Source: a virus (taxonomy: Duplodnaviria > Heunggongvirae > Uroviricota > Caudoviricetes). From it: 44,726 bases of DNA. The DNA is taken from IMG/VR virus record IMGVR_UViG_2802429225_000004. One strand, 5' to 3'. The notes under the pieces were generated by a model. The model did not search any database, had not been told where the DNA came from, and saw only the letters and a list, made by a program, of their open reading frames with translations. This document shows positions 1 to 44,726 of this stretch, one piece after another. Made by a program: the position numbers and the translations under genes. How positions within the stretch are numbered: the stretch's first letter is position 1; every line of letters begins with the position of its first letter.

Positions 1-1131
1 TCAAATAACCAGTTTTTTCCACTCCTTACCGCGTGCGTCGTTGTAAATATCGGTCATTTTTTGATTCGAATGACCCAGCAAAATTTTGGTATCAATTCCC
101 TGTTCTCTGAACAATCTTTCTGATAAAGATCTTTGCTCATGGAAAGAGGGTGGAGTGCCATTAGCACGCCAGTTGTAATCCACAGAATCCCGGGCTTTTT
201 TAAATGCAACTGTTAACGTTGCTGGTTTAACCATCCCGCCGCGCTTACCCATCCCCTTAGCGTGATGATGGTGCAATAACCACGGACTAAGGATGTAATC
301 ACGACAGGATGACACCACGTCACCTAGGGTCAGATTTAATTTGTCGCAACGCAGAGCCAGAGGAATGGCTATCCGGGCTCCTGTTTTTTGCTGTTCGACA
401 TGAAGGTAACCATCCCGGATATCCGAAAACTGCATTTTGCAAATATCCGAAAGACGCTGGCCCGTCATCAGTGCCAGCAGCATGCCGCGCTGTAAAAAGT
501 AACCATCCTTTTCCGCTGCGTTATAAATCATCATCCACTCATCAAAAGTCAGTCGCTGTCTTGATATCCGCACTTGCGGTTTTTTTGCCGATTCAGCCGG
601 GTTAAAGCCTGGCGGGACATCACCCGTTTGTTGAGCCTCCCGGAAAACATCGATCAATACCTTCCTGAAAATTTGTCCCATTCTGTTATGTCCCTTTGCC
701 TTGTATTCTTCCAGCACCGATACCACATCTTTTACGGTTATGGCATCTAGCGGCCTGGCTCCAAAACGTTCATCAAACACCCTGAGAGGAGCCGCTTTTT
801 GTTTCAGCGTGCTGAGCTTGATTTCTCCGTTCTCATATCTTTCCTGTTGAATTTTTCTGTAATTATTCAGAAAAATGGAAACGGTTGATGCGCCGCCGGT
901 ATCACTAATAATTTTCTCCTGCAGACTGAGCATTTGCTCCATTTGTTGTCTGGCAAGACGGCTGTTCGCTTCTGCTGCAATGGTTTCCGCCAGTTTCTGG
1001 TCAATACTGCCGAGTCCATGATTTTTACCTGTGATGGGATGCCTGTAACGCCAGTAAACTTTGTTATTTCTTTTGTCAAAATACGGAGATAAACCCGGAA
1101 CATCGGTTTTATATTTTCGCGGGCGCGCCAT
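1..1131 (-). CDS. int: Phage integrase, tyrosine recombinase (lambda Int family); stop codon is the first codon of the window
   Basis: 376-aa ORF; C-terminal catalytic-domain motifs typical of tyrosine recombinases (HxxR...Y region, LLGHSNQKMTDIY); position at prophage end next to xis. Confidence 0.9.
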   Translation of the reverse strand: MARPRKYKTDVPGLSPYFDKRNNKVYWRYRHPITGKNHGLGSIDQKLAETIAAEANSRLARQQMEQMLSLQEKIISDTGGASTVSIFLNNYRKIQQERYENGEIKLSTLKQKAAPLRVFDERFGARPLDAITVKDVVSVLEEYKAKGHNRMGQIFRKVLIDVFREAQQTGDVPPGFNPAESAKKPQVRISRQRLTFDEWMMIYNAAEKDGYFLQRGMLLALMTGQRLSDICKMQFSDIRDGYLHVEQQKTGARIAIPLALRCDKLNLTLGDVVSSCRDYILSPWLLHHHHAKGMGKRGGMVKPATLTVAFKKARDSVDYNWRANGTPPSFHEQRSLSERLFREQGIDTKILLGHSNQKMTDIYNDARGKEWKKLVI

Positions 1132-1357
1132 CTTCCAGTATCCTCTTCAAAGCAGGGTGATCTGTGGCGATCACCTCAGGCTTGTTTACCATTCCGACAA
1201 AGCGAGCGCGTGGATCCACTCGCCAGTGCCTTCCTACTTTTTTGGGGAGAGGAAATATCATTCCGGCTTTAGCGTATTTACTTAACGTACCCGGAGTAGG
1301 GACCGGTTCACTGAATTCCTCTTTTGCCCACTCAGTGAGCAGAATAAGTCTTGCCAT
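1109..1357 (-). CDS. Excisionase-like small DNA-binding protein
   Basis: 82-aa ORF overlapping int start by 23 nt; basic winged-helix-like sequence; synteny directly upstream of int. Confidence 0.6.
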   Translation of the reverse strand: MARLILLTEWAKEEFSEPVPTPGTLSKYAKAGMIFPLPKKVGRHWRVDPRARFVGMVNKPEVIATDHPALKRILEDGAPAKI

Positions 1358-1421
1358 GAGCGTCGTTCGCTAATCATGGTCGCCGCCACTATAGCTGGTG
1401 GGCGACGACCGGGGTTGAACA

Positions 1422-3896
1422 TTAAAAATCAGCCTGATTCGGGATCAGTTTTTGCCAGATTGCTGAAACGTATTTCGCCTGGTGACGGGCATCATCCAGC
1501 GCATGGTGGCGCACGCCTTCAAATGGAATAACTGTTCTGGCATCGAAGTCGATAGTTTTTCCCAGTTCAACGATTGTACGTACATCGCGATCGTTGTAGT
1601 AACGCCACGGGCAGGGGATGTTCAGGCGTTCGTACGAGGTTCGTAAAATAGTGTTGTCGAAAGTTGCACCATTGCCCCATACCTGAACGAATTTTTCATT
1701 CGAGTACTCATTGATGAATTCCCGAAATTGAATAAGAGCGTCAACCAGTTTTACCTGATCAACTAAAATTGCAGATCTGGCTTCGCTGGACTGAGCAAGC
1801 CACCATTCGATGGTGGAACCATCAGGTACAGCACCCGTGTCCATAGCGTCAACCAGGCTGATAACGATATAAAATGTTGGCCCGATTTCCCCGGTCTGCG
1901 GATCGAAGAACACAGCACCAATAACCACGATGGGGGCATTACTTTTTTTACCCATCGTTTCAAGGTCGATCATCAGGTGGTACCACACTCTGCTGGTGGA
2001 TGTGCTTTTATGATGACCATTCACATTAATTAAGGGATCTGCCGCCTCACCAGTTTCACTATCGCTGGCGTGGTCCTGAGCGCCGCTAGTGTCCCCCTTG
2101 TGTGGATGTTCAGCGCCTTCCATTTCCTCCGGATCATTTTCCTGAACTTCAACCTGATTCTCTTCATCGAATGTTTCCTGATATGTTGCGTTGCCCATCA
2201 CCGCGCCACAATCAGGGCAGTTGCCGCCACCGCTCTGACCGCAGGCGGTGCAGGTTTTTTCTGGTTCTTGTTGCGCTACTGGTTCGGATTGTTTCGTTTC
2301 TGGCTCGTTTTGTAACGCATTTTGGCTGTTTTGTTCCGCTTTCTGGTCGTTCTGTTCCGTTTCTTGCTGGTTCTGGTACACAGAATCGCGGGTTTCAATC
2401 CCCTTCACCCATTTCGGATCATTCGGGTCGCTAATCCCTGCAACAAATTCTCCGCGAGAGGCAGCAAGCAACTGATTGGCGTCAGGCTGGCTGACTGCCT
2501 GCATAATTTTGTTTACTTCGTCAGCGGTAACTTTTACCGGCTCTGGTTGTGCGGTCGTGTCAGATGCACCAGTATTTTGTTGTGAACCTGAGTATGTGCC
2601 GTTTTTGCGGGCAAAATATTCTTCTTTCGTGATTTCAGTAGCCCCGGCAGCCAGCGCCTTATTCAGACCAGAAAGTTTGTTTGCACGACCATATTTTTCG
2701 CCATCCTTATCGGTGAAGAGGAAGTAGAACGGCCCCTCACGCTCTACAGATGGTTCAGTTTCCAGCGCGCTTTCATTTTTTTTGGTATCAGATACTTCAG
2801 TTTCCACTGCATCAGTTTGTGCTGCTGACGGCTGGAGAATATCAGCAGTGTTCTGGTCTGTTTCTTCATCCTCAAACACGCCCTTTGTCGCCAGGTATTC
2901 AGTGATGTATTTGTTCAGTGCCACGGGATCCTTGTGAATGTCGATCGGACGCTCACGGACAAGGCCAAAAATAGTCTGACGGTCATAGCGAATGGCATCA
3001 GGCTGTTTGCGCATTGATGCGGAAATACGCTTCCAGTCTTCGCGATCGCTCTCGATAACTTCATTTTTTGCCCAGCGATGGATGCTGCCGTCAATGTTTC
3101 CGGCATCAATGTCACCAGGCCACAGAGCGTAGGCCAGTTCATCATCCAATGTTTTCCATGTCTGCTTGTATTCGCGACGAATAACTGCAGTGACAGGGGG
3201 GATTTTTTCTGCTGAGTTTTCAGTGTGCTGTCGGTTGACTCTGGTGCGGGCGAGATCAACAACAGACGTGTATTTTCCAGTCTCTTTGCGCTCCGCGTCC
3301 TGCCGTTTTTTCCAGTTACGTAATTCAGCCTGAATTTCGGGCCATTTGGCACCCGGCTTACATTTGTGTTTACCCCATCCGATAGCGAACAGTTTGCGTT
3401 CCGGATACATAGCGTTAATTTCTGGTGTTTTCATCAGTGCTTCAACGATATGCCCGTCGAATGTCGCCACGTCTTCCTGCAGTAACTCCTGTGCGCTAAT
3501 CACCATATCAACGGTGATGTTTTCACATGTACCGAACTTAACCAGGACCGCGTTCTGTACTTCAAGGGACAGCTTGTCAAAATTGACGTTCATCGGATCG
3601 GATTCTGGTTCGACCGGAATAAAGGAAGCGGATTCCTCATCCCAGCGGTTTTCCTGCATATATTCGGTATCCCAGGAGTCGATAGCAGGGCGGGGCATGC
3701 CGGGTTTATCCTCGCAGACAAGAAATTTATAAGCGCAGTCCTGAGCAGCCGGATATTGCTCCAGGAATTGCCAGGTAAATTTGGCACGGGCGCGGCGTTC
3801 GTCACCGGCTTCAATGGCAGTGGCTACAGCAACTGCACCTTCTTCCTTTATTGCCTGTTCGTCCGGAATGGCGGCGCAAATAAAGACTTTACTCAT
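1422..3896 (-). CDS. Large prophage exonuclease with C-terminal DnaQ-like DEDDh 3'-5' exonuclease domain (family often annotated exodeoxyribonuclease VIII in enterobacterial prophages)
   Basis: 824-aa ORF; C-terminal motifs MIDLETMG, WGNGATFDN, HHALDDA match DEDDh exonuclease Exo I/II/III; long acidic Q/E-rich low-complexity middle region with CxxC...CxxC zinc-ribbon-like motif. Confidence 0.75.
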   Translation of the reverse strand: MSKVFICAAIPDEQAIKEEGAVAVATAIEAGDERRARAKFTWQFLEQYPAAQDCAYKFLVCEDKPGMPRPAIDSWDTEYMQENRWDEESASFIPVEPESDPMNVNFDKLSLEVQNAVLVKFGTCENITVDMVISAQELLQEDVATFDGHIVEALMKTPEINAMYPERKLFAIGWGKHKCKPGAKWPEIQAELRNWKKRQDAERKETGKYTSVVDLARTRVNRQHTENSAEKIPPVTAVIRREYKQTWKTLDDELAYALWPGDIDAGNIDGSIHRWAKNEVIESDREDWKRISASMRKQPDAIRYDRQTIFGLVRERPIDIHKDPVALNKYITEYLATKGVFEDEETDQNTADILQPSAAQTDAVETEVSDTKKNESALETEPSVEREGPFYFLFTDKDGEKYGRANKLSGLNKALAAGATEITKEEYFARKNGTYSGSQQNTGASDTTAQPEPVKVTADEVNKIMQAVSQPDANQLLAASRGEFVAGISDPNDPKWVKGIETRDSVYQNQQETEQNDQKAEQNSQNALQNEPETKQSEPVAQQEPEKTCTACGQSGGGNCPDCGAVMGNATYQETFDEENQVEVQENDPEEMEGAEHPHKGDTSGAQDHASDSETGEAADPLINVNGHHKSTSTSRVWYHLMIDLETMGKKSNAPIVVIGAVFFDPQTGEIGPTFYIVISLVDAMDTGAVPDGSTIEWWLAQSSEARSAILVDQVKLVDALIQFREFINEYSNEKFVQVWGNGATFDNTILRTSYERLNIPCPWRYYNDRDVRTIVELGKTIDFDARTVIPFEGVRHHALDDARHQAKYVSAIWQKLIPNQADF

Positions 3897-3976
3897 TTTG
3901 TTTTAACCTCATTACAGATTTAAGGGTGAACAAATCCCTGCCATTGCTGGCATCTAAAAATGAAACCGGATATTAA

Positions 3977-4180
3977 TTACGGTGCTGCTTTAAGTCCTGC
4001 CGGGATTTCGTTATTGTCCATGCGAATAACTTTATCAACCGGATAACAGTTGCCGGGAATTTTCTGTTCCGCTGCGGCAGCCATGCATTCTTTCATTGAG
4101 TCATGTATACCAATAACAAGATCGACTGGTTCGCCTGTATTAAGAAAAACTGTCAGAACGAGTGCAAATGCTGTATTCAT
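3977..4180 (-). CDS. ydfD: YdfD-like small secreted/lysis protein (DUF1482-type)
   Basis: Internal Met start MNTAFALVLTVFL... gives about 67 aa with N-terminal hydrophobic segment; resembles remembered Qin prophage YdfD; directly downstream of dicB-like gene as in the dicB operon. Confidence 0.5.
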   Translation of the reverse strand: MNTAFALVLTVFLNTGEPVDLVIGIHDSMKECMAAAAEQKIPGNCYPVDKVIRMDNNEIPAGLKAAP

Positions 4181-4182
4181 TG

Positions 4183-4365
4183 TCAGCGTCCTTTTTGCAT
4201 CAGGCGTAAACGGGCCAGCATTGAAACAATGCATATTTGATTTAATAGCTCCCGTTCGTGTTTTCTCTTATTAATGGCATCTTCAGTAAATACAGGGTTA
4301 CTGATTCTGACACCAATTTCAAAACAACCTTCAGACGTATTGACGTTTGGTAATAACGTTTCCAT
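4183..4365 (-). CDS. dicB: DicB-like cell-division inhibitor
   Basis: 60-aa product METLLPNVNTSEGCFEIGV...SMLARLRLM closely resembles remembered E. coli DicB; GAGGA RBS upstream; follows DicF-like terminator hairpin. Confidence 0.6.
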   Translation of the reverse strand: METLLPNVNTSEGCFEIGVRISNPVFTEDAINKRKHERELLNQICIVSMLARLRLMQKGR

Positions 4366-4548
4366 TATCGCGTCCTCAACAATGAATTTTGTGATGCGGT
4401 GCCTGGTGCCTCCAGGTGACGTTAACCAGTTAATAATTAACGCCGGATACAGAGAACCCACCCATAAGAACCAATACGGAAGTCAACTGGCCTTTTTAAC
4501 TGTTCCGCGTGCGCTGAGCCGCATTCACCGCATCACAAAATTCACTTT

Positions 4549-4606
4549 AAAAAGGGCGGGTATCACGGGGAAAACAAAACGGATACCCGCCAAAAGGTAA
4601 TCAACA
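4549..4606 (-). ncRNA. dicF: DicF-like sRNA ending in a rho-independent terminator
   Basis: Minus-strand hairpin GGCGGGTATC...GATACCCGCC followed by TTTTT; downstream flank AAAGTGAATTTTGTGATG.GGTGAATGCGGCT.AGCGCACGCGGAACAG matches remembered dicF-dicB intergenic sequence of Qin prophage; 5' end not determinable. Confidence 0.5.
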
Positions 4607-4932
4607 TGGGTTGTTGTGGCGGGGTTGTCACTCAGGCGTATGGTCAACCTGACAACCCGGTGCCACTAATGGGGTAAGGATAACCCCGCCATACTTACCG
4701 CCGCGCCATTTCGCGGATTGCCACAACCGGAAGCGCACGGTCGAATTAAATTTAACGACACCGTACAGACAGAAGAACTTCGCCGTGCGCTTTCGCGTTA
4801 TGCCCTGACTTTTCAGGGATATATCCTTTCAGTAAACTGTCAGTGCCGGATTCTTATCCGTGTCCGGCGCACGACTACACGTGGCAGCGTGTTGGTCTCC
4901 ATTTTTAACCCAGAACCTCAATGGAGGATAAA

Positions 4933-5142
4933 ATGCCAAACAGACCAATACATCCGCTTATTGAAAAACAGATTGAATGTCTGGTTAATCAACTCAGGCA
5001 ATCAGGGTTATTAAAAAACCATTCAGAGTTAAGGCTCACGAAATCAGCATTTGACGATAAATTAAACAATGTGCTTTATAATGGCATCATTGATTACAAT
5101 CGTGGTGTTGGTCGTCGTGGCCCTGCTGGCACCGCCCTGTAA
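4933..5142 (+). CDS. Hypothetical 69-aa protein, antisense-oriented to the surrounding minus-strand operon
   Basis: ATG preceded by GGAGGA; stop abuts the convergent stop of the 212-aa minus-strand gene; no recognisable domain. Confidence 0.3.
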   Translation: MPNRPIHPLIEKQIECLVNQLRQSGLLKNHSELRLTKSAFDDKLNNVLYNGIIDYNRGVGRRGPAGTAL

Positions 5143-5781
5143 TTACCAGTCAATCCAGAGCGGATAGTGTTCAGCGTAAATATAGCTGTATACATCAAGG
5201 TTGTATTTGTGGTCTGCTTTTAACAGGTCACAAATACATGTTGCTGCTTCCAGGGCTGAAGCTCTGTTACTGAACATCCACGTCGCAACATTCCAGCTAT
5301 TCTCTGTATCCCATTCTTTCGCAAGAGTTGACACTCTGAAGGATCCGTTGGCGTTGCCATCAAATACTTCTGTTTCCAGGTTCTTAAGCAATGCCTGATG
5401 AACTTTTGTCAGGTATTCAGCCGGAATCTTGCCACGGATTCTGATGAGATTGTCATAAACAAACATATTTCCCGCGTATGGCGATTTTTCTTTCTTGTTT
5501 TTTAAACCAGCATCATGAGCAAACTGATCAATTTCTTCTTTCATTGGTTTCGTATTGATGTTTTGCGCTGTCGTTTCTGCAATTTTCTTTGCCACACTCT
5601 CTGAGTCGTGTTTATTTACAGACGAACAGAAATACAATCCGGTAAACGCATCGCGCACATTACGAGCCATATTATCAATGTCTTTCTTCGTTGCAGATTC
5701 TAATTCAACTTCGGACAGACGTTGACAAAGTGCATGCGCTGCAATCACCTTGATTTCTTTTGGTAACTCTTTAAATTCCAT
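5143..5781 (-). CDS. Hypothetical 212-aa protein in the ydfC slot of the dicB-type operon
   Basis: Long ORF, AT-rich relative to neighbours, tightly packed behind YdfB-like ORF; no motif recognised by eye. Confidence 0.6.
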   Translation of the reverse strand: MEFKELPKEIKVIAAHALCQRLSEVELESATKKDIDNMARNVRDAFTGLYFCSSVNKHDSESVAKKIAETTAQNINTKPMKEEIDQFAHDAGLKNKKEKSPYAGNMFVYDNLIRIRGKIPAEYLTKVHQALLKNLETEVFDGNANGSFRVSTLAKEWDTENSWNVATWMFSNRASALEAATCICDLLKADHKYNLDVYSYIYAEHYPLWIDW

Positions 5782-5792
5782 CTATAACCCCG

Positions 5793-5921
5793 TTAGTCGA
5801 TAGATTTTGCCGAACTGTAAAGCGCCTGTTTAAACTCACTGAAGCTGAGAGCTTCTTCGCCTTCGGCAAGGCCTTCGAAGTATTCTTCGTAAGCCTTTTC
5901 CATGATTGTGTCGAAATCCAT
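5793..5921 (-). CDS. ydfB: YdfB-like 42-aa acidic protein
   Basis: 42-codon ORF MDFDTIMEKAYEEYFEGLAEGEE... placed 1 nt after YdfA-like stop; below the 60-aa ORF-track cutoff, translated manually. Confidence 0.4.
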   Translation of the reverse strand: MDFDTIMEKAYEEYFEGLAEGEEALSFSEFKQALYSSAKSID

Positions 5922-5922
5922 A

Positions 5923-6078
5923 TCACTCACCTGAGTTTCTTTCCAGCCAGCGACGGGCACCATTTTCGGTTTTAAACATTTTGCTTTTGGTATACGTCAT
6001 CGCGGTGAACGTGCCGTCCTGGTTGGGAAACACGCCGTACACCAGAGATTCGTTGTTGCCAAGATCGATAGTATCCAT
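5923..6078 (-). CDS. ydfA: YdfA-like small protein (DUF1391-type)
   Basis: Internal Met start MDTIDLGNNESLVYGVFPNQDGTF... (51 aa) with GAGG RBS; first gene after the palindromic operator/promoter. Confidence 0.5.
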   Translation of the reverse strand: MDTIDLGNNESLVYGVFPNQDGTFTAMTYTKSKMFKTENGARRWLERNSGE

Positions 6079-6260
6079 GTTGACCTCATTTCCCCTTAAC
6101 GCCGGGGTAGCGGAACAAAAACCTGCTGCATAGTTAAAGTTGAACCCTGCCGTCATGTTCTTACGCCTCGGGCTGGCTACTTAACCCCTGACCACTGCCT
6201 GGTAACTCGAAGTATTGCCCTGCATTCTGTGGGGCGGGGTGGGTTGGTAAAAATAATCTA

Positions 6261-6297
6261 CAATTAAAAACTGTTTTGTGTCAACAGTTTTTAATTG
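6261..6297. promoter_or_regulatory. Perfect 15-bp inverted repeat operator (CAATTAAAAACTGTT-N7-AACAGTTTTTAATTG) in the promoter region of the dicB-type operon
   Basis: Read directly from sequence; related half-sites AAAACTGT/ACAGTTTT recur in the repressor/cro divergent region. Confidence 0.5.
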
Positions 6298-6304
6298 TTG
6301 TCTT

Positions 6305-6334
6305 AGACAAAAAAACTCCCTCGAATGAGGGAGT
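6305..6334 (-). terminator. Rho-independent terminator ending the repressor-antitoxin-toxin operon
   Basis: Hairpin ACTCCCTC-GAAT-GAGGGAGT followed on the minus strand by T-tract; 17 nt after the ParE-like stop. Confidence 0.55.
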
Positions 6335-6350
6335 ATGGAAATTGTTCGGC

Positions 6351-6638
6351 TCAGATAGAGAAGGGAAATTGTCGACGGGCATGCACAATATTCGCAATTT
6401 CAATGCTTGAAGTTGCTACTCGGTACAACACGATATAATTAGGGTGAACCACAAGTTCCCGCAAACCGGATACTCGATCACTTAGCGGATATAGATATGG
6501 GTGCTCAGAGAGGGTTAAAACAGACGTTTCAATACGTATTTTTAGTCTGCGTGCTGCAGGAATGTTTTCCTTAGCAATATAGGTTACGACCTGACGCAAA
6601 TCATCGCGAGCAGATGGTAGCCATAAAATGGGTAACAT
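6351..6638 (-). CDS. RelE/ParE-family toxin (ParE2-like)
   Basis: 95-aa ORF with conserved RelE/ParE core pattern (...YIVLYRV...IEIANIVHARR); start overlaps stop of upstream small antitoxin ORF. Confidence 0.6.
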   Translation of the reverse strand: MLPILWLPSARDDLRQVVTYIAKENIPAARRLKIRIETSVLTLSEHPYLYPLSDRVSGLRELVVHPNYIVLYRVATSSIEIANIVHARRQFPFSI

Positions 6639-6829
6639 TACTCGCTCCTGTTAGTTGCAGCAATTTGAGCAATAAGATTTTCCATTTCAGCCATTACCTC
6701 GTCATGTGGAATTGCGGGGCGAGGGTCTGCAAGGCTTAACGTCACTTTAGCGCGCAACCATTCGTTGTAACTGTTTTCTTGTTCGGTAGTTTCGAATTCT
6801 GAAACTATCGGAGAAAGGGCTGTACTCAT
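6638..6829 (-). CDS. Small antitoxin (PaaA2-like) paired with ParE-family toxin
   Basis: 63-aa acidic ORF directly upstream of and overlapping the toxin gene; size and position match the PaaR2-PaaA2-ParE2 arrangement of O157 prophages. Confidence 0.5.
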   Translation of the reverse strand: MSTALSPIVSEFETTEQENSYNEWLRAKVTLSLADPRPAIPHDEVMAEMENLIAQIAATNRSE

Positions 6830-6856
6830 GGCATAACTCCTCTTCTTGTACAGTGG

Positions 6857-7258
6857 TCACGCCCGGCGGCTTTTTTGTGCCGCCAACCATCGGGCAATAG
6901 TTTCTTCCATTGATTTTTTCTTGTCTTTGATTTCTTGAAGCATTTTTTCTTGGTCTTCCTCTGGAAACGCACTAAAAGCTTGGAGCAGTTCGCGTTGGCG
7001 AGGACCAATTTTCATTGTGTCAGGGGTGAAAATTTGCTCCCCCTCATCAGGAGGCAATAAAAACCAATGCAATGGATGCCCTGTAACCTCAACCAGTTTA
7101 TCCAAACTTGAGGCTTTAGGCGTAGCCTTACCGCTGACCCATTGTTGAACTGTTTGTTGTGTCACACCAATTCTACGGGCAAGTTCAGCCTGGCTCCATC
7201 CAGTTTCCTGAAGAAGCTTGCTGATTCTGTACATAGATACTTCTAGGGCGTTCATCAT
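6857..7258 (-). CDS. HTH_XRE repressor (cI/DicA/PaaR2-like), probable prophage immunity repressor
   Basis: 133-aa ORF with HTH ISKLLQETGWSQAELARRIGVTQQTVQQW; divergent from cro-like gene; palindromic operators nearby. Confidence 0.75.
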   Translation of the reverse strand: MMNALEVSMYRISKLLQETGWSQAELARRIGVTQQTVQQWVSGKATPKASSLDKLVEVTGHPLHWFLLPPDEGEQIFTPDTMKIGPRQRELLQAFSAFPEEDQEKMLQEIKDKKKSMEETIARWLAAQKSRRA

Positions 7259-7366
7259 TATTCAATTTTACAGGTAAATACTGTTAAAAGCATCACAATA
7301 AAAAACTGTTGATTGCGTACAGTTTTTTATTGTAGGCTTTGTTTATAGTTTTCAGAGGAGGGCAAA
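7259..7366. promoter_or_regulatory. Divergent repressor/cro promoter-operator region
   Basis: Intergenic region between divergent HTH genes containing AAAAACTGTTGATTGCGTACAGTTTTTT inverted repeat similar to the 6261-6297 operator. Confidence 0.5.
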
Positions 7367-7639
7367 ATGCTAGATAGCACTCGCGAAAAAATTAGGCAGA
7401 AATACACTCAAGCTGAAATAGGTCGCTATATGGGGGTCGCTCAACAGACCGTTTGGCAATGGTTTAGCTTTGGCGTTCCCCCAAAGCAGGTAATTCCGTT
7501 ATGCCAGTTAATGAAGTGGGAAGTTACCCCGCATGAAATTCGCCCTGACATTTATCCCAACCCAACAGATGGACTACCTTGTGGAAATAAGTGTATGTCG
7601 AATGAATCACTGGCGGTGAACAATGATATTCACTCCTGA
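7367..7639 (+). CDS. Cro/YdaS-like small HTH regulator
   Basis: 90-aa ORF, strong RBS GAGGAGGG, HTH-like EIGRYMGVAQQTVWQW; divergent from repressor. Confidence 0.6.
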   Translation: MLDSTREKIRQKYTQAEIGRYMGVAQQTVWQWFSFGVPPKQVIPLCQLMKWEVTPHEIRPDIYPNPTDGLPCGNKCMSNESLAVNNDIHS

Positions 7640-8174
7640 GCAGGCTCGCGAGGCTCTGGATGCCTGGGTATGTCGACCAGGAATGACGCAGGAGCAGGCG
7701 ACGATATTAATCACAGAGGCATTCTGGACTCTGAAAGAACGCCCGAACATCGATGTTCAACGTGTCACATTTGATGATGGCGCGGTTGATCAACGGGCGC
7801 TTGGCGTTAACAGAGTGAAGATATTCGAACGCTGGAAAGCTATTGACACCAGGGATAAGCGTGAAAAATTCACGGCGTTGATTCCGGCAATTATGGAGGC
7901 TATCCGGATCAGTGATTTCAGGTTGTATTGTGAAATTACTGACGGAAAAAGCATTACGTACATGATCGCCGGGTTAAACAAAGAATATGGCGATGTGGTG
8001 GAGTCCGGGCTGCTTTTTGCGGATCCCGCTGTTGTGGAACGTGAGACTGACGAGCTTATAGAAAAAGCTATTGCTTTCAAGCATGCGTATCGTCAGCAAT
8101 ACCAACATTATTTTGCAGATAAACAAATGTCTGTCTGGGGTTCGTATGAGTATCGATGCACTACGATGGGCTAA
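7623..8174 (+). CDS. Hypothetical early protein (CII/YdaT position)
   Basis: 183-aa ORF overlapping cro-like stop; no motif recognised. Confidence 0.4.
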   Translation: MIFTPEQAREALDAWVCRPGMTQEQATILITEAFWTLKERPNIDVQRVTFDDGAVDQRALGVNRVKIFERWKAIDTRDKREKFTALIPAIMEAIRISDFRLYCEITDGKSITYMIAGLNKEYGDVVESGLLFADPAVVERETDELIEKAIAFKHAYRQQYQHYFADKQMSVWGSYEYRCTTMG

Positions 8175-9186
8175 AAAGGTGAAAACCGGCAGTTCATCCA
8201 GTAAGTCAGTATTGACCTGGCTTGCTGATATGTGCGGTGCCGATTTGTGTGCATACCCGTCTGTATCTGCCCTGGCAGAAGTAACGGAACTGAACAAAAA
8301 GACTGTGCAGGACAGCTTACGACACCTGATGGAGATTGGGTTAATTGTTGATACCGGTGAGAGAAAAGGCAGAACAAAGCAAATTGTGGTGTACCGACTT
8401 ATCGGTGTAGAAGAAAGTGTTGCCGAGCCTGAATACACCCAAAAACGGGAGTCTTTAAAGGTGGGTAAAATTGGTGCTGTTAATAAAAACAGTACCGAAA
8501 ATGGTTATGTTTCAGCACAAAACAGCCCCAAAAACGGAACTCTTAACTGCATGGAAAATAACCAAAGACACCCAAATTTTCCATCAAAGACACCCAAAAA
8601 CGGATCACGGAACCCAAAGGAACCCAAAGATCTAACCCCCACACATAACGCACGCGAGAGTGCTCCGACCAGTGAGCAGGAAGTTTTGTCGTTACAGGCA
8701 GCACCCCCTGTATTCCTGGATGGCCTGAGCGAACCCATCGGAAAATTTCCGATGACCGATAGCTGGTATCCGTCACGGGATTTTCGACGACGGGCTGCGT
8801 TGTGGGGGATGGCTTTGCCGGAGACAGAATTTACACCTGCTGAACTTGCCGCCTTCCGGGACTACTGGGCAGCGGAGGGGAAAGTATTTACGCAGATTCA
8901 GTGGGAGCAGAAATTCGCCCGTCACGTAAATCACGTCAGGGCGCAGGTTAAACCAGTCAGCAAGGGGGTAAACCATGCAGCAACGCCAGGTGGCACCGCA
9001 TCACGGGCAGTTCAGGAAATTCGGGCAGCACGTGAGCAGTGGGAACGTGAAAACGGATTTATCCGCGACGGAAACGGCGTGGAAGTTGTGGGAACTCATG
9101 GGGGAGGTTTATTCGAACCGCTGGACCCAGAAGAACGGGGCCGCACCTTCGAAGCTCTGGATTGCACAGATTGGCGCGATGACTGA
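8146..9186 (+). CDS. Replication initiation protein (O-like, N-terminal HTH)
   Basis: ORF with N-terminal winged-helix-like segment MSIDALRWAKKV...; position after cro/cII region; start chosen at internal ATG, true start uncertain. Confidence 0.55.
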   Translation: MSIDALRWAKKVKTGSSSSKSVLTWLADMCGADLCAYPSVSALAEVTELNKKTVQDSLRHLMEIGLIVDTGERKGRTKQIVVYRLIGVEESVAEPEYTQKRESLKVGKIGAVNKNSTENGYVSAQNSPKNGTLNCMENNQRHPNFPSKTPKNGSRNPKEPKDLTPTHNARESAPTSEQEVLSLQAAPPVFLDGLSEPIGKFPMTDSWYPSRDFRRRAALWGMALPETEFTPAELAAFRDYWAAEGKVFTQIQWEQKFARHVNHVRAQVKPVSKGVNHAATPGGTASRAVQEIRAAREQWERENGFIRDGNGVEVVGTHGGGLFEPLDPEERGRTFEALDCTDWRDD

Positions 9187-9640
9187 GCAGCAAATCCGGC
9201 AGGTCTGCCGCCAGTGCATGGATCGCTGCCGGGCGGGTGAAACATGGCCTCCGGACCTGGCTGAGTTTGTGGCGCTGATTTTGGAGAGTGGGGCAAATCC
9301 ATTTGGTCTGACGGTGGATGCTGTGATGGAGGAGTACCGCCGCTGGCGCAATGAGTCCTGGCGATACGACGGAAGCGATAAATATCCGTGGCCTCAGCCT
9401 GTGCTGTATCACATTTGTCTCGAGATGCGTTCAAAGGGGATTGAGCGGCAGATGACCGAAGGGGAGTTAAAACGGCTTGCAGAACGGCAACTGACGAAAT
9501 GGGCAAAGCATGTTAGTAACGGCCTGAGCGTTCCGCCAGTCCGGCGACAACTGGCGGCACCCAAACGCCCGTCGGGGCCAACACCAATTGAGTTGCTGAA
9601 ACGGGAGTATGAACGCCGGAAGGCAGCTGGTTTTGTATGA
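9098..9640 (+). CDS. Replication protein P-like (helicase loader family)
   Basis: Central region resembles remembered lambda P segment; overlaps O-like gene end; start codon ambiguous (ORF opens at 8975, alternative ATG at 9179). Confidence 0.45.
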   Translation: MGEVYSNRWTQKNGAAPSKLWIAQIGAMTEQQIRQVCRQCMDRCRAGETWPPDLAEFVALILESGANPFGLTVDAVMEEYRRWRNESWRYDGSDKYPWPQPVLYHICLEMRSKGIERQMTEGELKRLAERQLTKWAKHVSNGLSVPPVRRQLAAPKRPSGPTPIELLKREYERRKAAGFV

Positions 9641-10065
9641 ATTGTGAAGGTGATTTTTCAGGAGGGCTTGTGGCAAAAGTTTTTACACCCGAACAGCGGG
9701 AAGAGCTGAAGGCACGAATTATCGGGTTGGTACGCAAAAATGAACGCATGACGATGTCGCAACTGGAGAGAGCGACGGGAGCTGGCTGGCATTCGGTCCG
9801 ACGCTGCCTTGTGGATGTACTGGCTTGTGGTGATTTATACATGTCCGGGGAATACGGTGTTTTTGCATCAGAGCAGGCGTATCGTGAATGGCGTAAGACA
9901 CCGGAGAAAACAACTGACCAGACACTGATTCGAAAGTTACCAGACGGAGAAATACGCCGCTACGACAGACATCTGAACATAATCTGTCGCGAGTGCCGGA
10001 AGAGCGAAGCTATGCAGCGTGTACTGGCTTTCTATCAGGGTAATTTTCAGGAGGCGGTACTGTGA
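9637..10065 (+). CDS. Hypothetical protein
   Basis: 142-aa ORF with ATGA overlap to upstream gene. Confidence 0.4.
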   Translation: MNCEGDFSGGLVAKVFTPEQREELKARIIGLVRKNERMTMSQLERATGAGWHSVRRCLVDVLACGDLYMSGEYGVFASEQAYREWRKTPEKTTDQTLIRKLPDGEIRRYDRHLNIICRECRKSEAMQRVLAFYQGNFQEAVL

Positions 10066-10122
10066 GTGAAATTAGCTATCAGGTTTCAATTACCGCTGGC
10101 ATTCGCATCAAAGGAGAGGAGC

Positions 10123-10479
10123 ATGGAAATAAAACCAGAAGATGAGTTAAGCAATATCGTTTTATTTCCGGTAAAAGAGGATGACCCACGTAATCAAGTT
10201 AATTTTCTTTATGAGCCATCGGAAAGACCATATTGCCATCACGCCTCTGTCCGGGTTGACGAAAAAGAGCGTCAGGTCCGCTGTAAAATCTGCGGTGCAG
10301 TTGTGGAGCCATTTGACTGGATGCTCTCTGTGGCTAAAAGAGAAACCAGGCTGGCAGATGATGTAAGGTTATTGCGCCAGGAGGAACAGGAACGGCGGAA
10401 AAATATAGAAAAGCTAATTCAGATTGAGCGTAACGCGAAAGTGCGGATACGCAGGGCGACAAAATCAAGAACTGAATAA
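10123..10479 (+). CDS. Hypothetical protein with CHH...CxxC zinc-ribbon-like motif
   Basis: Internal ATG with AAGGAGAGGA RBS; 118 aa. Confidence 0.4.
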   Translation: MEIKPEDELSNIVLFPVKEDDPRNQVNFLYEPSERPYCHHASVRVDEKERQVRCKICGAVVEPFDWMLSVAKRETRLADDVRLLRQEEQERRKNIEKLIQIERNAKVRIRRATKSRTE

Positions 10480-10641
10480 TTAAATTTAGCACTGTTAAAA
10501 ATTTAATCCTTAACCGGAGGGATTCCTGCACCCTCAGAACATCAGGAGGCCGCCCGAAAGGGCGGTAATAAAAATGGCAGAATTAACTAAAGAATGGTTG
10601 CAACAAACAATTACTGATATTCAGGTCAGTTGAGGTGAGAA

Positions 10642-10812
10642 ATGCGAATGGAAAATTGTTTATTGCCGTATCTGGTGCGGTTTTGGGCGTCGTCATTAAC
10701 AGTTATTCCACATGTCATGATGGCTGACAATATTATCCCGGCACCAAAGCGCCATACCGGTATTGCAGCGGCACGACGTGCAGCAAAGAAACGCAGGAGA
10801 TCAAAGCGATGA
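10642..10812 (+). CDS. Small hypothetical protein (56 aa)
   Basis: Manually translated small ORF in AT-rich moron segment; overlaps next ORF start. Confidence 0.25.
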   Translation: MRMENCLLPYLVRFWASSLTVIPHVMMADNIIPAPKRHTGIAAARRAAKKRRRSKR

Positions 10813-11006
10813 AAAACCGTAAAGCAAAACTGCTTACTGCAAAGCCCGGGCAGCTTATCCGCATCTCAAATCGACTTGTTGTTCGTTATGCGCCTTCTGG
10901 CCTTGCCAGGTGGTTACCAACGCATTTTTACAGTGTCAGGCGACGTAGAAGTGCGGCACAAAACCGCTGGAGAAATCACGGTTCTAAGCAAATTAAATGG
11001 GAGTGA
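10809..11006 (+). CDS. Small basic hypothetical protein (65 aa)
   Basis: ORF-track ORF; Arg-rich C-terminus. Confidence 0.3.
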   Translation: MKNRKAKLLTAKPGQLIRISNRLVVRYAPSGLARWLPTHFYSVRRRRSAAQNRWRNHGSKQIKWE

Positions 11007-11007
11007 T

Positions 11008-11226
11008 ATGACTACACTATTCAGGAAAAATTATCCGCGAAAGAGCAGAGCAACAGAATTCCTGTTTCTCATTCTGTTTATCGTGTTGATGATACCGATA
11101 TCCCCGTTAATTCTGGTATGGGGAATCGGCAAAATAATTGAGCCAGTTATTGAATTGTATAACGACGTGGTATGGGCGTCGTTCAACACACTACACAATA
11201 AAATTAATCCATATAAGGAAAACTGA
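11008..11226 (+). CDS. Small membrane protein (72 aa)
   Basis: Internal ATG with RBS; strongly hydrophobic segment FLFLILFIVLMIPISPLILVWGIG. Confidence 0.4.
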   Translation: MTTLFRKNYPRKSRATEFLFLILFIVLMIPISPLILVWGIGKIIEPVIELYNDVVWASFNTLHNKINPYKEN

Positions 11227-11227
11227 A

Positions 11228-11665
11228 ATGACTGAATTAACCAAAGAACAATTAATCGAAGAAGCTAAATTAAAAATAGCGATTGCGAAATGCCACCCAA
11301 ATTCAGGGATGGCACAGGTAGAGGGTGAGTTATTCAAAATTGCACTGGCATCGCTGGAAGCAGAGCCGGTGGCATGGAAGGTGACTTTCACTCGAATTGA
11401 CAATGAGTTTGATACGTTTACGGTTACGTATTCTGACAAAGCAGAAGTTGAACAGTATGTGCGATTGTATGAGACGTGTGGTCTTCGGGCAGATATAACA
11501 CCGCTTTATACAGCCCAACCAGCGCCGGTAGCTCCAGATGGTTGGATAAGCTGTAGTGATGCAGTTCCTGCGGAATACTGCGATGTGATTCTTCGCGATG
11601 ATCTCGGGAATGTATTCCCCGGTTCCTGGGATAAGGTTTTTTTGCCCCATTCGTGGCGGGAATAA
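11228..11665 (+). CDS. Hypothetical protein (possibly DUF551-like)
   Basis: 145-aa product from internal ATG MTELTKEQ...; a following 29-codon ORF (11666-11755) ends in HWMPLPEPP, a tail motif I associate with DUF551 proteins. Confidence 0.4.
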   Translation: MTELTKEQLIEEAKLKIAIAKCHPNSGMAQVEGELFKIALASLEAEPVAWKVTFTRIDNEFDTFTVTYSDKAEVEQYVRLYETCGLRADITPLYTAQPAPVAPDGWISCSDAVPAEYCDVILRDDLGNVFPGSWDKVFLPHSWRE

Positions 11666-11949
11666 GATGGCTTTTGTGGACAAAGACGGCATCGAAGTAG
11701 AGAGCTCAACTCACTGGATGCCGCTACCGGAACCACCGCAGGAGGTGAATCAATGACCTGGCCTGAGGCATTCACCACGGTAGGAATTGCACTGGCGGTG
11801 GCGCTGGTGGTGTATTCGATTTGCCGCTGGGGATAAAAACGATTTGCGGGAAAAGGATAGTTAAGTAGAATGGCTGCGGGTGCTTGAGGCTATCTGTCTC
11901 AGGCATGAACACCAACGGCAGATAGAGAAAAGCCCCAGTTAACATTACG

Positions 11950-12020
11950 CGTCCTGCAAGACGCTTAACATTAATCTGAGGCCATATCTATGACTTGCAC
12001 ACGTAGGTTAGCCTCTTACG
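11950..12020 (-). ncRNA. Putative Sok-type antisense RNA region of the hok locus
   Basis: Inferred from the canonical hok/mok/sok organisation only; boundaries not resolvable from sequence. Confidence 0.25.
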
Positions 12021-12046
12021 TGCCGAAAGGCAAGGAGAAGCAGGCT

Positions 12047-12202
12047 ATGAAGCAGCAAAAGGCGATGTTAATCGCCCTGATCGTCATCTGTTTAACCGTC
12101 ATAGTGACGGCACTGGTAACGAGGAAAGACCTCTGCGAGGTACGAATCCGAACCGGCCAGACGGAGGTCGCTGTCTTCACAGCTTACGAACCTGAGGAGT
12201 AA
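12047..12202 (+). CDS. hok: Hok-family type I toxin (HokD/RelF-like); overlapping mok frame begins at 11990
   Basis: 51-aa product MKQQKAMLIALIVICLTVIVTALVTRKDLCEVRIRTGQTEVAVFTAYEPEE is a hallmark Hok sequence; upstream overlapping reading frame as in mok. Confidence 0.85.
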   Translation: MKQQKAMLIALIVICLTVIVTALVTRKDLCEVRIRTGQTEVAVFTAYEPEE

Positions 12203-12430
12203 GAGACCCGGCGGGGGAGAAATCCCTCGCCACCCCTGATGTGTCAGGCATCCTCAACGCACCCACACTTAACCTTACTAGCAAGTGGCTTTAATATTAT
12301 TGTAACATTTTCATGCTCGCATGTGTTTTCTGTTGTTATGAATTAGGTACAGGGTTCTTATGCTTCTTTATTGCGATGAGCTTGCAACTGATTGTTAGTT
12401 GCTATTGGTGGGGGAAGGGATATACTTTAA

Positions 12431-12679
12431 ATGAGCAAAAAAGAGAAGTTGAGGTGGCGTCTGAATCAGCTTCCAAAGGATTTTACATGGGATGAACTCG
12501 TGACGTTGCTTGGGCATTATGGTTTCGAAATGCTTACCGGTTCAGGCTCAAGAAGGAAGTTTACCAATGCTAATGGAAGGCTTGTGGCTTTTCATTGCCC
12601 ACATCCTGGCAATATTGTTAAAGGATATGTGCTTAAAGAAGTGAAAAATCTTTTGGATGAGATTGATAGTTATGAGTAA
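12431..12679 (+). CDS. hicA: HicA-family toxin (YcfA-like mRNA interferase)
   Basis: Pattern GSGSRRKF...GRLVAFHCPHPGNIVKGYVLKEVKNLL matches HicA/YcfA family. Confidence 0.7.
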   Translation: MSKKEKLRWRLNQLPKDFTWDELVTLLGHYGFEMLTGSGSRRKFTNANGRLVAFHCPHPGNIVKGYVLKEVKNLLDEIDSYE

Positions 12680-13148
12680 TGTGCTGAGTTATAAAGGTTA
12701 TTTTGGCAGCATTGAGGTTTCACTTGAAGATAACATACTTCATGGGAAAATTCAGTGCGTAAACGATGTTGTAACCTACGAAGCGGAAACACTGGATGGG
12801 TTAAGGGCGGCTTTTGAAGAAGCTGTTACAGATTATCTCGACACATGCAAGCAGTTAGGGAAATCTCCTGATAAACCAATGAGTGGTACTTTTAACATCA
12901 GAATTGGTCGCGATCTTCATAAGAAAGCGTTTTTGGCTGCAATGGCGGATAAGACGACGCTTAATGATTATGTGCGTAAAGCTATCGAAGAAAAGATTGC
13001 TGACAAAAAAGAAGTTCATTCTCATTCGGAAAGCGAAGAAACGACAGATACATTCGTTTGGGAAAAAGCATTCTCTTTTGGTTATGTCATTTCCCCTTCA
13101 GCAAGAACAAAAAAGAAAGAGGCTGGTGAGCGATGGATGCGTCACTGA
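12672..13148 (+). CDS. hicB: HicB-family antitoxin with about 50-aa C-terminal extension
   Basis: N-terminal HicB-like fold segment plus ribbon-helix-helix-like GTFNIRIGRDLHKKAFLAAMADKTTLNDYVRKAIEEKI; start overlaps hicA stop (ATGAGTAA). Confidence 0.65.
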   Translation: MSNVLSYKGYFGSIEVSLEDNILHGKIQCVNDVVTYEAETLDGLRAAFEEAVTDYLDTCKQLGKSPDKPMSGTFNIRIGRDLHKKAFLAAMADKTTLNDYVRKAIEEKIADKKEVHSHSESEETTDTFVWEKAFSFGYVISPSARTKKKEAGERWMRH

Positions 13149-13561
13149 TGTTACAAAATATTAAGTATGCTGGTTTCGATATTGTTTCCAGTAGTTTCAA
13201 GGATAACACTAGTGATGATGGAGGGTTTTTTAAGGTCTCGATCGAGGAAGTTAAATTTTCTTCGGGGCGCGATGATGATGGTACTTGTTGGTTCCGGATT
13301 GGATTTTCGCCATCGATAAAAGGGTATCCCGATAGAGATGGTGCCGGGGATGAAGAACCCTCTTTTGAGCTAAAGATGGAGCTGATTACGGACTTTGATA
13401 TCATGAATGGAGAGTTGATCGATGAAAAATTCTTTGTGAAAAATTCATGGTATTTTGAGAATTTCATGTCGTTGACGTTAAAATTGGCGGTGGACTCTGT
13501 TCTTAAGCACACGTCGTTAAGCGATATTTATTTCCCCTGGTATTCGCCGGACTCAGCTTAA
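13148..13561 (+). CDS. Hypothetical acidic protein translationally coupled to hicB
   Basis: ATG overlaps hicB TGA by 1 nt (TGATG); 137 aa, D/E-rich, no recognisable domain. Confidence 0.45.
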   Translation: MLQNIKYAGFDIVSSSFKDNTSDDGGFFKVSIEEVKFSSGRDDDGTCWFRIGFSPSIKGYPDRDGAGDEEPSFELKMELITDFDIMNGELIDEKFFVKNSWYFENFMSLTLKLAVDSVLKHTSLSDIYFPWYSPDSA

Positions 13562-13666
13562 TAATCAAGCCCGCCGATGTGGGCTTTGTGTTATTCCTGT
13601 GTTCTGGTTTACAATTCACATGCCAGCCTGAACAACTGGCACCTGCTGCGCCAGCAGAGAAAACAG

Positions 13667-13939
13667 ATGGCGCACAAGACCAAATTACACAATTCTGATA
13701 CCGATCGTGCCAGCAGGCACGATCGGCGTTCTCATGCATTCAAATATGACTGGTACCAGCATGACCCATGCACTGCAGAACAGGCCGAATGGCTGATTCA
13801 TAACTACCGCAGACGTGGATACGAGATTAAGAAAGCCCTCAGCCTCGATTATCGTCACTGGATAATCTACGTCAGGCTGCCGTACTCCGAGCGCCCACCG
13901 CGTCCGTCCCGCACATTCCAGCAACGCATCTGGAGGTAA
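13667..13939 (+). CDS. Hypothetical protein
   Basis: Internal ATG of 120-aa track ORF; about 90 aa. Confidence 0.35.
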   Translation: MAHKTKLHNSDTDRASRHDRRSHAFKYDWYQHDPCTAEQAEWLIHNYRRRGYEIKKALSLDYRHWIIYVRLPYSERPPRPSRTFQQRIWR

Positions 13940-13940
13940 C

Positions 13941-14996
13941 GTGAGGGTATTAGTGACTCCTGAAATTGCTCACCGCCTGGGGATTGTACTTTTCAGGCCC
14001 GGTCCTGATGCGATGCCTTTGTTTATGCAGGGGCGTGTGCTGGTGGAGCCTGAACCGAAAAGCATGCGCGGGCTGCCGTCCGGAGTTGCTCCTGCCGTTC
14101 GCCAGCCGTTGGCGGAGGATAAATCATTACTGCCATTTTTCAGCGATGAGCGGGTGATTCGTGCTGCCGGCGGCGCTGGTGCACTGTCTGACTGGCTCCT
14201 GCGTCATGTTAAATCCTGCCAGTGGCCTCATGGTGACTACCATCACAGCGAAACCGTCATACATCGTTACGGTACCGGCGCGATGGTGTTGTGCTGGCAC
14301 TGCGACAACCAACTGCGTGACCAGACCTCAGAATCACTTGAGCAACTTGCTCAACAAAACCTGACAGCATGGATGATTGACGTCATCCGTCACGCAATAA
14401 GCGGTGCGCAGGAGCGGGAATTATCGCTGGCTGAATTATCTTGGTGGGCGGTCTGCAATCAGGTGGCGGACGCACTACCGGAGGCAGTATTACGTCGCTC
14501 TCTGGGGGTACGAGAGGAAAAAATCCGCTCTGTGTACCGCGAAAGCGACATCATACCGGGAGAACAGACCGCCACCAGTATACTGAAGCAGCGTACAAAA
14601 AATATTGCGCTACCGCCTCACGTCCACCAGCACCAGCAACAGAACCCACCACAGGAAAAGACAGTGGTCAGCATTGCCGTTGATCCGGAGTCTCCGGAAT
14701 CTTTCATGAAACGACCTAAACGTCGCCGCTGGGTTAACGAGAAATACACGCGCTGGGTAAAGACACAGCCGTGCGCGTGTTGTGGTAAGCCAGCCGACGA
14801 TCCCCATCACCTGATTGGTCATGGTCAGGGCGGAATGGGAACAAAATCCCACGATATTTTCACACTACCGCTGTGTCGGGAGCATCACAACGAGCTTCAT
14901 GCGGATCCGCTGGCGTTCGAAGAAAAGCATGGTTCCCAGGTTGATTTAATTTTTCGTTTTCTTGATCACGCCTTTGCAACCGGCGTGCTCGGGTAA
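13941..14996 (+). CDS. DUF968-family protein (YdfU-like) with Cys/His-rich C-terminal putative metal-binding nuclease-like region
   Basis: 351-aa ORF; C-terminal CACCGK...DDPHHLIGHGQGGMGTK...LCREHHNELH; nin-region synteny before rusA. Confidence 0.55.
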   Translation: MRVLVTPEIAHRLGIVLFRPGPDAMPLFMQGRVLVEPEPKSMRGLPSGVAPAVRQPLAEDKSLLPFFSDERVIRAAGGAGALSDWLLRHVKSCQWPHGDYHHSETVIHRYGTGAMVLCWHCDNQLRDQTSESLEQLAQQNLTAWMIDVIRHAISGAQERELSLAELSWWAVCNQVADALPEAVLRRSLGVREEKIRSVYRESDIIPGEQTATSILKQRTKNIALPPHVHQHQQQNPPQEKTVVSIAVDPESPESFMKRPKRRRWVNEKYTRWVKTQPCACCGKPADDPHHLIGHGQGGMGTKSHDIFTLPLCREHHNELHADPLAFEEKHGSQVDLIFRFLDHAFATGVLG

Positions 14997-15008
14997 AAGA
15001 GGTTACTG

Positions 15009-15368
15009 ATGCGTATAGAGTTTGTTTTGCCTTACCCACCGACGGTGAACACCTACTGGCGACGTCGTGGCAGCACATATTTTGTATCAAAAGCCGGTGA
15101 GCGTTATCGCCGGGATGTGGCACTTATTGTTCGCCAGCAGCGACTGAAATTAAACCTGTCCGGAAGGCTGGCGATAAAGATTATTGCAGAGCCACCGGAT
15201 AAGCGCCGTCGTGACTTGGACAATATCCTGAAAGCACTACTGGATGCGCTGACGCATGCGGGACTACTCATAGACGACGAGCAGTTTGATGAAATTAATA
15301 TTGTGCGCGGTCTGCCTGTTCCTGGTGGTCGGTTGGGGATAAAAATCACAGAACTGGAGTGCGCATGA
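15009..15368 (+). CDS. rusA: RusA Holliday-junction resolvase
   Basis: 119 aa; conserved RusA pattern DKRRRDLDNILKALLDALTHAGLLIDDEQ...GGRLGIKITE. Confidence 0.8.
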   Translation: MRIEFVLPYPPTVNTYWRRRGSTYFVSKAGERYRRDVALIVRQQRLKLNLSGRLAIKIIAEPPDKRRRDLDNILKALLDALTHAGLLIDDEQFDEINIVRGLPVPGGRLGIKITELECA

Positions 15369-16054
15369 ATAACCAGTATTTACAGTTTGTTCGTGAGCAG
15401 CTCATTATCGCCACCGCCGATTTGAGTGGGGCAACAAAAGGCCAGCTTGAAGCCTGGCTGGAGAATGCCATGTTCGATACAGGGCGTTACAGGCGTAAAA
15501 AAATCCGGTACCGCGATGAAGTGACTGGAAAAATGGTCACGCGGGATAATCCACCAATCCCGGGGAAACAATCGCTGGCAAAGGGGACGTCAATTCCTCT
15601 GGTAAGTCAGGTTGAGTTTTCGACATCATCATGGCGACGGGCAGTTCTGTCTCTTGAAGAGCACCATAAAGCCTGGTTGCTGTGGTGTTACAGCGGCAGC
15701 ATTTGCTGGGAACACCAGATTGCGATAACACAGTGGGTGTGGAATGAATTTAACGCCCAATCCGGTACCAGAAAAATTGCAGGGAAAACGCTGGAGCGCC
15801 TGAAAAAATTAATCTGGCTGGCGGCACAGGATGTGAAGAGTGAGCTGGCTGGGCGTGAAACTTATGAATATCAGGAACTGGCATTACTGGCGGGAGTAAC
15901 AACAAAAAACTGGTCCAAAACATTTACTGGTCACTGGGTTGCAATGAAACACATTTTCCACCGTCTGGATAGTGAGGCTTTATTGTTTGTGATGAGAACA
16001 CGCTCAGAACAAAAGGCGGCATTTTCAAAGCAAAGTGTTGCAAAAGTAGATTAA
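15365..16054 (+). CDS. Late-gene antiterminator Q-like protein
   Basis: Position immediately after rusA and before tR'/tRNAs/lysis; ATG overlaps rusA stop (ATGA); family assignment by synteny. Confidence 0.5.
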   Translation: MNNQYLQFVREQLIIATADLSGATKGQLEAWLENAMFDTGRYRRKKIRYRDEVTGKMVTRDNPPIPGKQSLAKGTSIPLVSQVEFSTSSWRRAVLSLEEHHKAWLLWCYSGSICWEHQIAITQWVWNEFNAQSGTRKIAGKTLERLKKLIWLAAQDVKSELAGRETYEYQELALLAGVTTKNWSKTFTGHWVAMKHIFHRLDSEALLFVMRTRSEQKAAFSKQSVAKVD

Positions 16055-16120
16055 AAGGCATATATTTCGTGCAAATCTGATATTTTGCCGATTTTGTACA
16101 TGATGGCAAAGCAAGCAAAA

Positions 16121-16143
16121 CCCGCTGCCGAGCGGGTTTTTTT
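16121..16143 (+). terminator. Rho-independent terminator (tR'-like) downstream of Q
   Basis: Hairpin CCCGCT-GCCG-AGCGGG followed by T7. Confidence 0.6.
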
Positions 16144-16379
16144 ATGTCCGCAAAATGGTGTGGAAGAAAAAATTAATCAGATTGTAACTGAGATAAAAAA
16201 CAATCGTTAAATATGCATTTAATAATTTCTTTATTTCATAAAAAATAAAAACATATATGTATATTTACAAATCTTGATGTGATTTTCCATTGAAAAGAGA
16301 GCTGGTATTATTAATATCGGTCTCCGGTTCCGAAGGGGATGTAAAGCGCGGTCATTTTTATTTCTCTTGAGGAACCAGT

Positions 16380-16455
<76 letters not shown>

Positions 16456-16458
16456 TAT

Positions 16459-16533
<75 letters not shown>

Positions 16534-16802
16534 TAGTAGTAAGGCGAGATTGTGTTATGCACTGACACATTATATATGTGGGGATGGTTTTTGGCCTCTT
16601 TATCCACGTCCCGTTCTGTAATGAGTGATACCAATTGCAGTCCAGTGCTATTTTTTTACACCATCGGAATGGTGCATCATTGGTAGAGATTTGCAATATC
16701 TCTGGCAGGGTCGGTGATGCATCATCCCGATGTTGTAAACATCGCTAAACGTGACATTGAGATTAATCATATACTAATCAAAATCTGGTAATACATCCTT
16801 AA

Positions 16803-16827
16803 CCGCCGTACCAGGCGGTTTTTTTTA
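16803..16827 (+). terminator. Rho-independent terminator
   Basis: CCGCC-GTACCA-GGCGG hairpin followed by T8. Confidence 0.5.
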
Positions 16828-17203
16828 TTCCTGCATCAAACAAAAAAATACACGAGCATCCTGGAATACTCGTGGGACAAAGTCCTTTAGATAGCAATTT
16901 GCGAGAGGGTGAAAAAATGGCGCGGCTGTCGGATTAAAGCCGCGGGACAAAGTCCATGAAGAATAATAAGTATCAGCCTCCTACAGGAGACGAGTTGATA
17001 TTACTAAGCTTTAAAAATGGTTTAAATCCTCAGATTAACCTTAATTTCAGGTAAGTCTTATTTCATTTCTTCGCGCCGCGCCCGGCGCACATCAAAAACC
17101 ACAGAGCCTTTCAGGGGTGAGCTTACGGGATGGTCAGTGTGACTTTCTCTGTGGGCTGGTCACCCTCCGGGCGCAGGCTCACCCACTAAAAGGAAAAGTC
17201 ACG

Positions 17204-17629
17204 ATGTTTGGTATTTTCAAAAAGAAAACCCGCAAGGCCATTACTGAAGTAAAGAAAATGGAGAACCGCGATGCAGTGGAGGCGACCGTCTGGGGCGCGT
17301 ATTCCATTGCATACGCTGACGGCACCTGTGACGCGAAAGAAATCGCGGTGCTGGAGAAAACCATTGCAGCACTTCCTGCTTTTGCGCCGTTCTCCGGTGA
17401 GATTGCACAAATGAGTGCAAATATCCGCGCCCGTTATGAAGCGTCGCCGCGCTCTGCCAATGCTGAAGCCCTTCGTCAGTTGGCTGACGTGGCAGGAACA
17501 GACGATGCAGTTAATGTGCTGTGCCTGTGTCTGGATATCGCTGACCAGGATGGCATTGGTCCGGATGAAGAAGCACAGCTCAAGAAAATTGCTCAGGCGC
17601 TTCAGCTACCGCTGGAGCAGTACCTGTGA
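17204..17629 (+). CDS. TerB-like (tellurite-resistance TerB fold) small protein; moron between Q and lysis genes
   Basis: ATG with AAAGGAAAAG RBS; about 141 aa with TerB-like paired-helix pattern (AYADGTCDAKEIAVLEK...DIADQDGIGPDEEAQLKKIA). Confidence 0.5.
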   Translation: MFGIFKKKTRKAITEVKKMENRDAVEATVWGAYSIAYADGTCDAKEIAVLEKTIAALPAFAPFSGEIAQMSANIRARYEASPRSANAEALRQLADVAGTDDAVNVLCLCLDIADQDGIGPDEEAQLKKIAQALQLPLEQYL

Positions 17630-17778
17630 AAAGTGCGCGCCTTGTGCTGGCTGCCATCCTGCTGTTTCTGGTAGTGGCGGTGGATTTCACCGGACGGCTG
17701 ATGTCGGTGCTGGCAGATGGTGTGCTGGTGGCGATGGCGCTGGTCGTGCTCCGGCCTTTACTGCATAAATCTGAATAA
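17626..17778 (+). CDS. Small hydrophobic membrane peptide (about 50 aa)
   Basis: GTG overlapping TerB-like stop; VKSARLVLAAILLFLVVAVDF...VLVAMALVVL; below ORF-track cutoff. Confidence 0.3.
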   Translation: MKSARLVLAAILLFLVVAVDFTGRLMSVLADGVLVAMALVVLRPLLHKSE

Positions 17779-17830
17779 CATCACACAAAAGGCATCTGCG
17801 GGTGCCTTTGACGGGGTGTTGTTTTTTTAC

Positions 17831-17852
17831 GGGCCGCTGGTGGCCCTTTTTT
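17831..17852 (+). terminator. Rho-independent terminator upstream of the lysis cassette
   Basis: GGGCC-GCTGGT-GGCCC hairpin followed by T6. Confidence 0.5.
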
Positions 17853-17870
17853 ATTTACAGGAGAAAAAGT

Positions 17871-18263
17871 ATGTCTGAACCCTTATCCGGTTCCGGCACG
17901 GCTGCGGCGCTCGGCGGGGCGACGGTATTCGGGCTGTTTACCGGAACGGATTTCGGGATTGTGTTTGGTGCGTTCGCCGGGGCGTTATTTGTGGCAACGA
18001 TGCCGCAGGCGCTTTCAGCCTGGCGTGTGGCAGCGCATTTTCTGGTGTCGTTCATTATCGGCGTGCTGGGCGCAGAGGTTCTGGCATCCTGGCTGGTAAA
18101 GCATACAGAGTTTGATGGTGCACCTGTTGACGCATTGTGTGCAGTGCTGGTGTCTGTATTGTCGGTAAAAGTGCTGTCCTTTGTGCACAGGCAGGACGTT
18201 ATATCACTGATGTCCTGTCTGCTCTCCCGCCTGAAGAGTGGAGGAGGCGATAATGTTAAGTAA
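17871..18263 (+). CDS. Holin-like membrane protein
   Basis: ATG with AGGAGAAAAAG RBS; multiple Gly/Ala-rich predicted TM segments; first gene of lysis cassette. Confidence 0.55.
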   Translation: MSEPLSGSGTAAALGGATVFGLFTGTDFGIVFGAFAGALFVATMPQALSAWRVAAHFLVSFIIGVLGAEVLASWLVKHTEFDGAPVDALCAVLVSVLSVKVLSFVHRQDVISLMSCLLSRLKSGGGDNVK

Positions 18264-18528
18264 CCTTCCCGGATTGCTGAATGTGGCGTTATGCACGGTT
18301 ATCGTGCTGACGCTCTTTTTTTATCGTCGCCGTGATTCCAGACATAAACCGCTGATGTCATGGCTGGCCTGGCTGCTGATGCTGCTGTATGCCTTTGCGC
18401 CCCTCAGCTATCTGTGCGGTCGCCCGTTAGCGGCGAACTGGCTGGCGGTGGGGCTTAATCTGCTGTTCTGCGTGCTGGTGATTCGTGCACGCGGGAACGT
18501 TTCAAAAATCCTTTCATTTCGGAGGTGA
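18252..18528 (+). CDS. Second small membrane protein (holin/antiholin-like)
   Basis: Overlaps first holin end; 2-3 hydrophobic segments. Confidence 0.45.
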
Positions 18529-18530
18529 GC

Positions 18531-18908
18531 ATGTCGGGTAAATTCAGATTCAGTCGTCGTAGCGAAAAAAATCTGGAGGGCGTCAAACCACAGCTGGTTG
18601 CTGTAGTTCGCCGTGCACTGGAGCTGACGGAAGTTGATTTCGGTATTACGGAAGGTCTGCGCAGTAAGTATCGCCAGAAACAGCTGGTTGCAGAAGGTAA
18701 GAGCCAGACCATGAACAGCCGCCACCTGACCGGTGATGCTGTGGATGTTGTGGCTTATGTTGGCAGCCAGGTGTCATGGGACTGGCCTCTGTACGAGAAA
18801 ATCGCACAGGCATTTAAGCAGGCTGCCGCAGAGCTTGGAACTGCCATCGAATGGGGCGGTGACTGGCGGACGCTTAAAGACGGCCCACATTTTCAATTGA
18901 AGCGATAG
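18531..18908 (+). CDS. Endolysin, peptidase M15 (L-alanyl-D-glutamate/VanY-like) family
   Basis: GGAGG RBS; Zn-binding motif pattern SRHLTGDAVDV ... DGPHFQL (H-x6-D ... H). Confidence 0.7.
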   Translation: MSGKFRFSRRSEKNLEGVKPQLVAVVRRALELTEVDFGITEGLRSKYRQKQLVAEGKSQTMNSRHLTGDAVDVVAYVGSQVSWDWPLYEKIAQAFKQAAAELGTAIEWGGDWRTLKDGPHFQLKR

Positions 18909-18978
18909 CTTGCAAAACATACAGGGCTGCCATGAGCGGCTTTTTTATTGCTCAAAAAACGAAAGAACGGAGGTACAT

Positions 18979-19260
18979 ATGTACGCACTGAAAAAAATTA
19001 CCGTAACTGAAGATGGTCGCCAGGTTGAGGAAGTGCATGTCCTGGGGGATATGTATCGTCTGGAGTTCTATCCGCGTGGCACTCATCTTGCAGCAAAAAT
19101 TGAGTATTGCCTGGGCGGGGATATTCCATGTATTCCGGTAGAAAAAGAGGATGAGGCTTACATTACCACGCTGACCGGAGACACGGTGCGTTGTATCTGT
19201 CGCGGTGGCAGTAAAGCCAGGAATGAAATAGCCAGATGCCGCACCCAAGGCAGTAAATAA
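18979..19260 (+). CDS. Hypothetical Cys-containing 94-aa protein
   Basis: Internal ATG with GGAGG RBS; no TM segment, not spanin-like. Confidence 0.4.
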   Translation: MYALKKITVTEDGRQVEEVHVLGDMYRLEFYPRGTHLAAKIEYCLGGDIPCIPVEKEDEAYITTLTGDTVRCICRGGSKARNEIARCRTQGSK

Positions 19261-19269
19261 AAAACAAAA

Positions 19270-19301
19270 CCCCGGCTGCTGGAACAGTCCGGGGTTTTTT
19301 T
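19270..19301 (+). terminator. Rho-independent terminator
   Basis: CCCCGG...CCGGGG hairpin followed by T7. Confidence 0.55.
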
Positions 19302-19392
19302 AGTTTTCACGTCAAAGAGGAAATTGTGAGTAGTGAGTACGGAGAAAATCCTCGTGGGAAAGTATAAAAGATTCTTTTTGAGGTTGTCCATT

Positions 19393-19506
19393 ATGAAAGG
19401 TATTGAAGTGGAAACTCCCGCGAGCTTTGATTTGACAAGGGCTGCGGCCTTTGCAGTTCGCCTTGTGGCGGTCGCTGTTCTGATTTGGGCTGTGCGTTGG
19501 TGGTGA
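19393..19506 (+). CDS. Small TM peptide (37 aa)
   Basis: Manually translated; hydrophobic C-terminal half AAAFAVRLVAVAVLIWAVRWW; stop 1 nt before next ATG. Confidence 0.3.
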   Translation: MKGIEVETPASFDLTRAAAFAVRLVAVAVLIWAVRWW

Positions 19507-19507
19507 C

Positions 19508-19690
19508 ATGAGCCGAAAACACTGGACACACAGAATGCCTCGAACGGCGGTGAAATGGGCGCTGGTAGCGATACTGGTGCCTTTTTTCCTGGTGGGATGT
19601 GTCAGCCTGGATAAAGCGCGCCAGCTTTTTGATACAGCTTCTCAGGTCTGTGAAATTGTCGACGGTGTTCGGCAGTGTCTGCAGAACTGA
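19508..19690 (+). CDS. Small lipoprotein (signal peptide with lipobox LVGC), possible o-spanin-like or exclusion lipoprotein
   Basis: 60-aa ORF; N-terminal signal sequence ending FFLVGC; mature part about 30 aa with 3 Cys. Confidence 0.45.
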   Translation: MSRKHWTHRMPRTAVKWALVAILVPFFLVGCVSLDKARQLFDTASQVCEIVDGVRQCLQN

Positions 19691-19861
19691 TCGCCTGTAA
19701 GAGCAGAATATTTTGCTGAAAAATGAAGGATGTGTCAGCGTCTGGAAAGCATGAAATTCTGTGTTTGTGGCTACTCAATTAAATAAATTCTTTCTGTCGC
19801 CGCGAATACTCAAATGTTGATCAGCGCCCGGTGCGGCGACGGGCTTCGATATCAGGAGACG

Positions 19862-20161
19862 ATGATGGAAAAAACAGAAAACAAACCGATTGTAATTGGT
19901 GCTGATGCTGCTCCGTTTAAGTTTGAGTTGTCTCAACTGGTGGAGATGCGCATCAGTGATGAATGGGGGGAGGTTAAAGCCCGCGCGCAGTATGCGGATG
20001 GCGAAAACCAGTACTTGATCCACTACAAAGCAGCTGATGGTCGCGCCACGACGGAGTGGTTTGGTGAGTCAATGCTGGAAGCAACGGAAGATGATCGCCA
20101 TCCTGGCTGTCCGGTATTTGCTGGTATGAAATTGCCGGAAGGCGCGGTTGTTACTGAGTAA
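19862..20161 (+). CDS. Hypothetical protein
   Basis: ATG with CAGGAGAC RBS; 99 aa. Confidence 0.4.
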   Translation: MMEKTENKPIVIGADAAPFKFELSQLVEMRISDEWGEVKARAQYADGENQYLIHYKAADGRATTEWFGESMLEATEDDRHPGCPVFAGMKLPEGAVVTE

Positions 20162-20414
20162 CGGGCATTACAGCAGCCCTTCAGCGAGGGGCTGCGATAA
20201 TGCAACACAGGAATAAAAACCGGCCAGGGAGAATCCGTTAAAGGTCTGCCGGTGGCGAAAAAGTGCCAGGTGCTCAACCTAAGCTGATTCTCTGTTGAAC
20301 ACAATAATTTTATTTACATCTATGTGAATGCGTAGGGCTTCTGTGATGCACGTCATGTTAATGATGTATGGATATGCGAATCATTCCCATTTTCACGGGT
20401 CCTTTCCAGAATCT

Positions 20415-20612
20415 GAAATACCGAGGGTCTGGGGACGCGCAAAAACGCGCTATTTATGAAAATTTTCAGGGAAAAAGCAGATCCGTTCTTCTTCTGGCTA
20501 ACCTGTTGTGTAATAAAATTTTCTTGAGAAAAAGAAAGGATCTGGTAGCGGTGATTTTTCGCTGAAAAAAGCGTTTTGAGATCCTTTCTTCTTTTTGTGA
20601 GGAATATGTGCC
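20415..20612. other. Lambda-like cos region (cosN/cosB) upstream of Nu1
   Basis: Segment ...GGGTCTGGGGACGCGCAAAAACGCGCTATTTATGAAAATTTTC...CCGTTCTTCTTC...GAAAAAGAAAGGA closely parallels remembered lambda left-end sequence. Confidence 0.45.
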
Positions 20613-21161
20613 GTGAAGGTTAACAAAAAGAAACTAGCGGAAATTTTTGAGTGCGATGTCAGAACAATCACTGGCTGGCAAAGTCAGGGGCTGAGAGTTT
20701 TGTCGGGGGGAGGCAAAGGTATCGAGGCCATGTTCAATACAGCAGAAGCCATTGAGTGGTATGCGCAGCGGGAAAAAGATATCGAAAACGAAAAGCTCCG
20801 CAAAGAACTGGAAGATTTGCGTGCGGCTGCAGAATCAGATTTACAACCCGGCACCATTGACTATGAACGCTACCGGCTCACCAAAGCACAGGCTGACGCA
20901 CAGGAGCTGAAAAATGCCCGTGAAGAAGGGCTGGTGCTGGAAACGGAATTGTTTACCTTCATTCTGCAACGTGTGGCACAGGAGATTTCGGGGATACTTG
21001 TACGTGTGCCGCTGACATTACAGCGTAAATATCCGGATATTTCACCATCACACCTTGATGTGGTGAAAACTGAAATCGCGAAAGCCTCCAATGTTGCAGC
21101 TAAAGCCGGTGAAAACGTGGGCAGGTGGATTGATGATTTCAGACGCACAGAAGGCAGCTAA
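20613..21161 (+). CDS. Nu1: Terminase small subunit (lambda Nu1-like)
   Basis: [35 protein letters not shown] aligns with remembered lambda Nu1 N-terminus; GTG start. Confidence 0.85.
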
Positions 21162-23049
21162 TGCAGCCGGTGCGATAGCTACAGGGCTTTTATCTCTCAA
21201 TATTCCGGTTCCACTGACGACGGTTCAGTGGGCTGATCAACATTATTATCTGCCGAAAGAATCTTCATACACTCCCGGACAATGGGAAACCCTGCCGTTT
21301 CAGGTTGCCATTATGAACAGCATGGGAAATGACCGGATCCGCACCGTTAATCTGATTAAATCGGCGCGCGTTGGTTACACCAAAATGCTGTTGGGGGTGG
21401 AGGCTTATTTTATTGAGCATAAATCCCGTAACAGTCTGCTTTTTCAGCCAACAGATTCTGCGGCAGAAGATTTCATGAAATCTCATGTTGAGCCAACGAT
21501 CAGGGATGTCCCTGCATTGCTGGAGCTGGCTCCATGGTACGGAAGAAAGCACCGCGATAATACACTTACCCTGAAGCGTTTTTCCTCCGGCGTGGGGTTC
21601 TGGTGCCTGGGCGGTGCCGCAGCTAAAAACTACCGTGAAAAATCTGTGGATGTGGTCTGCTATGACGAACTCTCCTCGTTTGAACCGGATGTGGAAAAAG
21701 AAGGCTCGCCGACGCTGCTTGGCGATAAACGTATCGAAGGCTCGGTATGGCCTAAATCCATACGCGGCTCAACGCCGAAAATTAAAGGCTCCTGCCAGAT
21801 TGAGAAAGCCGCGAATGAATCTGCGCATTTCATGCGGTTTTATGTCCCTTGCCCTCATTGCGGGGAGGCCCAGTATCTGAAGTTTGGCGATGATGCGACG
21901 CCGTTTGGCCTGAAATGGGAGAAGGGTAAACCGGAAACGGTGTATTACCTGTGTGAACATAATGGCTGTGTGATCCGGCAGTCGGAACTTGACCAGACCG
22001 ACGGGCGCTGGATTTGTGACAATACCGGGATGTGGACGCGCGACGGCCTGGCATTTTACAGCGCCGGTGATGAGGAGATGCCGCCACCGCGCTCAATCAC
22101 GTACCACGTGTGGACAGCGTACAGTCCGTTCACCACCTGGGTACAGATTGTTTATGACTGGCTGGATGCGCTGAAGGATCCGAACGGTGTTAAGACGTTT
22201 ATTAACACCACGCTCGGGGAGCCCTATGAAGAGGCCGTGGCAGAAAAACTGAGCTTTGAGTTGTTGCTGGAAAAAGTCTGCCACTATGGTGCGCAGGTTC
22301 CCCTGCGGGTGGTTTACCTGACCGCCGGGATCGACTCCCAGAAAGATCGCTATGAAATTTATGTCTGGGGCTGGGCTCCCGGCGAAGAAGCCTTTCTGAT
22401 TGATAAGCAAATTATCATGGGGCGACCGGAAGACGAGGACACCCTTAAACGTGTTGATACGGTGATCCGGAAAAAATATCGTCATGCTGACGGTACTGAA
22501 ATTTCCATTTCCCGTGTCTGCTGGGATACCGGTGGTATCGACCAGGACATTGTGTATCAGCGTTCCAGGAAACACGGCACTTTTTTTGTGCTTCCCATAA
22601 AAGGGGCATCGGTGTACGGCAAGCCGGTGATCACCATGCCCAAAAAGCGCAACCAGCGTGGTGTGTTTTTGTGTGAGGTGGGCTCCGATACCGTCAAGGA
22701 AATGCTGTACGCCCGTTTTGCCCTGCCAGTGGTCTCTGTCAGTGAAGCCGCCCCGTATACCTTCCGTTTTCCGGATAACCCCGACATTTTTTCGGAAGAA
22801 GAGGCGCGTCAGATCGTGGCGGAAGAGCTGGTGGAGAAGGTGGTTAATGGCAGGGTGAAACTGCTGTGGGATAAAAAAGGGCGACGCAACGAAGCCCTCG
22901 ACTGCCTGGTATATGCCTATGCTGCCCTGCGTATTTCAGTTCAGCGGTGGCAGCTGGATCTTGAAGCACTGGCCCGTGCCAGAAGAGATGAGCAGGACGA
23001 CGATGAGATGAGTCTGGAAGAAATCGCGGCTGCACTGAGTGGAGGATAA
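21133..23049 (+). CDS. A: Terminase large subunit (lambda gpA-like)
   Basis: Extensive similarity to remembered lambda gpA across the protein ([44 protein letters not shown]). Confidence 0.9.
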
Positions 23050-23052
23050 AGA

Positions 23053-23262
23053 ATGGTTTATACGCATGAAATGCTTTGTGATGCCCGTCGGGCATTACAT
23101 GAACTGATGATCGGACGTGCTGTGGTTTCCGTCAGTAAGGACGGGCGTCAGGTTCAGTATTCGCGGGCGACGATTGGTGAACTACGCCAGTATATTAAAG
23201 AGCTGGAAAGTGCGCTGGGCGTATCCGGACGGCGTTGTGCCCCGGCAGGAGTGGGGCTGTGA
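23053..23262 (+). CDS. W: Head-tail joining protein gpW-like
   Basis: 69 aa; pattern ARRALHELM.G..V..V.KDGR.V....A.I.EL..YI.ELE resembles lambda gpW. Confidence 0.8.
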   Translation: MVYTHEMLCDARRALHELMIGRAVVSVSKDGRQVQYSRATIGELRQYIKELESALGVSGRRCAPAGVGL

Positions 23263-24830
23263 ACGGGGAACTGGTGGATCTGCACGGGCAGCCATTGCGG
23301 CAGAGTATGGGATATTCCGGAGGGGGTACCGGATTTGGCGGGCAGCTTGCGGAATGGTTGCCTGCACCGGAAAGTGCCGATGTGGCGCTCTTACCTTCCA
23401 TTCAGCTGGGTAACGCCCGTGCGGATGATCTGGTCCGTAACAACGGTATTGCCGCAAATGCAGTGGAAATTCATAAAGACCATATCGTCGGGCACATGTT
23501 TCGCCTGAGCTACCGGCCCAACTGGCGCTGGCTGGGGATGTCGGAAGCTGATTCGCATGCCTTTATTGAAGATGTGGAGGCGGCGTGGATGGAATATTGC
23601 GATCCTGTGTTTGGTTCGATGGATGTGGAGGGGCGTCGCTCGTTTACCGAATTTATTCGTGAAGGGGTGGGCGTTCATACGTTTAACGGTGAAATTTTTG
23701 TCCAGCCCGTATGGGATACGGAATCCACGTCATTATTCCGGACGAAATTCAAGACCATCAGCCCGAAACGTGTCAGTACGCCCGTTTATGGCATCGGCGA
23801 TCGTTTTATGCGTGCCGGGGTGGAAATCAACCGGTACGGAAAAGCACTGGCCTACCATGTTCAGGAAGATGACAGGCCCGGTTACGGTGTCAGCAACTGG
23901 ACGCGGATTGCGGCGACGCTGCCCTCCGGGCGACCGGGAATGATCCATGTGTTTCAGCCGCAGGAGGACGGGCAGACGCGCGGGGCCAACCAGTTTTATT
24001 CTGTCATGGAGCGCCTCAAGATGCTCGACACACTGCAGGCCACGCAACTGCAGTCGGCGGTGGTGCGGGCGATGTATGCCGCGACGATTGAATCCACACT
24101 GGATTCGGAAAAAGCATTTGAATATATCGCCGGGGTGGGAGACGGCGGAAAAAATCCCCTGAACACCATCATGAAAGGCTATGCGCGTTATTACGCCACC
24201 AATACGGTAAAACTGGGCGGGGTCCGTATTCCGCATCTTTACCCGGGGGATTCACTGAATCTGCAGACAGCGCAGAATGCAGATAATGGTTTCTCTGAAC
24301 TGGAAAAGGCGCTGTTACGTTACATTGCTGCCGGGCTGGGGGTGTCCTATGAACAGCTTTCCCGTGATTATTCACAGGTCAGTTATTCCAGTGCCAGGGC
24401 ATCCGCCAATGAGTCGTGGCGGTATTTTATGGGCAAACGAAAATTTGTGGCCAGTCGACTGGCATCACAGATGTTTGCCTGCTGGCTGGAGGAAGCTCTT
24501 ATTCGCGGTGTGATTCGCCCGCCGAAATCCCGTTTTTCATTCTGGGAGGCCCGTTCCGGATGGTGTCGTGCCGAGTGGATTGGTGCCGGTCGCATGGCGA
24601 TTGATGGCCTTAAGGAAGTGCAGGAAGCGGTGATGCGTATTGAAGGTGGTTTAAGCACGTACGAGAAAGAGCTGGCCCTGATGGGCGATGACTATCAGGA
24701 GATTTTCCGCCAGCAACTGCGTGAAAGCCAGGAGCGACAGGCAGCGGGTCTTCCCCGCCCCATCTGGATAAAGGACACGTTTCAGCAGCAGATCCGACAG
24801 ACAACGGGAGAAAAAGGTGATGCGTCGTAA
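23259..24830 (+). CDS. B: Portal protein (lambda gpB-like)
   Basis: GTG start overlapping W stop; strong similarity to remembered lambda gpB (GNARADDLVRNNG, VFQPQEDGQTRGAN, LRYIAAGLGVSYEQLSR). Confidence 0.9.
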   Translation: MNGELVDLHGQPLRQSMGYSGGGTGFGGQLAEWLPAPESADVALLPSIQLGNARADDLVRNNGIAANAVEIHKDHIVGHMFRLSYRPNWRWLGMSEADSHAFIEDVEAAWMEYCDPVFGSMDVEGRRSFTEFIREGVGVHTFNGEIFVQPVWDTESTSLFRTKFKTISPKRVSTPVYGIGDRFMRAGVEINRYGKALAYHVQEDDRPGYGVSNWTRIAATLPSGRPGMIHVFQPQEDGQTRGANQFYSVMERLKMLDTLQATQLQSAVVRAMYAATIESTLDSEKAFEYIAGVGDGGKNPLNTIMKGYARYYATNTVKLGGVRIPHLYPGDSLNLQTAQNADNGFSELEKALLRYIAAGLGVSYEQLSRDYSQVSYSSARASANESWRYFMGKRKFVASRLASQMFACWLEEALIRGVIRPPKSRFSFWEARSGWCRAEWIGAGRMAIDGLKEVQEAVMRIEGGLSTYEKELALMGDDYQEIFRQQLRESQERQAAGLPRPIWIKDTFQQQIRQTTGEKGDAS

Positions 24831-26298
24831 TTTATCGCATATTGCCGCCATGGCATTTAATGAGCCGCTTTTACTGGAACCCGCCTATGCGCGGGTTTTC
24901 TTTTGCGCGCTGGGTAAAGAGATAGGGGCCGGCAGTCTTGCCGTTCCTCAGCAGGCTGTTCAGCTTGATGCTGATGGTATGCAACTGGCTGTGACTGACT
25001 ATATGGCGGGCGGTCAGCGTCCGGCGAAGAGTTACCAGGTGAAGAATGGCATTGCCATTCTTCCGGTGAGCGGCACGCTGGTGCATAAACTGGGTACCCT
25101 GCGGCCTTACTCCGGCATGACAGGCTATGACGGTCTGACTGCTCGTCTTCAGATGGCGGTGAATGATCCGGATGTGCGCGGCATTTTGCTGGATATCGAC
25201 AGCCCGGGCGGTCAGGCTGCCGGGGCGTTTGACTGTGCTGACATGATTTACCGTCTGCGGGAACAGAAGCCCGTGTGGGCGCTGTGTAATGACATGGCCT
25301 GTTCAGCCGCCATGTTGGTGGCGGCAGCCTGTACGCGTCGGCTGGTCACACAGACGGCAAAAATTGGTTCGATTGGCGTGATGATGGCGCACACCAGTTA
25401 CGAGAAACAACTGGCACAGGAAGGGGTGGACATCACGCTGATTTACTCCGGGCAGCACAAGGTTGACGGCAACAGTATTCAGGCATTGCCGGCAGGTGTG
25501 CGTGCAGATTTTCAGCGCCGTATTGATGAGACCCGCCGGATGTTTGTCGACAAGGTGGCGCTTTATACGGGGCTGAGTTCAGAGGCGGTGATGAATACCG
25601 AGGCTGCCGTTTATGACGGTCAGGCAGGCATTGATGCAGGCCTGGCTGATCAACTGATTAATGCTGCAGATGCCGTTGAAGTGATGGTTTCTGCACTGAA
25701 TGACTCTGTTACGAAGGAGAATGCAATGACTGTTAAAAATCTCACCGTTGCTGAAGCGGTGGCCCAGGAAAATCAGCGCGTGATGGGGATCCTGAATTGT
25801 CAGGAGGCGAAAGGGCGCGAGCAACTGGCGCAAATGCTGGCAGGTCAGCTAGGAATGACGGTTGAGCAGGCGAAAGCGTTTCTGGCGGCAGCCCCTGCTG
25901 CCAGTGCTGCAGGCACAGGCGATCAGATTATGGCGTTGCCGGAAGCAAAAGGGCGTGAACAACTCGCGCAGGCGCTGGCTGAACAGCCGGGAATGACCGT
26001 TGACCAGGCAAAAACGTTACTGGCGGCGGCACCGGTTGCTGGTTCTGCAAGTGTCGGCGATCAGATTATGGCACTGCCCGAGGCGAAAGGGCGCGAGCAA
26101 CTTGCACAGGCGCTGGCAGAACAACCGGGAATGACGGTGGCGCAGGCGAAAACGTTGCTGGCAGCCGCACCGGCGGCATCGCAACCGTCACAGGAAACAC
26201 TTTTTGATCGCTTTATGGCACAGCATGCCACCAGTTCGGTTTCCGGTGGCGGAACTGCCGGGCGCGGGGAAGAAGACCTGCTGATGAGTATGCCGTAA
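24817..26298 (+). CDS. C: Minor capsid protein C / prohead protease-scaffold (lambda gpC-like, ClpP/S49 fold) with repeat-containing C-terminal region
   Basis: Similarity to remembered lambda gpC (HIAAMAFNEPLLLEPAYARVFFCAL, PVSGTLV, TGSIGVMMAH, ITLIYSG.HKVDGN). Confidence 0.85.
   Translation: MMRRNLSHIAAMAFNEPLLLEPAYARVFFCALGKEIGAGSLAVPQQAVQLDADGMQLAVTDYMAGGQRPAKSYQVKNGIAILPVSGTLVHKLGTLRPYSGMTGYDGLTARLQMAVNDPDVRGILLDIDSPGGQAAGAFDCADMIYRLREQKPVWALCNDMACSAAMLVAAACTRRLVTQTAKIGSIGVMMAHTSYEKQLAQEGVDITLIYSGQHKVDGNSIQALPAGVRADFQRRIDETRRMFVDKVALYTGLSSEAVMNTEAAVYDGQAGIDAGLADQLINAADAVEVMVSALNDSVTKENAMTVKNLTVAEAVAQENQRVMGILNCQEAKGREQLAQMLAGQLGMTVEQAKAFLAAAPAASAAGTGDQIMALPEAKGREQLAQALAEQPGMTVDQAKTLLAAAPVAGSASVGDQIMALPEAKGREQLAQALAEQPGMTVAQAKTLLAAAPAASQPSQETLFDRFMAQHATSSVSGGGTAGRGEEDLLMSMP
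25804..26217 (+). repeat. Three tandem 138-bp (46-aa) in-frame repeats within the gpC-like gene C-terminal region
   Basis: Units start at 25804, 25942, 26080; peptide repeat ALPEAKGREQLAQALAEQPGMTV.QAKTLLAAAP... Confidence 0.8.
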
Positions 26299-26337
26299 GC
26301 GGTATCCGGAATTCAGATAAATCAGGAGACTGAAAAA

Positions 26338-26673
26338 ATGATTAAAACCACCACGGAAAAGCGTGCAGATGTGCGCATTTTTGCCGGAAGCGATCCGGCG
26401 CATACCGCAACAGCCACCAGTGGTATCAGTGCTGCCACACCTGCACTGACGCCACTGATGGTGGATGACGCCACCGGAAAACTGGTTGTCTGGGATGGTC
26501 AGAAAGCCGGAACGGCTGTGGGGGTGCTGGCTCTGGCGCTTGCCGGGACCGAGCCCACGCTGACGTACTACAAAAGCGGTACGTTTGCCACTGAGTCGCT
26601 GGTCTGGCCTGGTTCGGTGGATGCGGTGAAAAAAGCCAACGCATTTGTGGGAAGTGCCATCAGCCACGCCTGA
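26338..26673 (+). CDS. D: Head decoration protein (lambda gpD-like)
   Basis: 111 aa; SDPAHTATA...TPLM.D...KLV.WDG resembles lambda gpD. Confidence 0.85.
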   Translation: MIKTTTEKRADVRIFAGSDPAHTATATSGISAATPALTPLMVDDATGKLVVWDGQKAGTAVGVLALALAGTEPTLTYYKSGTFATESLVWPGSVDAVKKANAFVGSAISHA

Positions 26674-26742
26674 TGGTGAAGTGATTAACTGAAAAAACGG
26701 GTCGCGATGCGGCCCGTTTGTGTTTCTGAAGGAAAATAAATT

Positions 26743-27771
26743 ATGGGGTTATTTACCACGCGTCAGTTACTCGGGTACACCGAGCAGAAAGTGAAATTTC
26801 GTGCGCTGTTTCTTGAGCTGTTCTTTCGTCGCACGATCACTTTCCATACTCAGGAAGTCATGCTGGATAAAATTACCGGCAAAACACCGGTTGCGGCGTA
26901 TGTGTCTCCGGTGGTGTCAGGCAAAGTGCTGCGCAGCCGTGGTGGTGAAACCCGCGTGTTACGTCCCGGTTATGTAAAACCAAAACACCGCTTTGATTAT
27001 CAGCAGGCTGTAGAACGTCTTCCGGGGGAAGATCCGGCCCGCCTTAATGACCCGGCTTACCGCCGTCTGCGTATTCTGACGGACAATCTGAAACAGGAAG
27101 AGCAGGCGATTGTGCAGGTGGAAGAAATGCAGGCAGTCAGTGCTGTTCTGCAGGGTAAATACACCATGAGCGGCGAGCAGTTTGAGACGGTGGAAGTGGA
27201 TTTTGGGCGTTCTGCCGCCAATAACATTACGCAGGCTGGCGGACGCGAATGGTCGAAGCAGAATGCTGATACCTTCGATCCGACGCATGATCTGGATGCG
27301 TACTGCGATTTCGCTTCCGGCACCATCAATATCGCGATTATGGACGGCACGGTCTGGCGTATGCTGAACGGTTTTAAACTGTTCCGTGAAAAACTGGATA
27401 CCCGCCGTGGCTCCAAATCTGAGCTGGAAACGGCACTGAAAGACCTGGGCTCCGTGGTTTCCTTTAAAGGCCATTACGGCGATCTGGCAATTGTGGTGGC
27501 GAAGACAACGTATGTTGACGAAAACGGGGATGAACAGCGTTATCTGCCGGAAGGTACACTGATTCTGGGGAACACTCAGGCGGAAGGCGTCCGTTGTTAT
27601 GGTGCCATTCAGGATAATCAGGCACTGAGTGAAGGGATCACCTCTGCGATTCGTTATCCGAAACACTGGGAGGAAGTGGGGGATCCTGGTTGCGAATATA
27701 CCATGACGCAGTCTGCGCCGTTGATGGTGCTGCCGGATCCGGATGCGTTTGTGGTGGTTCAGGTGAAATAA
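26743..27771 (+). CDS. E: Major capsid protein (lambda gpE-like)
   Basis: 342 aa; high similarity to remembered lambda gpE (PGYVKPKH, QVEEMQAVSAVL.GKYTM, DTRRGS.SELETA.KDLG). Confidence 0.9.
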   Translation: MGLFTTRQLLGYTEQKVKFRALFLELFFRRTITFHTQEVMLDKITGKTPVAAYVSPVVSGKVLRSRGGETRVLRPGYVKPKHRFDYQQAVERLPGEDPARLNDPAYRRLRILTDNLKQEEQAIVQVEEMQAVSAVLQGKYTMSGEQFETVEVDFGRSAANNITQAGGREWSKQNADTFDPTHDLDAYCDFASGTINIAIMDGTVWRMLNGFKLFREKLDTRRGSKSELETALKDLGSVVSFKGHYGDLAIVVAKTTYVDENGDEQRYLPEGTLILGNTQAEGVRCYGAIQDNQALSEGITSAIRYPKHWEEVGDPGCEYTMTQSAPLMVLPDPDAFVVVQVK

Positions 27772-27821
27772 GACGGGGCGGGATATTCCCGCCTTTTTCT
27801 TTAGCGCACGGGAGAGATGTG

Positions 27822-28199
27822 ATGACAAAAGAGCAGATGACGGAACGCCTTCAGGAACTGGCAGTGATTCTGGGGCGTGAAGCAGATATTTCAGGTTCAA
27901 AAGCCGATCTTGAGCAGCGCCTGGCGGAATGGGAAGAAGAAGCAGAATGTATTCATCAGACTGATGAGATTTCTGATGAAATTTCCGAAGTACAGAAAAC
28001 AGAGAAAGTTACGCAGAATGCAACTGATCTGGTTCGGGTAAGAATGAAAGTGACGGCTCACCTTTGTGCTTTTGATGAGCACGGCACCCGCCGGGTGGAA
28101 TTTGCTCTGGCAGGTCAAATTGTCAGTCTGGAGTCTCATCGCCTTGCCAGCGTCATTGCTGCCGGAGTGGCTGAGGTTTGCCATGCTGTCGATGTCTGA
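27822..28199 (+). CDS. FI: DNA packaging protein FI-like
   Basis: MTKEQMTERLQELAVILGRE... resembles lambda FI N-terminus; GGGAGAG RBS. Confidence 0.7.
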   Translation: MTKEQMTERLQELAVILGREADISGSKADLEQRLAEWEEEAECIHQTDEISDEISEVQKTEKVTQNATDLVRVRMKVTAHLCAFDEHGTRRVEFALAGQIVSLESHRLASVIAAGVAEVCHAVDV

Positions 28200-28557
28200 T
28201 AATGATTTTGACCGGGCTATGGCAAAAGCTGATCACGAGATACTCAGGGCGATGGGGCGTGAGTTTCATATTCAGGCCGGTGGGCGTTTTGTCCATATCT
28301 GGGGCGTACTGGATGAGACTGAGTCTGATGTTCTCCTGAAAAAAGGAGGAGGGATGATTCATGATGTCGCTCCACGGTTGTTTGTTTGCACCCGTGATAT
28401 CGAAGGTGTATCCAGGAAAAGTCGGGTTGAGTGTGATGGTGTTGTTTACTGGGTGGTAAGTATTGGCCCGGACGACAATGGTTTCTGTTATCTGACGCTG
28501 GCGCGTGGGGAACCGGGTACGTCACTGCCGGTTATTGACGGGTGGAGTAAAAAATAA
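28192..28557 (+). CDS. FII: Head completion protein FII-like
   Basis: MSDNDFDRAMAKADHEILRAMG... aligns with remembered lambda FII; start overlaps FI stop. Confidence 0.7.
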   Translation: MSDNDFDRAMAKADHEILRAMGREFHIQAGGRFVHIWGVLDETESDVLLKKGGGMIHDVAPRLFVCTRDIEGVSRKSRVECDGVVYWVVSIGPDDNGFCYLTLARGEPGTSLPVIDGWSKK

Positions 28558-28578
28558 ACTTCATAAGGAGATATCGCA

Positions 28579-29262
28579 ATGGCGCGGGCATCACGCATCC
28601 GGCAAAATCTGTTGTTTGATATCGACGTCGAAGAATTGCGGGATATTGCGGCGCTGGCTGGCGCAACGCAGCACCAGTTTCGTCTGGCCTATTCCCGCGC
28701 ACTGAAGCGAACGGCATCAAAAATGCGCATGAAGGCGCTTGCGGAACTGAAAACCGGCCTGGCTCCCCGCAAAATGGACATGCTGCGCAGGCGTCTTTTT
28801 TTCACTCGCATTACCCGGGGTAATGCAATGGATGAAGCCCGTTTCTGGTTTGGTCTTAATGCGATCAAGATAAAGGATCTACGCGGACGCATTCGTGGAC
28901 GACGTGTTCGTCATCATGATCTCCGTGACCCGGTAACCGGGCGGTTTATCAAAGAGAATCGTGTCAGACGGCGTCGCCGCAAAGCCAGCGATCCGGTTTT
29001 TGAACCCAACGGTTCGTTTTTATCTCCCACCGCATATGAAAACGGGCTGGTGATACGTAGCCGCAAAGAGAACCGACGAACAATCATCATCAAAAATCCG
29101 GAAACCGGGCGCGTCCGGGAGGCTGAAGCCGGTATTTATGCCCGTACAATGGATTATGTTGAAGATGTGGCTTTTGCAGAATGTCTGGAAATTTTTATGA
29201 AAGAGTTCGAATCGGACATCCGGCGACGTGCGAAGTACGGCATTACCGTGACCCCCCGATAA
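28579..29262 (+). CDS. Hypothetical virion protein at head/tail junction (possible tail completion/neck protein)
   Basis: 227 aa; strong RBS; function inferred by position only. Confidence 0.4.
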   Translation: MARASRIRQNLLFDIDVEELRDIAALAGATQHQFRLAYSRALKRTASKMRMKALAELKTGLAPRKMDMLRRRLFFTRITRGNAMDEARFWFGLNAIKIKDLRGRIRGRRVRHHDLRDPVTGRFIKENRVRRRRRKASDPVFEPNGSFLSPTAYENGLVIRSRKENRRTIIIKNPETGRVREAEAGIYARTMDYVEDVAFAECLEIFMKEFESDIRRRAKYGITVTPR

Positions 29263-29278
29263 AAAACGTGAGGACACA

Positions 29279-29842
29279 ATGGCTGAACCCTTATGCATGG
29301 CATCCTGGCACGCTGCTGTGCTGGGTGCCCTGAAAGAACTTAAATGGATCAGGGATGCGGATACCTACCCTGAACGGGTTACGCAACTGGTCACTCCGGC
29401 GGTGTTTCTGGCGGTCGATGGCTGGGATGCGAAAAACAATGCAGACGGACAGATGACGGTGGTGTTGTCTGCTGCGCTGTGGGTGCTGGTTGATCGTGCC
29501 GGTGAGCCGGAGAACGAAAAAAAGGAAGTGGCTGCAAAGCCGGATATTTTTATCCGTTCGGCAGCCGCCGATCTGACGCACTGGCTCGACGGACAGACGT
29601 TCGGGCTGGCAAATGTGGAGCCTGCCATTTTTATATCAGCGGACGCAGATGAAACCGATCCGCGCCTGGATGATTATCTGGTCTGGCAGATTTCATTTAA
29701 CCAGACGGTGACGTTTGGTATGGATCTCTTTGCCACGGATAACCTGCCGCTACAGCGGGCCTGGCTGGGTGTTGCACCGGAGATCGGGCGACAGCATGTG
29801 GATGATTACCGGCTGATTTTTGAGAGAAAGCCACGTGAATGA
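29279..29842 (+). CDS. Hypothetical virion protein at head/tail junction
   Basis: 187 aa; RBS GAGGA; function inferred by position only. Confidence 0.4.
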   Translation: MAEPLCMASWHAAVLGALKELKWIRDADTYPERVTQLVTPAVFLAVDGWDAKNNADGQMTVVLSAALWVLVDRAGEPENEKKEVAAKPDIFIRSAAADLTHWLDGQTFGLANVEPAIFISADADETDPRLDDYLVWQISFNQTVTFGMDLFATDNLPLQRAWLGVAPEIGRQHVDDYRLIFERKPRE

Positions 29843-30455
29843 GGTTCTGGGGGATTTACAGCGCCGCCTGGCAAATATGGTCCGGCGCGGGGTGATCCAC
29901 TCGGTGCGGCTGGACGGTGGTTTTCCGGAATGCCGCGTGGATCTGGGGGATATTGTGACCACCTGGCTGCCATTATGTCAGGGGTTTGCCGGAAAAAACA
30001 GGGCAGATTTTGAGCCGTTTGCTGTGGGTGATGCGGTTACGGTGCTGTCAGAGGCCGGGGAGCTGAATAACGGTCGTGTTTTTCCCGGCTGGAATACCGG
30101 TGAGGCACCGGCTCCGCAGGGCAGCGACAGTGAGCACATCACCCGTTACGGAGATGGTACTGAAATTTGCTATAACCGGGAGACGCACTCACTGACCATT
30201 ATTCTGGCGGAAGGGGGCACCTATGCCATTACCGGGAATGGTGTACTGGACGGAAACGTCATGATTTCAGAAAACCTGATCGTGAACGGACGCACGATGG
30301 TTGAAGGTGAAGTGGTGGTGAAAAGTGATTTTTATGCAAAAGGAGAGGTGACGGATAAATCCGGCAGTATGAGCCGGATCCGGGAAACGTTTAATGGACA
30401 CGACCATCCCGGAGACAGTGGGGGAACCACGAAAGTACCGAATCAGAAAATGTGA
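29820..30455 (+). CDS. Baseplate spike/assembly protein gpV-like (P2 V family)
   Basis: N-terminal OB-like region and C-terminal HDHPGDSGGTT motif match remembered P2 gpV. Confidence 0.7.
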   Translation: MRESHVNEVLGDLQRRLANMVRRGVIHSVRLDGGFPECRVDLGDIVTTWLPLCQGFAGKNRADFEPFAVGDAVTVLSEAGELNNGRVFPGWNTGEAPAPQGSDSEHITRYGDGTEICYNRETHSLTIILAEGGTYAITGNGVLDGNVMISENLIVNGRTMVEGEVVVKSDFYAKGEVTDKSGSMSRIRETFNGHDHPGDSGGTTKVPNQKM

Positions 30456-30493
30456 CCTGCTGCGGCAGGTTTTTTTATGTCCGGAGAATGCAA

Positions 30494-31963
30494 ATGGGGC
30501 AATTACATGGTGTGGAAACCATCGAGCTGACAGCAGGCACGGTGGCGGTAACCACAATAGAGACAGCCATTATTGGGGTGGTGGGAACCGCGCCGCAGGC
30601 TGCCGGGGCTGTGGCAGCAACACTGACAGCGGGAACGCCGTTGCTGGGTAACGAGCTGACCTTTACGGCAAAAGCGGCGGGGCGGAGCGGAAATACCATT
30701 ACCGTTATTGCTGAACAGGCTTTACAGGCAGCAAAAGAAAAAAGTGCGGGTGCGGTCCCCACGTCAGCAAAATGGGAAAACGGAAGCCTGTTGATTTGGC
30801 TTGGATGCAGTGAAGAGGGGGCCGGTAATGCCACCGTCAGCGATGTTGTGACGGCAGTGAATGGCGTGGCTGGGGTCGGGGTGAGTGCCACCGGCAGCGG
30901 TGACGGTATTGTGTCGCCGTTTTCCGGCACACTGAGTGGCGGTGAAGATGAACCGTTTCCGCTGAACACGCCAGTGGCGATGGCGGGAACAACGGCGCTT
31001 TCACGTCTGGGGCTCACCGGAACACTGAAGCAGGCGCTGACGGAGATTAACGACCAGCGTAACGCGCTGTCGGTGATCGTCCGGGTGGAAGAAAAAACGA
31101 AGCCGGAAGAGCAGCGTGCTGCCATTCTTGCGGGGATCAGCATGCTGTCATCGGCAAAATCCGTCACCACGTATCAGCCACGTATTGTGATTGCACCAGG
31201 ATTCAGTGAAGACGATGCGGTAGGTAAGGCACTGGAAACTGTGGCCGGAAAACTGCGGGCAGTGGCGTACGTGGATTGTGCTGCGGGCGCGACACTGCAG
31301 GAAGTGGTGCAGCGTCGTCAGTCTTACGGTGCCCGGACTGAACTACTGCGCCCGCGTGTGCAGGTCAGTAATGCAGAGGGGCAACTGGTGTATCGCCCGT
31401 ATTCGGCGTTTGCTGCCGGACTGCGTGCCCGTATTGACTATGAAAAAGGGTGGTGGTGGAGCAAATCAAACCAGGAGGTTTACAACATCCTCGGTGTTGA
31501 GCAGGTGGATGAATTTATCCTCGGTGAGCGTAACTGCGATGCCAACCTGCTTAATATGCAGAATGTCTCCACCCTGATCCGCCGCGCCGGATTTAAACAC
31601 TGGGGAAACCGGCTGTGCTCGTCCCATCCTCAGTGGCATTTCGAGTCCGTCCGCCGTACTGCGGATGTGATTGAAGACAGTATTCAGGAAGCGATGCTGG
31701 CATATGTTGACCGCCCGCTTGATCGTCAGAATGCGGACGACATCATTGGCACCATTAATGCGTATATGCGCCGTCTGGTGGCAGAAGGTGCCATCTTCGG
31801 GGGGCGGGCATGGCTGGATCCGGAACTGAATACCGCCGAAACGCTGGCAGCCGGTGAACTGTACATCAACTATGACTTCGGTCCCAAATCGCCGACTGAA
31901 CTTATCAGCATGCGGGTGAGCGTCAACAACGAATACGGCATTAAGGAGATGAAGGCAACATGA
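30494..31963 (+). CDS. Contractile tail sheath protein (P2 FI / Mu L family) with an extra internal region
   Basis: N-terminus HGVETIELTAGT...TAIIGVVGTA resembles P2 FI; large size with roughly 100-aa insertion near N-terminus. Confidence 0.8.
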   Translation: MGQLHGVETIELTAGTVAVTTIETAIIGVVGTAPQAAGAVAATLTAGTPLLGNELTFTAKAAGRSGNTITVIAEQALQAAKEKSAGAVPTSAKWENGSLLIWLGCSEEGAGNATVSDVVTAVNGVAGVGVSATGSGDGIVSPFSGTLSGGEDEPFPLNTPVAMAGTTALSRLGLTGTLKQALTEINDQRNALSVIVRVEEKTKPEEQRAAILAGISMLSSAKSVTTYQPRIVIAPGFSEDDAVGKALETVAGKLRAVAYVDCAAGATLQEVVQRRQSYGARTELLRPRVQVSNAEGQLVYRPYSAFAAGLRARIDYEKGWWWSKSNQEVYNILGVEQVDEFILGERNCDANLLNMQNVSTLIRRAGFKHWGNRLCSSHPQWHFESVRRTADVIEDSIQEAMLAYVDRPLDRQNADDIIGTINAYMRRLVAEGAIFGGRAWLDPELNTAETLAAGELYINYDFGPKSPTELISMRVSVNNEYGIKEMKAT

Positions 31964-32466
31964 GCAGTAAAAACACATTACGGGCCTGGACTTTTTTCCG
32001 CCAGGGGATCCGTATTCAGGGAGCGCATGAGTTCACGCCACCCACGCTGTCCATAACCACCACCGATTTACGCACCGGGGCACAGGATGCGCCCACGCCG
32101 GTTGACGACGGCATGGAGGCGCTGACCTGCCAGATTAAATTCTATGGTCTGGATACAGACATGCTGTCCAGTCTCGGATTTGTCAGTGGCAGCCGCTCCC
32201 GCTTCACGGCCTATCAGGGCTATCTGGCAAACGGCACCGCGCTGGGGACCACCGAAGAAATCGAAGGTTTTGTGAAAACGGTGACGCCGGATGCGCGCGG
32301 AAACAGCGGGCTGTCAGAAAATGCGGTGACAGTGGAAATCGCGGTGAATTATTACCGTCAGACGCTGGAGGGGATCGAACTCATTATGATTGATACCGAG
32401 CGTTTTGAGCGTCGGATCAACGGCGTGAATGTTCTCGCCGGCCTGTCGGCAAAAGTGCGTCTCTGA
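31960..32466 (+). CDS. Tail tube protein (P2 FII family)
   Basis: 168 aa; ATGA overlap with sheath gene; synteny sheath-tube. Confidence 0.75.
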   Translation: MSSKNTLRAWTFFRQGIRIQGAHEFTPPTLSITTTDLRTGAQDAPTPVDDGMEALTCQIKFYGLDTDMLSSLGFVSGSRSRFTAYQGYLANGTALGTTEEIEGFVKTVTPDARGNSGLSENAVTVEIAVNYYRQTLEGIELIMIDTERFERRINGVNVLAGLSAKVRL

Positions 32467-32484
32467 GCACTGATTAACGCATAA

Positions 32485-32506
32485 CGGCCTGCGGGCCGTT
32501 TTTTTT
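32485..32506 (+). terminator. Intra-operon rho-independent terminator after tube gene
   Basis: CGGCC-TGCG-GGCCG hairpin followed by T8. Confidence 0.5.
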
Positions 32507-32518
32507 AAGGAGCAGATT

Positions 32519-32818
32519 ATGAATATTCCGGGTGAAACCCGCACCATCACACTGTACACACCTGTCACTCTGGGGGGCGGGGCTGTGCTGGAACACATCA
32601 CCATGCGCGAACCGCTGGTGCGCGATCGCATTGCCTTCACCAAAGACCGGGGAACAGAGGAGGAAAAAGAGGCGCGTATGATTGCGCAGCTTTGTAATCT
32701 GAGTGAGCAGGATATCTGGCTGCTGACCGCAGCGGATTATGCCCAGCTGACGGATGCCTTTAATGTTTTTATGCTGCCACCCGGGAAGCGACCGAAACCG
32801 AAATCTTCAGAGGGTTAA
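32519..32818 (+). CDS. Tail assembly chaperone gpE-like (probable E/E' frameshift gene)
   Basis: 99-aa ORF between tube and tape measure; both alternative frames stay open across the gap to the tape-measure start. Confidence 0.5.
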   Translation: MNIPGETRTITLYTPVTLGGGAVLEHITMREPLVRDRIAFTKDRGTEEEKEARMIAQLCNLSEQDIWLLTAADYAQLTDAFNVFMLPPGKRPKPKSSEG

Positions 32819-32920
32819 GGTTTCTCGGGCGGCGGCTGCATTTTCCTCTTTCCGATTATCTGTCCATGCCGTTCAGTGTGTTTACGGCATTTTTACTGGA
32901 TGAAGTGGAGGCGGTAAAAC

Positions 32921-34570
32921 GTGGGAAGCGTAAGTCAGAATCTTAAGGCCACCGTGTCGTTCGGGGGCAAACTGGACAGTTCGTGGCGTCGTTCGGCGAC
33001 GGATCTGCGAAAAAATCTGCAGGATGTGGAGCAGCAGGCTGCGCGTTTGCGTAAGGAGCAGGCAGAGCTGGCAGCAGAAATGAAGCGGGCGGCGCTGGCA
33101 GGGAAACGTTTTAAGTCGATGGAGGATGAATACGCCCGGCTCACTGCTGAAATTAAGAAAGCGGATGCGGCCCAGAAAAAACTGAACCGGAGCCTTGAGC
33201 GTCGCGATCGGCTCGGACGTTTTATGGGGAAGGGAAAAAGTCTGCTTGCCGGAACCGGCAAATTTGCCTGGAATGCCGGTCTGGCGATGGGGGGCGGTGC
33301 CGTGACCACGGCACTTGGTGCGCTGATTGCTCCGGCAGCCATGAATGCGCAGACGGCTGAAACGGCGGGTAAAGCGACTGCGTATGGCGTGGATACCCGT
33401 ACGTACATGAACTGGGACGCCCTGGCAAAACAGTACGATATGACCGGCGATAATATCGGAGATCTGTTTGAGGAATACCTGCATAAGGCCGGGGAATATA
33501 AACAAAATGGCAAGCAGAGTTCGCTTTCTGACGCCTTTGAAACGCTGGGATTTAAGGAGGGCGATCTTGCCGGACTGAGTGATTCGTCGCAGTTCGAAAA
33601 AATTATCGACAGGGCGCTGTCTCTGGAAGATGAATCAAAGGCATCTTTTGCGCTGGATGCATTGTTTGGTGGTGAAGCCAGTAAACTGCTGATGCTGATC
33701 AAACGTTCAGGAAAAAGTTTTCAGGAACTGCTGGCTGAGCAGGATAAATATAATCTGGTGACAAAAGAGGGGGTGGCTGGCGCACTTGCCGGAAACAAGG
33801 CTGTTTCTGATTTGCAGCAGGTTTTTTCTTCTGCGGTTGCAGAAATTTCCGGACAACTGGGCGCAGAGCTGGCTCCCGCTATACAACAGACAGCGGGTGA
33901 CCTGGCAGAGTGGTTTAAAGGTGGAGGCATTAAAAAGGTTGTGTCTTTTCTGAGGGACACCCTGTATCCGGCAGCCCTGAAGTTTGGCGAAGGCGTCATT
34001 TTTGTCGGAAAAATCATTTTTGCAGCAGCCAAAAAGCTCTCCTGGTTGTTACCGGATGAACAGGGCGATCAGAAGCAGATTCTGGAGTATGTCGGGCGTG
34101 GTGACATGACCGCTGCCCGGACAGTGGCCCGGAACAGCGGGCAGGATGCGTGGCTTGACGGGCAACTGAAAAATAATCCCGATTTTGAAAAGAGTGTCCG
34201 TGAAAAATACAACGCCGCGAAGGGCTTTATGGGCATTGTGGATACGGATGCGTTTCATGAATCGGTGAACAGTTACCTCACGCCGGAAAAAACGTTCGAT
34301 TTTTCGCTGCCGGCAGGATCCGCCGGAAAACAGGATGATCCTTTTGCCAGTGCGGGGGCATGGCAGGCTGCCGTGCAGGCTATTCCTGTTGAGGGCGGAC
34401 AGTCCGGCGCACAGCTGAATGACAACAGTGTGAAGAATTATAACTTCAACATTGTTGCGCAGCCCGGACAGAGCGAACAGGGTATTGCGGACGCCATTGC
34501 CGGAATGACGAAAAACAACCCGGCCTTCAGTGGTAATAATGCGTTGTGGGATGGAGGAAGTGTCTGGTGA
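32921..34570 (+). CDS. Tail tape measure protein
   Basis: 549-aa helical/Ala-Gly-rich protein in tape-measure position; GTG start with GGAGGCGG RBS. Confidence 0.7.
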   Translation: MGSVSQNLKATVSFGGKLDSSWRRSATDLRKNLQDVEQQAARLRKEQAELAAEMKRAALAGKRFKSMEDEYARLTAEIKKADAAQKKLNRSLERRDRLGRFMGKGKSLLAGTGKFAWNAGLAMGGGAVTTALGALIAPAAMNAQTAETAGKATAYGVDTRTYMNWDALAKQYDMTGDNIGDLFEEYLHKAGEYKQNGKQSSLSDAFETLGFKEGDLAGLSDSSQFEKIIDRALSLEDESKASFALDALFGGEASKLLMLIKRSGKSFQELLAEQDKYNLVTKEGVAGALAGNKAVSDLQQVFSSAVAEISGQLGAELAPAIQQTAGDLAEWFKGGGIKKVVSFLRDTLYPAALKFGEGVIFVGKIIFAAAKKLSWLLPDEQGDQKQILEYVGRGDMTAARTVARNSGQDAWLDGQLKNNPDFEKSVREKYNAAKGFMGIVDTDAFHESVNSYLTPEKTFDFSLPAGSAGKQDDPFASAGAWQAAVQAIPVEGGQSGAQLNDNSVKNYNFNIVAQPGQSEQGIADAIAGMTKNNPAFSGNNALWDGGSVW

Positions 34571-34653
34571 GTGTGGGTTCGGTTATTGCTCTCGCTGAAG
34601 ACAGCCTTCAGCGTTACAACAGTTATCTCCGTGGTGCTGCAGATGCCAGAGTC

Positions 34654-35046
34654 ATGCTGATGCTGGGGGATTTCGCCTTTTCCGTGGATACCACGGCATA
34701 TAACCAGCTGACCCGTGAGGCCGGGTGGACCTGGAGCGAGCAGTCGCGTATCGGGCAGCAGAGTCTGCTGCAGTACACCGGGAAAAACGGGCGAACCGTC
34801 CGCCTTGAAGGGGAATCGCACGCCTTTTTGGGGAAGTCAGGGACGGAGGCGGTGAACACGCTGTATGACCTGGCAAATAAGGCTGAGCCGCAACTGCTGG
34901 TCAGTGGAGAAGGTGATGTGCTGGGATGGTGGGTGGTGGAGCGTTTTTCTGATTCCACCGACTGCTTTTTACCTGGTGGTGGGCACCGTAACAAAAAGTG
35001 GAGTCTGGAGCTGAAACATTATGCCGACGATCTGGATAACCCGTGA
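34654..35046 (+). CDS. Tail protein gpU-like (P2 U family)
   Basis: MLMLGDFAFSVDTTAYNQL... resembles P2 gpU N-terminus; ORF opens upstream at 34546, start uncertain. Confidence 0.6.
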   Translation: MLMLGDFAFSVDTTAYNQLTREAGWTWSEQSRIGQQSLLQYTGKNGRTVRLEGESHAFLGKSGTEAVNTLYDLANKAEPQLLVSGEGDVLGWWVVERFSDSTDCFLPGGGHRNKKWSLELKHYADDLDNP

Positions 35047-35236
35047 CGGGGATGTGCTTGATGCGATTTGCGCCACGCATTACGGCACGGAAAATCTGTC
35101 TGCCGTGCTCACTCTTGTGCTGGAGGCCAATCAGGGGTTGGCAGAGAAGGGCGCGGTTTATCCGGCGGGGATCCGGATTGTGTTGCCTGAAATCACACAA
35201 CAGGTGTCTGAGTCGCCATACAGCCTGTGGGATTAA
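35021..35236 (+). CDS. Tail protein X-like (P2 gpX family)
   Basis: 71 aa; GDVLDAICATHYG...VLEANQGLAE.GAV.P.G resembles P2 gpX. Confidence 0.6.
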   Translation: MPTIWITRDGDVLDAICATHYGTENLSAVLTLVLEANQGLAEKGAVYPAGIRIVLPEITQQVSESPYSLWD

Positions 35237-35244
35237 GGGAGGAG

Positions 35245-36447
35245 ATGATGACGTCATTATCCGAACAGCTGCAGGCAATAAATGCTGCGTATCAGGAGTC
35301 CCTGAACAGTGAGGAAAAACAGGAAACCATTGCCACGACCGTCCGGGAATTCTGCCCGGCGTATCGGGTGACAGCTGAAGGGCGGGATATCACGCGGGTG
35401 CTGGCCCGTTATCTTGTGGATATCACTCTGACGGATTACGGCGGAGCCACCGCCAAATCTGATGAACTGAAAATCACGCTGCTTTCTGAAACACTGCCCC
35501 TGCCGACAAAGGGGGCGCGTCTGCGGGTGGCGATGGGGTTTAACGGTAATCTGGTGGACAAGGGCTGGTTTGTGGTGTGCGGCGTGAGCAGCAGCGGCCC
35601 GCCGCGGCGGATCGAGATTTATGCTACCGCTGCCCCCATGAATGCGGAAAAGCAGTCCGGTGATGTGCTGAATCAGAAAACACGCAGCTGGGATAATCTC
35701 ACGCTGGGTGATCTGGTGAAAACTGTTGCCACGGAAAACGGACTGAAGGCCCGGGTGGCGGAGAAGCTGGCGGGGATCCGCATTACCCATGTGGATCAGG
35801 TGGCAGAATCGGATGCCAGCCTGTTGTCCCGCCTTGCCCGGACGTATAACGCCGTCAGTAAACCTGCCGGAGGTTACTGGTTGTTTCTGGAGCAGGGTGC
35901 CGGAACCACCGTATCGGGCGCGCCCCTGAAGACCGTGACGCTGACACCTTCCGTGGTGTCATCCTGGAATTATCAGGAAGGTGAACGGGGGAGCTCTGGC
36001 GGCGGTGGAGATAAAAAAAAGAAGAAAGAAAAAATCACGGTTCGTTATTTTGACAAGGCTGACGGGCGAACCAAAACGGCAACCGTGGAGCATGACGGCT
36101 CGTCTGTAACCAGTCCGTACACGCAACCGGAAAAGGAAACGGCTGAACAACAGGCAAAATCGAAAAAAACACAGGCGCAACGCAACAGCCGGAAAATGAC
36201 GCTGACAGGGCCGTGCCGTCCTTCATATGTTGCCATGACCGCCGAATCCGGCGTGGTGACATCCGGATTTGGTAAGCGGGAAGATCGCCGCTGGCTCGTG
36301 GAATCACTGTTTTTTTCCCTCTCATCTTCAGGCTTTACCTTCACGTTTAATCTGGTGGCTGAAATCAAAAACGCCAGTAAATCAGACAAAAAATCCGGTG
36401 ATAAAACAGGGCCGGATTATTTTGGTATCGGATCGGGAAAAAAATAA
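35245..36447 (+). CDS. Tail protein gpD-like (P2 late control D family)
   Basis: About 400 aa in gpD position; GGGAGG RBS; contains an A8 homopolymer at 36013-36020. Confidence 0.65.
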   Translation: MMTSLSEQLQAINAAYQESLNSEEKQETIATTVREFCPAYRVTAEGRDITRVLARYLVDITLTDYGGATAKSDELKITLLSETLPLPTKGARLRVAMGFNGNLVDKGWFVVCGVSSSGPPRRIEIYATAAPMNAEKQSGDVLNQKTRSWDNLTLGDLVKTVATENGLKARVAEKLAGIRITHVDQVAESDASLLSRLARTYNAVSKPAGGYWLFLEQGAGTTVSGAPLKTVTLTPSVVSSWNYQEGERGSSGGGGDKKKKKEKITVRYFDKADGRTKTATVEHDGSSVTSPYTQPEKETAEQQAKSKKTQAQRNSRKMTLTGPCRPSYVAMTAESGVVTSGFGKREDRRWLVESLFFSLSSSGFTFTFNLVAEIKNASKSDKKSGDKTGPDYFGIGSGKK

Positions 36448-36449
36448 TC

Positions 36450-36803
36450 ATGAATGGTGTGAACTGCCGGACAGGGAAGCGTCTGTCCGGTGCGGCGCAT
36501 CTGCGCCAGTCTGTCAGCGATATTCTGAACACGCCAGTGGGAAGCCGTGTTCTGGTCAGGGATTACGGCAGCGATCTTTTTGAATTGCTGGACTCTCCCC
36601 GGGATGACCTGTTGAGGCTGCGCATAATAGCTGCCACGGCGACGGCGCTGGCACGCTGGGAGCCCCGGCTGAAAGTGTCAAAAGTGATCGTAACGTTTCC
36701 GGAGGATGAGGCCGGATGTGTGGTGGATATCATGGGGACGAATACGGAAACCGGTACACAGGTGACAACAGGAGGAATAACCGTTTATGGCAGAAAGTTA
36801 TGA
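36450..36803 (+). CDS. Baseplate wedge protein gpW/gp25-like
   Basis: 117 aa; GPW_gp25-like pattern (SVSDILNTPVGSRVLVRDYGSDLFELLD). Confidence 0.75.
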   Translation: MNGVNCRTGKRLSGAAHLRQSVSDILNTPVGSRVLVRDYGSDLFELLDSPRDDLLRLRIIAATATALARWEPRLKVSKVIVTFPEDEAGCVVDIMGTNTETGTQVTTGGITVYGRKL

Positions 36804-37695
36804 TGTGATCAATCTTTCGGATTTGCCCGTACCGGATGCCATCGTGGTGCCTGATGCGGCGGTGATTTTCGGGGCCTGGCTGGCACGTCTGCGCGAACTG
36901 GATCCTGAATTTGATGCCCTGGTGGAATCCGACCCGGCTTACAAGCAGGGCGAAGTGACAGCCTTTCAGCTTACCCTGGCTTTTCAGCGGGTGAATGATG
37001 CTGTGCGGGCCGTTTTTCTGGCAAGTGCGCAGAATGCCGATCTCGATCAGATTGGCGCGGCGTTCAATGTCGGACGTATGGTGATTGTTCCGGCAAATCC
37101 GGATGCCGTGCCTCCGACGGATGCGGTTATGGAAGAGGACGACGCTTTTCGCGAACGCATTCAGTTGTCCTGGTCGCAACTGAATACTGCAGGCGCCCGC
37201 AATGCTTATCGTTTTCATGCCCGCTCTGCTGATGAAAATGTGCTGGATGCTGATGCCTATGGTCCGGAAGAGCACGGGCGTGCGGGGGAGGTGGATGTCT
37301 ACGTATTGTCCCGTGAAGGAAATGGCACTGCCAGCGAGGCGTTGCTGGATGCGGTCAGTGCGCGGCTGAATGCTGATGAAATTCGTCCGCTGACGGATTT
37401 TGTGACGGTGAAAAGCGCCATTATTAATGACTATACCGTGACGGCTGAGCTGGAAATACCGGACGGTCCGGATGCCGGTGAAGTGCTGGAAAATGCGAAA
37501 AACACGCTGATGTCTTATACCCGGCTGGCAAACCGGATTAATGGCATGGTGCCGCTGTCCGCTATTTACGCAGCACTGCAACAGTCCGGTGTGGCGCGGG
37601 TTATTCTGTCCAGTCCCCGGGCCGATATTGAACCGGCAACCGGTACGGCTCCCCGTTGTGCCGCCGTTAATGTGACGCGCAGAGAGATGTGGTGA
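36787..37695 (+). CDS. Baseplate assembly protein gpJ-like
   Basis: 302 aa, matches size and position of P2 gpJ. Confidence 0.75.
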   Translation: MAESYDVINLSDLPVPDAIVVPDAAVIFGAWLARLRELDPEFDALVESDPAYKQGEVTAFQLTLAFQRVNDAVRAVFLASAQNADLDQIGAAFNVGRMVIVPANPDAVPPTDAVMEEDDAFRERIQLSWSQLNTAGARNAYRFHARSADENVLDADAYGPEEHGRAGEVDVYVLSREGNGTASEALLDAVSARLNADEIRPLTDFVTVKSAIINDYTVTAELEIPDGPDAGEVLENAKNTLMSYTRLANRINGMVPLSAIYAALQQSGVARVILSSPRADIEPATGTAPRCAAVNVTRREMW

Positions 37696-38249
37696 TGACA
37701 GAGACGTTTCGCTCACTTCTGCCGCCTTCCGCTGTCAGGCCGGAGCGGTCACAGGAGCAGGCCACAACAGAAAGTATCCTGACGCTTGATGCGGATATGG
37801 TCAGAAAGGTGAAAAATCCGGATACCTGTCCGTTGCATCTGTTGCCGTGGCTGGCATGGGAGTTTGCTGTGGATTTCTGGCAGGACGACTGGAGCGAAGA
37901 GCAGAAGCGGCAGATTTTACGTGATGCGGCATATGTGCATCAGCACCGGGGGACGGCGGGGGCAGTGTTGCGGGCGCTCAGTGCGGTTGGTGTTCCGGCA
38001 GCAATCAAAGAGTGGTGGCAGGATTCACCGCGCAAAAAACCGTACACTTTTCGTGTGGAGCTGTTTTTGCGGGAAGGGGCTGACAGTGTGCTTTACAGTC
38101 GGGTCAGGACGCTGGTCATTAAGGCCAAGAATTTACGCAGCGGTCTGAGCACCATTGACGTAAATACGAATATCGGAAAGGACAGCCAGTTTTATGTTGG
38201 TGGCGCGGTGACCGCGCATATTGATGTGGTGATTGAGGCGGGAGAATAA
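37695..38249 (+). CDS. Baseplate/tail protein gpI-like
   Basis: ATG overlaps J stop (TGATG); about 184 aa. Confidence 0.7.
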   Translation: MTETFRSLLPPSAVRPERSQEQATTESILTLDADMVRKVKNPDTCPLHLLPWLAWEFAVDFWQDDWSEEQKRQILRDAAYVHQHRGTAGAVLRALSAVGVPAAIKEWWQDSPRKKPYTFRVELFLREGADSVLYSRVRTLVIKAKNLRSGLSTIDVNTNIGKDSQFYVGGAVTAHIDVVIEAGE

Positions 38250-38250
38250 C

Positions 38251-39528
38251 GTGACCACGAAACATTGCAGTATTCTGACAAACAGGGGAAAGGCGCTGGA
38301 GGCCGCGTCTGCGGCGGGTGGTGCGCCGGTGGTACTGGACGGGTTTGTGGTGGGAGACGGAAACGGAAATGCTGTCACGCCAGAGGCAGGGCAGACGGCT
38401 CTGGTCAGGGAAGTTTATCGCGGCACCATATCACGTCTGGCGGTCTCGCCTGAGCAGGAAAACCAGTTTATTGCGTATCTAGTGCTGCCGGAGGGCGTGG
38501 GGGGATTTACGGTCAGGGAAGCGGGGCTGCTGACCAGTGATGGTGAGCTTTATGCCGTCGGAAGTTGTGCTGCCATTGAGAAACCGAAAAATGGTGTGAC
38601 AGCCACACTGCAGTTCCGGCTGGCAGTGGCTGAAAGTGCGCAGGTCACACTGAATGTGGCAACCGGAGATGGTCTGTTTCTGCGACAGGACAGGAATCTT
38701 TCGGATGTGGAAGACAGGGATGAGGCTGTCGAAAACCTCGGATTAAAACCCACGGTGGACAAGGCAAAAAATGCCGTTCAGCGTGATGGTGACACCATGA
38801 GTGGTGATTTGACGTTTGAAAATGACTCAATCCTTGCGTGGATTCGAAATACAGATTGGGCAAAGATTGGGTTTAAAAATGATTCGGATTCAGACACCGA
38901 TTCATATCTGTGGTTTGAAGCGGGGGATAATGGAAACGAATATTTCAAGTGGCGGAGTAAGTCTGGAACCACAACCAAAGACCTGATGAATCTCAAATGG
39001 GATGCGCTGTATGTTCTGGTGAATGCCATCATCAATGGTGAGGTTGTATCAAAATCAGCAAACGGCTTTCGTATTGCTTATGGTAATTACGGTTTTTTTG
39101 TCAGAAACGACGGGTCGAACACATATTTTATGTTGACCAATGCTGGCGACAGCATGGGGAGCTATAACGGACTAAGGCCATTCTGTATAAATAATGCCAC
39201 TGGCGCAGTCACGATGGGCAACGGGCTGACTGTCAGCGGGGGGGTAAACGTTTCCAGCGGAAATATCACCGCCGGAGGAGGTCAGGTTATACCGGGTAAT
39301 TACAGCAATTTTGATGCCCGTTATAAGACCAAATCAGAAGGTGTGCAGGACGTGCGCCTTGGCGGTTATCAACAGATGGGCAGTACAGGCTCAAACCTGG
39401 CTCCCTCTGGTTATGTCAGTGTGGGTGGCTACTGCTACGGAGACTGGGATAACTCTGCCGACGGGTGGTTTATCCGACCGCTTCAGAAACTGATTAACGG
39501 AACCTGGTATAACGTCGCGAGTATGTAA
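38251..39528 (+). CDS. Tail fibre protein (P2 gpH-like N-terminal domain, divergent AT-rich C-terminal part)
   Basis: N-terminus resembles P2 H (GDGNGNAVTPEAGQTALVREVYRG...VGGFTVREAGLL..DGELYAV); GTG start after gpI stop. Confidence 0.75.
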   Translation: MTTKHCSILTNRGKALEAASAAGGAPVVLDGFVVGDGNGNAVTPEAGQTALVREVYRGTISRLAVSPEQENQFIAYLVLPEGVGGFTVREAGLLTSDGELYAVGSCAAIEKPKNGVTATLQFRLAVAESAQVTLNVATGDGLFLRQDRNLSDVEDRDEAVENLGLKPTVDKAKNAVQRDGDTMSGDLTFENDSILAWIRNTDWAKIGFKNDSDSDTDSYLWFEAGDNGNEYFKWRSKSGTTTKDLMNLKWDALYVLVNAIINGEVVSKSANGFRIAYGNYGFFVRNDGSNTYFMLTNAGDSMGSYNGLRPFCINNATGAVTMGNGLTVSGGVNVSSGNITAGGGQVIPGNYSNFDARYKTKSEGVQDVRLGGYQQMGSTGSNLAPSGYVSVGGYCYGDWDNSADGWFIRPLQKLINGTWYNVASM

Positions 39529-39530
39529 TT

Positions 39531-40076
39531 ATGTTGCATTTAAAAAATATTACGTCGGGCAATCCGAAAACAGCCGAACAATACGAACTGACCAAAAGGT
39601 ATGGCGTCGAGTGGTTGTATACAGAATCCGGTGAAAACTGGTATGAAATCCAGAAAAATTTTTCACCTGACACATTAAAAGTTGAATATCTGGATACAGG
39701 GAAAGTTACCTGGGTTGGAAAAGATGCTGCGTCAATTAATCCCAGAAACCGGAGCGTGATTGAAATTACCGATAACACAGCGAACCGACAAATTGATGCC
39801 TCAGGTTACTGGTTTTACCGGGATGACAAATTCATATTTGACTACGGTAAAAAGGCAGAAGATGAGCGGGTGAGTAAGCTCAAGGATGTAAGTCGGTTAA
39901 CTGCTGAATGGGAAAAAGACCTGCTGCTGGGGTTAATCAGCGACGAAGACAAAGAAAAGCTGAAAGCCTGGCGGATGTACGCGAAATCGCTGCAGGCGCT
40001 GGATTTCAGCACTATCACCGATAAAACCTCATACAGAGCCATTGAATGGCCTGTCTCTCCGGAAGCCTCTTCCTGA
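39531..40076 (+). CDS. Tail fibre assembly chaperone (gpG/U-like)
   Basis: 181 aa, AT-rich, immediately downstream of fibre gene. Confidence 0.6.
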   Translation: MLHLKNITSGNPKTAEQYELTKRYGVEWLYTESGENWYEIQKNFSPDTLKVEYLDTGKVTWVGKDAASINPRNRSVIEITDNTANRQIDASGYWFYRDDKFIFDYGKKAEDERVSKLKDVSRLTAEWEKDLLLGLISDEDKEKLKAWRMYAKSLQALDFSTITDKTSYRAIEWPVSPEASS

Positions 40077-40099
40077 TTTAATTAATCGCGAGAAAAACT

Positions 40100-42055
40100 A
40101 TGTCTGTAGTGATATCAGGTGCGCTGATAGATGGCGCAGGCATCCCCATGTCCGGATGCCACATAATTCTGAAATCCCGGGTAAACACCTCAGAGGTGGT
40201 GATGCGCACAGTTGCCGACGTGGTGACAGGAAACTGTGGCGAGTACTGTTTTAAGGCGCAGACCGGAAAATATTGCGTATATCTGAAACAGGACTGGCGC
40301 GACGAGTACTGTGTTGGCGATATTGCTGTATACGATGACTCAAAGCCTGGCACGTTGAACGATTTTCTGACCGCCCTTGATGAAGGCGACCTCAAACCCG
40401 ATGTGGTGAAACGCTTTGAGGAAATGGTGGCGCAGGCGCAGCAGAGCGCGGAAGTGGCAGCGGAAAGCGAACAACAGGCCGGGCAACATGTCGCTGATGC
40501 GCAGAAGATTAAGAGCGACTGCCAGACGCTGGCGGATAACGTACAGCAGAATGCAGAAGCCGTTGCCGAAGATAAAAAGCAGGTGGCACAGCTGGCATCA
40601 TCTGCCACACAGGATGCGGCCCGCGCAGAGCAGGCCGTTAAGGACGCAGACAAAATCGTCGATAAGGCTGTTGATAAACTCGGTGAAGCCGCAACGCTGA
40701 CCGGCGAGGCAAAGGCCAGCGCAGAAGCGGCAGCAAAAAGCGAGCAGAATGCGAAACAGCACAGGGACGAGGCGCAACGGATAGTTGATGACCTGAAGGG
40801 AGGCAATGCTTCCACGACAGAAAAAGGCCTGGTGCAACTCTGTAGTGATACAGACAACGACAGCGAAGAACTGGCAGCCACGCCAAAAGCCGTCAAAACC
40901 GTCATGGACGAGACGAAAACAAAAGCGCCACTGGACAGCCCGGCGTTCACAGGTACGCCAACCACACCAACCCCGCCGGACGATGCGACCGGGCTGGAGA
41001 TGGCGAACGCGGCATTTGTCCGCAAACTGCTCGCCGCGCTGGTTGACTCGTCCCCGGAAGCCCTGGACACACTGAACGAGCTGGCAGCGGCGCTGGGCAA
41101 CGACCCTAATTTTGCGACGACTGTCACTAAGGCGCTGGCGGGTAAACAGCCGCTTAATGACGTGTTAACGGCGGTCAGCCAGATAACACCGGAAGAAAAC
41201 ACGCTGCCTTATTTCAGTGCAGAGGGCCGGATTTTACTGGCGCAGCTGTCAGAAAAAGCCCGCGCATTACTGGCACTGGACACGCCTGAAGCCATGCGCA
41301 CGGAGCTTGAACTGAAAGCGGCTGCGACGATGGAGCCCCAGAGCGATATCCGCGACCGCACACCAGGCAGACTGGCACTGTCCGGCATGTACGGATTCGG
41401 TCAGGCATTTGCCAGCACCGACGCTCTGGCGTTTGACGGACAGGCCGATTTTGCTGAATGGCTGAAAGAGGCCACCCCGGGGCGTTATGCGGTCAGTATT
41501 GCGGACTCTTCCACACTACTGGCAGGCACCACAAAATTTAACGGCATCATTGATGTGATGTGGTCGCCTTTTGATAACGATGAATCGGACACAACGCGTA
41601 AATTCAAAATGCTGCTGTGTTTTAACCAGTATTACGAAGGTGAGCACAGTATTCATCGTCTGACTTACCGCTGGAGTGGAAACAACTGGAATGCAACAGT
41701 AAGCCCTGTCATTTACGACGGCGATTCGCTGGCGTTCTTACTGTCCCGGACAGCAGGCTCAGGCTCATATTTCAAATACCCGGCAGTGGGTGTTCCGGTG
41801 CTTGCTGTTTATCGCGGAACAACTTCCGGGGATAAAGAAATCAAAATTGGCCTGGGTGATGTGGTGCCAGGGTCACAACTGGGCGGAGTTAATCTTTCGT
41901 GCACAATATCTTCTGCGGGGGCTGGCTCCTACGGTTCCACACCGAGTGCAGGAGCTACAGGGTACACTTTTCCGGGGCGTTATATGGCGTTATCCGGGGT
42001 CAGGGACTCTTACGGAACAAGCGGTCGTATCTGCCTGTTTGTGCGCATCGAGTAA
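40100..42055 (+). CDS. Side tail fibre protein (lambda Stf-like)
   Basis: N-terminus MSVVISGALIDGAGIPMSGCHIILKSRVNTSEVV... parallels lambda Stf; internal conserved motif KGLVQL...ELAATPKAVKTVMDE; Ala/Gln-rich coiled region. Confidence 0.75.
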   Translation: MSVVISGALIDGAGIPMSGCHIILKSRVNTSEVVMRTVADVVTGNCGEYCFKAQTGKYCVYLKQDWRDEYCVGDIAVYDDSKPGTLNDFLTALDEGDLKPDVVKRFEEMVAQAQQSAEVAAESEQQAGQHVADAQKIKSDCQTLADNVQQNAEAVAEDKKQVAQLASSATQDAARAEQAVKDADKIVDKAVDKLGEAATLTGEAKASAEAAAKSEQNAKQHRDEAQRIVDDLKGGNASTTEKGLVQLCSDTDNDSEELAATPKAVKTVMDETKTKAPLDSPAFTGTPTTPTPPDDATGLEMANAAFVRKLLAALVDSSPEALDTLNELAAALGNDPNFATTVTKALAGKQPLNDVLTAVSQITPEENTLPYFSAEGRILLAQLSEKARALLALDTPEAMRTELELKAAATMEPQSDIRDRTPGRLALSGMYGFGQAFASTDALAFDGQADFAEWLKEATPGRYAVSIADSSTLLAGTTKFNGIIDVMWSPFDNDESDTTRKFKMLLCFNQYYEGEHSIHRLTYRWSGNNWNATVSPVIYDGDSLAFLLSRTAGSGSYFKYPAVGVPVLAVYRGTTSGDKEIKIGLGDVVPGSQLGGVNLSCTISSAGAGSYGSTPSAGATGYTFPGRYMALSGVRDSYGTSGRICLFVRIE

Positions 42056-42068
42056 CGGGGAATAAAAC

Positions 42069-42647
42069 ATGAAAATCAGAGCAGTAAAGGGCATCAGAAA
42101 CGCCCATTATCTCGAAAATGGTGCGGTTGACTGCGAGGTGTTATTTGAAGGTGAAACGGAATTCGTCCCGTATACCGCCATGCAGGACGATAGCGCCCCG
42201 ACAGGCCAGCGCATCTGGGAAGAGTTACAGAGCGGCAAGTGGGGGAAAATCGCCCCATTCACCGTCACGCCTGAACTTATCGCAGCGGCAAAAGATGCCA
42301 AACGCCAGGAAATCGAAGCCTGGCGCACAGAACAGGAGGCGCAGCCGTTCACGTTCGAATGGAACGGTCGCACCTGGAATGCTGGCCCAGACTCACTGGC
42401 CCGTCTCTATCCGGTGGTAATGGCTGCAAAATCTGATACGGCACGAACCGCCCTTGCGTGGGGCGACGCTGATAATCAACAGGTGAAACTGTCGATGCAG
42501 GAACTTGAAGAACTGGCGGCAGCACTGGCGCAGGCGCAGGTCAATCGCAACGACGAGATTTATCGTCGGCAGCGGGAGATGAAAGAAGAACTGAATAACT
42601 TGGATGATTTGCGCTCAATTAGAGCGATTGCAATTAGCAGTAATTAG
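42069..42647 (+). CDS. Tail fibre assembly protein (Tfa)
   Basis: 192 aa; characteristic Tfa pattern (WNGRTWNAGPDSLARL...ELNNLDDLRSIRAI). Confidence 0.8.
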   Translation: MKIRAVKGIRNAHYLENGAVDCEVLFEGETEFVPYTAMQDDSAPTGQRIWEELQSGKWGKIAPFTVTPELIAAAKDAKRQEIEAWRTEQEAQPFTFEWNGRTWNAGPDSLARLYPVVMAAKSDTARTALAWGDADNQQVKLSMQELEELAAALAQAQVNRNDEIYRRQREMKEELNNLDDLRSIRAIAISSN

Positions 42648-42686
42648 CTCAGAAAATGCAAATAACAAGTTGTCATATCATAGAGT

Positions 42687-42714
42687 AGTGAGGGGGCGCC
42701 CCTCACTATTTATT
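42687..42714 (+). terminator. Hairpin terminator between convergent tfa and cargo genes
   Basis: 9-bp stem AGTGAGGGG-GCG-CCCCTCACT followed by ATTTATT. Confidence 0.5.
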
Positions 42715-43258
42715 ACCACCAGCTATCAGCTTTACTCTCTCGTGCTTTTCCCTCACTTTGCAACAATTCTTTGGTACCAGTTGAAATATTACGCCGAGCA
42801 TCCGCTTCTGATTGAATAACGTCAGTTTGTGCAGCCCGCTCCTTGAGTTCTTGGTCCAGAAAATCGTTTGCTCTATTTACCCTGGCCCTTTTAGCTTCGA
42901 GTTCGAGTTTTCGGTTTTCTAGCTCAAGTTGGCGTAATTGATCTTCATAATCTTGATCGCGTTTTTTATCTGCCGCCATCTCCGCTTCGAGCTTAGCTTT
43001 ACGCTCAAACTCAGCCGCTCGTCGTTGTTTTTCTTTTGCTGCTGCCATAGCCGCTGCTTTCTCTTTGCGAATCCTTTCCGCATTGGCACGTTGGCGCTCT
43101 TGTTCTTTACGTGCATCTTCAATACGTTTTTCTTCGGCTTTACCTTCATTTTCGGCTCGCGCAATAGCCGCTAATTGTTCCTGTAAAGAAGACGCGTTAA
43201 CGTAAAAAGTGCTTAGGCACGGCAAAGCTAATAGTATATATAAAGCAAGACGTGTCAT
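42713..43258 (-). CDS. Secreted/periplasmic coiled-coil protein (TolA-like K/E/A/R-rich), unknown function
   Basis: 181 aa; N-terminal signal-peptide-like segment MTRLALYILLALPCLSTFYVNA then charged heptad-like repeats; 12 nt downstream of SlyB-like gene. Confidence 0.5.
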   Translation of the reverse strand: MTRLALYILLALPCLSTFYVNASSLQEQLAAIARAENEGKAEEKRIEDARKEQERQRANAERIRKEKAAAMAAAKEKQRRAAEFERKAKLEAEMAADKKRDQDYEDQLRQLELENRKLELEAKRARVNRANDFLDQELKERAAQTDVIQSEADARRNISTGTKELLQSEGKARESKADSWW

Positions 43259-43270
43259 CTGAAATGGCCA

Positions 43271-43783
43271 TTATTTATTATCAGGGCATGTTGCATTTGG
43301 TTGAATACGTGTTTCGTTTTCTTTAGTTGAAATCATGGCTGCTAATCCAGGTGCAAATTGGCAAGCTCTACCAACTTGAGTCGATGTATAAACTTTTGTA
43401 CCTTCTTTGTATGTTAGAGAAACGCCTTCAACAATTGTTTTATCTTTGACTAATGAACCAGCGGCTGCACCAAGTGCGGTTCCACCTACAGCCCCTGCGG
43501 TGGTTGCCAGTTTCGAACCACTTTTGGTGTTATGTCCAATTACTCCTCCAGCAACGGCACCAACTACAGCACCGAATGTTTGTGCTGCTTCTTTATTTTC
43601 TTTGTTGTCCACAGCAATTTTTGCAGGAAGAACCGAAATGATAGTTATCATTTTGGTTTCTTGTTTGGAATTAACCTGAGTGGTGTCATAAACATCTGCA
43701 GCAAGATGTTCTGCAGTAGACTGACACCCACTTAATGCAAAGACAGCTAATAAAGAAATGGTTGCTTTATTTAATTTCAACAT
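43271..43783 (-). CDS. SlyB-like outer-membrane lipoprotein (glycine-zipper domain)
   Basis: Lipobox LSGC; glycine zipper GAVVGAVAGGVIG...AGAVGGTALGAAAG; overall pattern resembles remembered E. coli SlyB; AGGAGAG RBS. Confidence 0.6.
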   Translation of the reverse strand: MLKLNKATISLLAVFALSGCQSTAEHLAADVYDTTQVNSKQETKMITIISVLPAKIAVDNKENKEAAQTFGAVVGAVAGGVIGHNTKSGSKLATTAGAVGGTALGAAAGSLVKDKTIVEGVSLTYKEGTKVYTSTQVGRACQFAPGLAAMISTKENETRIQPNATCPDNK

Positions 43784-44048
43784 TTTACTTGCTCTCCTAG
43801 TTTCTGAGAAACTGCAAATATATTTACCTGAGCTTTTGTGTCAATATTTTTGGGGTTGTTTTGTTGTCTTTAATCAAAAAAAGTATCCTGCTCATATAGT
43901 TATGTTTAGTGTTTTTATGTTTTTTAATAAATTTCATAAATAGCTGAATTTATTGATATCAATATATAAACTTATCGTGCATACATTGCCCAAAATACAG
44001 TTTCAGAAGGGGGCTGGTTGTTGTTGGGGGCAATGTTATCAGTGGGAA

Positions 44049-44126
44049 ATGCAGGATGAACTGAATAATCTGGATGATTTAAGCTCAATCAGAGAGATGA
44101 CGATTAGCGGCAATCACGCTCGATAA
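44049..44126 (+). pseudogene. Remnant/duplicate of tail-fibre-assembly gene 3' end
   Basis: 25-codon ORF MQDELNNLDDLSSIREMTISGNHAR; about 80 percent nucleotide identity to the last 55 nt of the tfa gene at 42590-42647. Confidence 0.5.
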
Positions 44127-44132
44127 AATTAA

Positions 44133-44155
44133 CCCCGGTGATCATCCGGGGTTTT
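44133..44155. terminator. Bidirectional hairpin terminator
   Basis: CCCCGG-TGATCAT-CCGGGG followed by TTTT on plus strand; lies between tfa remnant and convergent antirepressor-like gene. Confidence 0.5.
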
Positions 44156-44162
44156 GCATTCA

Positions 44163-44726
44163 TTAAAACCGCATCAACCGTTCCACCAGTTGTTCTTTAC
44201 GGGCAACGATCCAGCCGTGTTGCTCCAGATAAAATTTAAACCGCTCCAGAGTGCATACCATCGCATCGGCGGGGACTTTTTCCGTGAACTCGACCTGACC
44301 GTGTTTATCGAAGTGGATCAGTAATGCGAATCCATCATTTTTGGTGGCGGAGTTTTGTGCTGCTGGTGGTTGTTTTTGGCTGAAATAACAGTCTTCGAGT
44401 TTTTCGAACACTTCCCACGCCTGATCGGTTTCGAGCATTTTTGCGTGGCGAGCTGCCCCGCGTTCTGTCCATAGGATGAGGGAGCGGGCTTTGGGAGATA
44501 TGGGGTTTTGTGACTTACTTAAAGTAAGTCGCAAATTTTTTAATTCTTCACCCGATGCTTTAAAAAAGTGCTTTCCTTCGACAAAACGCTCTTTGTTTCT
44601 GGTGAAGTTAACCTGGATATTCAGAATTTCGGTGCCATAAAGCTGCGCCAAAAGTTCGGTGGTAATAACAGGGATCTGGTTATGGGTGATCGGGGAGAGA
44701 GTTTCAACAGAGATTTGAGTGGCCAT
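44163..44726 (-). CDS. Phage antirepressor-like protein (ORF6N/KilA-N-type N-terminal domain)
   Basis: 187-aa ORF starting exactly at window end; N-terminal pattern resembling ORF6N/KilA-N DNA-binding domains; assignment tentative. Confidence 0.45.
   Translation of the reverse strand: MATQISVETLSPITHNQIPVITTELLAQLYGTEILNIQVNFTRNKERFVEGKHFFKASGEELKNLRLTLSKSQNPISPKARSLILWTERGAARHAKMLETDQAWEVFEKLEDCYFSQKQPPAAQNSATKNDGFALLIHFDKHGQVEFTEKVPADAMVCTLERFKFYLEQHGWIVARKEQLVERLMRF

Follow-up and report, generated by a model that had tools for sequence, protein, structure and literature searches.

The tciA-tciB locus

The DNA analysed here is a stretch of 44,726 nt from a Caudoviricetes virus (IMG/VR record IMGVR_UViG_2802429225_000004), which we refer to as the window. 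We focused on two short ORFs and their surroundings, whose features are collected in Table 1. As originally predicted, the first ORF starts with ATG and encodes 141 residues, and the second starts with GTG and encodes 50 highly hydrophobic residues; at the junction, cTGTGAaa, the GTG start lies over the TGA stop with an overlap of 4 nt. Each ORF exceeds the curated threshold of a family (32.4 bits for TerB, where the cutoff is 24.4; 52.6 bits for DUF3927, where it is 25), and their presence is far above chance. They correspond to the genes tciA and tciB.

The pair lies in the variable Q-to-lysis interval, between Q and the tRNA genes on one side and the holin genes on the other, and the terminators described on both sides of it were recovered, each as a hairpin followed by a T-run. 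The upstream site is located about 380 nt 5' of tciA, and the downstream one sits between tciB and the Shine-Dalgarno sequence of the holin gene; the region as a whole contains 11 terminator-like sites, compared with 2.9 ± 1.9 in shuffled sequences. From its position directly after Q, we infer that the segment 16038-16148 is pR'/tR'. None of terZ, terA, terC, terD or terE was found near tciA, the neighbours being only Q, tRNAs, holins and endolysin. A consensus scan detected no sigma-70-like promoter between 16820 and 17204, a result that applies to consensus-type sites, as atypical, weak or activator-dependent promoters fall outside such a scan. We also considered a 170-aa ORF starting from the GTG at 17117, and dropped it since frame-breaking 1-nt indels occur in the homologous loci, which identifies this segment as leader rather than coding sequence. 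Taken together, we regard the identity of the two genes and the anatomy of the locus as practically certain.

Table 1. Features of the tciA-tciB locus, with positions given in window coordinates
Feature	Position	Strand	Evidence or details
RusA, upstream context gene	15009-15368		
Q antiterminator gene, context	15359-16054	+	PF06323, 7.7e-94; PHROG 304
pR'-like promoter, then short leader	16038-16148 (promoter 16038-16066)	+	consensus scan
tR'-like intrinsic terminator with T-run	16117-16140	+	consensus scan
tRNA-Thr(UGU) and tRNA-Gly(UCC)	16380-16533	+	ARAGORN; Rfam tRNA
Intrinsic-terminator-like hairpin with T-run, upstream	16801-16828 (hairpin 16801-16820)	+	terminator scan
Conserved structured 5' leader of tciA, ~140 nt	17063-17203	+	covariance model R1
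Leader H0 hairpin	17072-17076/17083-17087		loop CGCCC, 17078-17082
Leader PK1	17099-17106/17147-17154		CCACAGAG pairs with CTCTGTGG (RNA form CUCUGUGG)
Leader H1, long-range	17107-17111/17189-17193		CCTTT (CCUUU) with AAAGG; covers the Shine-Dalgarno
Leader H2	17115-17122/17177-17184		GGGTGAGC with GCTCACCC (RNA forms GGGUGAGC/GCUCACCC)
Leader H3 hairpin	17132-17144		
Leader PK2	17078-17082/17169-17173		H0 loop CGCCC with GGGCG
tciA, 141-aa TerB-family protein	17204-17629	+	ATG start; PF05099; PHROG 632
tciB, 50-aa DUF3927 hydrophobic (membrane) protein	17626-17778	+	GTG start; PF13064; PHROG 1470
Intrinsic-terminator-like hairpin GGGCCGCTGGTGGCCC with T-run, downstream	17831-17856 (hairpin 17831-17846)	+	scan and the sequence itself
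Holin (Phage_holin_8)	17871-18263	+	lysis cassette 17871-18908
Holin (Phage_holin_3_7)	18253-18528	+	lysis cassette
M15 endolysin	18525-18908	+	lysis cassette

TciA is a soluble TerB-domain protein

The suggestion that the 141-aa protein has a TerB fold, for which a profile search had been proposed as the check, is borne out by several lines of evidence. The Pfam TerB match (PF05099) covers only residues 11-57, and this family label is also attached, as a precomputed annotation, to nearly all close homologues; the match to PHROG 632 ('tellurite resistance'), on the other hand, spans the full length (4e-65). A profile built from 11 TciA relatives matches the TerB structure 2JXU (2jxu_A) with an E-value of 5.5e-11, aligning TciA residues 12-136 with residues 18-144 of the chain, whereas a search of the PDB with the single sequence did not reach 2JXU and returned only spurious PNPase and histone matches. 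The AlphaFold2 model, computed with 34 homologues (pLDDT 87.7, pTM 0.83), contains six helices, with residues 1-12 disordered and a basic N-terminus (MFGIFKKKTRK), and its best matches in a fold search of the PDB are the TerB-like structures 2h5n and 2ou3. D39, G40, E46 and G117 do not vary among relatives of 35-86% identity, and E122 hardly does. The family matches, the 2JXU profile alignment, the model and the conserved residues together confirm the TerB all-helical fold. TciA, a soluble protein with a six-helix TerB domain, carries two conserved acidic DG...E motifs, which in TerB proteins are a proposed metal or ligand site. The pN/pS ratio of tciA is 0.07.

Long TciA homologues, except P0051, are N-terminal over-calls or frameshifts. 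P0051 is the only fused TerB-DUF3927 form that we found, and we gave it little weight as a 'Rosetta-stone' fusion, since it has a single frameshift-type junction in one contig.

TciB is a small hydrophobic protein coupled to TciA

TciB matches DUF3927 (PF13064) over residues 4-48 (4.4e-14) and PHROG 1470 'TciB-like' (5e-24). These were its only family matches; it matches no holin family, whereas the neighbouring genes do. The high hydrophobicity noted earlier resolves in the hydropathy profile into two stretches, residues ~6-20 and 25-43, with an invariant VDFTGR between them, whereas AlphaFold2, applied to TciB alone, returned a single continuous helix over residues 2-48 (pLDDT 92.7). The protein is likely to be located in the membrane, where both a hairpin and a single span are possible. 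Its ends vary in sequence and remain hydrophobic or charged; the window protein is itself short and hydrophobic, and both of its ends carry charge. Two conserved Asp residues, D20 and D31, lie inside or adjoin the hydrophobic stretches.

A DUF3927-like ORF overlaps the tciA stop codon in 75 of 80 related IMG/VR loci, through GTGA in 66 and TGATG in nine; when the criteria are relaxed, 79 of the 80 have a coupled ORF of 40-70 codons, five of these ORFs being truncated or aberrant and set aside. Since tblastn of TciB against phages gave almost no matches, probably because of the low-complexity filter, homologues were sought by HMMs and by direct inspection of ORFs. In a codon alignment of 56 distinct sequences, which we used because indels make ungapped dN/dS misleading for this gene, the tciB core (LLFLVV...DGVLVA) has a pN/pS of 0.17 in the annotated frame, compared with 0.57 and 3.5 in the other two. 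Judged from these substitution patterns, tciB clearly appears to be a protein-coding gene under purifying selection. The position of its start codon over the tciA stop suggests that TciA and TciB are made jointly through translational coupling.

The pair is already catalogued and occurs in diverse phages

The tciA-tciB pair was already on record, and the window holds a lambdoid-prophage copy of a P1-type cassette; the original prediction had not recognised it under these names. RefSeq labels the same arrangement in E. coli prophages as 'TerB family', 'DUF3927' and 'putative holin' in succession, and PHROGs also names the pair. Window positions 16900-17900 are represented over at least 80% of their length in about 146 of 5426 complete E. 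coli genomes, and public collections contain proteins that are 97-100% identical.

Comparison of 80 loci with the window revealed sharp, shared borders at ~17061 and ~17733, so the mobile unit consists of 143 nt upstream, the whole of tciA and the first ~36 codons of tciB, while the last ~14 tciB codons go with whatever sequence is downstream. The cassette is often missing from otherwise similar prophages. Clusters of tRNA genes lie upstream in ~36 of 60 loci and differ in content (Thr-Gly, Met-Arg-Arg, Met-Lys-Thr-Gly).

Beyond close relatives, the pair is present in the lambdoid phages JLK-2012 and Evi, where TciA is only 42-44% identical, in the N4-like (Schitoviridae) Salmonella phages UTK0002 and SP-058, in Pantoea phage LIET2, in Pseudomonas phage ZY21 (whose annotated start is too short) and in Erwinia/Salmonella jumbo phages; P7 likewise has a TerB gene with a coupled DUF3927 gene. 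An overlapping or abutting junction is common to P1, P7, JLK-2012, Evi and the N4-like, Pantoea, Pseudomonas and jumbo phages. In Pseudomonas phages AF and Lana, the TerB gene is accompanied by a different small protein with one TM segment (an ORF without annotation in AF), again through a start/stop overlap, and Vibrio phage BUCT194 has the order TerB-TerC-TerB, in which the middle gene matches Pfam TerC and is labelled 'TerC/Alx family metal homeostasis membrane protein' in GenBank. Phage TerB proteins thus appear as a rule to be accompanied by a membrane partner. Several of the phages with such a combination are strictly virulent, namely the N4-like Schitoviridae and the Erwinia/Salmonella jumbo phages.

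A conserved double-pseudoknot leader precedes tciA

The segment directly upstream of tciA is better conserved than the gene itself: between the window and JLK-2012, the leader is 83% identical in nucleotides, compared with 59% for tciA and 42.5% in amino acids for TciA. A covariance model (R1) built from 36 copies scores 174 bits on the window copy, 136-152 bits before divergent tciA alleles, 43-59 bits before terB of the Erwinia/Salmonella jumbo phages, and 41-63 bits on second, divergent copies located elsewhere in lambdoid contigs; it found no element in P1, P7 or the N4-like, Pseudomonas, Vibrio and Pantoea phages.

The inner hairpins of the leader lie inside H2, and the fold is supported by compensatory changes in divergent copies. 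In H0, GCGCC/GGCGC is replaced by ACAUC/GAUGU or GCACU/AGUGC, in PK1 CCACAGAG/CUCUGUGG is replaced by CCGUAGAG/CUCUACGG, and a position in PK2 is C-G, U-A or A-U. Across 30 sequences, in an alignment fitted to the nested helices of the model, 95.8% of cells are paired, compared with at most 54.5% when the partners are slid, and 18 pairs show double changes, compared with 6.8 ± 1.8 in shuffles, none of 500 of which reaches 18. The support for PK1 and PK2 is independent of this fit, since neither is part of the model. By nested minimum free energy alone, the leader is no more stable than shuffled sequences (z = -1.35). RNAalifold proposed a nested inner helix, which was replaced by PK1 after the compensatory changes in the jumbo-phage copies. 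In the conserved fold of the leader, both pseudoknots are supported by covariation, and one helix sequesters the Shine-Dalgarno sequence.

The window leader has no match at E ≤ 1 among the 4227 families of Rfam 15, and none of six loci with variant copies has one at E ≤ 0.1. RefSeq has no annotation at the leader position in 12 E. coli records, among the matches listed (165 genomes carry the leader), and our literature search found no description of it; a preprint on the Pas sRNA deals with different RNAs in the vicinity of TerB genes. The leader is therefore apparently undescribed, and may be the sole new element at the locus.

To which genes the leader belongs was examined through a pattern scan of IMG/VR, which gave at least 120 stretches. 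We inspected 80 of the loci that contain them, and in 73 of these the model detected a total of 83 copies; the other seven, matched by the pattern only, have neither a model match nor a downstream ORF and are regarded as chance matches. Among the copies found, the leader is followed by TciA in 26, by a 328-aa tail-tip-domain protein in 20, by a 486-aa GT2-like (glycosyltransferase-like) protein in 12, by Ant in four, by Rha in two, by KilA-N in two to three, and in further copies by several small uncharacterised proteins. An intrinsic terminator directly precedes many copies.

The occurrence of the leader before accessory genes of unrelated kinds speaks against a metabolite riboswitch specific to one gene. 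A general translational gate, or possibly an element that acts on RNA stability or processing, is a better fit. We give an even chance to the proposal that the leader belongs to an undescribed class of double-pseudoknot, Shine-Dalgarno-sequestering RNAs, which would serve on the late transcript as portable translational gates before potentially harmful accessory genes. Such a gate would be used by lambdoid coliphages and by Erwinia/Salmonella jumbo phages, often right after an intrinsic terminator, and its trigger could be a ligand, a protein or temperature. If confirmed, the leader would give E. coli prophages a new cis-regulatory element that is easy to study by experiment, and could explain the silencing or timing of accessory genes inside a late operon.

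Expression and putative function of the pair

The lack of a promoter-like site, the flanking terminators and the upstream Q gene suggest that Q-modified polymerase transcribes the pair, late in the lytic phase. In P1, the tci genes lie within the C1-repressed, lytic-phase ban operon, their transcription is seen at 10-20 min of P1vir infection, and CRISPRi scores tciA, tciB and tciC all as non-essential. Their names rest on homology only, and the authors who discuss tciA and tciB state that their function is untested; our search of the literature likewise found no experiment on the function of TciA or TciB, including on tellurite, colicin or phage resistance.

We consider lytic-phase expression with translational control to be reasonably probable. 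The best explanation overall, to which we would give somewhat better than even odds, is a leader-gated P1-type cassette that is expressed in the lytic phase and acts at the inner membrane. Under this explanation, Q would drive late transcription through the downstream terminators, tciAB would be transcribed only on read-through by Q-modified RNA polymerase, that is, during lytic growth, and translation would be gated by the leader. TciB would then hold or partner TciA on the cytoplasmic side of the inner membrane, so that the two would make up the TerB-plus-membrane-protein (TerB/TerC) arrangement in minimal form, and the pair would act for the phage on the inner-membrane state of the infected cell rather than as a host-protecting conversion gene. 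Candidate roles are the handling of ions or metals, protection against insults that target the membrane, and competition with other phages. That TciA and TciB function as a membrane complex is a tentative proposal, of which we are more doubtful than hopeful. The presence of the same pair in virulent phages suggests that it most likely serves the phage in lytic growth, at the inner membrane.

The original prediction was that of a stress or abortive-infection moron. In its fuller form, this explanation holds that the prophage expresses TciA and TciB and thereby shields its host from membrane stress, tellurite, colicins or superinfection, possibly by abortive infection. The part of it concerning location stands, as the pair sits in the classic Q-S slot, which is variable, with a terminator after it; moreover, the classical TerB-containing ter operon confers phage-inhibition, colicin and tellurite phenotypes (cited in PMC6799933, PMC9603915), TerB domains are present in the Shango and Bunzi defence systems, and the authors discussing tciA and tciB termed them possible morons. 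However, of the features of a strict moron, we found the downstream terminator and the variable presence, but the consensus scan found no promoter of its own upstream of tciA, and the conserved sequence there behaves as RNA structure. TerB is the sole ter gene present, the defence models of PADLOC-DB v2 gave 0 families at E ≤ 1 for TciA and TciB, the pair is kept in virulent N4-like and jumbo phages, which never form lysogens, and in P1 it is under a lytic-phase, C1-repressed promoter. The virulent-phage homologues, the evidence for lytic-phase expression and the lack of a PADLOC match argue against a role in host-protecting conversion or abortive infection, which we consider unlikely.

A role in metal or ion homeostasis, in which the paired acidic motifs of TciA would bind a divalent metal and TciB would be a small membrane conduit or regulator, allowing the phage to tune the cytoplasmic level of Mn2+ or of another cation while it replicates, seems to us quite improbable. 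The invariant DG...E motifs, the TerC gene between the two TerB genes of BUCT194, the conserved Asp residues of TciB in or near its hydrophobic stretches, and the description of TerB as a ligand-binding component of Ter systems (PMC7824862) speak for it. However, metal binding by the TerB domain is a prediction, TciB, at 50 aa, is short for a transporter, and the leader shows no recognisable metal-responsive element and also stands before genes unrelated to metals.

Least probable, and in our judgement remote, is a lysis-timing accessory or toxin/antidote-like pair, with TciB as a membrane-active (holin-, antiholin- or Hok-like) peptide and TciA as its regulator, for although the old label 'inhibition of cell division', the charged ends of the short peptide, the tight coupling, the two holin genes directly downstream in the window and a translation-gating leader shared with genes usually deemed potentially toxic (KilA-N, Rha, Ant) would fit, TciB matches no holin family, the pair lies away from lysis genes in P1 and in the N4-like, Pantoea, Pseudomonas and jumbo phages, and its frequent absence from similar prophages indicates that it is not needed for lysis.

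The retention of the pair, always with start/stop coupling, from temperate lambdoid phages and P1 to virulent N4-like and jumbo phages argues that the stand-alone TerB module serves lytic development, and redirects attention from the presumptive label 'tellurite/colicin resistance' toward the membranes of infected cells.

Comparison with known systems

The closest known system is that of P1, whose TciA is 86% identical to the window protein over all 141 residues and whose TciB is 49% identical, with the DUF3927 core VDFT...SVLxDG in both. The two genes overlap at the stop and start codons in both phages (GTGA in the window, TGATG in P1), and tRNA genes lie nearby in both. In P7, the equivalents are terB/upf69.4, and D6-like phage-plasmids also belong to the P1-type group. 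However, P1 has a third small gene, tciC, which the window lacks: no comparable ORF follows the window tciB, where hairpins and the Shine-Dalgarno sequence of the holin gene are found instead. The two cassettes also differ in setting, as that of the window is in a Q-dependent late operon before the holins while that of P1 is in the C1-controlled ban operon, and in the structured leader, which precedes the window copy and of which the covariance model finds none in P1 or P7.

With TerB of the terZABCDE cluster (2JXU), TciA shares a homologous domain over nearly its full length, both being all-helical with paired acidic motifs alike, although the kinship in sequence is only distant; the partner of TciA is a 50-aa peptide, whereas that of the ter-cluster TerB is TerC. 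The Shango and Bunzi anti-phage systems, like TciA, contain a TerB domain, thought to act at the membrane. Unlike those systems, TciA and TciB have no helicase, ATPase or other effector partner, and the pair is encoded by phages, virulent ones included.

The tciA leader resembles in outline the cis-regulatory leaders that sequester the Shine-Dalgarno sequence, such as translational riboswitches of the pseudoknotted preQ1-II/SAM-II classes and RNA thermometers: its fold is likewise compact and pseudoknotted, and its closing helix takes up the Shine-Dalgarno sequence, 10 nt upstream of the start codon. It differs from them in that it matches no Rfam family and precedes functionally unrelated genes, which is unusual for a metabolite riboswitch.

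A structured leader RNA upstream of tciA

The Shine-Dalgarno sequence of tciA, the TerB-family gene of the tciA-tciB pair, is predicted from conservation and covariation to be sequestered by a conserved leader RNA folding into a double pseudoknot (see the table). A search of Rfam with this leader matched no family. Members of the same leader family precede genes for Ant, Rha, KilA-N, GT2-like and tail-tip-domain proteins in other phage contigs, with at most two confirmed copies in any single contig stretch.

In most related loci an intrinsic terminator lies 5' of the leader, whereas the window has a block at ~16908-17060 in its place. The 12-nt sequence GGGACAAAGTCC, which is partly palindromic (GGAC...GTCC), occurs as an exact direct repeat at 16874-16885 and 16944-16955, with a spacing of 70 nt, and its second copy directly adjoins the ATG of a 32-aa ORF.

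Features of the window around the tciA-tciB pair
Feature	Position	Strand	Remarks
tRNA genes adjoining the tciA-tciB region	16380-16533
32-aa ORF	16956-17054		ATG start
Leader RNA, predicted double-pseudoknot fold	17063-17203	+	conservation and covariation
Lysis cassette	17871-18908		Phage_holin_8, then Phage_holin_3_7, then M15 peptidase endolysin

Association with tRNA genes

The TerB and DUF3927 pair is adjoined by tRNA genes across unrelated phage lineages (the window and the compared loci L001, L003, L004, L006, L007 and L094-L096). The tRNAs by the pair are Asn, Thr and Ile in P1/P7, Trp and Cys in the Erwinia/Salmonella jumbo phages, and Arg in Pseudomonas phage ZY21, while the lambdoids carry the sets Thr-Gly, Met-Arg-Arg and Met-Lys-Thr-Gly. 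This proximity may be functional, for instance via RNA processing, or may just reflect a common "accessory" neighbourhood. In the jumbo phages, the end of tRNA-Cys is the exact beginning of the leader.

Downstream context and related phages

Codon ~36 of tciB (~17733) is a recurrent mosaic breakpoint at which similarity between loci often stops, and variation in the C-terminal ~14 codons tracks the downstream context. The two tandem holin genes 5' of the endolysin gene belong to different families and overlap by 11 nt. GenBank record PP818812.1, "Actinobacillus phage vB_Apl-pPE4" (database match H1/H24), shares 94% DNA identity with 17057-17900, and its TciA is 99.3% identical to that of the window; the record resembles a lambdoid phage of the E. 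coli type, so its host label may merit checking.

The public records of Pseudomonas phages AF and ZY21 have annotation gaps here. The former encodes an unannotated 73-aa one-span ORF (L088, 1932-2153) whose GTG overlaps the terB stop, and in the latter the DUF3927 gene (L007, ~986-1174) appears to start ~23 codons 5' of the annotated start. In the N4-like Vibrio phage BUCT194 (L090, 1-2177), a gene for a membrane protein of the TerC family lies between two TerB genes (TerB-TerC-TerB), an arrangement that connects TerB genes of phages with this protein family; the next ORF encodes 83 aa and is not hydrophobic.

Follow-up and report, generated by a model that had tools for sequence, protein, structure and literature searches.

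A small lipoprotein gene in the Rz/Rz1 place of an Escherichia coli prophage lysis cassette: a candidate outer-membrane lysis component without a recognisable i-spanin

For phages of Gram-negative hosts, the last step of lysis is considered to be almost universally the work of spanins. The window analysed here, a stretch of DNA of 44,726 nt, is a near-complete E. coli prophage running from the integrase through the tail fibres, and its lysis cassette raises the question of what would carry out that step. The original prediction described two holin-like genes and an M15-peptidase endolysin but no canonical Rz/Rz1 pair; it proposed that a small membrane peptide and a small lipoprotein encoded downstream could be a minimal spanin equivalent or a Cor/Bor-like exclusion module.

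The genes of the region were all found on the plus strand. A Q antiterminator (15359..16054; PF06323 Phage_antiter_Q, E 7.7e-94) defined the late operon containing the lysis genes. Pfam and PHROG matches confirmed, at the coordinates predicted, both holin-like genes and the endolysin: a 130-aa protein with several transmembrane (TM) segments (17871..18263; PF16931 Phage_holin_8, E 2.9e-22; phrog_198 holin, E 1.3e-40), a 91-aa protein with three TM segments (18253..18528; PF05449 Phage_holin_3_7, E 1.8e-21; phrog_217 holin) and a 125-aa M15 metallopeptidase (18531..18908; PF13539 Peptidase_M15_4, E 2.8e-12; phrog_465 endolysin, E 1e-74). The endolysin matches covered the catalytic domain only, and an N-terminal hydrophobic segment was not evident by eye. 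Downstream were a weak hairpin (18923-18943) and a soluble, Cys-rich 93-aa ORF, orf93 (18979..19260; phrog_33497, E 2.8e-53), which the original prediction had omitted. This ORF, found in only 12 of the 88 lipoprotein loci, is a moron-like insertion at the boundary between the endolysin and the spanin slot. It was followed by a strong intrinsic terminator with a 12-bp GC-rich stem and a U-run (19266..19304, hairpin 19266-19298; dG -20.1 kcal/mol, z -3.78 against shuffles), on which a terminator scan agreed. Beyond the terminator, the predicted coordinates of the two small genes proved exact: a 37-aa TM peptide read from an ATG (19393..19506; phrog_4493, E 1.2e-14) and a 60-aa prolipoprotein with the lipobox LVGC (19508..19690; phrog_7528, E 6.5e-37), separated by 1 nt (TGAcATG). 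The lysis and accessory region ended at a Nu1-type small terminase gene (20613..21161; PF07471 Phage_Nu1, E 3.4e-85).

NCBIfam and Pfam (E<0.1) contained no matches for the 37-aa peptide, the 60-aa lipoprotein or the 93-aa ORF. The two small ORFs were under purifying selection in their own frames only, with pN/pS values of 0.125 for the peptide and 0.185 for the lipoprotein (42 distinct alleles); values in other frames were ~1-7 overall and ~1-2 for the lipoprotein gene. Given this selection and the PHROG matches, both are more than chance ORFs.

The 60-aa lipoprotein has a long basic n-region and a lipobox in which Cys31 (19598-19600) is followed by Val at +2. A lipobox scan supported the assignment (LVGC followed by VS, hydrophobic core score 3.1), and there is no Asp at +2, as expected of an o-spanin signal. 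The mature part consists of 30 residues, CVSLDKARQLFDTASQVCEIVDGVRQCLQN, with three basic and four acidic residues and a net charge of about -1. Its C-terminus is polar (…RQCLQN), leaving the signal peptide as the sole hydrophobic segment. In the family alignment, which reaches down to ~35% identity, G30, C31, C48 and C57 were invariant and the rest of the lipobox varied very little. C48 and C57 thus provide conserved periplasmic cysteines of the kind available to spanins for intermolecular disulfides. AlphaFold2, given a 19-sequence alignment, returned one long helix at a mean pLDDT of 69 (moderate confidence). The family is narrow and enterobacterial, although members from several genera and kinds of phage retain the lipobox and both cysteines. 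An intact gene was present in ~85 loci of IMG/VR and GTDB and in ~260 of 5426 complete E. coli genomes (~5%). The IMG/VR contigs carrying the gene number roughly 270.

In the ~85 loci the lipoprotein gene lay on the same strand as the endolysin gene and directly 3' of it, and divergent members shared this lysis-cassette location. The commonest layout was holin8, holin3_7, M15 endolysin, a 14-nt spacer and the lipoprotein. The slot was also kept behind a GH108 endolysin, behind a lambda-S-type holin with an M15 endolysin and, with a further holin type, in a prophage of Lelliottia; in a Mu-like phage the start of the lipoprotein gene overlapped the endolysin stop. Altogether, at least three holin types and two endolysin types were represented, in lambdoid and Mu-like phages. 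The genes downstream were variable and included different terminases, orf99 and a minus-strand bor. In some loci the lipoprotein gene was directly upstream of the minus-strand bor, which is exactly the place of Rz/Rz1 in lambda. At the window locus the strong terminator and the inserted gene stood between endolysin and lipoprotein. SerU-LTIIb shared both holins, but its endolysin gene was followed by LT-II toxin genes, and the lipoprotein was missing. Canonical Rz/Rz1 was not seen alongside an intact lipoprotein gene in the loci compared. The two were found together in two arrangements, and the lipoprotein copy was decayed in both: the GER2 copy has three in-frame stops, and the copy in E. coli E10 has lost its 5' end and diverged further. 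This loss is a signal of redundancy, drawn from two arrangements only, in one of which (E10) the frame is still open from a GTG. Position alone fits either outer-membrane disruption or another late periplasmic role and cannot distinguish between them.

BLASTP of the lipoprotein against the Rz1 of SfV gave E 1e-7, SfV Rz1 matched phrog_7528 at E 4e-5, and hhalign of the two family alignments (lipoprotein against LysC/SfV-type Rz1) gave 96% probability and E 2e-9 over residues 2-35. Every weak tblastn match to the lipoprotein in the phage collection fell within or at an Rz/Rz1 gene; a few of these genes carry other annotations (e.g., 'lipase chaperone'). These comparisons indicate that the signal peptide is homologous to, and descended from, that of a LysC/SfV-type Rz1 o-spanin. 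For the mature domain no homology to LysC-type Rz1 was detected, since hhalign aligned signal-peptide residues 2-35 only, and the lipoprotein had no match (Pfam E<0.1) to the PF23793 profile, which covers the mature domain (a Pro-rich linker and a C-terminal LLSALGQCNxDK region). A kinship of the mature domain with LysC-type Rz1 or with the C-terminus of lambda-type Rz, seen by eye ('…IRxQCLN'; L[LF]D…C), was rejected because hhalign, tblastn and the PHROG scan did not support it.

A spanin partner was sought across the whole window. Tblastn with Rz of the lambda, SfV and DUF2570 types and with two Rz1 types found no match, so that the predicted lack of a canonical pair holds for the entire window as well as for the cassette. 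Rz/Rz1 homologs and other late-region lipobox ORFs were also absent from the window, from the complete phiP27 genome and from within 6 kb in 85 loci. At the locus itself, no gene adjacent to, overlapping or embedding that of the lipoprotein encodes an N-terminal TM domain with a helical or coiled-coil periplasmic domain, the pattern of an i-spanin. Apart from the 60-aa protein, the lipobox scan of the window revealed a single credible lipoprotein, the 170-aa glycine-zipper product of a minus-strand gene (43271-43783). ORFs with an N-terminal TM domain were also scanned window-wide for type II membrane proteins whose periplasmic domain is charged; hok and a DUF5384 protein on the minus strand were the only hits.

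Several candidates were rejected. The ORF at 12020-12202 is a Hok/Gef toxin (PF01848) and not an i-spanin. The DUF5384 protein, a secreted coiled-coil protein (42713-43258, minus strand), and the glycine-zipper lipoprotein were dismissed as a spanin pair: their genes are past the tail fibres on the other strand and in the wrong order, the lipoprotein has 170 aa, and phiP27 lacks the pair. An alternative frame within the endolysin gene (18733-18900) was set aside because the hydrophobic start of that frame is not retained in phiP27, and orf93 was set aside as a disruptin-like factor because of its presence in only 12 of 88 loci.

A member of the family has already been listed as a spanin. In phiP27, positions 20706-20861 translate to MPRTAAKWALVAILVPFFLVGCVSLDKARQLFDTASQVCEIVDGVRQCLQN, a protein of the same family, 95% identical to the window protein and encoded in the same slot after the same holin-holin-M15 cassette. 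It is listed as the o-spanin of a separated two-component system and as a SpaninDB singleton (Kongari et al., 2018; PMC6139136), an assignment that is bioinformatic only. Even the periplasmic domains of the published pair, 62 residues when combined, are the shortest of 528 systems (PMC6139136). The published i-spanin (20348-20542) has a TTG start, and a conserved 90-aa gene (phrog_36812) is encoded antisense to it. Stops interrupt the i-spanin frame in a relative, and it is missing from the window as well as from >90% of loci. It looks like a spurious antisense ORF, and because it is antisense, stop-broken and not conserved, the lipoprotein family is better called partnerless. In the other reading frame at the 5' end of the lipoprotein gene there is a trace of Rz sequence, and RefSeq phiP27 L32 is annotated in that frame, which is the wrong one. 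Two database entries would thus call for correction: the 'two-component spanin' of phiP27, which has no credible i-spanin, and the frame of L32 over the lipoprotein gene. Apart from the 2018 survey and studies of phiKT, literature searches on phiP27 spanins, disruptins and spaninless phages yielded nothing, and they returned no work on the lipoprotein family.

Synteny, the bor-adjacent loci, the signal-peptide homology and the phiP27 listing together support the part of the original prediction that placed the lipoprotein in the position of a spanin. The preferred reading, to which a probability of roughly 0.55 was given, is that the 60-aa protein would be a small outer-membrane lipoprotein serving as third component of the lysis cassette in the Rz/Rz1 place, with partial o-spanin ancestry (the signal peptide) and a role in the outer-membrane step without a recognisable i-spanin. 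As in lambda, the gene would be read late as part of the Q-dependent operon, with polymerase modified by Q passing the terminator at 19266-19304. By sequence rules, with Val and not Asp at +2, the product would be exported, lipidated at Cys31 and Lol-sorted to the inner leaflet of the outer membrane. The 30-residue mature part, predicted to be helical, would probably form disulfide-linked oligomers through its two conserved cysteines. Its position and ancestry suggest that it may help to destroy or destabilise the outer membrane after the holin and endolysin have removed the wall. The signal peptide would have come from a LysC/SfV-type Rz1, whose i-spanin partner gene is missing here. The 37-aa peptide gene, which usually precedes canonical Rz, would have been acquired when modules were exchanged at the spanin start codon.

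Several points count against a role in the outer-membrane step. In the window, the gene is separated from the endolysin by the strong terminator and the inserted gene. By the accepted spanin model a mature domain of 30 residues, with no partner domain to add to its length, is too short and cannot span the periplasm. Moreover, the mature domain is not detectably like that of any o-spanin, appearing neither proline-rich as in lambda Rz1 nor LysC-like. Two more specific forms of the preferred reading were considered. The lipoprotein may possibly be a stand-alone outer-membrane disruptor, i.e., a single lipid-anchored helix with an o-spanin signal peptide that would need no inner-membrane partner; this form is offered only tentatively. 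More speculative is a self-pairing one-gene spanin, in which the precursor, whose basic n-region is unusually long and is conserved, would serve in uncleaved form as the half anchored in the inner membrane and in processed form as the outer-membrane half.

The first alternative is that the lipoprotein is a normal o-spanin with an unrecognised partner, which could be a distant phage gene, a product of the host or of another prophage, or a membrane protein of the cassette acting as anchor. The o-spanin ancestry of the signal peptide agrees with this, as do the two conserved periplasmic cysteines, which are also found in spanins needing intermolecular disulfides, and widely separated partners would have escaped the search of Kongari et al. 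(PMC6139136). The partner would have to be found elsewhere than among the candidates in the window, where the scan gave only hok and the minus-strand DUF5384 protein beyond the tail fibres, the latter belonging to a pair that the complete phiP27 genome lacks. Nor is any phage membrane protein constant across the family, since holin and endolysin types differ among its members. The mature domain, presumed to be the part that binds an i-spanin, is not homologous to that of LysC-type Rz1. This alternative was considered unlikely.

A second alternative, somewhat less probable again, is a moron unrelated to lysis in an accessory hot spot: a receptor blocker of the Cor/Llp type, a serum-resistance factor of the Bor type or another lysogenic-conversion lipoprotein. 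Morons are known to reside between Rz and Nu1, where related loci carry bor, and in the window a terminator precedes the lipoprotein gene. Bor, Cor, Llp and the colicin lysis (BRP) proteins are small lipoproteins of mobile elements, and the window protein is likewise a small lipoprotein, predicted to lie in the outer membrane, with no function assigned in PHROGs, Pfam or NCBIfam. Against these points, the gene was always on the late strand and usually abutted or overlapped the endolysin gene; it was linked, in lambdoid and Mu-like phages, to the upstream lysis genes and not to the variable downstream or tail genes. No plus-strand promoter-like site was found upstream of it in the window, its signal peptide appears to come from an o-spanin, and its copies decay where Rz/Rz1 is present. 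The exclusion-module option of the original prediction is disfavoured on the same grounds, i.e., orientation with the late lysis genes and the lack of linkage to tail or receptor genes, of a promoter-like site and of a Pfam or NCBIfam match. Membership of the Cor, Llp or Bor families found no basis in annotated PHROGs either, and the tail modules accompanying the gene varied. A Cor/Bor-like role is unlikely.

The spanin-pair option, with the 37-aa peptide as i-spanin and the lipoprotein as o-spanin of a minimal two-component system, fared worse. In its favour, a gap of only 1 nt separates the two genes, whose translation is probably coupled; purifying selection acts on both, and the peptide is generally encoded in front of spanin genes. 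The peptide, MKGIEVETPASFDLTRAAAFAVRLVAVAVLIWAVRWW (alternative upstream GTG starts are possible at 19333 and 19354), has its hydrophobic segment at the extreme C-terminus (…VRWW-stop) and therefore no periplasmic domain, so it cannot be an i-spanin. Of 5426 E. coli genomes, 867 encoded it, in most cases with a canonical Rz 1 nt downstream, as is true of its homologs in GER2, PhiR5_1 and O157:H7. These homologs came from DNA searches; tblastn of the peptide against the phage collection gave no match, probably owing to the low-complexity filter. The same peptide thus precedes canonical Rz/Rz1 in hundreds of genomes, and it is missing from most lipoprotein loci, which have the commonest, compact form, and from phiP27. 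The junction between peptide and lipoprotein reflects module exchange exactly at the start codon. By its sequence and distribution the peptide is an independent, widespread module and not a dedicated partner of the lipoprotein, and the pairing proposed by the original prediction is very improbable.

Least probable of all is that the lipoprotein gene is a non-functional relic of a deleted Rz/Rz1, in phages that do without an outer-membrane disruption function: its 5' end clearly comes from an overlapped Rz/Rz1 region, with the Rz trace in the other frame (phiP27 L32), and 91 of 677 phages (~13%) have no identifiable spanin (PMC6139136), but the ORF is intact in ~85 loci and ~260 E. coli genomes, its pN/pS is 0.19 in the coding frame against ~1-2 in the others, and family members of several genera and phage types, down to ~35% identity, still have the lipobox and both cysteines.

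A role of the lipoprotein in the outer-membrane step would bear on toxin release. The lipoprotein is present in the Shiga-toxin phages phiP27 (Stx2e) and phiSTEC1575 (Stx2k), from which toxin is released by lysis. Were it a stand-alone disruptor, it would add to spanins and the cationic disruptin a third way of completing phage lysis in Gram-negative hosts, at work in ~5% of sequenced E. coli genomes including these Stx2e and Stx2k phages. It may also represent an evolutionary intermediate, with a retained o-spanin signal sequence, no i-spanin gene and a mature domain not related to that of LysC. Its role could be assayed from a single plasmid by the established complementation of lambda Rz/Rz1 amber mutants. 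The 37-aa peptide, encoded in front of spanin genes in E. coli, is itself an uncharacterised candidate lysis-cassette gene.

Set beside known systems, the lipoprotein shared features with several classes. BRPs have mature lengths of ~28-33 residues and an LxGC lipobox, and permeabilise the envelope; the window protein is alike in size and lipobox type, although it had no match to the Lysis_col profile (PF02402; Pfam E<0.1). Bor is encoded by a separate gene on the opposite strand in the same loci. Cor and Llp genes are linked to tail or receptor genes, whereas the lipoprotein gene is not linked to tail or receptor-binding genes. The disruptin of the spanin-less phage phiKT, gp28, reportedly has no lipid anchor. 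It is a non-spanin means of outer-membrane disruption, as the lipoprotein would be if it acted alone, and a cationic antimicrobial-type peptide (bioRxiv 10.1101/515445), whereas the mature lipoprotein is lipid-anchored with a net charge of about -1 and is thus not a short, strongly cationic peptide of the disruptin kind. The u-spanin gp11 of T1 is likewise the product of a single lysis-cassette gene with an N-terminal lipoprotein signal; it has ~130 aa and a C-terminal TM domain in the inner membrane, in contrast to the 30 mature residues and polar C-terminus of the window protein, in which the lipobox is present and such a TM domain is absent from the polypeptide.

The spanins of lambda occupy the same slot, after the endolysin and before bor and Nu1, and the lipoprotein resembles lambda Rz1 in its small mature size, periplasmic cysteines and predicted late-operon expression. 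In lambda the Rz1 gene is embedded in Rz, whereas the window has neither an embedded architecture nor an i-spanin, and the lipoprotein is not proline-rich and has no sequence similarity to Rz1 of lambda. LysC/SfV-type Rz1 (PF23793, phrog_456) always overlaps a DUF2570-type Rz gene, unlike the window protein, which has no Rz, and its mature part has ~70 residues, a proline-rich linker and a conserved C-terminal domain, compared with 30 residues and two cysteines in the window protein. The n-region and signal peptide are common to both (SRxHW[ST]HRxPRxxxKW … GC), both are lipoproteins encoded after the endolysin, and in the P88-like phages, which carry this Rz1, even the M15 endolysin type is shared with the window.

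The lysis cassette began with two holin genes, encoding a Phage_holin_8 protein (17871-18263, +) and a 3TM Phage_holin_3_7 protein (18253-18528, +), followed by a Peptidase_M15_4 endolysin gene (18531-18908, +), as the original prediction had described. The terminator it had placed ahead of the small genes was recovered as a strong hairpin at 19266-19298 (+; dG -20.1 kcal/mol, z -3.8). Beyond this hairpin were the expected membrane peptide, encoded by a 37-aa ORF (19393-19506, +) and hydrophobic at its C-terminus, and lipoprotein, a 60-aa ORF with a classical lipobox, LVGC, at Cys31 (19508-19690, +) that started 1 nt past the peptide stop. Missing from that account was a 93-aa Cys-rich ORF (18979-19260, +; phrog_33497, with no function assigned there) between the endolysin and the strong terminator, bracketed on its other side by a weak terminator-like hairpin at 18923-18943. 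Only 12 of the 88 related loci had this ORF, an insertion that separates the endolysin from the slot for spanin genes.

Both small ORFs matched PHROG families without assigned function (phrog_4493 for the peptide, phrog_7528 for the lipoprotein), and substitutions among related loci showed strong synonymous bias in the annotated frame only. The pN/pS was 0.185 for the lipoprotein (42 distinct alleles) and 0.125 for the peptide (4 alleles only), and ran from ~1 to 7 in the remaining frames of both. Family membership and frame-specific bias thus indicate genuine genes and not chance ORFs.

The window was an almost complete lambdoid prophage of the type represented by phiP27 and phiSTEC1575-Stx2k, with an integrase gene at its start (1-1131, -), a Q antiterminator gene (15359-16054), terminase genes (Nu1 and the large subunit) from 20613 onwards, a tail sheath gene (30452-31963) and tail fibre genes up to ~42650. 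The lysis regions of phiP27 and phiSTEC1575-Stx2k shared 90-92% identity with positions 17800-19800. The DNA separating Q from the holins contained genes for tRNA-Thr and tRNA-Gly (16380-16533, +), then one of the TerB family (17201-17629, +) and one for a DUF3927 protein (17626-17778, +); this interval (16380-17778) is the stx2A/B slot in phiP27 and phiSTEC1575, and no stx genes were found in it here. The early region contained a Hok/Gef-family type I toxin gene (12047-12202, +; PF01848, E 1.2e-23; phrog_251, 'MokW-like host killing'). Outside this prophage, PP818812.1 ('Actinobacillus phage vB_Apl-pPE4') shared 91-95% DNA identity with the E. coli phiP27-like lysis region, an unexpected match for a Pasteurellaceae host that may reflect host mis-assignment or contamination.

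Gene neighbourhoods were mapped in 80 viral contigs and three genomes encoding a lipoprotein relative. In essentially all mapped loci the lipoprotein gene lay 3' of the endolysin gene and shared its strand. The layout seen most often was holin8, holin3_7, M15 endolysin and lipoprotein gene, the last two separated by 14 nt that include a Shine-Dalgarno-like AGGTG. In some loci a GH108 endolysin replaced M15, and in some the endolysin and lipoprotein genes were separated by the 93-aa ORF, an Ant-like gene, a minus-strand 90-aa gene (phiP27) or small membrane ORFs. Downstream genes also varied, comprising several terminase types, orf99 or bor (minus strand). Searched with a profile, 1.84 billion representative proteins yielded only 25 relatives, nearly all of them short (44-85 residues) beside three long, partially aligned matches (220-1169 aa). 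The short relatives inspected carried a lipobox and the common pattern GC-x16-C-x8/9-C. Three divergent members occurred, respectively, after a lambda-S-type holin and M15 endolysin downstream of Q; in a Mu-like phage with the start overlapping the GH108 endolysin stop; and in Lelliottia after a GH108 endolysin and a different holin. What stayed constant was thus the gene's place behind the endolysin, the spanin position; none of the holin, endolysin, tail or packaging types was constant. The M15-plus-lipoprotein arrangement was present in ~260 of 5426 E. coli genomes. PGAP left the intact lipoprotein gene unannotated in some E. coli genomes (e.g., 3501-3683 of locus L093). One Mu-like phage (L096, 4120-4185) contained a second partial copy of the gene's 3' end (QFFDAVAQVCRIIDGIRQCSQN), ~240 nt past the intact gene.

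The predicted lack of a canonical spanin pair held: tblastn with Rz (i-spanin, the inner-membrane partner) and Rz1 (o-spanin, the outer-membrane lipoprotein) of the lambda and SfV types, and with the P88 DUF2570 Rz, was empty across the window. A lipobox scan of all window ORFs detected only the 60-aa protein and an unrelated 170-aa glycine-zipper/TraT-like lipoprotein (43271-43783, -; lipobox LSGC). The latter forms a moron-like minus-strand pair beyond the tail fibres (42713-43783) with a 181-aa DUF5384 protein, encoded after it, that combines a highly charged coiled coil with a signal peptide; this pair was considered as a spanin pair and rejected. It is missing from phiP27. In loci with an intact lipoprotein gene, no lambda-, SfV- or DUF2570-type Rz was found within 6 kb, and the sole other recurrent lipobox ORF was bor. 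The complete phiP27 genome likewise contained no further late-region lipoprotein. Two arrangements did contain Rz/Rz1; in both, a minus-strand phosphatase gene came next and a damaged lipoprotein gene copy after it. The GER2 copy had three in-frame stops; that of E. coli E10, where the cassette is again holin-holin-M15 (arrangement seen in 2 genomes only), had lost its 5' end and diverged further, with an ORF from GTG persisting. These few damaged copies beside Rz/Rz1 hint at functional redundancy. In SerU-LTIIb (L089, 3070-5694) the same two holins and a different endolysin were followed directly by LT-IIb enterotoxin genes, and neither Rz/Rz1 nor the lipoprotein was detectable in that cassette.

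Weak tblastn matches of the lipoprotein in the phage collection were all on or at Rz/Rz1 genes, a few of them annotated otherwise. Its N-terminal 30 residues (SRKHWTHRMPRTAVKW…LVGC) aligned with the N-terminal end of the o-spanin Rz1 from SfV (SRSHWSHREPRKISKW…LTGC), a member of the family 'Rz1-like lysis system protein LysC' (PF23793), at a BLASTP E of 1e-7, and SfV Rz1 matched the lipoprotein's PHROG at E 4e-5. Profile-profile comparison with the LysC family gave 96% probability (E 2e-9) over residues 2-35 only. In SfV the homologous stretch is encoded within the Rz overlap, and a trace of Rz sequence remains in the other frame of the lipoprotein gene; the gene thus derives its 5' end from a locus where Rz and Rz1 overlapped and from which Rz has since gone. 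In RefSeq phiP27 (L098), gene L32 (20630-20785) was called in the wrong frame over the 5' half of the lipoprotein gene, the lipoprotein itself being unannotated; the L32 frame is a relic of an Rz reading frame. No relationship was detected between the 30-residue mature part and LysC or other o-spanins. AlphaFold2 modeled the lipoprotein as a continuous helix with moderate confidence, and the mature part had a heptad-like hydrophobic pattern (read by eye) and two cysteines invariant in the family alignment.

From the sequence and established biology, the lipoprotein would be made late from the Q-dependent transcript, Q-modified polymerase presumably reading through the terminator by analogy with lambda; no plus-strand promoter-like site was found upstream of its gene. 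The protein would be lipidated at Cys31 and, having valine at +2, sorted to the outer membrane under the established Lol rule. Position, ancestry, selection and the absence of another spanin suggest a role in the outer-membrane step of lysis. With the wall removed, a 30-residue anchored helix might break the outer membrane, for example, through disulfide-linked oligomers that destabilize its inner leaflet or by touching the inner membrane; it might also work through an unrecognized partner. We put at roughly 55% the probability of this reading, in which the lipoprotein belongs to the lysis cassette, works at the outer-membrane step and does not have the peptide as a dedicated partner.

That an unrecognized partner exists is the strongest competitor, yet improbable. 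Kongari et al. 2018 (PMC6139136) listed phiP27 as a singleton 'separated' two-component spanin, its combined periplasmic length of 62 residues being the shortest of their set. Their o-spanin coordinates translate to the lipoprotein's 51-aa form. Their i-spanin, a 64-codon ORF with a TTG start (L098 20348-20542, +, equal to 4262-4456 of L002), is antisense to the conserved 90-aa gene, a full-length match to phrog_36812 that differs from a 45%-identical relative by coding-type substitutions (third position > first > second). In that relative (L021) stops interrupted every plus-strand frame of the i-spanin region. The window lacked this region, as did all but 4 of the 88 loci. The published i-spanin therefore looks spurious, and the family is without a recognizable partner. 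Rather less probable is an unrelated moron of the Cor/Bor kind, as the original prediction had also allowed: bor does recur in these loci, but position and ancestry point to the lysis cassette.

A spanin formed by peptide and lipoprotein was judged very unlikely. The lipoprotein does occupy the spanin position, but the peptide is not a conserved partner: any homolog was present in only 43 of the 88 lipoprotein-bearing loci, the commonest architecture lacked it, and the two genes are not a conserved pair. Peptide DNA matched at Rz gene starts in several E. coli phages, and the ATG of canonical Rz in GER2, PhiR5_1 and E. coli O157:H7 came 1 nt after the end of a homologous 37-aa ORF. Peptide-like DNA occurred in 867 of 5426 complete E. 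coli genomes, next to a 'lysis protein' (Rz in PGAP) in most of the listed cases. Junction alignment showed common sequence as far as TGGTGGTGA(C/T)ATGAA, then either Rz or the lipoprotein gene, indicating module exchange at the start codon. Because its hydrophobic stretch extends to the final residues (…VRWW-stop), the peptide lacks a periplasmic domain and so cannot be an i-spanin. Related small membrane ORFs (phrog_1115, phrog_4906) were stacked at the same place in other phages and with phrog_4493 form an uncharacterized membrane set between the endolysin and the spanin-slot occupant. Up to three distinct hydrophobic ORFs of 37-48 aa from these families were seen (L003 2213-2561; L044 5662-5996; L099 3009-3122). 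Such stacks, with no function assigned, occupy the endolysin to Rz/lipoprotein interval of many lambdoid prophages and may be an unstudied class of lysis-cassette membrane peptides. Least credible was a dead relic, given the selection on the lipoprotein gene.

The family had been catalogued once, as the phiP27 o-spanin. New here are its wide spread, always in the spanin slot; the apparent derivation of only its signal peptide from a known o-spanin; and the probable non-existence of its supposed partner. The function, which we infer, bears directly on outer-membrane disruption by phages that have no two-component spanin. Where bor follows the lipoprotein gene, the layout is the exact lambda order, S-R-Rz/Rz1-bor.

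Follow-up and report, generated by a model that had tools for sequence, protein, structure and literature searches.

The window analysed here, a stretch of 44,726 nucleotides from a Caudoviricetes record (IMG/VR IMGVR_UViG_2802429225_000004), is very probably a lambdoid E. coli prophage whose late operon would build a myovirus from head, neck and tail units, in which a canonical neck, a recombination joint at the 3' end of the head-closure gene and a presumably derived exchange of two tail-gene blocks can be recognised. A first-pass annotation had described a lambda-type head joined to a P2-type contractile tail, and this mosaic is borne out by Pfam and BLASTP searches, which reproduced all of its gene assignments (Table 1). 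The arrangement is not an assembly artefact, since positions 27000-31000 are present in four complete E. coli chromosomes at 94-96% identity. E. coli NY1601 has a prophage 95% identical to this one. No paper describing this particular type of E. coli prophage was found, a literature search combining "lambda-like head" with "P2-like tail" being empty. The region is real but ordinary, with no new mechanism and no new protein class, and the locus illustrates modular phage evolution cleanly in a natural setting.

Table 1. Late-region features of the window, with the Q antiterminator gene
Feature	Position	Strand	Basis or remark
Q antiterminator	15359-16054
Lambda-type head module (Nu1, A, W, B, C, D, E)	20613..27771	+	Pfam, far above cut-offs
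Phage_Nu1	20613-21161		Pfam
GpA_ATPase + GpA_nuclease	21091-23049		Pfam
gpW (Ad1 adaptor)	23053-23262		Pfam
Phage_portal_2 (B, portal)	23235-24830		Pfam
Peptidase_S49 (C, protease/scaffold)	24817-26298		Pfam
HDPD (D, decoration)	26338-26673		Pfam
Phage_cap_E (E, major capsid)	26743-27771		Pfam
FI, DNA-packaging chaperone	27822..28199	+	Pfam Packaging_FI, 57.6 bits
FII-type head-closure protein (Hc1)	28186..28557	+	Pfam Phage_attach, 42 bits; phrog_82 "head closure Hc1", 2e-25
X1, putative divergent gpZ-family tail completion protein (TCP/Ne1), 227 aa	28579..29262	+	phrog_27 "tail completion or Neck1", 5e-24
X2, predicted tail terminator protein (Tc1), contractile-tail kind, 187 aa	29279..29842	+	Predicted fold
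gpV-type baseplate central spike	29835..30455	+	TIGR01644 phage_P2_V, 85 bits (cut-off 46.75); Pfam Phage_base_V, 31.3 bits
Terminator-like hairpin + T7 run between V and sheath	30454..30480	+	Pattern scan; -11.9 kcal/mol, z -1.96
P2 "F-operon" block: sheath, tube, E, T, U, X, D (hub)	30494..36447	+	Pfam
Sheath	30494-31963		Pfam; start ATG 30494
Tube	31960-32466		Pfam
Phage_TAC_7 (chaperone E)	32519-32818		Pfam; E' in -1 frame
Tape measure protein (T)	32921-34570		Position and size; no Pfam match
GpU, tail X, GPD, GPW_gp25, Baseplate_J, Tail_P2_I, tail fibre, Caudo_TAP	after T, ending at 40076		Pfam
P2 "V-operon" remainder: W, J, I (baseplate wedge), H (tail fibre), G (fibre chaperone)	36450..40076	+	Pfam

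The head and packaging side of the late region comprises nine Pfam families above their cut-offs in the lambda order Nu1-A-W-B-C-D-E-FI-FII, and BLASTP found its proteins to be 46-66% identical to those of lambda, except for FI (29%) and FII (35%). Translation of FII could also begin further upstream, at 28144 or 28066. An FI ORF extended upstream was matched by phrog_2353, which raised the idea that E and FI are fused through a programmed frameshift; this was dropped, as the two genes are separated by a strong hairpin with a T run and a slippery heptamer is lacking. Hairpins also stand after D, V and the tube gene.

On the tail side, 11 of the 13 P2-type proteins have homologues 24-47% identical to those of P2, E being recognised by Phage_TAC_7 and T by position only. 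According to BLASTP, the products FI, FII, U, X and D of P2 show 24-44% identity to their counterparts in the first tail block of the window, W, J, I, H and G are 36-47% identical, and P2 gpV matches over 206 aa, its full length, with 32% identity (E 9e-28). For V, the most likely start codon is GTG 29835, which gives an 8-nt overlap with X2, rather than TTG 29820. The window does not belong to the Peduoviridae as a whole, the head being of the lambda type, the order of blocks being different and P2_Phage_GpR and Phage_tail_S finding no match; in P2 itself the head (Q P O N M L) and the neck (gpL) are unrelated to those of the window, and the gpR and gpS families are used. P2 also has three Ogr-dependent late operons, whereas the window would have one Q-dependent transcript. 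A promoter scan of positions 26500-33000 found sigma-70-like sites to be no commoner than in shuffled sequence, so that there is no sign in it of separate P2-style operon promoters.

Two ORFs, here X1 and X2, lie between FII and V. They had been reported as unrecognised, and indeed both exist at those positions, lack a direct Pfam or NCBIfam match and are labelled "hypothetical protein" in RefSeq, but remote matches to gpZ and to tail terminators take them out of the unrecognised class. X1 has no Pfam match even at E<=10, does not reach the gathering threshold of PF06763 (Minor_tail_Z), and a PDB sequence search with its profile returned noise only. Shallow profiles (A1, A2) gave no signal in hhalign against the single sequences of P2 gpR, P2 gpS, lambda gpZ and lambda gpU; a deeper profile (A3) including the X1 family and remote relatives was aligned with lambda gpZ over 131 columns with a probability of 95.5% and an E value of 1.5e-8. 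Minor_tail_Z was matched by 4 of 23 relatives of X1 and then by 23 of 49, and the gene of phage WO that occupies the same position matches it with 46.6 bits and is a genuine member of the family. Directly after FII is also where gpZ is found in lambda. The AF2 model of X1 (pLDDT 78), in which a beta domain stands between a long helix at the N-terminus and another long one at the C-terminus, gave weak fold matches to proteins of the HK97 gp10 family, and this predicted architecture fits the published description of tail completion proteins, which includes a beta-domain insertion in gpZ (PMC11661146). An Arg-rich insertion is found at about residues 108-140 of X1. Through transitive profile evidence, X1 is recognised as a divergent lambda gpZ, that is, an Ne1 protein.

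As for X2, its family profile matches the collar PA0615 of the R2 pyocin (E 4e-5) and its predicted fold is that of a gpU-type tail terminator, the closest structures being two contractile-tail terminators, PA0615 and that of Mu. The confidence of the model is moderate (pLDDT 69, with one of five models folded well), and it is by this predicted fold that X2 is assigned as the tail terminator, Tc1. X2 is larger than lambda gpU, which caps a tube only, and has a conserved C-terminal region in common with the pyocin collar, the conserved C-terminus of X2 reading WLGxAPxxGxxHxxDY. The canonical order of a Type-1 neck is Ad1-Hc1-Ne1-Tc1 (PMC4362835), and all four components as defined in Virfam can be assigned in the window: Ad1 is gpW, Hc1 matches phrog_82 and Phage_attach, Ne1 matches phrog_27 and Tc1 is assigned by fold, the last three being contiguous at 28186-29842. 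The series from W through FII to X1 and X2 is thus a canonical neck. This would allow two families that are "hypothetical protein" in many Enterobacterales prophages to be named, X1 as gpZ-type tail completion protein and X2 as tail terminator. [quoted passage not shown] A predicted hexamer of X2 would then cap tube and sheath and form the surface on which FII of the filled head docks.

It could be argued that X1 and X2 are orthologues of P2 gpR and gpS, everything from X1 onwards being P2-like and the lambda/P2 boundary falling between FII and X1. In P2 the corresponding place is taken by R-S-V, a breakpoint at FII/X1 is seen at the population level, P2 gpR has been described as a terminator comparable with PA0615 (bioRxiv 10.64898/2026.09.14.750843), and gpS has been classed as Ne1 (PMC4362835). 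However, hhalign against gpR or gpS gave no signal, the P2 proteins belong to P2_Phage_GpR and Phage_tail_S whereas the X1 family links to Minor_tail_Z, and the window has Ne1 followed by Tc1 as in lambda, whereas P2 has Tc1 (R) followed by Ne1 (S), so that we consider this orthology unlikely. At a remote level the junction proteins essentially correspond to lambda Z and U, FII-Z-terminator being lambda's own order.

The position of the joint between head and tail bears on the proposal of the first-pass annotation that the two ORFs at the junction are adaptors fitting a lambda-type head to a contractile tail. In a nucleotide alignment with a prophage that has a ClpP-MCP head, identity climbs to about 96% at TGGAGTAAAAAATAA, in the 3' end of FII. 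The alignment places the recombination joint, with a crossover at this sequence, in the last five codons of FII (28543-28557, about 28543), and not downstream of X2. In the E. coli prophage L003, X1 and X2 are 96% and 93% identical to those of the window and stand behind a head with a ClpP-protease/capsid fusion, Hc1 being only 37% identical. By these comparisons the pair belongs genetically to the tail module and travels with it, and X1 and X2 are not specific lambda-head adaptors, since they are found nearly unchanged behind an entirely different head. That they are novel, dedicated adaptors was suggested by the absence of direct Pfam or NCBIfam matches, by their RefSeq label and by their location exactly between recognisably lambda-like and P2-like genes, but it becomes very improbable with X1 as a gpZ homologue, X2 with the universal terminator fold, and an Ne1 and Tc1 pair present in every phage with a Type-1 neck (PMC4362835).

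A second mosaic breakpoint is located by sequence comparison inside FI. The segment 20384-27943 shows 96.5% nucleotide identity to E. coli STEC383, in which a different neck and tail follow, and the homology stops at 27943. With regard to the joint in FII, the two Hc1 proteins, with 37% identity otherwise, have in common the short C-terminal tail GTSLPxIxxWSKK, which may be a portable determinant letting different heads dock on the same terminator. The genetic recombination joint would coincide with the physical interface at which separately assembled heads and tails are joined.

The block formed by Hc1 (FII-like), X1, X2 and V is constant across Enterobacterales prophages, in which two head types and two tail orders occur in all four combinations. 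More than 12 genomes, belonging to several genera, show the order with V ahead of the sheath gene, which is also present in the isolated Citrobacter phage Chris1 (ON041214) and Hafnia phage yong2 (MZ516527), and was hence already known. These two phages have the identical order Hc1-X1-X2-V-sheath-tube-E-T-U-X-D-W-J-I-H-G, so that the neck and tail arrangement of the window is essentially that of described phages. The sheath-to-D block is syntenic with theirs, X1 is about 55% and X2 51-55% identical, and in Chris1 V, sheath and tube are 69, 76 and 82% identical, with the same hairpin between V and sheath. Their heads differ, with a gpA/gpW/portal set and a ClpP-protease/major-capsid fusion in place of lambda C-D-E-FI, and Hc1 is about 33% identical. 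On the other hand, in the E. coli phage vB_EcoM-569R10, Vibrio phage Valp1, Wolbachia phage WO and the STEC383 prophage the head is of the lambda type (A-W-B-C-D-E, most of them also having FI and FII). Next come a gpZ-like protein, an X2-like terminator, V and a P2-type contractile tail in the canonical order V-(PAAR)-W-J-I-H-G and then sheath to D, the tail module of WO being at a different genomic location; in this group X1 and X2 are only 26-51% identical to those of the window. The tail and baseplate proteins of P2 and of the R2 pyocin of P. aeruginosa are all homologous to those of the window; in both systems V-W-J-I-H-G precedes FI...D, and the terminator or collar gene is directly upstream of V, the pyocin collar PA0615 being the closest to X2 in both sequence and fold. 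Lambda itself has a non-contractile tail (V, G/T, H...).

The spike gene had been noted to lie ahead of the sheath gene, away from the other baseplate genes. V is indeed directly upstream of the sheath gene, but it has not been displaced, as the ancestral adjacency of terminator and V is kept, an adjacency also seen in P2, the R2 pyocin, phage WO and Valp1. The comparison of gene orders suggests that V stayed in place while the sheath-to-D and W-to-G blocks exchanged places, an ancestral neck-V-(W J I H G)-(sheath...D) having given rise to neck-V-(sheath...D)-(W J I H G), a direction that we infer from outgroups rather than from a rooted phylogeny. That this order came about by decay or scrambling of a prophage that had become defective, or of a tailocin-like remnant, is most improbable, as the structural ORFs of the window are all intact and tightly packed and the same order recurs in Chris1, yong2 and the more than 12 genomes mentioned above, even though degradation is seen in some of the E. 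coli copies (in L003 the portal gene is truncated and an IS3 element has inserted, and L010 has pseudogenes in terminase, portal and sheath). The block swap probably arose once, because the sheath shows 62-76% identity to that of the window where the order is rearranged and 48-61% where it is canonical. With a single Q-antiterminated transcript covering the whole late region, such an exchange would have been tolerated.

The V/sheath junction may have arisen when two similar hairpins of the terminator-like kind recombined with each other, the one listed in Table 1 being a candidate scar. This junction is a chimera, the left flank of its hairpin matching the hairpin after V, and the right flank the hairpin before the sheath gene, of relatives with the canonical order. 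Such a signature is found at one only of the three novel junctions of the swap, the D/W junction being devoid of any. That short, paralogous hairpins with a T7 run, after V and before the sheath gene, act as recombination sites moving whole tail-gene blocks within the late operon, leaving a scar between V and sheath, is put forward as a tentative idea that we hold to be doubtful on balance, together with the related one of the FII tail as a portable docking determinant. Between Vibrio and E. coli the V-sheath hairpin has been conserved through compensatory changes.

The two open reading frames between FII and V (here X1 and X2) were presented in the first-pass annotation as unrecognised proteins; neither has a direct Pfam or NCBIfam match, but both can be recognised remotely. 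A profile of 20 X2-family members matches one solved structure, the R2 pyocin collar protein PA0615 (E 4e-5). X2, whose AlphaFold model is of moderate confidence (pLDDT 69), scored 14.6 in comparison with the same protein, 13.7 with the Mu tail terminator, 13.0 with T5 p142, 12.5 with lambda gpU and less with SPP1 gp17-like, T4 gp15, PVC Pvc16 and other proteins, terminators of contractile machines being the nearest. Together, profile match and comparisons argue that X2 is the tail terminator (Tc1). X1 has a match in PHROG 27 ('tail completion or Neck1 protein', 5e-24), and Pfam Minor_tail_Z is weakly matched by 4 of its 23 close relatives. An exhaustive profile search rendered 237 relatives, with 23 of the 49 sampled matching Minor_tail_Z, and a profile built from this wider set aligned with lambda gpZ over 131 columns (hhalign probability 95.5%, E 1.5e-8). 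The same gene position in Wolbachia phage WO is occupied by a bona fide Minor_tail_Z member (46.6 bits). Fold searches with the X1 model (pLDDT 78) gave weak matches only, those of relevance being to proteins of the HK97 gp10 family; its architecture, in which long N- and C-terminal helices flank a beta domain, agrees with what has been published on tail completion proteins, gpZ among them having an extra beta domain (PMC11661146). X1 is thus predicted to be a divergent gpZ.

With gpW and FII, X1 and X2 make up a canonical 'Type 1' neck (Ad1-Hc1-Ne1-Tc1: adaptor, head closure, tail completion, terminator), which is known in both siphoviruses and myoviruses (PMC4362835); lambda itself likewise has the order FII-Z-terminator. 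No similarity of X1 or X2 to P2 gpR and gpS was detectable by hhalign, and these P2 proteins belong to other Pfam families. The proposal of two novel proteins adapting the head to the tail is therefore not supported, the pair being of the Z and terminator type and the exact tail order of the window being present in deposited phage isolates. The main gain is that two 'hypothetical' protein families now have functional names.

The mosaic of a lambda-type head and a P2-type contractile tail was borne out by Pfam and BLASTP. Pfam reproduced exactly the gene order first read, Nu1, A, W, B, C (S49), D, E, FI and FII for the head and V, sheath, tube, E-chaperone, (T), U, X, D, W, J, I, H and G for the tail, V also passing the NCBI model phage_P2_V. 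The head proteins from Nu1 to E are 46-66% identical to those of lambda, with lower values for FI (29%) and FII (35%); the tail proteins V, FI, FII, U, X, D, W, J, I, H and G are 24-47% identical to their P2 counterparts. Such a pairing is an established combination, and phage WO has been described as consisting of head, connector/baseplate and tail modules (PMC9203015).

A tBLASTn survey of related loci rendered all four combinations of two head types and two tail orders. The rearranged order (V, sheath...D, W...G) accompanies a lambda head in the window, NY1601 and Erwinia endophytica, and a ClpP-MCP fusion head in phages Chris1 and yong2 and in Citrobacter, Enterobacter, Pantoea, Scandinavium and Tatumella prophages; the canonical order (V, W...G, sheath...D) accompanies a lambda head in Valp1, vB_EcoM-569R10, STEC383, Serratia and Cedecea, and a fusion head in Serratia rubidaea. 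The lambda head with the rearranged tail was found in this survey in prophages only, and a literature search found no paper on this pairing. The block Hc1-X1-X2-V was constant in every surveyed case, and the terminator also adjoins V in P2 (R, S, V), WO and Valp1, as it does in the R2 pyocin cluster (PA0615, PA0616). This adjacency in outgroup systems implies that V did not move. Its position ahead of the sheath gene is real, but rather than V having been displaced, the sheath...D and W...G blocks appear to have changed places. Sheath proteins are closer to that of the window in rearranged genomes (62-76% identity) than in canonical ones (48-61%), which is consistent with a single origin of the rearranged order.

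In relatives with the canonical order, two similar elements occur, each consisting of a GC hairpin, a T7 run and AT in succession; the first overlaps the V stop codon before W, and the second lies just upstream of the ribosome-binding site of the sheath gene. In the V/sheath spacer of the window, the left flank corresponds to that of the first element and the right flank to that of the second, as would be expected after recombination within the hairpin common to both; this is a possible mechanism for the swap. The D/W junction has no such element, so that hairpins do not account for the full path of the rearrangement. Relatives ranging from Vibrio to E. coli retain the pre-sheath hairpin, which shows compensatory changes. 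Terminator-like hairpins of the late operon (fold z-scores -2.0 to -4.2) would be read through under Q antitermination, and may serve attenuation, mRNA stability or stoichiometry tuning.

Features located in the window
Feature	Position	Strand	Remarks
Q antiterminator, lambda-type	15359-16054
tRNA-Thr(TGT), tRNA-Gly(TCC) genes; TerB-like fragment	16380-16533, 17117-17629		tRNA genes just 3' of Q
Tandem repeat in gene C	25803-26174		138-bp unit, 2.7 copies, 78% matches
Terminator-like GC hairpins with T runs	26695-26719, 27775-27795, 30454-30471, 32483-32500	+	directly after D, E, V and tube genes; inside Q-dependent late operon
Extended FI frame	27690-28199		open 132 nt 5' of ATG; overlaps end of E in -1 frame
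X1	28579-29262		gpZ-type (predicted)
X2	29279-29842		terminator (predicted)
V/sheath spacer	30454-30480		chimeric flanks
Tail chaperone E	32519-32818
Open -1 frame at end of E	32760-32940		runs to just past T start (32921)
Second fibre set	40100-42647		651-aa protein with lambda-stf-type 'Prophage tail fibre N-terminal' domain; DUF4376 protein
Cargo-like genes after fibres	42713-44726	-	DUF5384, glycine-zipper/TraT-like small and ORF6N-domain proteins; GC low, 0.39

Genuine crossover points emerged from comparison with other E. coli prophages. In STEC383 the head is 96.5% identical up to 27943, within FI; from there on its FI C-terminus, FII, X1, X2 and V differ, and its tail follows the canonical P2 order. 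The L003 prophage (NZ_LR882057, CPS-53-like yfdR-yfdM locus) has 28543-38172 in common at 96% identity, and its head, organised around a ClpP-protease/capsid fusion, is unrelated; nucleotide identity rises from ~55-60% to ~96% at TGGAGTAAAAAATAA, the last five codons of FII. X1 and X2 thus belong to the tail module. The joint in the DNA falls at the physical boundary between proteins assembled with the head (W, FII) and those assembled with the tail (Z-like protein, terminator), a neat case of modules being exchanged where head meets tail. The Hc1 proteins of the window and L003 (compared at 28498-28557 and 11955-12015), which face the same X1/X2 neck, are only 37% identical overall and have in common, behind different head types, the C-terminal tail GTSLPxIxxWSKK, which may contact the terminator. 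The same neck and tail module is also found in prophages with damaged heads. L003 (CPS-53/KpLE1-like) has a truncated portal gene and an IS3 insertion; no damage is apparent in its neck and tail genes as far as gpJ, and it may therefore be a remnant comprising the tail alone. In the Stx2e prophage L010 (NZ_CP080223), which adjoins stx2e, terminase, portal and sheath genes are broken.

The window is an E. coli prophage: 27000-31000 is present over its full length at 94-96% identity in four complete E. coli chromosomes, and some part of it in 116 of 5426 genomes. The copy in strain NY1601 is flanked by lambdoid early genes on one side and by zinT on the other. A holin/endolysin cassette is also carried; the TerB-like fragment 5' of the lysis genes has an NY1601 homologue annotated as a pseudogene. 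Gene C, encoding the S49 protease/scaffold, measures 1482, 1617 or 1755 bp in different E. coli prophages, which suggests a variable repeat copy number. Identity to the closest E. coli relatives is 96% for the tail proper but only 83-86% for the second fibre set, which lies 3' of P2-type H and G and is a separate mosaic segment.

Two reading frames overlap their neighbours. The match of the extended FI frame to PHROG 2353 'major head protein' (profile positions 317-478) probably arises from entries in that PHROG whose annotation was fused or stretched too far; the E/FI overlap has no slippery site, and E and FI are separated by a strong hairpin. The open -1 frame at the end of E fits the expectation for a P2-like E+E' frameshift product; no canonical XXXYYYZ site was found there in the required phase, CCCGGGA at 32780 being aligned with the codons.

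Follow-up and report, generated by a model that had tools for sequence, protein, structure and literature searches.

The window, meaning the whole stretch of DNA that was analysed, is 44,726 nucleotides from a tailed phage (Caudoviricetes; IMG/VR record IMGVR_UViG_2802429225_000004). Towards its right end, immediately 3' of the baseplate genes gpJ and gpI, lies a cassette of four genes, all on the plus strand, that we call F1, T1, F2, and C2. The features of the region are:

30452-31963: sheath gene of the contractile tail
31960-32466: tail tube gene
36787-37695, plus strand: gpJ, baseplate protein of 302 aa (PF04865, 1.5e-25)
37689-38249, plus strand: gpI, baseplate protein of 186 aa (PF09684 Tail_P2_I, 5.5e-39)
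38251 (GTG start)-39528, plus strand: F1, 425 aa, putative baseplate tail fibre of the P2 gpH / Mu S type
about 38257-38658: N-terminal attachment domain of F1
38800-38810: recombination breakpoint inside F1 (from blastn), at about aa 184-187
about 38857-39189: Gp34_trimer-like domain of F1
39531-40076, plus strand: T1, 181 aa, putative Tfa-family assembly chaperone of the gpG/U type
40077-40099, plus strand: spacer of 23 nt between T1 and F2
40100-42055, plus strand: F2, 651 aa, putative side fibre with a PF08400 N-terminus
40100-40504: collar or anchor domain of F2 (aa 1-135)
40756-40925: second recombination breakpoint (from blastn), across the Phage_fiber_2 repeat of F2
40811-40930: Phage_fiber_2 repeat of F2 (aa 238-277)
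41285-42055: distal part of F2, without a known fold (aa ~396-651)
42069-42647, plus strand: C2, 192 aa, DUF4376 protein
44040-44114, plus strand: remnant 3' end of a second C2-like gene, a 75-nt direct repeat (family D1)

The sheath and tube genes are followed by gpU, X, D, W, J, and I, and the tail of this prophage is contractile. A first-pass annotation had described two distinct pairs of a fibre and a chaperone on such a tail, and the four genes are indeed there, exactly at the positions it gave, and intact. It had also named the possibility that one of the fibre genes is a pseudogene. Neither is: the ORFs of F1 and F2 are both uninterrupted, F2 has homologues of equal length (651 aa) and 97-98% identity in four other protein clusters, and the gene calls of the public assembly agree with ours (425, 181, 651, and 192 aa). 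A comparison of F1 with F2 gave no significant similarity (E = 0.46). The domain matches of all four genes, listed below, are well past what chance would give. T1 starts 2 nt downstream of F1, and the start codon of C2 lies 14 nt past the stop of F2. The T1-F2 spacer is equally long in phiP27, RM10740, Rac-SA53, and pPE4, and a terminator scan found no convincing terminator within it, which implies co-transcription. Taken as a whole, the prophage is an extensive mosaic: the head is of the lambda type, the tail is of the P2 type, and the early region resembles that of Rac.

F1 appears to be a baseplate fibre that is homologous to gpH of P2 and S of Mu. It matches PF12571 (1.4e-34), Gp34_trimer (PF21446, 7.9e-35), the structure of Mu gpS (5YVQ_A, E = 3.3e-114), and P2 gpH (E = 3e-69); the identity to gpH is 38% in the N-terminal domain and 47% in the C-terminal half. 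Besides the PF12571 domain and the homologous shaft and tip, the context argues for this assignment: there is an adjoining Tfa gene, gpI is 38% identical to P2 gpI, and gpJ, which we predict to be part of the docking platform for F1, is 40% identical to P2 gpJ over 297 aa. The receptor-binding tip of F1 is predicted to be its C-terminus. T1 has the Caudo_TAP domain (PF02413, 5.5e-24) and the variable N-half and conserved C-half (median pairwise identities of 64% and 87%) of a Tfa / gpG / gpU chaperone. It is 36% identical to P2 gpG and matches the structure of Mu gpU (5YVQ_B, 3.9e-35). So the proposal of a P2 gpH-like fibre with its chaperone has held up. P2 gpH/gpG and Mu gpS/gpU (PDB 5YVQ) are clear homologues of F1/T1, and the gene order J-I-H-G is shared, but P2 and Mu have a single fibre system while this prophage adds a second.

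The first-pass annotation likened that second fibre to lambda Stf, which is correct for the N-terminus and not for the rest. The PF08400 match is strong (4e-62) and spans the full profile (1-134), the N-terminal domain is 43% identical to residues 1-136 of lambda Stf, and the N-domain of Ur-lambda Stf (PDB 9E7M) matches at E = 3.5e-18 (43% identity over 136 aa of the collar domain). After the anchor comes a coiled, alanine-rich shaft. The other Stf-like parts are limited to one Phage_fiber_2 repeat (1.5e-15; 68% identical to Ur-lambda Stf) and a 54-aa piece of the shaft (41% identical). The distal ~255 aa, which presumably bind the receptor, are unrelated to Stf. The analysis of C-terminal domains that the first-pass annotation had suggested found no Pfam match in the distal 271 aa of F2 and no PDB fold match for the distal part, and F2 past aa 395 has no similarity to lambda orf-314. 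The tip of Stf is gp37-like, binds OmpC, and needs Tfa, whereas the tip of F2 is unrelated and its partner is a DUF4376 protein. We rejected F2 as a full orthologue of Stf because both the gp37-like distal region and a Tfa-family partner are absent.

That partner, C2, had been called a Tfa chaperone, and here we disagree. BLASTP found no similarity between C2 and lambda Tfa (best E = 0.30), and C2 lacks PF02413, so we rejected it as a relative of lambda Tfa. Its sole Pfam match is to DUF4376 (PF14301; 6e-17, 62.5 bits as compared to a cut-off of 25 bits), which covers the C-terminal part. C2 fits the pattern of gp27 from Alteromonas phage V22, which combines a C-terminal DUF4376 domain with a position directly downstream of a fibre gene (gp26); gp8/gp9 of phage A5 have the same arrangement. 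The V22 fibre needs its DUF4376 chaperone to be functional (PMC7289586, PMC10579305). The fibres and hosts of V22 and A5 are unrelated to F2's, though, and the DUF4376 match is limited to the C-terminal part of C2. At the other end of the protein, identity over the 60 N-terminal aa of C2 co-varies statistically with identity over the 150 C-terminal aa of F2 (rho = 0.90, 325 pairs). By analogy, C2 is presumed to be a chaperone or cap for the tip of F2.

The same order of fibre, Tfa, PF08400 fibre, and DUF4376 genes occurs in phiP27 (sequenced in 2002; genes L54-L57, NC_003356), in Rac-SA53 (tail1-tail4), in vB_Apl-pPE4 (gp67-gp70), and in many Escherichia prophages. We found the cassette in about 195 of 5426 complete E. 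coli genomes. Having both fibres is no special acquisition by this phage; the two-fibre layout is the standard architecture of several widespread types of Escherichia prophages. We found no functional work on the cassettes of phiP27, Rac-SA53, or pPE4 in the literature, and no virion structure, proteomics, or genetics for cassette-bearing phages in the searchable literature. As compared to those three phages, T1 is 39-75% identical, C2 is 72-78% identical, and the F2 anchor is nearly identical throughout; over the first ~170-220 aa of F2, the identity to phiP27 is 76-88%. The F1 N-termini, the F1 tips, and the F2 tips differ, and F2 ranges from 490 to 1061 aa. Their baseplates are unlike the one in this prophage: that of phiP27 is Mu-like, and Rac-SA53 and pPE4 have a third type.

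The cassette is thus found on three types of tail and baseplate, with this prophage, phiP27, and Rac-SA53 as exemplars. By BLAST, these three have no virion protein in common aside from the cassette, and their J proteins, I proteins, and F1 N-termini have no detectable similarity to each other; the N-terminus of F2 is nearly identical in all three. The anchor is the most conserved segment, and it does not co-vary with tail type: among 40 unique pairings of a tail type with an anchor, the anchors were 86.2% identical within tail types and 87.0% between them (permutation p = 0.73). Identical 135-aa anchors were even seen on differing tail types. This near-identity could be partly due to very recent gene flow rather than function. 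F2-C2 also occurs elsewhere, after gpD in P2-order phages (in L082-L084, L087, and L069, it lies ~6 kb from H-G) and after Stf-Tfa in lambda-like siphoviruses. F2-C2 is an autonomous module. In roughly 70 of 80 loci, F2 is immediately preceded by T1, and the spacer is fixed at 23 nt. Where a contig end does not interrupt the surveyed locus, the ORF that starts at the F2 anchor is mostly 422-1047 aa, and in a few it is much shorter (for example, 125-297 aa). E400634 is a natural relative that lacks F2 but kept a DUF4376 remnant.

When we compared the prophage to 84 related loci with blastn, the fibre region proved to be a mosaic of three pieces, each with 96-99% DNA identity to a different phage. 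For two pieces, the matching phage has a different type of baseplate. The piece to the left of the breakpoint in F1 matches L026 at 98.7% DNA identity, and L026 shares the P2-like baseplate of this prophage; the piece between the breakpoints matches L062, with a Rac-SA53-type baseplate, at 95.8%; and the piece to the right of the breakpoint in F2 (40925-42622) matches L013, with a phiP27-type baseplate and an F2 of 1042 aa, at 97.2%. We also asked how the identities of the modules co-vary across 26 unique cassettes (Spearman rho). The F1 tip is correlated with the N-half of T1 (0.62) and the F2 tip with the first ~60 aa of C2 (0.90), but the two tips are not correlated with each other (0.00), so the two putative receptor-binding modules assort independently. 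The identities of the T1 C-half and the F2 anchor are also correlated (0.58). Together with the adjacency of T1 to F2, this may mean that the two are linked in function, and not just physically on the DNA. The mosaic pieces and the independent co-variation strongly support the earlier suggestion that host-range modules are exchanged by recombination. An invertible fibre segment (as in Mu G/Gin, P1 C/Cin, or e14 P/Pin) was considered and rejected: the genes are all on one strand, no long inverted repeats were found flanking the cassette, and there is no invertase. Mu varies its fibre by inversion of the G segment; here, variation would come from module exchange and a second fibre.

How might two fibres be held on one virion? 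Our preferred reading, which we consider reasonably probable, is that F1 is the baseplate fibre and that F2 is an add-on fibre held by a ring of its N-terminal domains. The prophage would then have two independent adsorption fibres, each with a different attachment to the virion. The N-terminal domain of F1 would be specific for the P2-like gpJ/gpI baseplate, and T1 would fold its tip. The first ~95-135 residues of F2 are homologous to the collar domain of Ur-lambda Stf and to the collar-spike domain of Vibrio myophage XM1. The collar of Ur-lambda lies at the gpV/gpM junction, is built from twelve Stf N-domains, and carries four trimeric fibres (PMC12617516). In XM1, the homologous N-domain attaches six trimers of gp40 to neck proteins, gp4 and gp5 (PMC10457771). 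By analogy, the N-domains of F2 would ring the six-fold axis of the tail, with trimeric fibres projecting outwards. C2 would fold or cap the tip. XM1 has a simple P2-like contractile tail, like this prophage, and the homologous Ig-like N-domain of its gp40 leads into a trimeric coiled coil. On the other hand, the similarity of gp40 (7KJK) to F2 is weak (5e-4 for the N-domain, 6.6e-9 for the whole protein), its C-terminus is a tailspike rather than a fibre, and its gene is away from the baseplate fibre genes, unlike F2. Lambda is a siphovirus whose Stf collar sits on a bare tube, and in a myovirus that surface is covered by the sheath, so where the ring sits here is a guess. Our best guess, after XM1, is the neck (the head-completion and tail-terminator rings), with the distal end as the alternative.

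F2 could instead form a second set of fibres at the level of the baseplate, with a lambda-like topology. Ur-lambda Stf, whose collar is distal, is the closest structural homologue of F2 (E = 3.5e-18, as compared to 5e-4 for XM1), and F2 lies where the baseplate and fibre operon ends. Nevertheless, we think this unlikely, as the sheath encloses the tube of a contractile tail, no shared sequence could be detected among the baseplates of the three tail types, and the sole solved myophage with this N-domain has it at the neck. We have still less faith in F2 being anchored via T1 to the first fibre system, as a branched or serial fibre. The position of T1 directly upstream, with the fixed spacer in most loci, fits that idea; so does the correlation between the T1 C-half and the F2 anchor (rho = 0.58), which form one conserved block of DNA, and Mu Tfa stays on the fibre tip according to a report cited in PMC10579305. 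But F2-C2 is ~6 kb from H-G in the P2-order phages, and T1 comprises three subfamilies and ranges from 39% to 100% identity, whereas the anchor does not drop below about 80%. Also, the lambda domain contacts the tube proteins directly and forms its collar without Tfa (PMC12617516).

Least probable of all, and in our view very improbable, is that F2-C2 is non-functional cargo, a lambdoid side-fibre module that was brought in by recombination among co-resident prophages and is absent from the particles. The mosaic head, tail, and early region would be compatible with such an origin, as would the loss of F2 from E400634 with its DUF4376 remnant. Against this, both ORFs are intact here, F2 is long at most uncut loci, and the cassette has been kept on three tail types and in many E. 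coli genomes. The tight co-variation of the F2 tip with the N-terminus of C2 also implies selection on a working pair.

If F2 is an add-on fibre, then it probably gives the initial reversible binding and F1 probably triggers contraction. Because the two tips are unrelated, the virion probably recognises two different surface structures, and we consider dual receptor specificity to be plausible. Recombination swaps the two tips independently, along with the putative chaperone that matches each. It does so at conserved linkers, namely the middle of F1, the block made up of the F2 anchor and the C-half of T1, the Phage_fiber_2 repeat, and the C-terminal domain of C2. Fibre tips set the host range of temperate coliphages.

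As the layout is common in E. coli prophages, its interest lies chiefly in the constancy of the anchor on unrelated tails. Anchors that are up to 100% identical serve three tail types, P2-order phages, and lambda-like siphoviruses that have their own Stf. A collar that self-assembles on essentially any six-fold tail or neck would explain this. Tentatively, then, we suggest that F2-C2 may be a plug-in fibre that works on any type of tail, with a collar that assembles without adaptation to its partners, although we would put the chances at somewhat less than even. If so, F2-C2 would be a natural universal adaptor that adds a second receptor specificity to unrelated phages. A tail-independent anchor would also explain how prophages that share one cell can trade host range, and it would be a ready handle for giving engineered phages or tailocins new receptor specificities.

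Annotations of these proteins should be corrected. The DUF4376 partner is commonly labelled "Tfa" or "tail fiber protein," and homologues of F2 are labelled "shikimate transporter." Finally, downstream of the cassette are ORFs for a DUF5384 protein, a glycine-zipper lipoprotein, and an ORF6N antirepressor. The 75-nt repeat of the C2-like remnant is 79% identical to 42570-42644, and a hairpin terminator follows it at 44131-44153. The remnant is a scar that a previous exchange or insertion left at the cassette's right edge.

The first-pass annotation proposed two distinct pairs of fiber and chaperone at 38251-42647, and four uninterrupted plus-strand genes do lie there, downstream of gpI:

38251-39528, plus strand: F1, a baseplate fiber of the P2 gpH / Mu S type, 425 aa, following gpI
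39531-40076, plus strand: T1, the gpG/U-type Tfa chaperone of F1, 181 aa
40100-42055, plus strand: F2, the second fiber, with a PF08400 N-terminal anchor (residues 1-135), 651 aa
42069-42647, plus strand: C2, the DUF4376 protein downstream of F2, 192 aa

We can dismiss a pseudogene or frameshift in F1 or F2, as the reading frames are intact, they have homologs of the same length, and the public assembly has identical calls (products of 425, 181, 651, and 192 aa, matching F1, T1, F2, and C2). We also rejected an invertible fiber segment, as the region lacks both an invertase and flanking inverted repeats.

F1 has PF12571 at its N terminus and a Gp34_trimer-like domain. Its identity to P2 gpH is 38% over the N-domain and 47% over the C-terminal half, and F1 also matches the solved structure of the Mu gpS fiber (E 3.3e-114). 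T1 is a Caudo_TAP protein that is 36% identical to P2 gpG and matches Mu gpU (3.9e-35). In F2, the PF08400 domain is complete (4e-62) and is accompanied by a single Phage_fiber_2 repeat. By sequence, F1 shows no relation to F2. These are indeed two distinct pairs. The description of F2 as similar to lambda Stf is correct for its N-domain (43% identity over 136 aa), the Phage_fiber_2 repeat (68%), and a 54-aa piece of the shaft (41%), but past residue 395, F2 has no part in common with lambda Stf. C2 had been taken for a Tfa. We found no similarity of C2 to lambda Tfa and reject this assignment; C2 belongs to DUF4376 instead (6e-17). Another member of the DUF4376 family, gp27 of Alteromonas phage V22, is a fiber chaperone that was shown experimentally to be required (PMC7289586, PMC10579305). 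Given these family assignments, the original observation holds with a single correction, since the second chaperone falls outside the Tfa family.

Escherichia sp. MOD1-EC5950 (GCA_002965345.1, contig PTSR01000003.1) carries the window as a prophage that adjoins trpA. Its left edge has an integrase and, next to it, a Rac-like RecE exonuclease (824 aa; 1422-3896, minus strand; full-length PHROG 2082), so the early region is Rac-like, though the tail is not. The virion module (20613-38249) is a hybrid of lambda-type genes for the head and packaging (terminase (Nu1/A), W, portal (B), C/Nu3, D, E, FI, and FII-like), whose nucleotide identity to lambda-like phages is about 75-77%, and P2-type genes for a contractile tail (sheath, tube, tape measure, gpU, X, D, W, J, and I). 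The gene for the baseplate spike (gpV-like, 29820-30455) precedes the sheath gene. The module also encodes a head-closure protein (28066-28557) and a neck/tail-completion protein (28579-29262). The prophage also contains two neighboring tRNA genes at 16380-16533, for tRNA-Thr (TGT) and tRNA-Gly (TCC).

The dual-fiber set is nothing special to this phage. It is a widespread architecture that was sequenced long ago. These four genes stand in this order, with T1 and F2 again 23 nt apart, in phiP27 (genes L54-L57), Rac-SA53 (tail1-tail4), vB_Apl-pPE4, and the ompW/trp locus of E. coli RM10740, and of 5426 complete E. coli genomes, 195 have the T1-F2 junction. We also retrieved and classified 80 loci from IMG/VR in which the F2 anchor is encoded. 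In the majority of them, F2-C2 lies behind F1-T1 on a P2-like, Mu-like (phiP27), or Rac-SA53-type baseplate. At L069, L082, L083, L084, and L087, which have the canonical gene order of P2 (H-G-FI-FII-...-U-X-D), F2-C2 follows gpD and H-G is about 6 kb upstream, so the second fiber cassette does not need a neighboring Tfa gene. L034, L071, and L080 are lambda-J siphoviruses with two tandem PF08400 fibers: the first has a lambda-Stf-type anchor (followed by Tfa in L071 and L080), and the second is of the F2 type, with DUF4376 behind it in contigs that extend far enough. A single fiber set is found at L006 (E. coli E400634, NZ_CM128600.1), where F2 is deleted and a 120-nt remnant of DUF4376 (6226-6345 of the locus) follows the Tfa gene and adjoins a truncated ydfJ. 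A scan of contigs with the anchor domain found just five loci, all from Escherichia or Shigella, because a single-sequence query reaches only close relatives, so this count does not gauge the taxonomic breadth of the anchor. In the searchable literature, nothing specific turned up on the function of this cassette, of PF08400 in myoviruses, or of the phiP27 fibers.

The fiber region of the window is a three-piece mosaic, and each piece has its best match on a different type of baseplate. The breakpoints are in the conserved middle region of F1 and in the Phage_fiber_2 repeat of F2.

Best nucleotide matches of the three pieces
36000-38800: L026, 98.7% identity, P2-like baseplate as in the window
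38810-40756: L062, 95.8% identity, Rac-SA53-type baseplate
40925-42622: L013, 97.2% identity, phiP27-type baseplate

We computed pairwise identities for nine segments across 26 unique complete cassettes (F1-T1-F2-C2). The F2 anchor was the most conserved segment (median 92.6%) and the F1 N-domain was the least (median 25%). The identity of the F1 tip, or receptor-binding C-terminal end, was correlated with that of the N-terminal half of T1 (rho 0.62), and the identity of the F2 tip was correlated with that of C2 residues 1-60 (rho 0.90), while the two tips were uncorrelated with each other (rho 0.00). The mosaic and these correlations show that there are two exchangeable modules and that each is swapped independently. 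So the suggestion of a host-range module that is exchanged by recombination is directly and well supported. The C-terminal (DUF4376) domain of C2 was more strongly correlated with the F2 anchor (rho 0.73) than with the F2 tip (0.50). This is probably because the "constant" parts of the cassette descend together, though there may be a functional link. The identity statistics from the 26 cassettes agree with a two-domain organization of Tfa, variable at the N terminus and conserved at the C terminus, which North et al. reportedly described in 2019 in Nat Microbiol.

Only one feature, we think, merits follow-up: the independence of the F2 anchor from the type of tail. When we compared all of the virion proteins of the window, phiP27, and Rac-SA53, BLAST detected no protein in common besides the cassette and hence no common docking partner. 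The F2 anchors of these three are nearly identical. Among 40 distinct pairings of tail type with anchor, anchors were 86.2% identical within a tail type and 87.0% identical between types (permutation p 0.73), and identical 135-aa anchors are found on different tail types. Judging from these sequences, the anchor is not adapted to a tail-specific partner.

In the simplest interpretation, a ring of F2's own N-domains that encircles the tail axis would hold the fiber in place. In a sequence search of solved structures, the anchor matched residues 1-93 of Ur-lambda Stf (9E7M, E 3.5e-18) and, more weakly, the N-domain of gp40, the collar spike of the myophage XM1 (7KJK). In Ur-lambda, twelve Stf-type N-domains close into a collar that surrounds the gpV/gpM junction; the collar is held by loop contacts only and bears four trimeric fibers (PMC12617516). 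In XM1 there are eighteen such N-domains, from six trimers, and they attach to the neck at its head-completion and tail-terminator rings (PMC10457771). PF08400 fibers have been reported for short-tailed Stx phages as well (PMC3368898). By analogy, the likeliest site for a ring on a sheathed tail would be the neck, and we are doubtful about a distal ring. The tight adjacency of T1 and F2 might suggest that F2 is anchored through T1, but these genes are far apart in the loci with P2 order, T1 varies down to 39% identity while the anchor is unchanged, and the lambda structure speaks against it, so we consider this improbable. It is very unlikely that F2-C2 is non-functional cargo, given the intact reading frames and the tight covariation of fiber tip and chaperone.

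Neither Pfam nor NCBIfam has a match to the distal portion of F1 or of F2. An AlphaFold2 model of the F2 distal domain (27-sequence alignment, mean pLDDT 72) had no Foldseek match in the PDB below E 0.1, and its only matches in a viral library were partial ones to uncharacterized coliphage fibers (phages Av-05 and Goslar; TM-scores below 0.4), so these structure searches gave no hint of the receptor. The more common forms of this fiber are about 1044 aa long; F2 has a shorter shaft and shares its residues 273-651 with the last 380 residues of the long forms. F2 aligns in frame to the long form at L002 (7389-10523), and residues 273-510 align at two places within it, which suggests that the short form arose by loss of about 390 aa through recombination between internal repeats of the shaft. 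Many homologs of F2 are named "shikimate transporter" in NCBI records, which is probably an error that spread from prophages that had integrated into ydfJ, the gene for this transporter.

C2 is separated from the antirepressor gene by a low-GC (0.39) block that resembles a moron, a set of added genes with its own transcription (42713-43844, minus strand):

42713-43258, minus strand: DUF5384 protein
43271-43783, minus strand: glycine-zipper lipoprotein, with weak similarity to TraT

At 44040-44153 are a 75-nt remnant of the 3' end of a C2-like (DUF4376) gene, 79% identical to 42570-42644, and then a good terminator hairpin. This remnant is the scar that a past rearrangement left on the right edge of the cassette. 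Because C2 directly abuts the antirepressor gene in RM10740, it appears from the gene order that the block was inserted or else arrived with a new F2-C2 module, with the old gene end left over. The PHROGs label of "DNA methyltransferase" for the lipoprotein's family looks wrong. The block has a hairpin at 42692-42704 and its own strong promoter-like site at 43844-43817, which matches 11 of 12 consensus positions.

Follow-up and report, generated by a model that had tools for sequence, protein, structure and literature searches.

The window analyzed here (the whole stretch of 44,726 nt) carries, near the right end of an E. coli-type prophage, two minus-strand genes in AT-rich DNA, placed between a tail fiber accessory ("tfa") gene and what resembles a second copy of that gene's 3' end. 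The locus raises the question of how these genes came to lie there and what they may do for the lysogen. The reading favored below, held at a probability of roughly 0.6, is that positions 42648 to 44039 are a moron: a two-gene unit paralogous to chromosomal yfgH-yfgI, imported at the end of the tfa-like gene and acting in the lysogen to stabilize or remodel the outer membrane (OM).

The insert and its borders

The insert comprises 1,392 nt with a GC content of 40.3%, against 53.6% for the late region and 53.5% for the tfa-like gene. Its two open reading frames, at 42713 to 43258 and 43271 to 43783, are intact, and the AT-rich two-gene segment of the original prediction is therefore real. The right end of the inserted block, the upstream or regulatory region of the cassette at 43784 to 44039, has a GC content of 30.5%. 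On the left, the gene at 42069 to 42647 (plus strand, 192 aa) was also intact. It had been called tfa, but its sole Pfam match was DUF4376 (PF14301; E value, 6e-17), with none to Caudo_TAP (PF02413), and it matched phrog_1141, "tail fiber protein" (E value, 2e-89); it is thus a DUF4376 protein rather than a Tfa/Caudo_TAP member. The true Caudo_TAP gene of the phage lies at 39531 to 40076, and a phage_tail_N fiber gene at 40100 to 42055 directly precedes the DUF4376 gene. The DUF4376 alleles have the N-terminal ~90 aa and a C-terminal RQREMKEELNNLDDLRSIR motif in common and differ in the middle, and the final ~90 nt of these genes form a conserved island amid divergent alleles.

Repeat finding and alignment identified a direct repeat of 75 nt between 42570 to 42644 and 44040 to 44114, at a spacing of 1,470 nt, with 59 of 75 positions identical (79%). 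In 200 shuffles of 42701 to 44726, the best ungapped 75-mer had 32 matching positions on average and never more than 38, so that the claimed imperfect duplication of the tfa 3' end stands far beyond chance and the two copies are not dissimilar, as they would have been had the claim failed. No third copy was found within the window. The left copy is native, being the 3' end of the resident plus-strand DUF4376 gene. The right copy belongs to a plus-strand DUF4376 remnant at 44040 to 44126, which consists of the last 28 codons and the stop codon of a different allele (RM9088 type, ending in ELNNLDDLSSIREMTISGNHAR). The bounds first given for this copy, 44049 to 44126, were slightly short, as the BLAST match with an intact allele extends back to 44040 and possibly to ~44029. 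A 57-aa open reading frame at 43953 to 44126 was rejected as a gene: its TTG start lies inside the AT-rich promoter region, and its conserved part is only the tfa-end stub.

A hairpin had been expected after each copy of the gene end, and both were found. The left one (42683 to 42708), between the convergent tfa-like and yfgI-like genes, is GC rich, with a 13-bp stem followed by TATTTATT; its folding energy is −24.7 kcal/mol (z, −3.9), none of 200 shuffles folded as well on the plus strand, and it also forms on the minus strand. It is a predicted bidirectional terminator. The right one (44131 to 44153) has the 8-bp stem AACCCCGG-N7-CCGGGGTT with T-runs on both strands and occurs as the same hairpin in the same place in the RM9088 and SC407 prophages; it would be a native bidirectional terminator, common to the ancestral tfa-like gene and the convergent ORF6N gene. 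A sigma-70-type promoter-like site (TTGACA-16 nt-TATATT, 11/12 matches) lies on the minus strand at 43817 to 43844, ~34 nt upstream of the yfgH-like ATG. Its hexamers and 16-nt spacing, with a different spacer sequence, are kept in a yecD-site E. coli prophage (L007) and in a Salmonella prophage (L016). Promoter and terminators alike are predictions from consensus matches only. Rfam and tRNA scans of 42000 to 44726 gave no matches.

Comparable sites and the history of the insert

The right flank of the slot is an anti-repressor-like gene with an ORF6N domain at 44163 to 44726 on the minus strand (PF10543; E value, 1e-21; phrog_2379, "anti-repressor"). This gene falls outside the cassette but still belongs to the prophage: E. 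coli 52F4, RM9088, and SC407 all have the truncated ompW/yciE host flank on its far side. The cassette is therefore inside the prophage, because attR lies in ompW beyond ORF6N, and the two genes are not host genes beyond attR. An identity as host DNA was ruled out as well by the occurrence of the cassette at three chromosomal prophage sites (ompW, yecD, and the pphA side).

Related prophages provided the empty site. In RM9088, the order is DUF4376-terminator-ORF6N with no cargo between, and window positions 44040 to 44726 are 97.1% identical to this uninterrupted junction (L002, 4544 to 5230). An intact DUF4376 gene covers the matching sequence in hundreds of E. coli genomes, with matches from window position 44053, and in many other E. 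coli prophages DUF4376-terminator-ORF6N/Rha likewise runs on without cargo; many different DUF4376 alleles are represented among these empty sites. In SC407, the same slot holds unrelated cargo. The cassette occupies this place in only 1 of 5,426 complete E. coli genomes (52F4).

Prophages at the yecD site resemble a donor. Loci L007 to L014 carry the same DUF4376 allele and the cassette, with 96 to 99% identity over 42400 to 43700, and behind these comes a stub that belongs to another DUF4376 allele and has the same starting point. The region 43784 to 44039 is 81 to 82% identical to L007 up to ~44011, after which identity is lost and the loci diverge. Indels are needed to align the stubs of the window and of L007 in their 5' parts, and a single founding truncation for both is likely from the sequences. 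The commonest form of the cassette, with 245 index blocks, is a 92% variant with no stub (L062 to L067). In Salmonella prophages, the order is DUF4376-cassette-ORF6N, with no DUF4376 stub and a different terminator.

From these comparisons, an arrival of the following kind may be proposed. The source block would have comprised a DUF4376 3' half, the hairpin, the yfgI-like and yfgH-like genes, the promoter region, and a short DUF4376 3' stub. This block, present in the commoner E. coli prophages next to yecD, would have moved into an ompW-type prophage by homologous recombination, with the left crossover in the fiber/DUF4376 region and the right crossover inside the 3' end of the recipient's DUF4376 gene. 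The recipient's own 3' end and terminator would then have been left as the "copy" at 44040 to 44153. A recent import is indicated because the cassette is 96 to 99% identical to that of the yecD-site prophages and the fiber gene beside it only 65 to 90%. Insertion of a moron by recombination at the tfa 3' end, as originally proposed, is thus supported by its absence from relatives, its deviant GC content, and its own predicted promoter and terminator. Since tfa-like sequence lies on both sides, the cassette should be portable between phages with related fiber modules, and it could in principle be excised again.

The direction of the event was chosen by parsimony, as recombination between the repeats in a cassette-bearing ancestor would also give an "empty" site. 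The empty sites may then be secondary, with the cassette ancestral at the DUF4376/ORF6N junction and lost repeatedly through the flanking direct repeats, which would permit precise excision. Such a course, which would alter the history of the element and not its nature, is in keeping with the Salmonella prophages: they have the same tail architecture (baseplate J/I, fiber, Caudo_TAP, phage_tail_N fiber, and DUF4376) and the cassette in the same slot, and their cassette has diverged (77% nucleotide identity) about as far as the flanking genes (68 to 81%). However, the Salmonella locus lacks the stub and has another terminator, the longest exact runs common to the two repeat copies are ~11 nt, and empties with many alleles in hundreds of genomes stand against one cassette in 5,426. 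The difference in identity between cassette and fiber gene also argues against it, and an ancestral cassette is regarded as very improbable.

The two encoded proteins

The gene at 43271 to 43783 (minus strand) encodes a predicted OM lipoprotein of 170 aa in the SlyB/YfgH glycine-zipper 2TM family. It matched PF05433 over residues 71 to 109 (26.9 bits; gathering cutoff, 24.2) and phrog_1277 (E value, 8e-91) and is 68% identical to K-12 YfgH and 71% identical to P7 Upf50.5; NCBIfam returned only sub-threshold glycine-zipper models. The sequence reads as an LSGC lipobox with Gln at +2 (VFALSG/CQST), a non-Asp +2 residue denoting OM sorting, and the lipobox Cys is invariant in 41 homologues. A full-length phmmer match to SlyB (7ojf) was obtained (E value, 2e-9; residues 12 to 162 versus 10 to 154), and in a Foldseek search 7ojf_A was the sole match below 1e-3 (E value, 1.5e-8; TM, 0.68) for an AF2 monomer model with a pLDDT of 61, and below 50 in the helical hairpin. 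The description as a SlyB-like lipoprotein was therefore right by sequence and by fold, and it can be sharpened to a paralogue of yfgH-yfgI. A similarity to TraT (PF05818; 25.2 bits; E value, 2e-5) was partial, covering profile positions 55 to 156 of 214; membership of that family was rejected on the score, which is below the cutoff of 31 bits, and on the absence of TraT structures among the Foldseek PDB matches. This lipoprotein family is mislabeled "DNA methyltransferase" in PHROG and RefSeq phage records.

The gene at 42713 to 43258 (minus strand) encodes a predicted secreted, all-helical DUF5384 protein of 181 aa (PF17358, 145.2 bits; gathering cutoff, 25; phrog_1094 E value, 1e-76), 48% identical to K-12 YfgI and 71% identical to P7 Upf50.0. 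By eye, its signal peptide ends at FYVNA/SS. The AF2 model is one helix over residues 2 to 180 (pLDDT, 86.5), and a sequence search of the PDB gave only low-complexity and coiled-coil noise. Each gene had been credited with its own ribosome-binding site. This holds for the yfgH-like gene, which has an AGGAG Shine-Dalgarno sequence 10 nt before the ATG at 43783, but not for the yfgI-like gene, which begins 12 nt past the yfgH-like stop with no obvious Shine-Dalgarno sequence; the two are for this reason probably translationally coupled. A yfgH-type lipoprotein gene also lies immediately upstream of the DUF5384 gene in K-12, P7, and Salmonella and E. coli prophages. Between prophage copies, dN/dS was 0.06 to 0.10 for the yfgH-like gene and 0.03 to 0.11 for the yfgI-like gene, and the mobile clade is thus under strong purifying selection. 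Neither protein had a match in PADLOC-DB v2 at an E value of ≤0.1, and a known anti-phage defense system was ruled out as the identity of the cassette. Literature searches on DUF5384, on upf50.0/upf50.5, and on SlyB with prophages and superinfection exclusion returned nothing.

Judged from family membership only, OM stabilization or remodeling is the most likely function in the lysogen, with receptor masking less likely. Superinfection exclusion and envelope remodeling had originally been put forward as candidate roles, and both are kept here as candidates. YfgH stabilizes the OM under stress, copurifies with BamA, LptD, and OmpA/C/F, has been modeled as SlyB-like rings, and protects cells with compromised OM biogenesis when overexpressed (bioRxiv 10.64898/2025.12.22.696046). 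A yfgI mutant is sensitive to nalidixic acid (PMC3536626), and the S. Typhi yfgHI orthologues act as one operon (PMC11619404). Expression of the cassette would start at its consensus-like sigma-70 promoter and need no input from the late operon, and the lysogen would make an extra SlyB/YfgH-type OM lipoprotein together with a secreted long-helix partner of the YfgI type. By analogy with SlyB and YfgH, the lipoprotein may oligomerize through its glycine-zipper hairpin around OM proteins (OMPs) or lipid patches, and the stabilized or remodeled OM would constitute an envelope trait of lysogenic conversion. Transfer of function from the chromosomal proteins is uncertain, given a YfgI-like protein with just 48% identity to E. 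coli YfgI and a phage clade that stands apart.

With the same genetic origin and only a different selected function, the pair might instead serve superinfection exclusion, SlyB/YfgH-like rings and the YfgI-like partner occluding OMP receptors and blocking adsorption or DNA entry. The Cor and Llp lipoproteins exert such a block through FhuA, and TraT on OmpA-dependent processes; exclusion lipoprotein genes beside receptor-binding genes are a known pattern (T5 llp and phi80/N15 cor). In four or more prophage backgrounds, the cassette directly follows the phage_tail_N fiber and DUF4376 genes, and it moves together with the DUF4376 3' half. SlyB has been solved as a ring around BamA (7ojf). The copurification of YfgH with OmpA/C/F, BamA, and LptD (bioRxiv 10.64898/2025.12.22.696046) and the consistent, if weak, similarity to a surface-exclusion lipoprotein point the same way. 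The TraT score, however, is below the Pfam cutoff, PADLOC gave no match for either protein, and the pair in P7 and P1-like phage-plasmids adjoins tail-tube and immunity genes rather than fiber genes. The same DUF4376 allele type is also joined to unrelated cargo, as in SC407, or to no cargo at all, so that coupling of cargo and fiber is not strict, and the chromosomal homologues are housekeeping stress proteins in 5,420 of 5,426 E. coli genomes, evidently without a general block to phages. On balance, exclusion appears to be a distinctly weaker candidate than OM stabilization. Less probable again is a service to the phage's own lytic cycle, such as keeping the OM stable until spanin action, lysis timing, or vesicle release after induction. 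The position at the end of the late/tail region would fit such a role, as would the P7 pair, which directly precedes the late promoter LPsit and the tail-tube genes on the same strand, and the protection of OM-compromised cells by YfgH overexpression (bioRxiv 10.64898/2025.12.22.696046). Yet the cassette opposes the late operon, with a predicted sigma-70-type promoter of its own and hairpins that would insulate both sides, and most relatives of the prophage lack it, which argues that it is dispensable for the lytic cycle.

As a moron, the cassette is well formed but fairly ordinary. Its value lies in a clean natural example of moron movement, with the crossover at the conserved end of a tail fiber accessory gene: the displaced gene end remains as a footprint, and empty, differently filled, and donor sites can all be compared. 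The little-studied YfgH/YfgI pair moreover has a distinct mobile clade, found in P7 and P1-like phage-plasmids and in several E. coli and Salmonella prophages. With YfgH newly described as an OM stabilizer, the phage copies are candidate agents of a lysogenic conversion that makes the envelope more robust, or of phage exclusion. A bolder and rather doubtful extension is that phages captured a SlyB/YfgH nanodomain lipoprotein and its long-helix partner as a mobile surface modification module linked to receptor-binding genes, with rings caging specific OMPs. Were this true, receptors would be hidden, constituting a new class of superinfection exclusion, or the OM would be hardened against bile, serum, and detergents, and the duplicated DUF4376 end would act as a built-in homology arm for hopping between fiber modules.

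Relation to known systems

Among the closest known counterparts is chromosomal yfgH-yfgI (b2505-b2506), which encodes the lipoprotein YfgH and the "nalidixic acid resistance protein" YfgI, with the same two families in the same order, a gap of 15 nt versus 12 nt here, and proteins of 172 and 179 aa versus 170 and 181 aa. Nucleotide identity is ~70%, and the lipobox, the glycine zipper, two conserved C-terminal cysteines, and the DUF5384 core are common to both. The chromosomal pair lies at the yfgG-guaA locus at 47 to 49% GC and the cassette in a prophage at 40% GC, and the promoter regions of the cassette and of yfgH are unrelated. Prophage location and the protein identities of 68% and 48% rule out an orthologue at the same locus by vertical descent; a chromosomal yfgHI copy is present in 5,420 of 5,426 E. 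coli genomes. The phage YfgI-like protein falls in a separate clade with other mobile copies, and its nearest chromosomal relatives (65 to 67%) lie between hslJ and ydbK in other enterobacteria.

In the same clade is the pair upf50.5/upf50.0 of P7 and its counterparts in P1-like phage-plasmids (RCS47, SJ46, JL22, and phi456), with ~71% protein and 68% nucleotide identity to the cassette and a GC content that is also low (42 to 44%). The P7 genes, annotated as "unknown protein function," lie between the tail-tube operon and the immI (c4/icd/ant) region, with no adjoining fiber/DUF4376 gene and no tfa-end repeat. Phage TL-2011b was rejected as a third phage context: its proteins are identical to K-12 YfgH/YfgI and yfgG adjoins them, which marks host flank, as do 47 to 48% matches at the ends of ~60 IMG/VR contigs. 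Host yfgGHI is erroneously included in some "phage" records.

YfgH and SlyB are reported to have genetically distinct roles (bioRxiv 10.64898/2025.12.22.696046). SlyB (7ojf/7ojg) resembles the lipoprotein in its PF05433 match and in its fold, in which a glycine-zipper helical hairpin is inserted into a beta domain (TM, 0.68), but identity is 27%, and the YfgH subfamily always has a downstream DUF5384 partner gene, which slyB lacks. Lambdoid morons that encode envelope proteins include lambda bor and lom and phi80/N15 cor; the classical ones are small autonomous units of deviant GC content, in or after the tail fiber region, whose OM proteins or lipoproteins are expressed from the prophage. Compared with these by description, the cargo here differs in being a two-gene operon from a bacterial envelope stress system, flanked by a duplicated gene end.

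Arrangement of the cassette and its insertion site

The cassette lies between the DUF4376 gene (the tfa gene of the original prediction) and an ORF6N anti-repressor-like gene, the last in the window (44163-44726, minus strand). The 1,392-nt insert (42648-44039) has a GC content of 40.3%, and 30.5% in its upstream part, compared with 53.6% for the late region, and carries two intact minus-strand ORFs, yfgH-like (43271-43783) and yfgI-like (42713-43258), in agreement with the AT-rich two-gene segment originally described. A repeat search and alignment identified a 75-nt direct repeat (42570-42644 and 44040-44114) with 79% identity. The 59/75 matches far exceeded those of shuffled sequence, where the best 75-mer in 200 shuffles averaged 32 and reached at most 38, so the proposed duplication of the tfa 3' end was borne out; no further copy was found within the window. 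A hairpin was likewise present 3' of each copy, the left of 13 bp and GC-rich (42683-42708; dG -24.7, z -3.9) and the right of 8 bp with T-runs on both strands (44131-44153), with both ORFs between them.

Comparison with the corresponding ompW-site prophage of E. coli RM9088, which lacks the insert, revealed an uninterrupted junction. Its DUF4376 gene is intact (195 aa), and the last codons (...REMAISGNHAR, stop), the terminator, and ORF6N match window positions 44040-44726 in the same order at 97.1% identity, with nothing between the DUF4376 3' end/terminator and ORF6N. In a spread sample drawn from the 1,292 matching E. coli records, the match in many genomes began at window position 44053, under an annotated intact DUF4376 gene, with ORF6N or a Rha regulator next. 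Because RM9088 and the sampled genomes keep an intact gene there, the right-hand copy is what remains of a DUF4376 allele that was displaced, namely its 3' end and its predicted native bidirectional terminator. E. coli 52F4 has the same arrangement as the window, with a 98.9% identical cassette followed by ORF6N, a truncated ompW, and then yciE, yciF, and trpA. Since ORF6N precedes the truncated ompW and the host genes, attR lies beyond the cassette, which is thus inside the prophage rather than being host genes beyond attR. In SC407, the same slot (L003, 3734-4436) holds two unrelated plus-strand genes of 89 and 142 aa, with no Pfam or PHROG assignment, the 142-aa protein having a hydrophobic segment at its C-terminal end. 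Because SC407 holds different cargo, the DUF4376/ORF6N slot is a variable cargo site, or hot-spot.

The window corresponds essentially to a single complete prophage, with a lambda-type integrase (1-1131, minus strand), lambda-like terminase and head genes, and a contractile tail with a P2-type baseplate. Two consecutive fibre sets, Phage_tail_fib with Caudo_TAP (38233-40076) and a phage_tail_N fibre with DUF4376 (40100-42647), form a layout (38233-42647) common to the window and Salmonella prophages L016-L019; 52F4 and the yecD-site prophages have the second set only, directly after gpD. The ORF6N gene is a domain mosaic, because its C-terminal third (44163-44379) is common to "Rha family transcriptional regulator" genes of hundreds of E. 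coli genomes (∼93% nucleotide identity); its protein gave weak matches to PDC-S05, a candidate system in PADLOC (E 4e-8). Also detected were a sok antitoxin RNA of a hok/sok module (11878-12052, 109 bits), tandem tRNA-Thr(TGT) and tRNA-Gly(TCC) genes (16380-16533), and, in the early region, a protein of 824 aa (1422-3896) that has an Rv2179c-like 3'-5' exoribonuclease domain at its C terminus.

Probable movement of the cassette between prophages

Other contexts were found by exact-protein look-ups. In prophages at the yecD/aspS site, the same 192-aa DUF4376 allele precedes the cassette, which is the last of the cargo. The form present in L007-L014 was 96-99% identical to the window from ∼42400 to 43700 and 81% across the promoter region, with identity gone beyond ∼44011; after its cassette there is likewise a DUF4376 3' stub, which derives from a different allele (...REMKEELSSLEDLRTVRNFTLE, stop) and sets in at the same codon as the window stub. 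In the commoner form (L062-L067; lipoprotein 92%, 245 index blocks), the stub is missing and the cassette abuts the attR arm. In Salmonella prophages that share the tail architecture of the window, the order is DUF4376-cassette-ORF6N at 77% nucleotide identity, also without a stub. In a fourth E. coli context (L015), the cassette precedes an attR-like arm and then a 95-codon DUF4376 pseudogene, as though a prophage carrying the cassette lay directly against what is left of the right end of an older prophage. In this stretch (L015 4835-5300, contig DBLSXF010000004, near pphA), the arm-like sequence contains TTGGGACA repeats that also occur at the yecD-site attR in L007 and L062, and the pseudogene has a stop in frame.

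The DUF4376 alleles diverge in the middle but share ∼90 aa at the N terminus and a RQREMKEELNNLDDLRSIR island at the C terminus. The simplest reading is that a single founding event would have cut short a DUF4376 gene, that the block would have spread by homologous exchange through tfa-like sequence on both sides, and that, for the lineage of the window, the crossover on the right would have fallen inside the DUF4376 3' end that the recipient already had. The opposite history, with empty sites produced by repeat-mediated loss, is less probable, given that the cassette is rare and nearly identical to the yecD-type copy, against only 65-90% identity for the fibre sequence next to it, and that empty sites have diverse DUF4376 alleles. 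Within the cassette (42713-43783), a recombination breakpoint relative to the 92% variant is evident from a pS of 0.07 for the yfgI-like gene (versus L063) and 0.34 for the yfgH-like gene (versus L062), whose promoter region is also much more diverged from this common yecD-site variant (L062/L063). The predicted moron insertion by recombination at the tfa 3' end was confirmed and refined, and the cassette is a moron of the textbook kind whose recombination footprint is unusually easy to read.

Products, expression, and possible role

The 170-aa product has a lipobox (LSG/C, Gln at +2), scores above the cutoff for the glycine-zipper 2TM family PF05433, and is a full-length SlyB homologue by sequence (7ojf, E 2e-9); for its predicted model, the only significant PDB match by Foldseek was SlyB (7ojf_A, E 1.5e-8, TM 0.68). 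The 181-aa product carries a signal peptide that looks cleavable, matches DUF5384 (145 bits), and is predicted to form a single continuous helix (pLDDT 86.5). Both belong full-length to PHROG families, 1277 (lipoprotein) and 1094 (YfgI-like). The SlyB-like lipoprotein and coiled-coil partner were thus correctly recognized, and homology to the core operon yfgH-yfgI and the phage P7 pair suggests the sharper description of a phage-borne yfgHI paralogue. The label "DNA methyltransferase" given to this SlyB/YfgH-type outer membrane lipoprotein in PHROG 1277 and RefSeq phage records (P7 upf50.5, NC_050152) is a propagated mis-annotation.

Both ORFs were intact in all lineages, with dN/dS of 0.03-0.11 in every comparison with estimable dS. 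A promoter is predicted on the minus strand at 43844-43817 (TTGACA-16-TATATT, 11/12), ∼34 nt before the first ATG; both hexamers and the distance between them are kept in L007 and the Salmonella locus, with a different spacer sequence. The claim that each gene has its own RBS held for the yfgH-like gene, preceded by AGGAG, but not for the yfgI-like gene, whose ATG lies 12 nt (43259-43270) past the yfgH-like stop with no obvious Shine-Dalgarno sequence. Given this arrangement, the pair appears to form an operon, like K-12 yfgH-yfgI, and is probably translationally coupled. ORF integrity, dN/dS, the predicted promoter, and operon layout are all moron features, and expression is predicted.

According to a 2025 preprint, YfgH stabilises the outer membrane under SDS/EDTA and biogenesis stress and co-purifies with BamA, LptD, and OmpA/C/F, with SlyB-like rings as its model (bioRxiv 10.64898/2025.12.22.696046). 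A yfgI mutant showed nalidixic-acid sensitivity (PMC3536626), and in S. Typhi the orthologues srgIL make up a single operon regulated by SdiA (PMC11619404). The cassette may be a lysogenic-conversion module adding an outer membrane-stabilising or -remodelling SlyB/YfgH-type lipoprotein and its partner (probability about 0.6). Receptor masking or superinfection exclusion seems unlikely: the cassette is linked to the receptor-binding module and shows a TraT similarity below threshold (25 bits versus a cutoff of 31), both of which point to it, but the genomic context in P7, the lack of PADLOC matches for the cassette proteins, and the uncoupling of the cargo from the fibre allele argue against it. 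A part in the phage's own lysis programme is less probable still. The literature search found no experimental work on any phage copy of the pair, and the P7 annotation lists both members as "Upf". The cargo family has existing catalogue entries (P7 upf50.5/50.0, PHROGs 1277/1094, and the PGAP annotation of 52F4) yet is functionally unstudied in phages.

Chromosomal and phage relatives

A sensitive DNA search matched a chromosomal locus, the core operon yfgH-yfgI adjoining guaA, in 5,420/5,426 complete E. coli genomes at 60-80% identity. The yfgG-yfgH-yfgI genes in the phage TL-2011b record (L006, NC_019445, 41360-42935) were rejected as phage genes, being identical to K-12 host genes, as were ∼60 IMG/VR "viral" contigs (L089-L147) with the same host yfgI ∼540 nt from the contig end; in both cases this is host sequence flanking prophages that integrated next to guaA/yfgI. 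Among species-representative genomes, no copy exceeded 58% identity. The closest chromosomal YfgI-type relatives (65-67%) lie between hslJ and ydbK on GC-rich enterobacterial contigs. Among deposited phage genomes, the pair occurred only in P7/P1-like phages, and the window-type cassette was present in only three IMG/VR contigs. Neighbour joining of YfgI-type proteins placed the window copy together with P7 and the other prophage copies in one clade, apart from the chromosomal clade (E. coli, Citrobacter, Kluyvera) and a Xenorhabdus clade. Protein identity to the window pair was 68% and 48% for K-12 YfgH and YfgI and 71% for both P7 Upf50.5 and Upf50.0.
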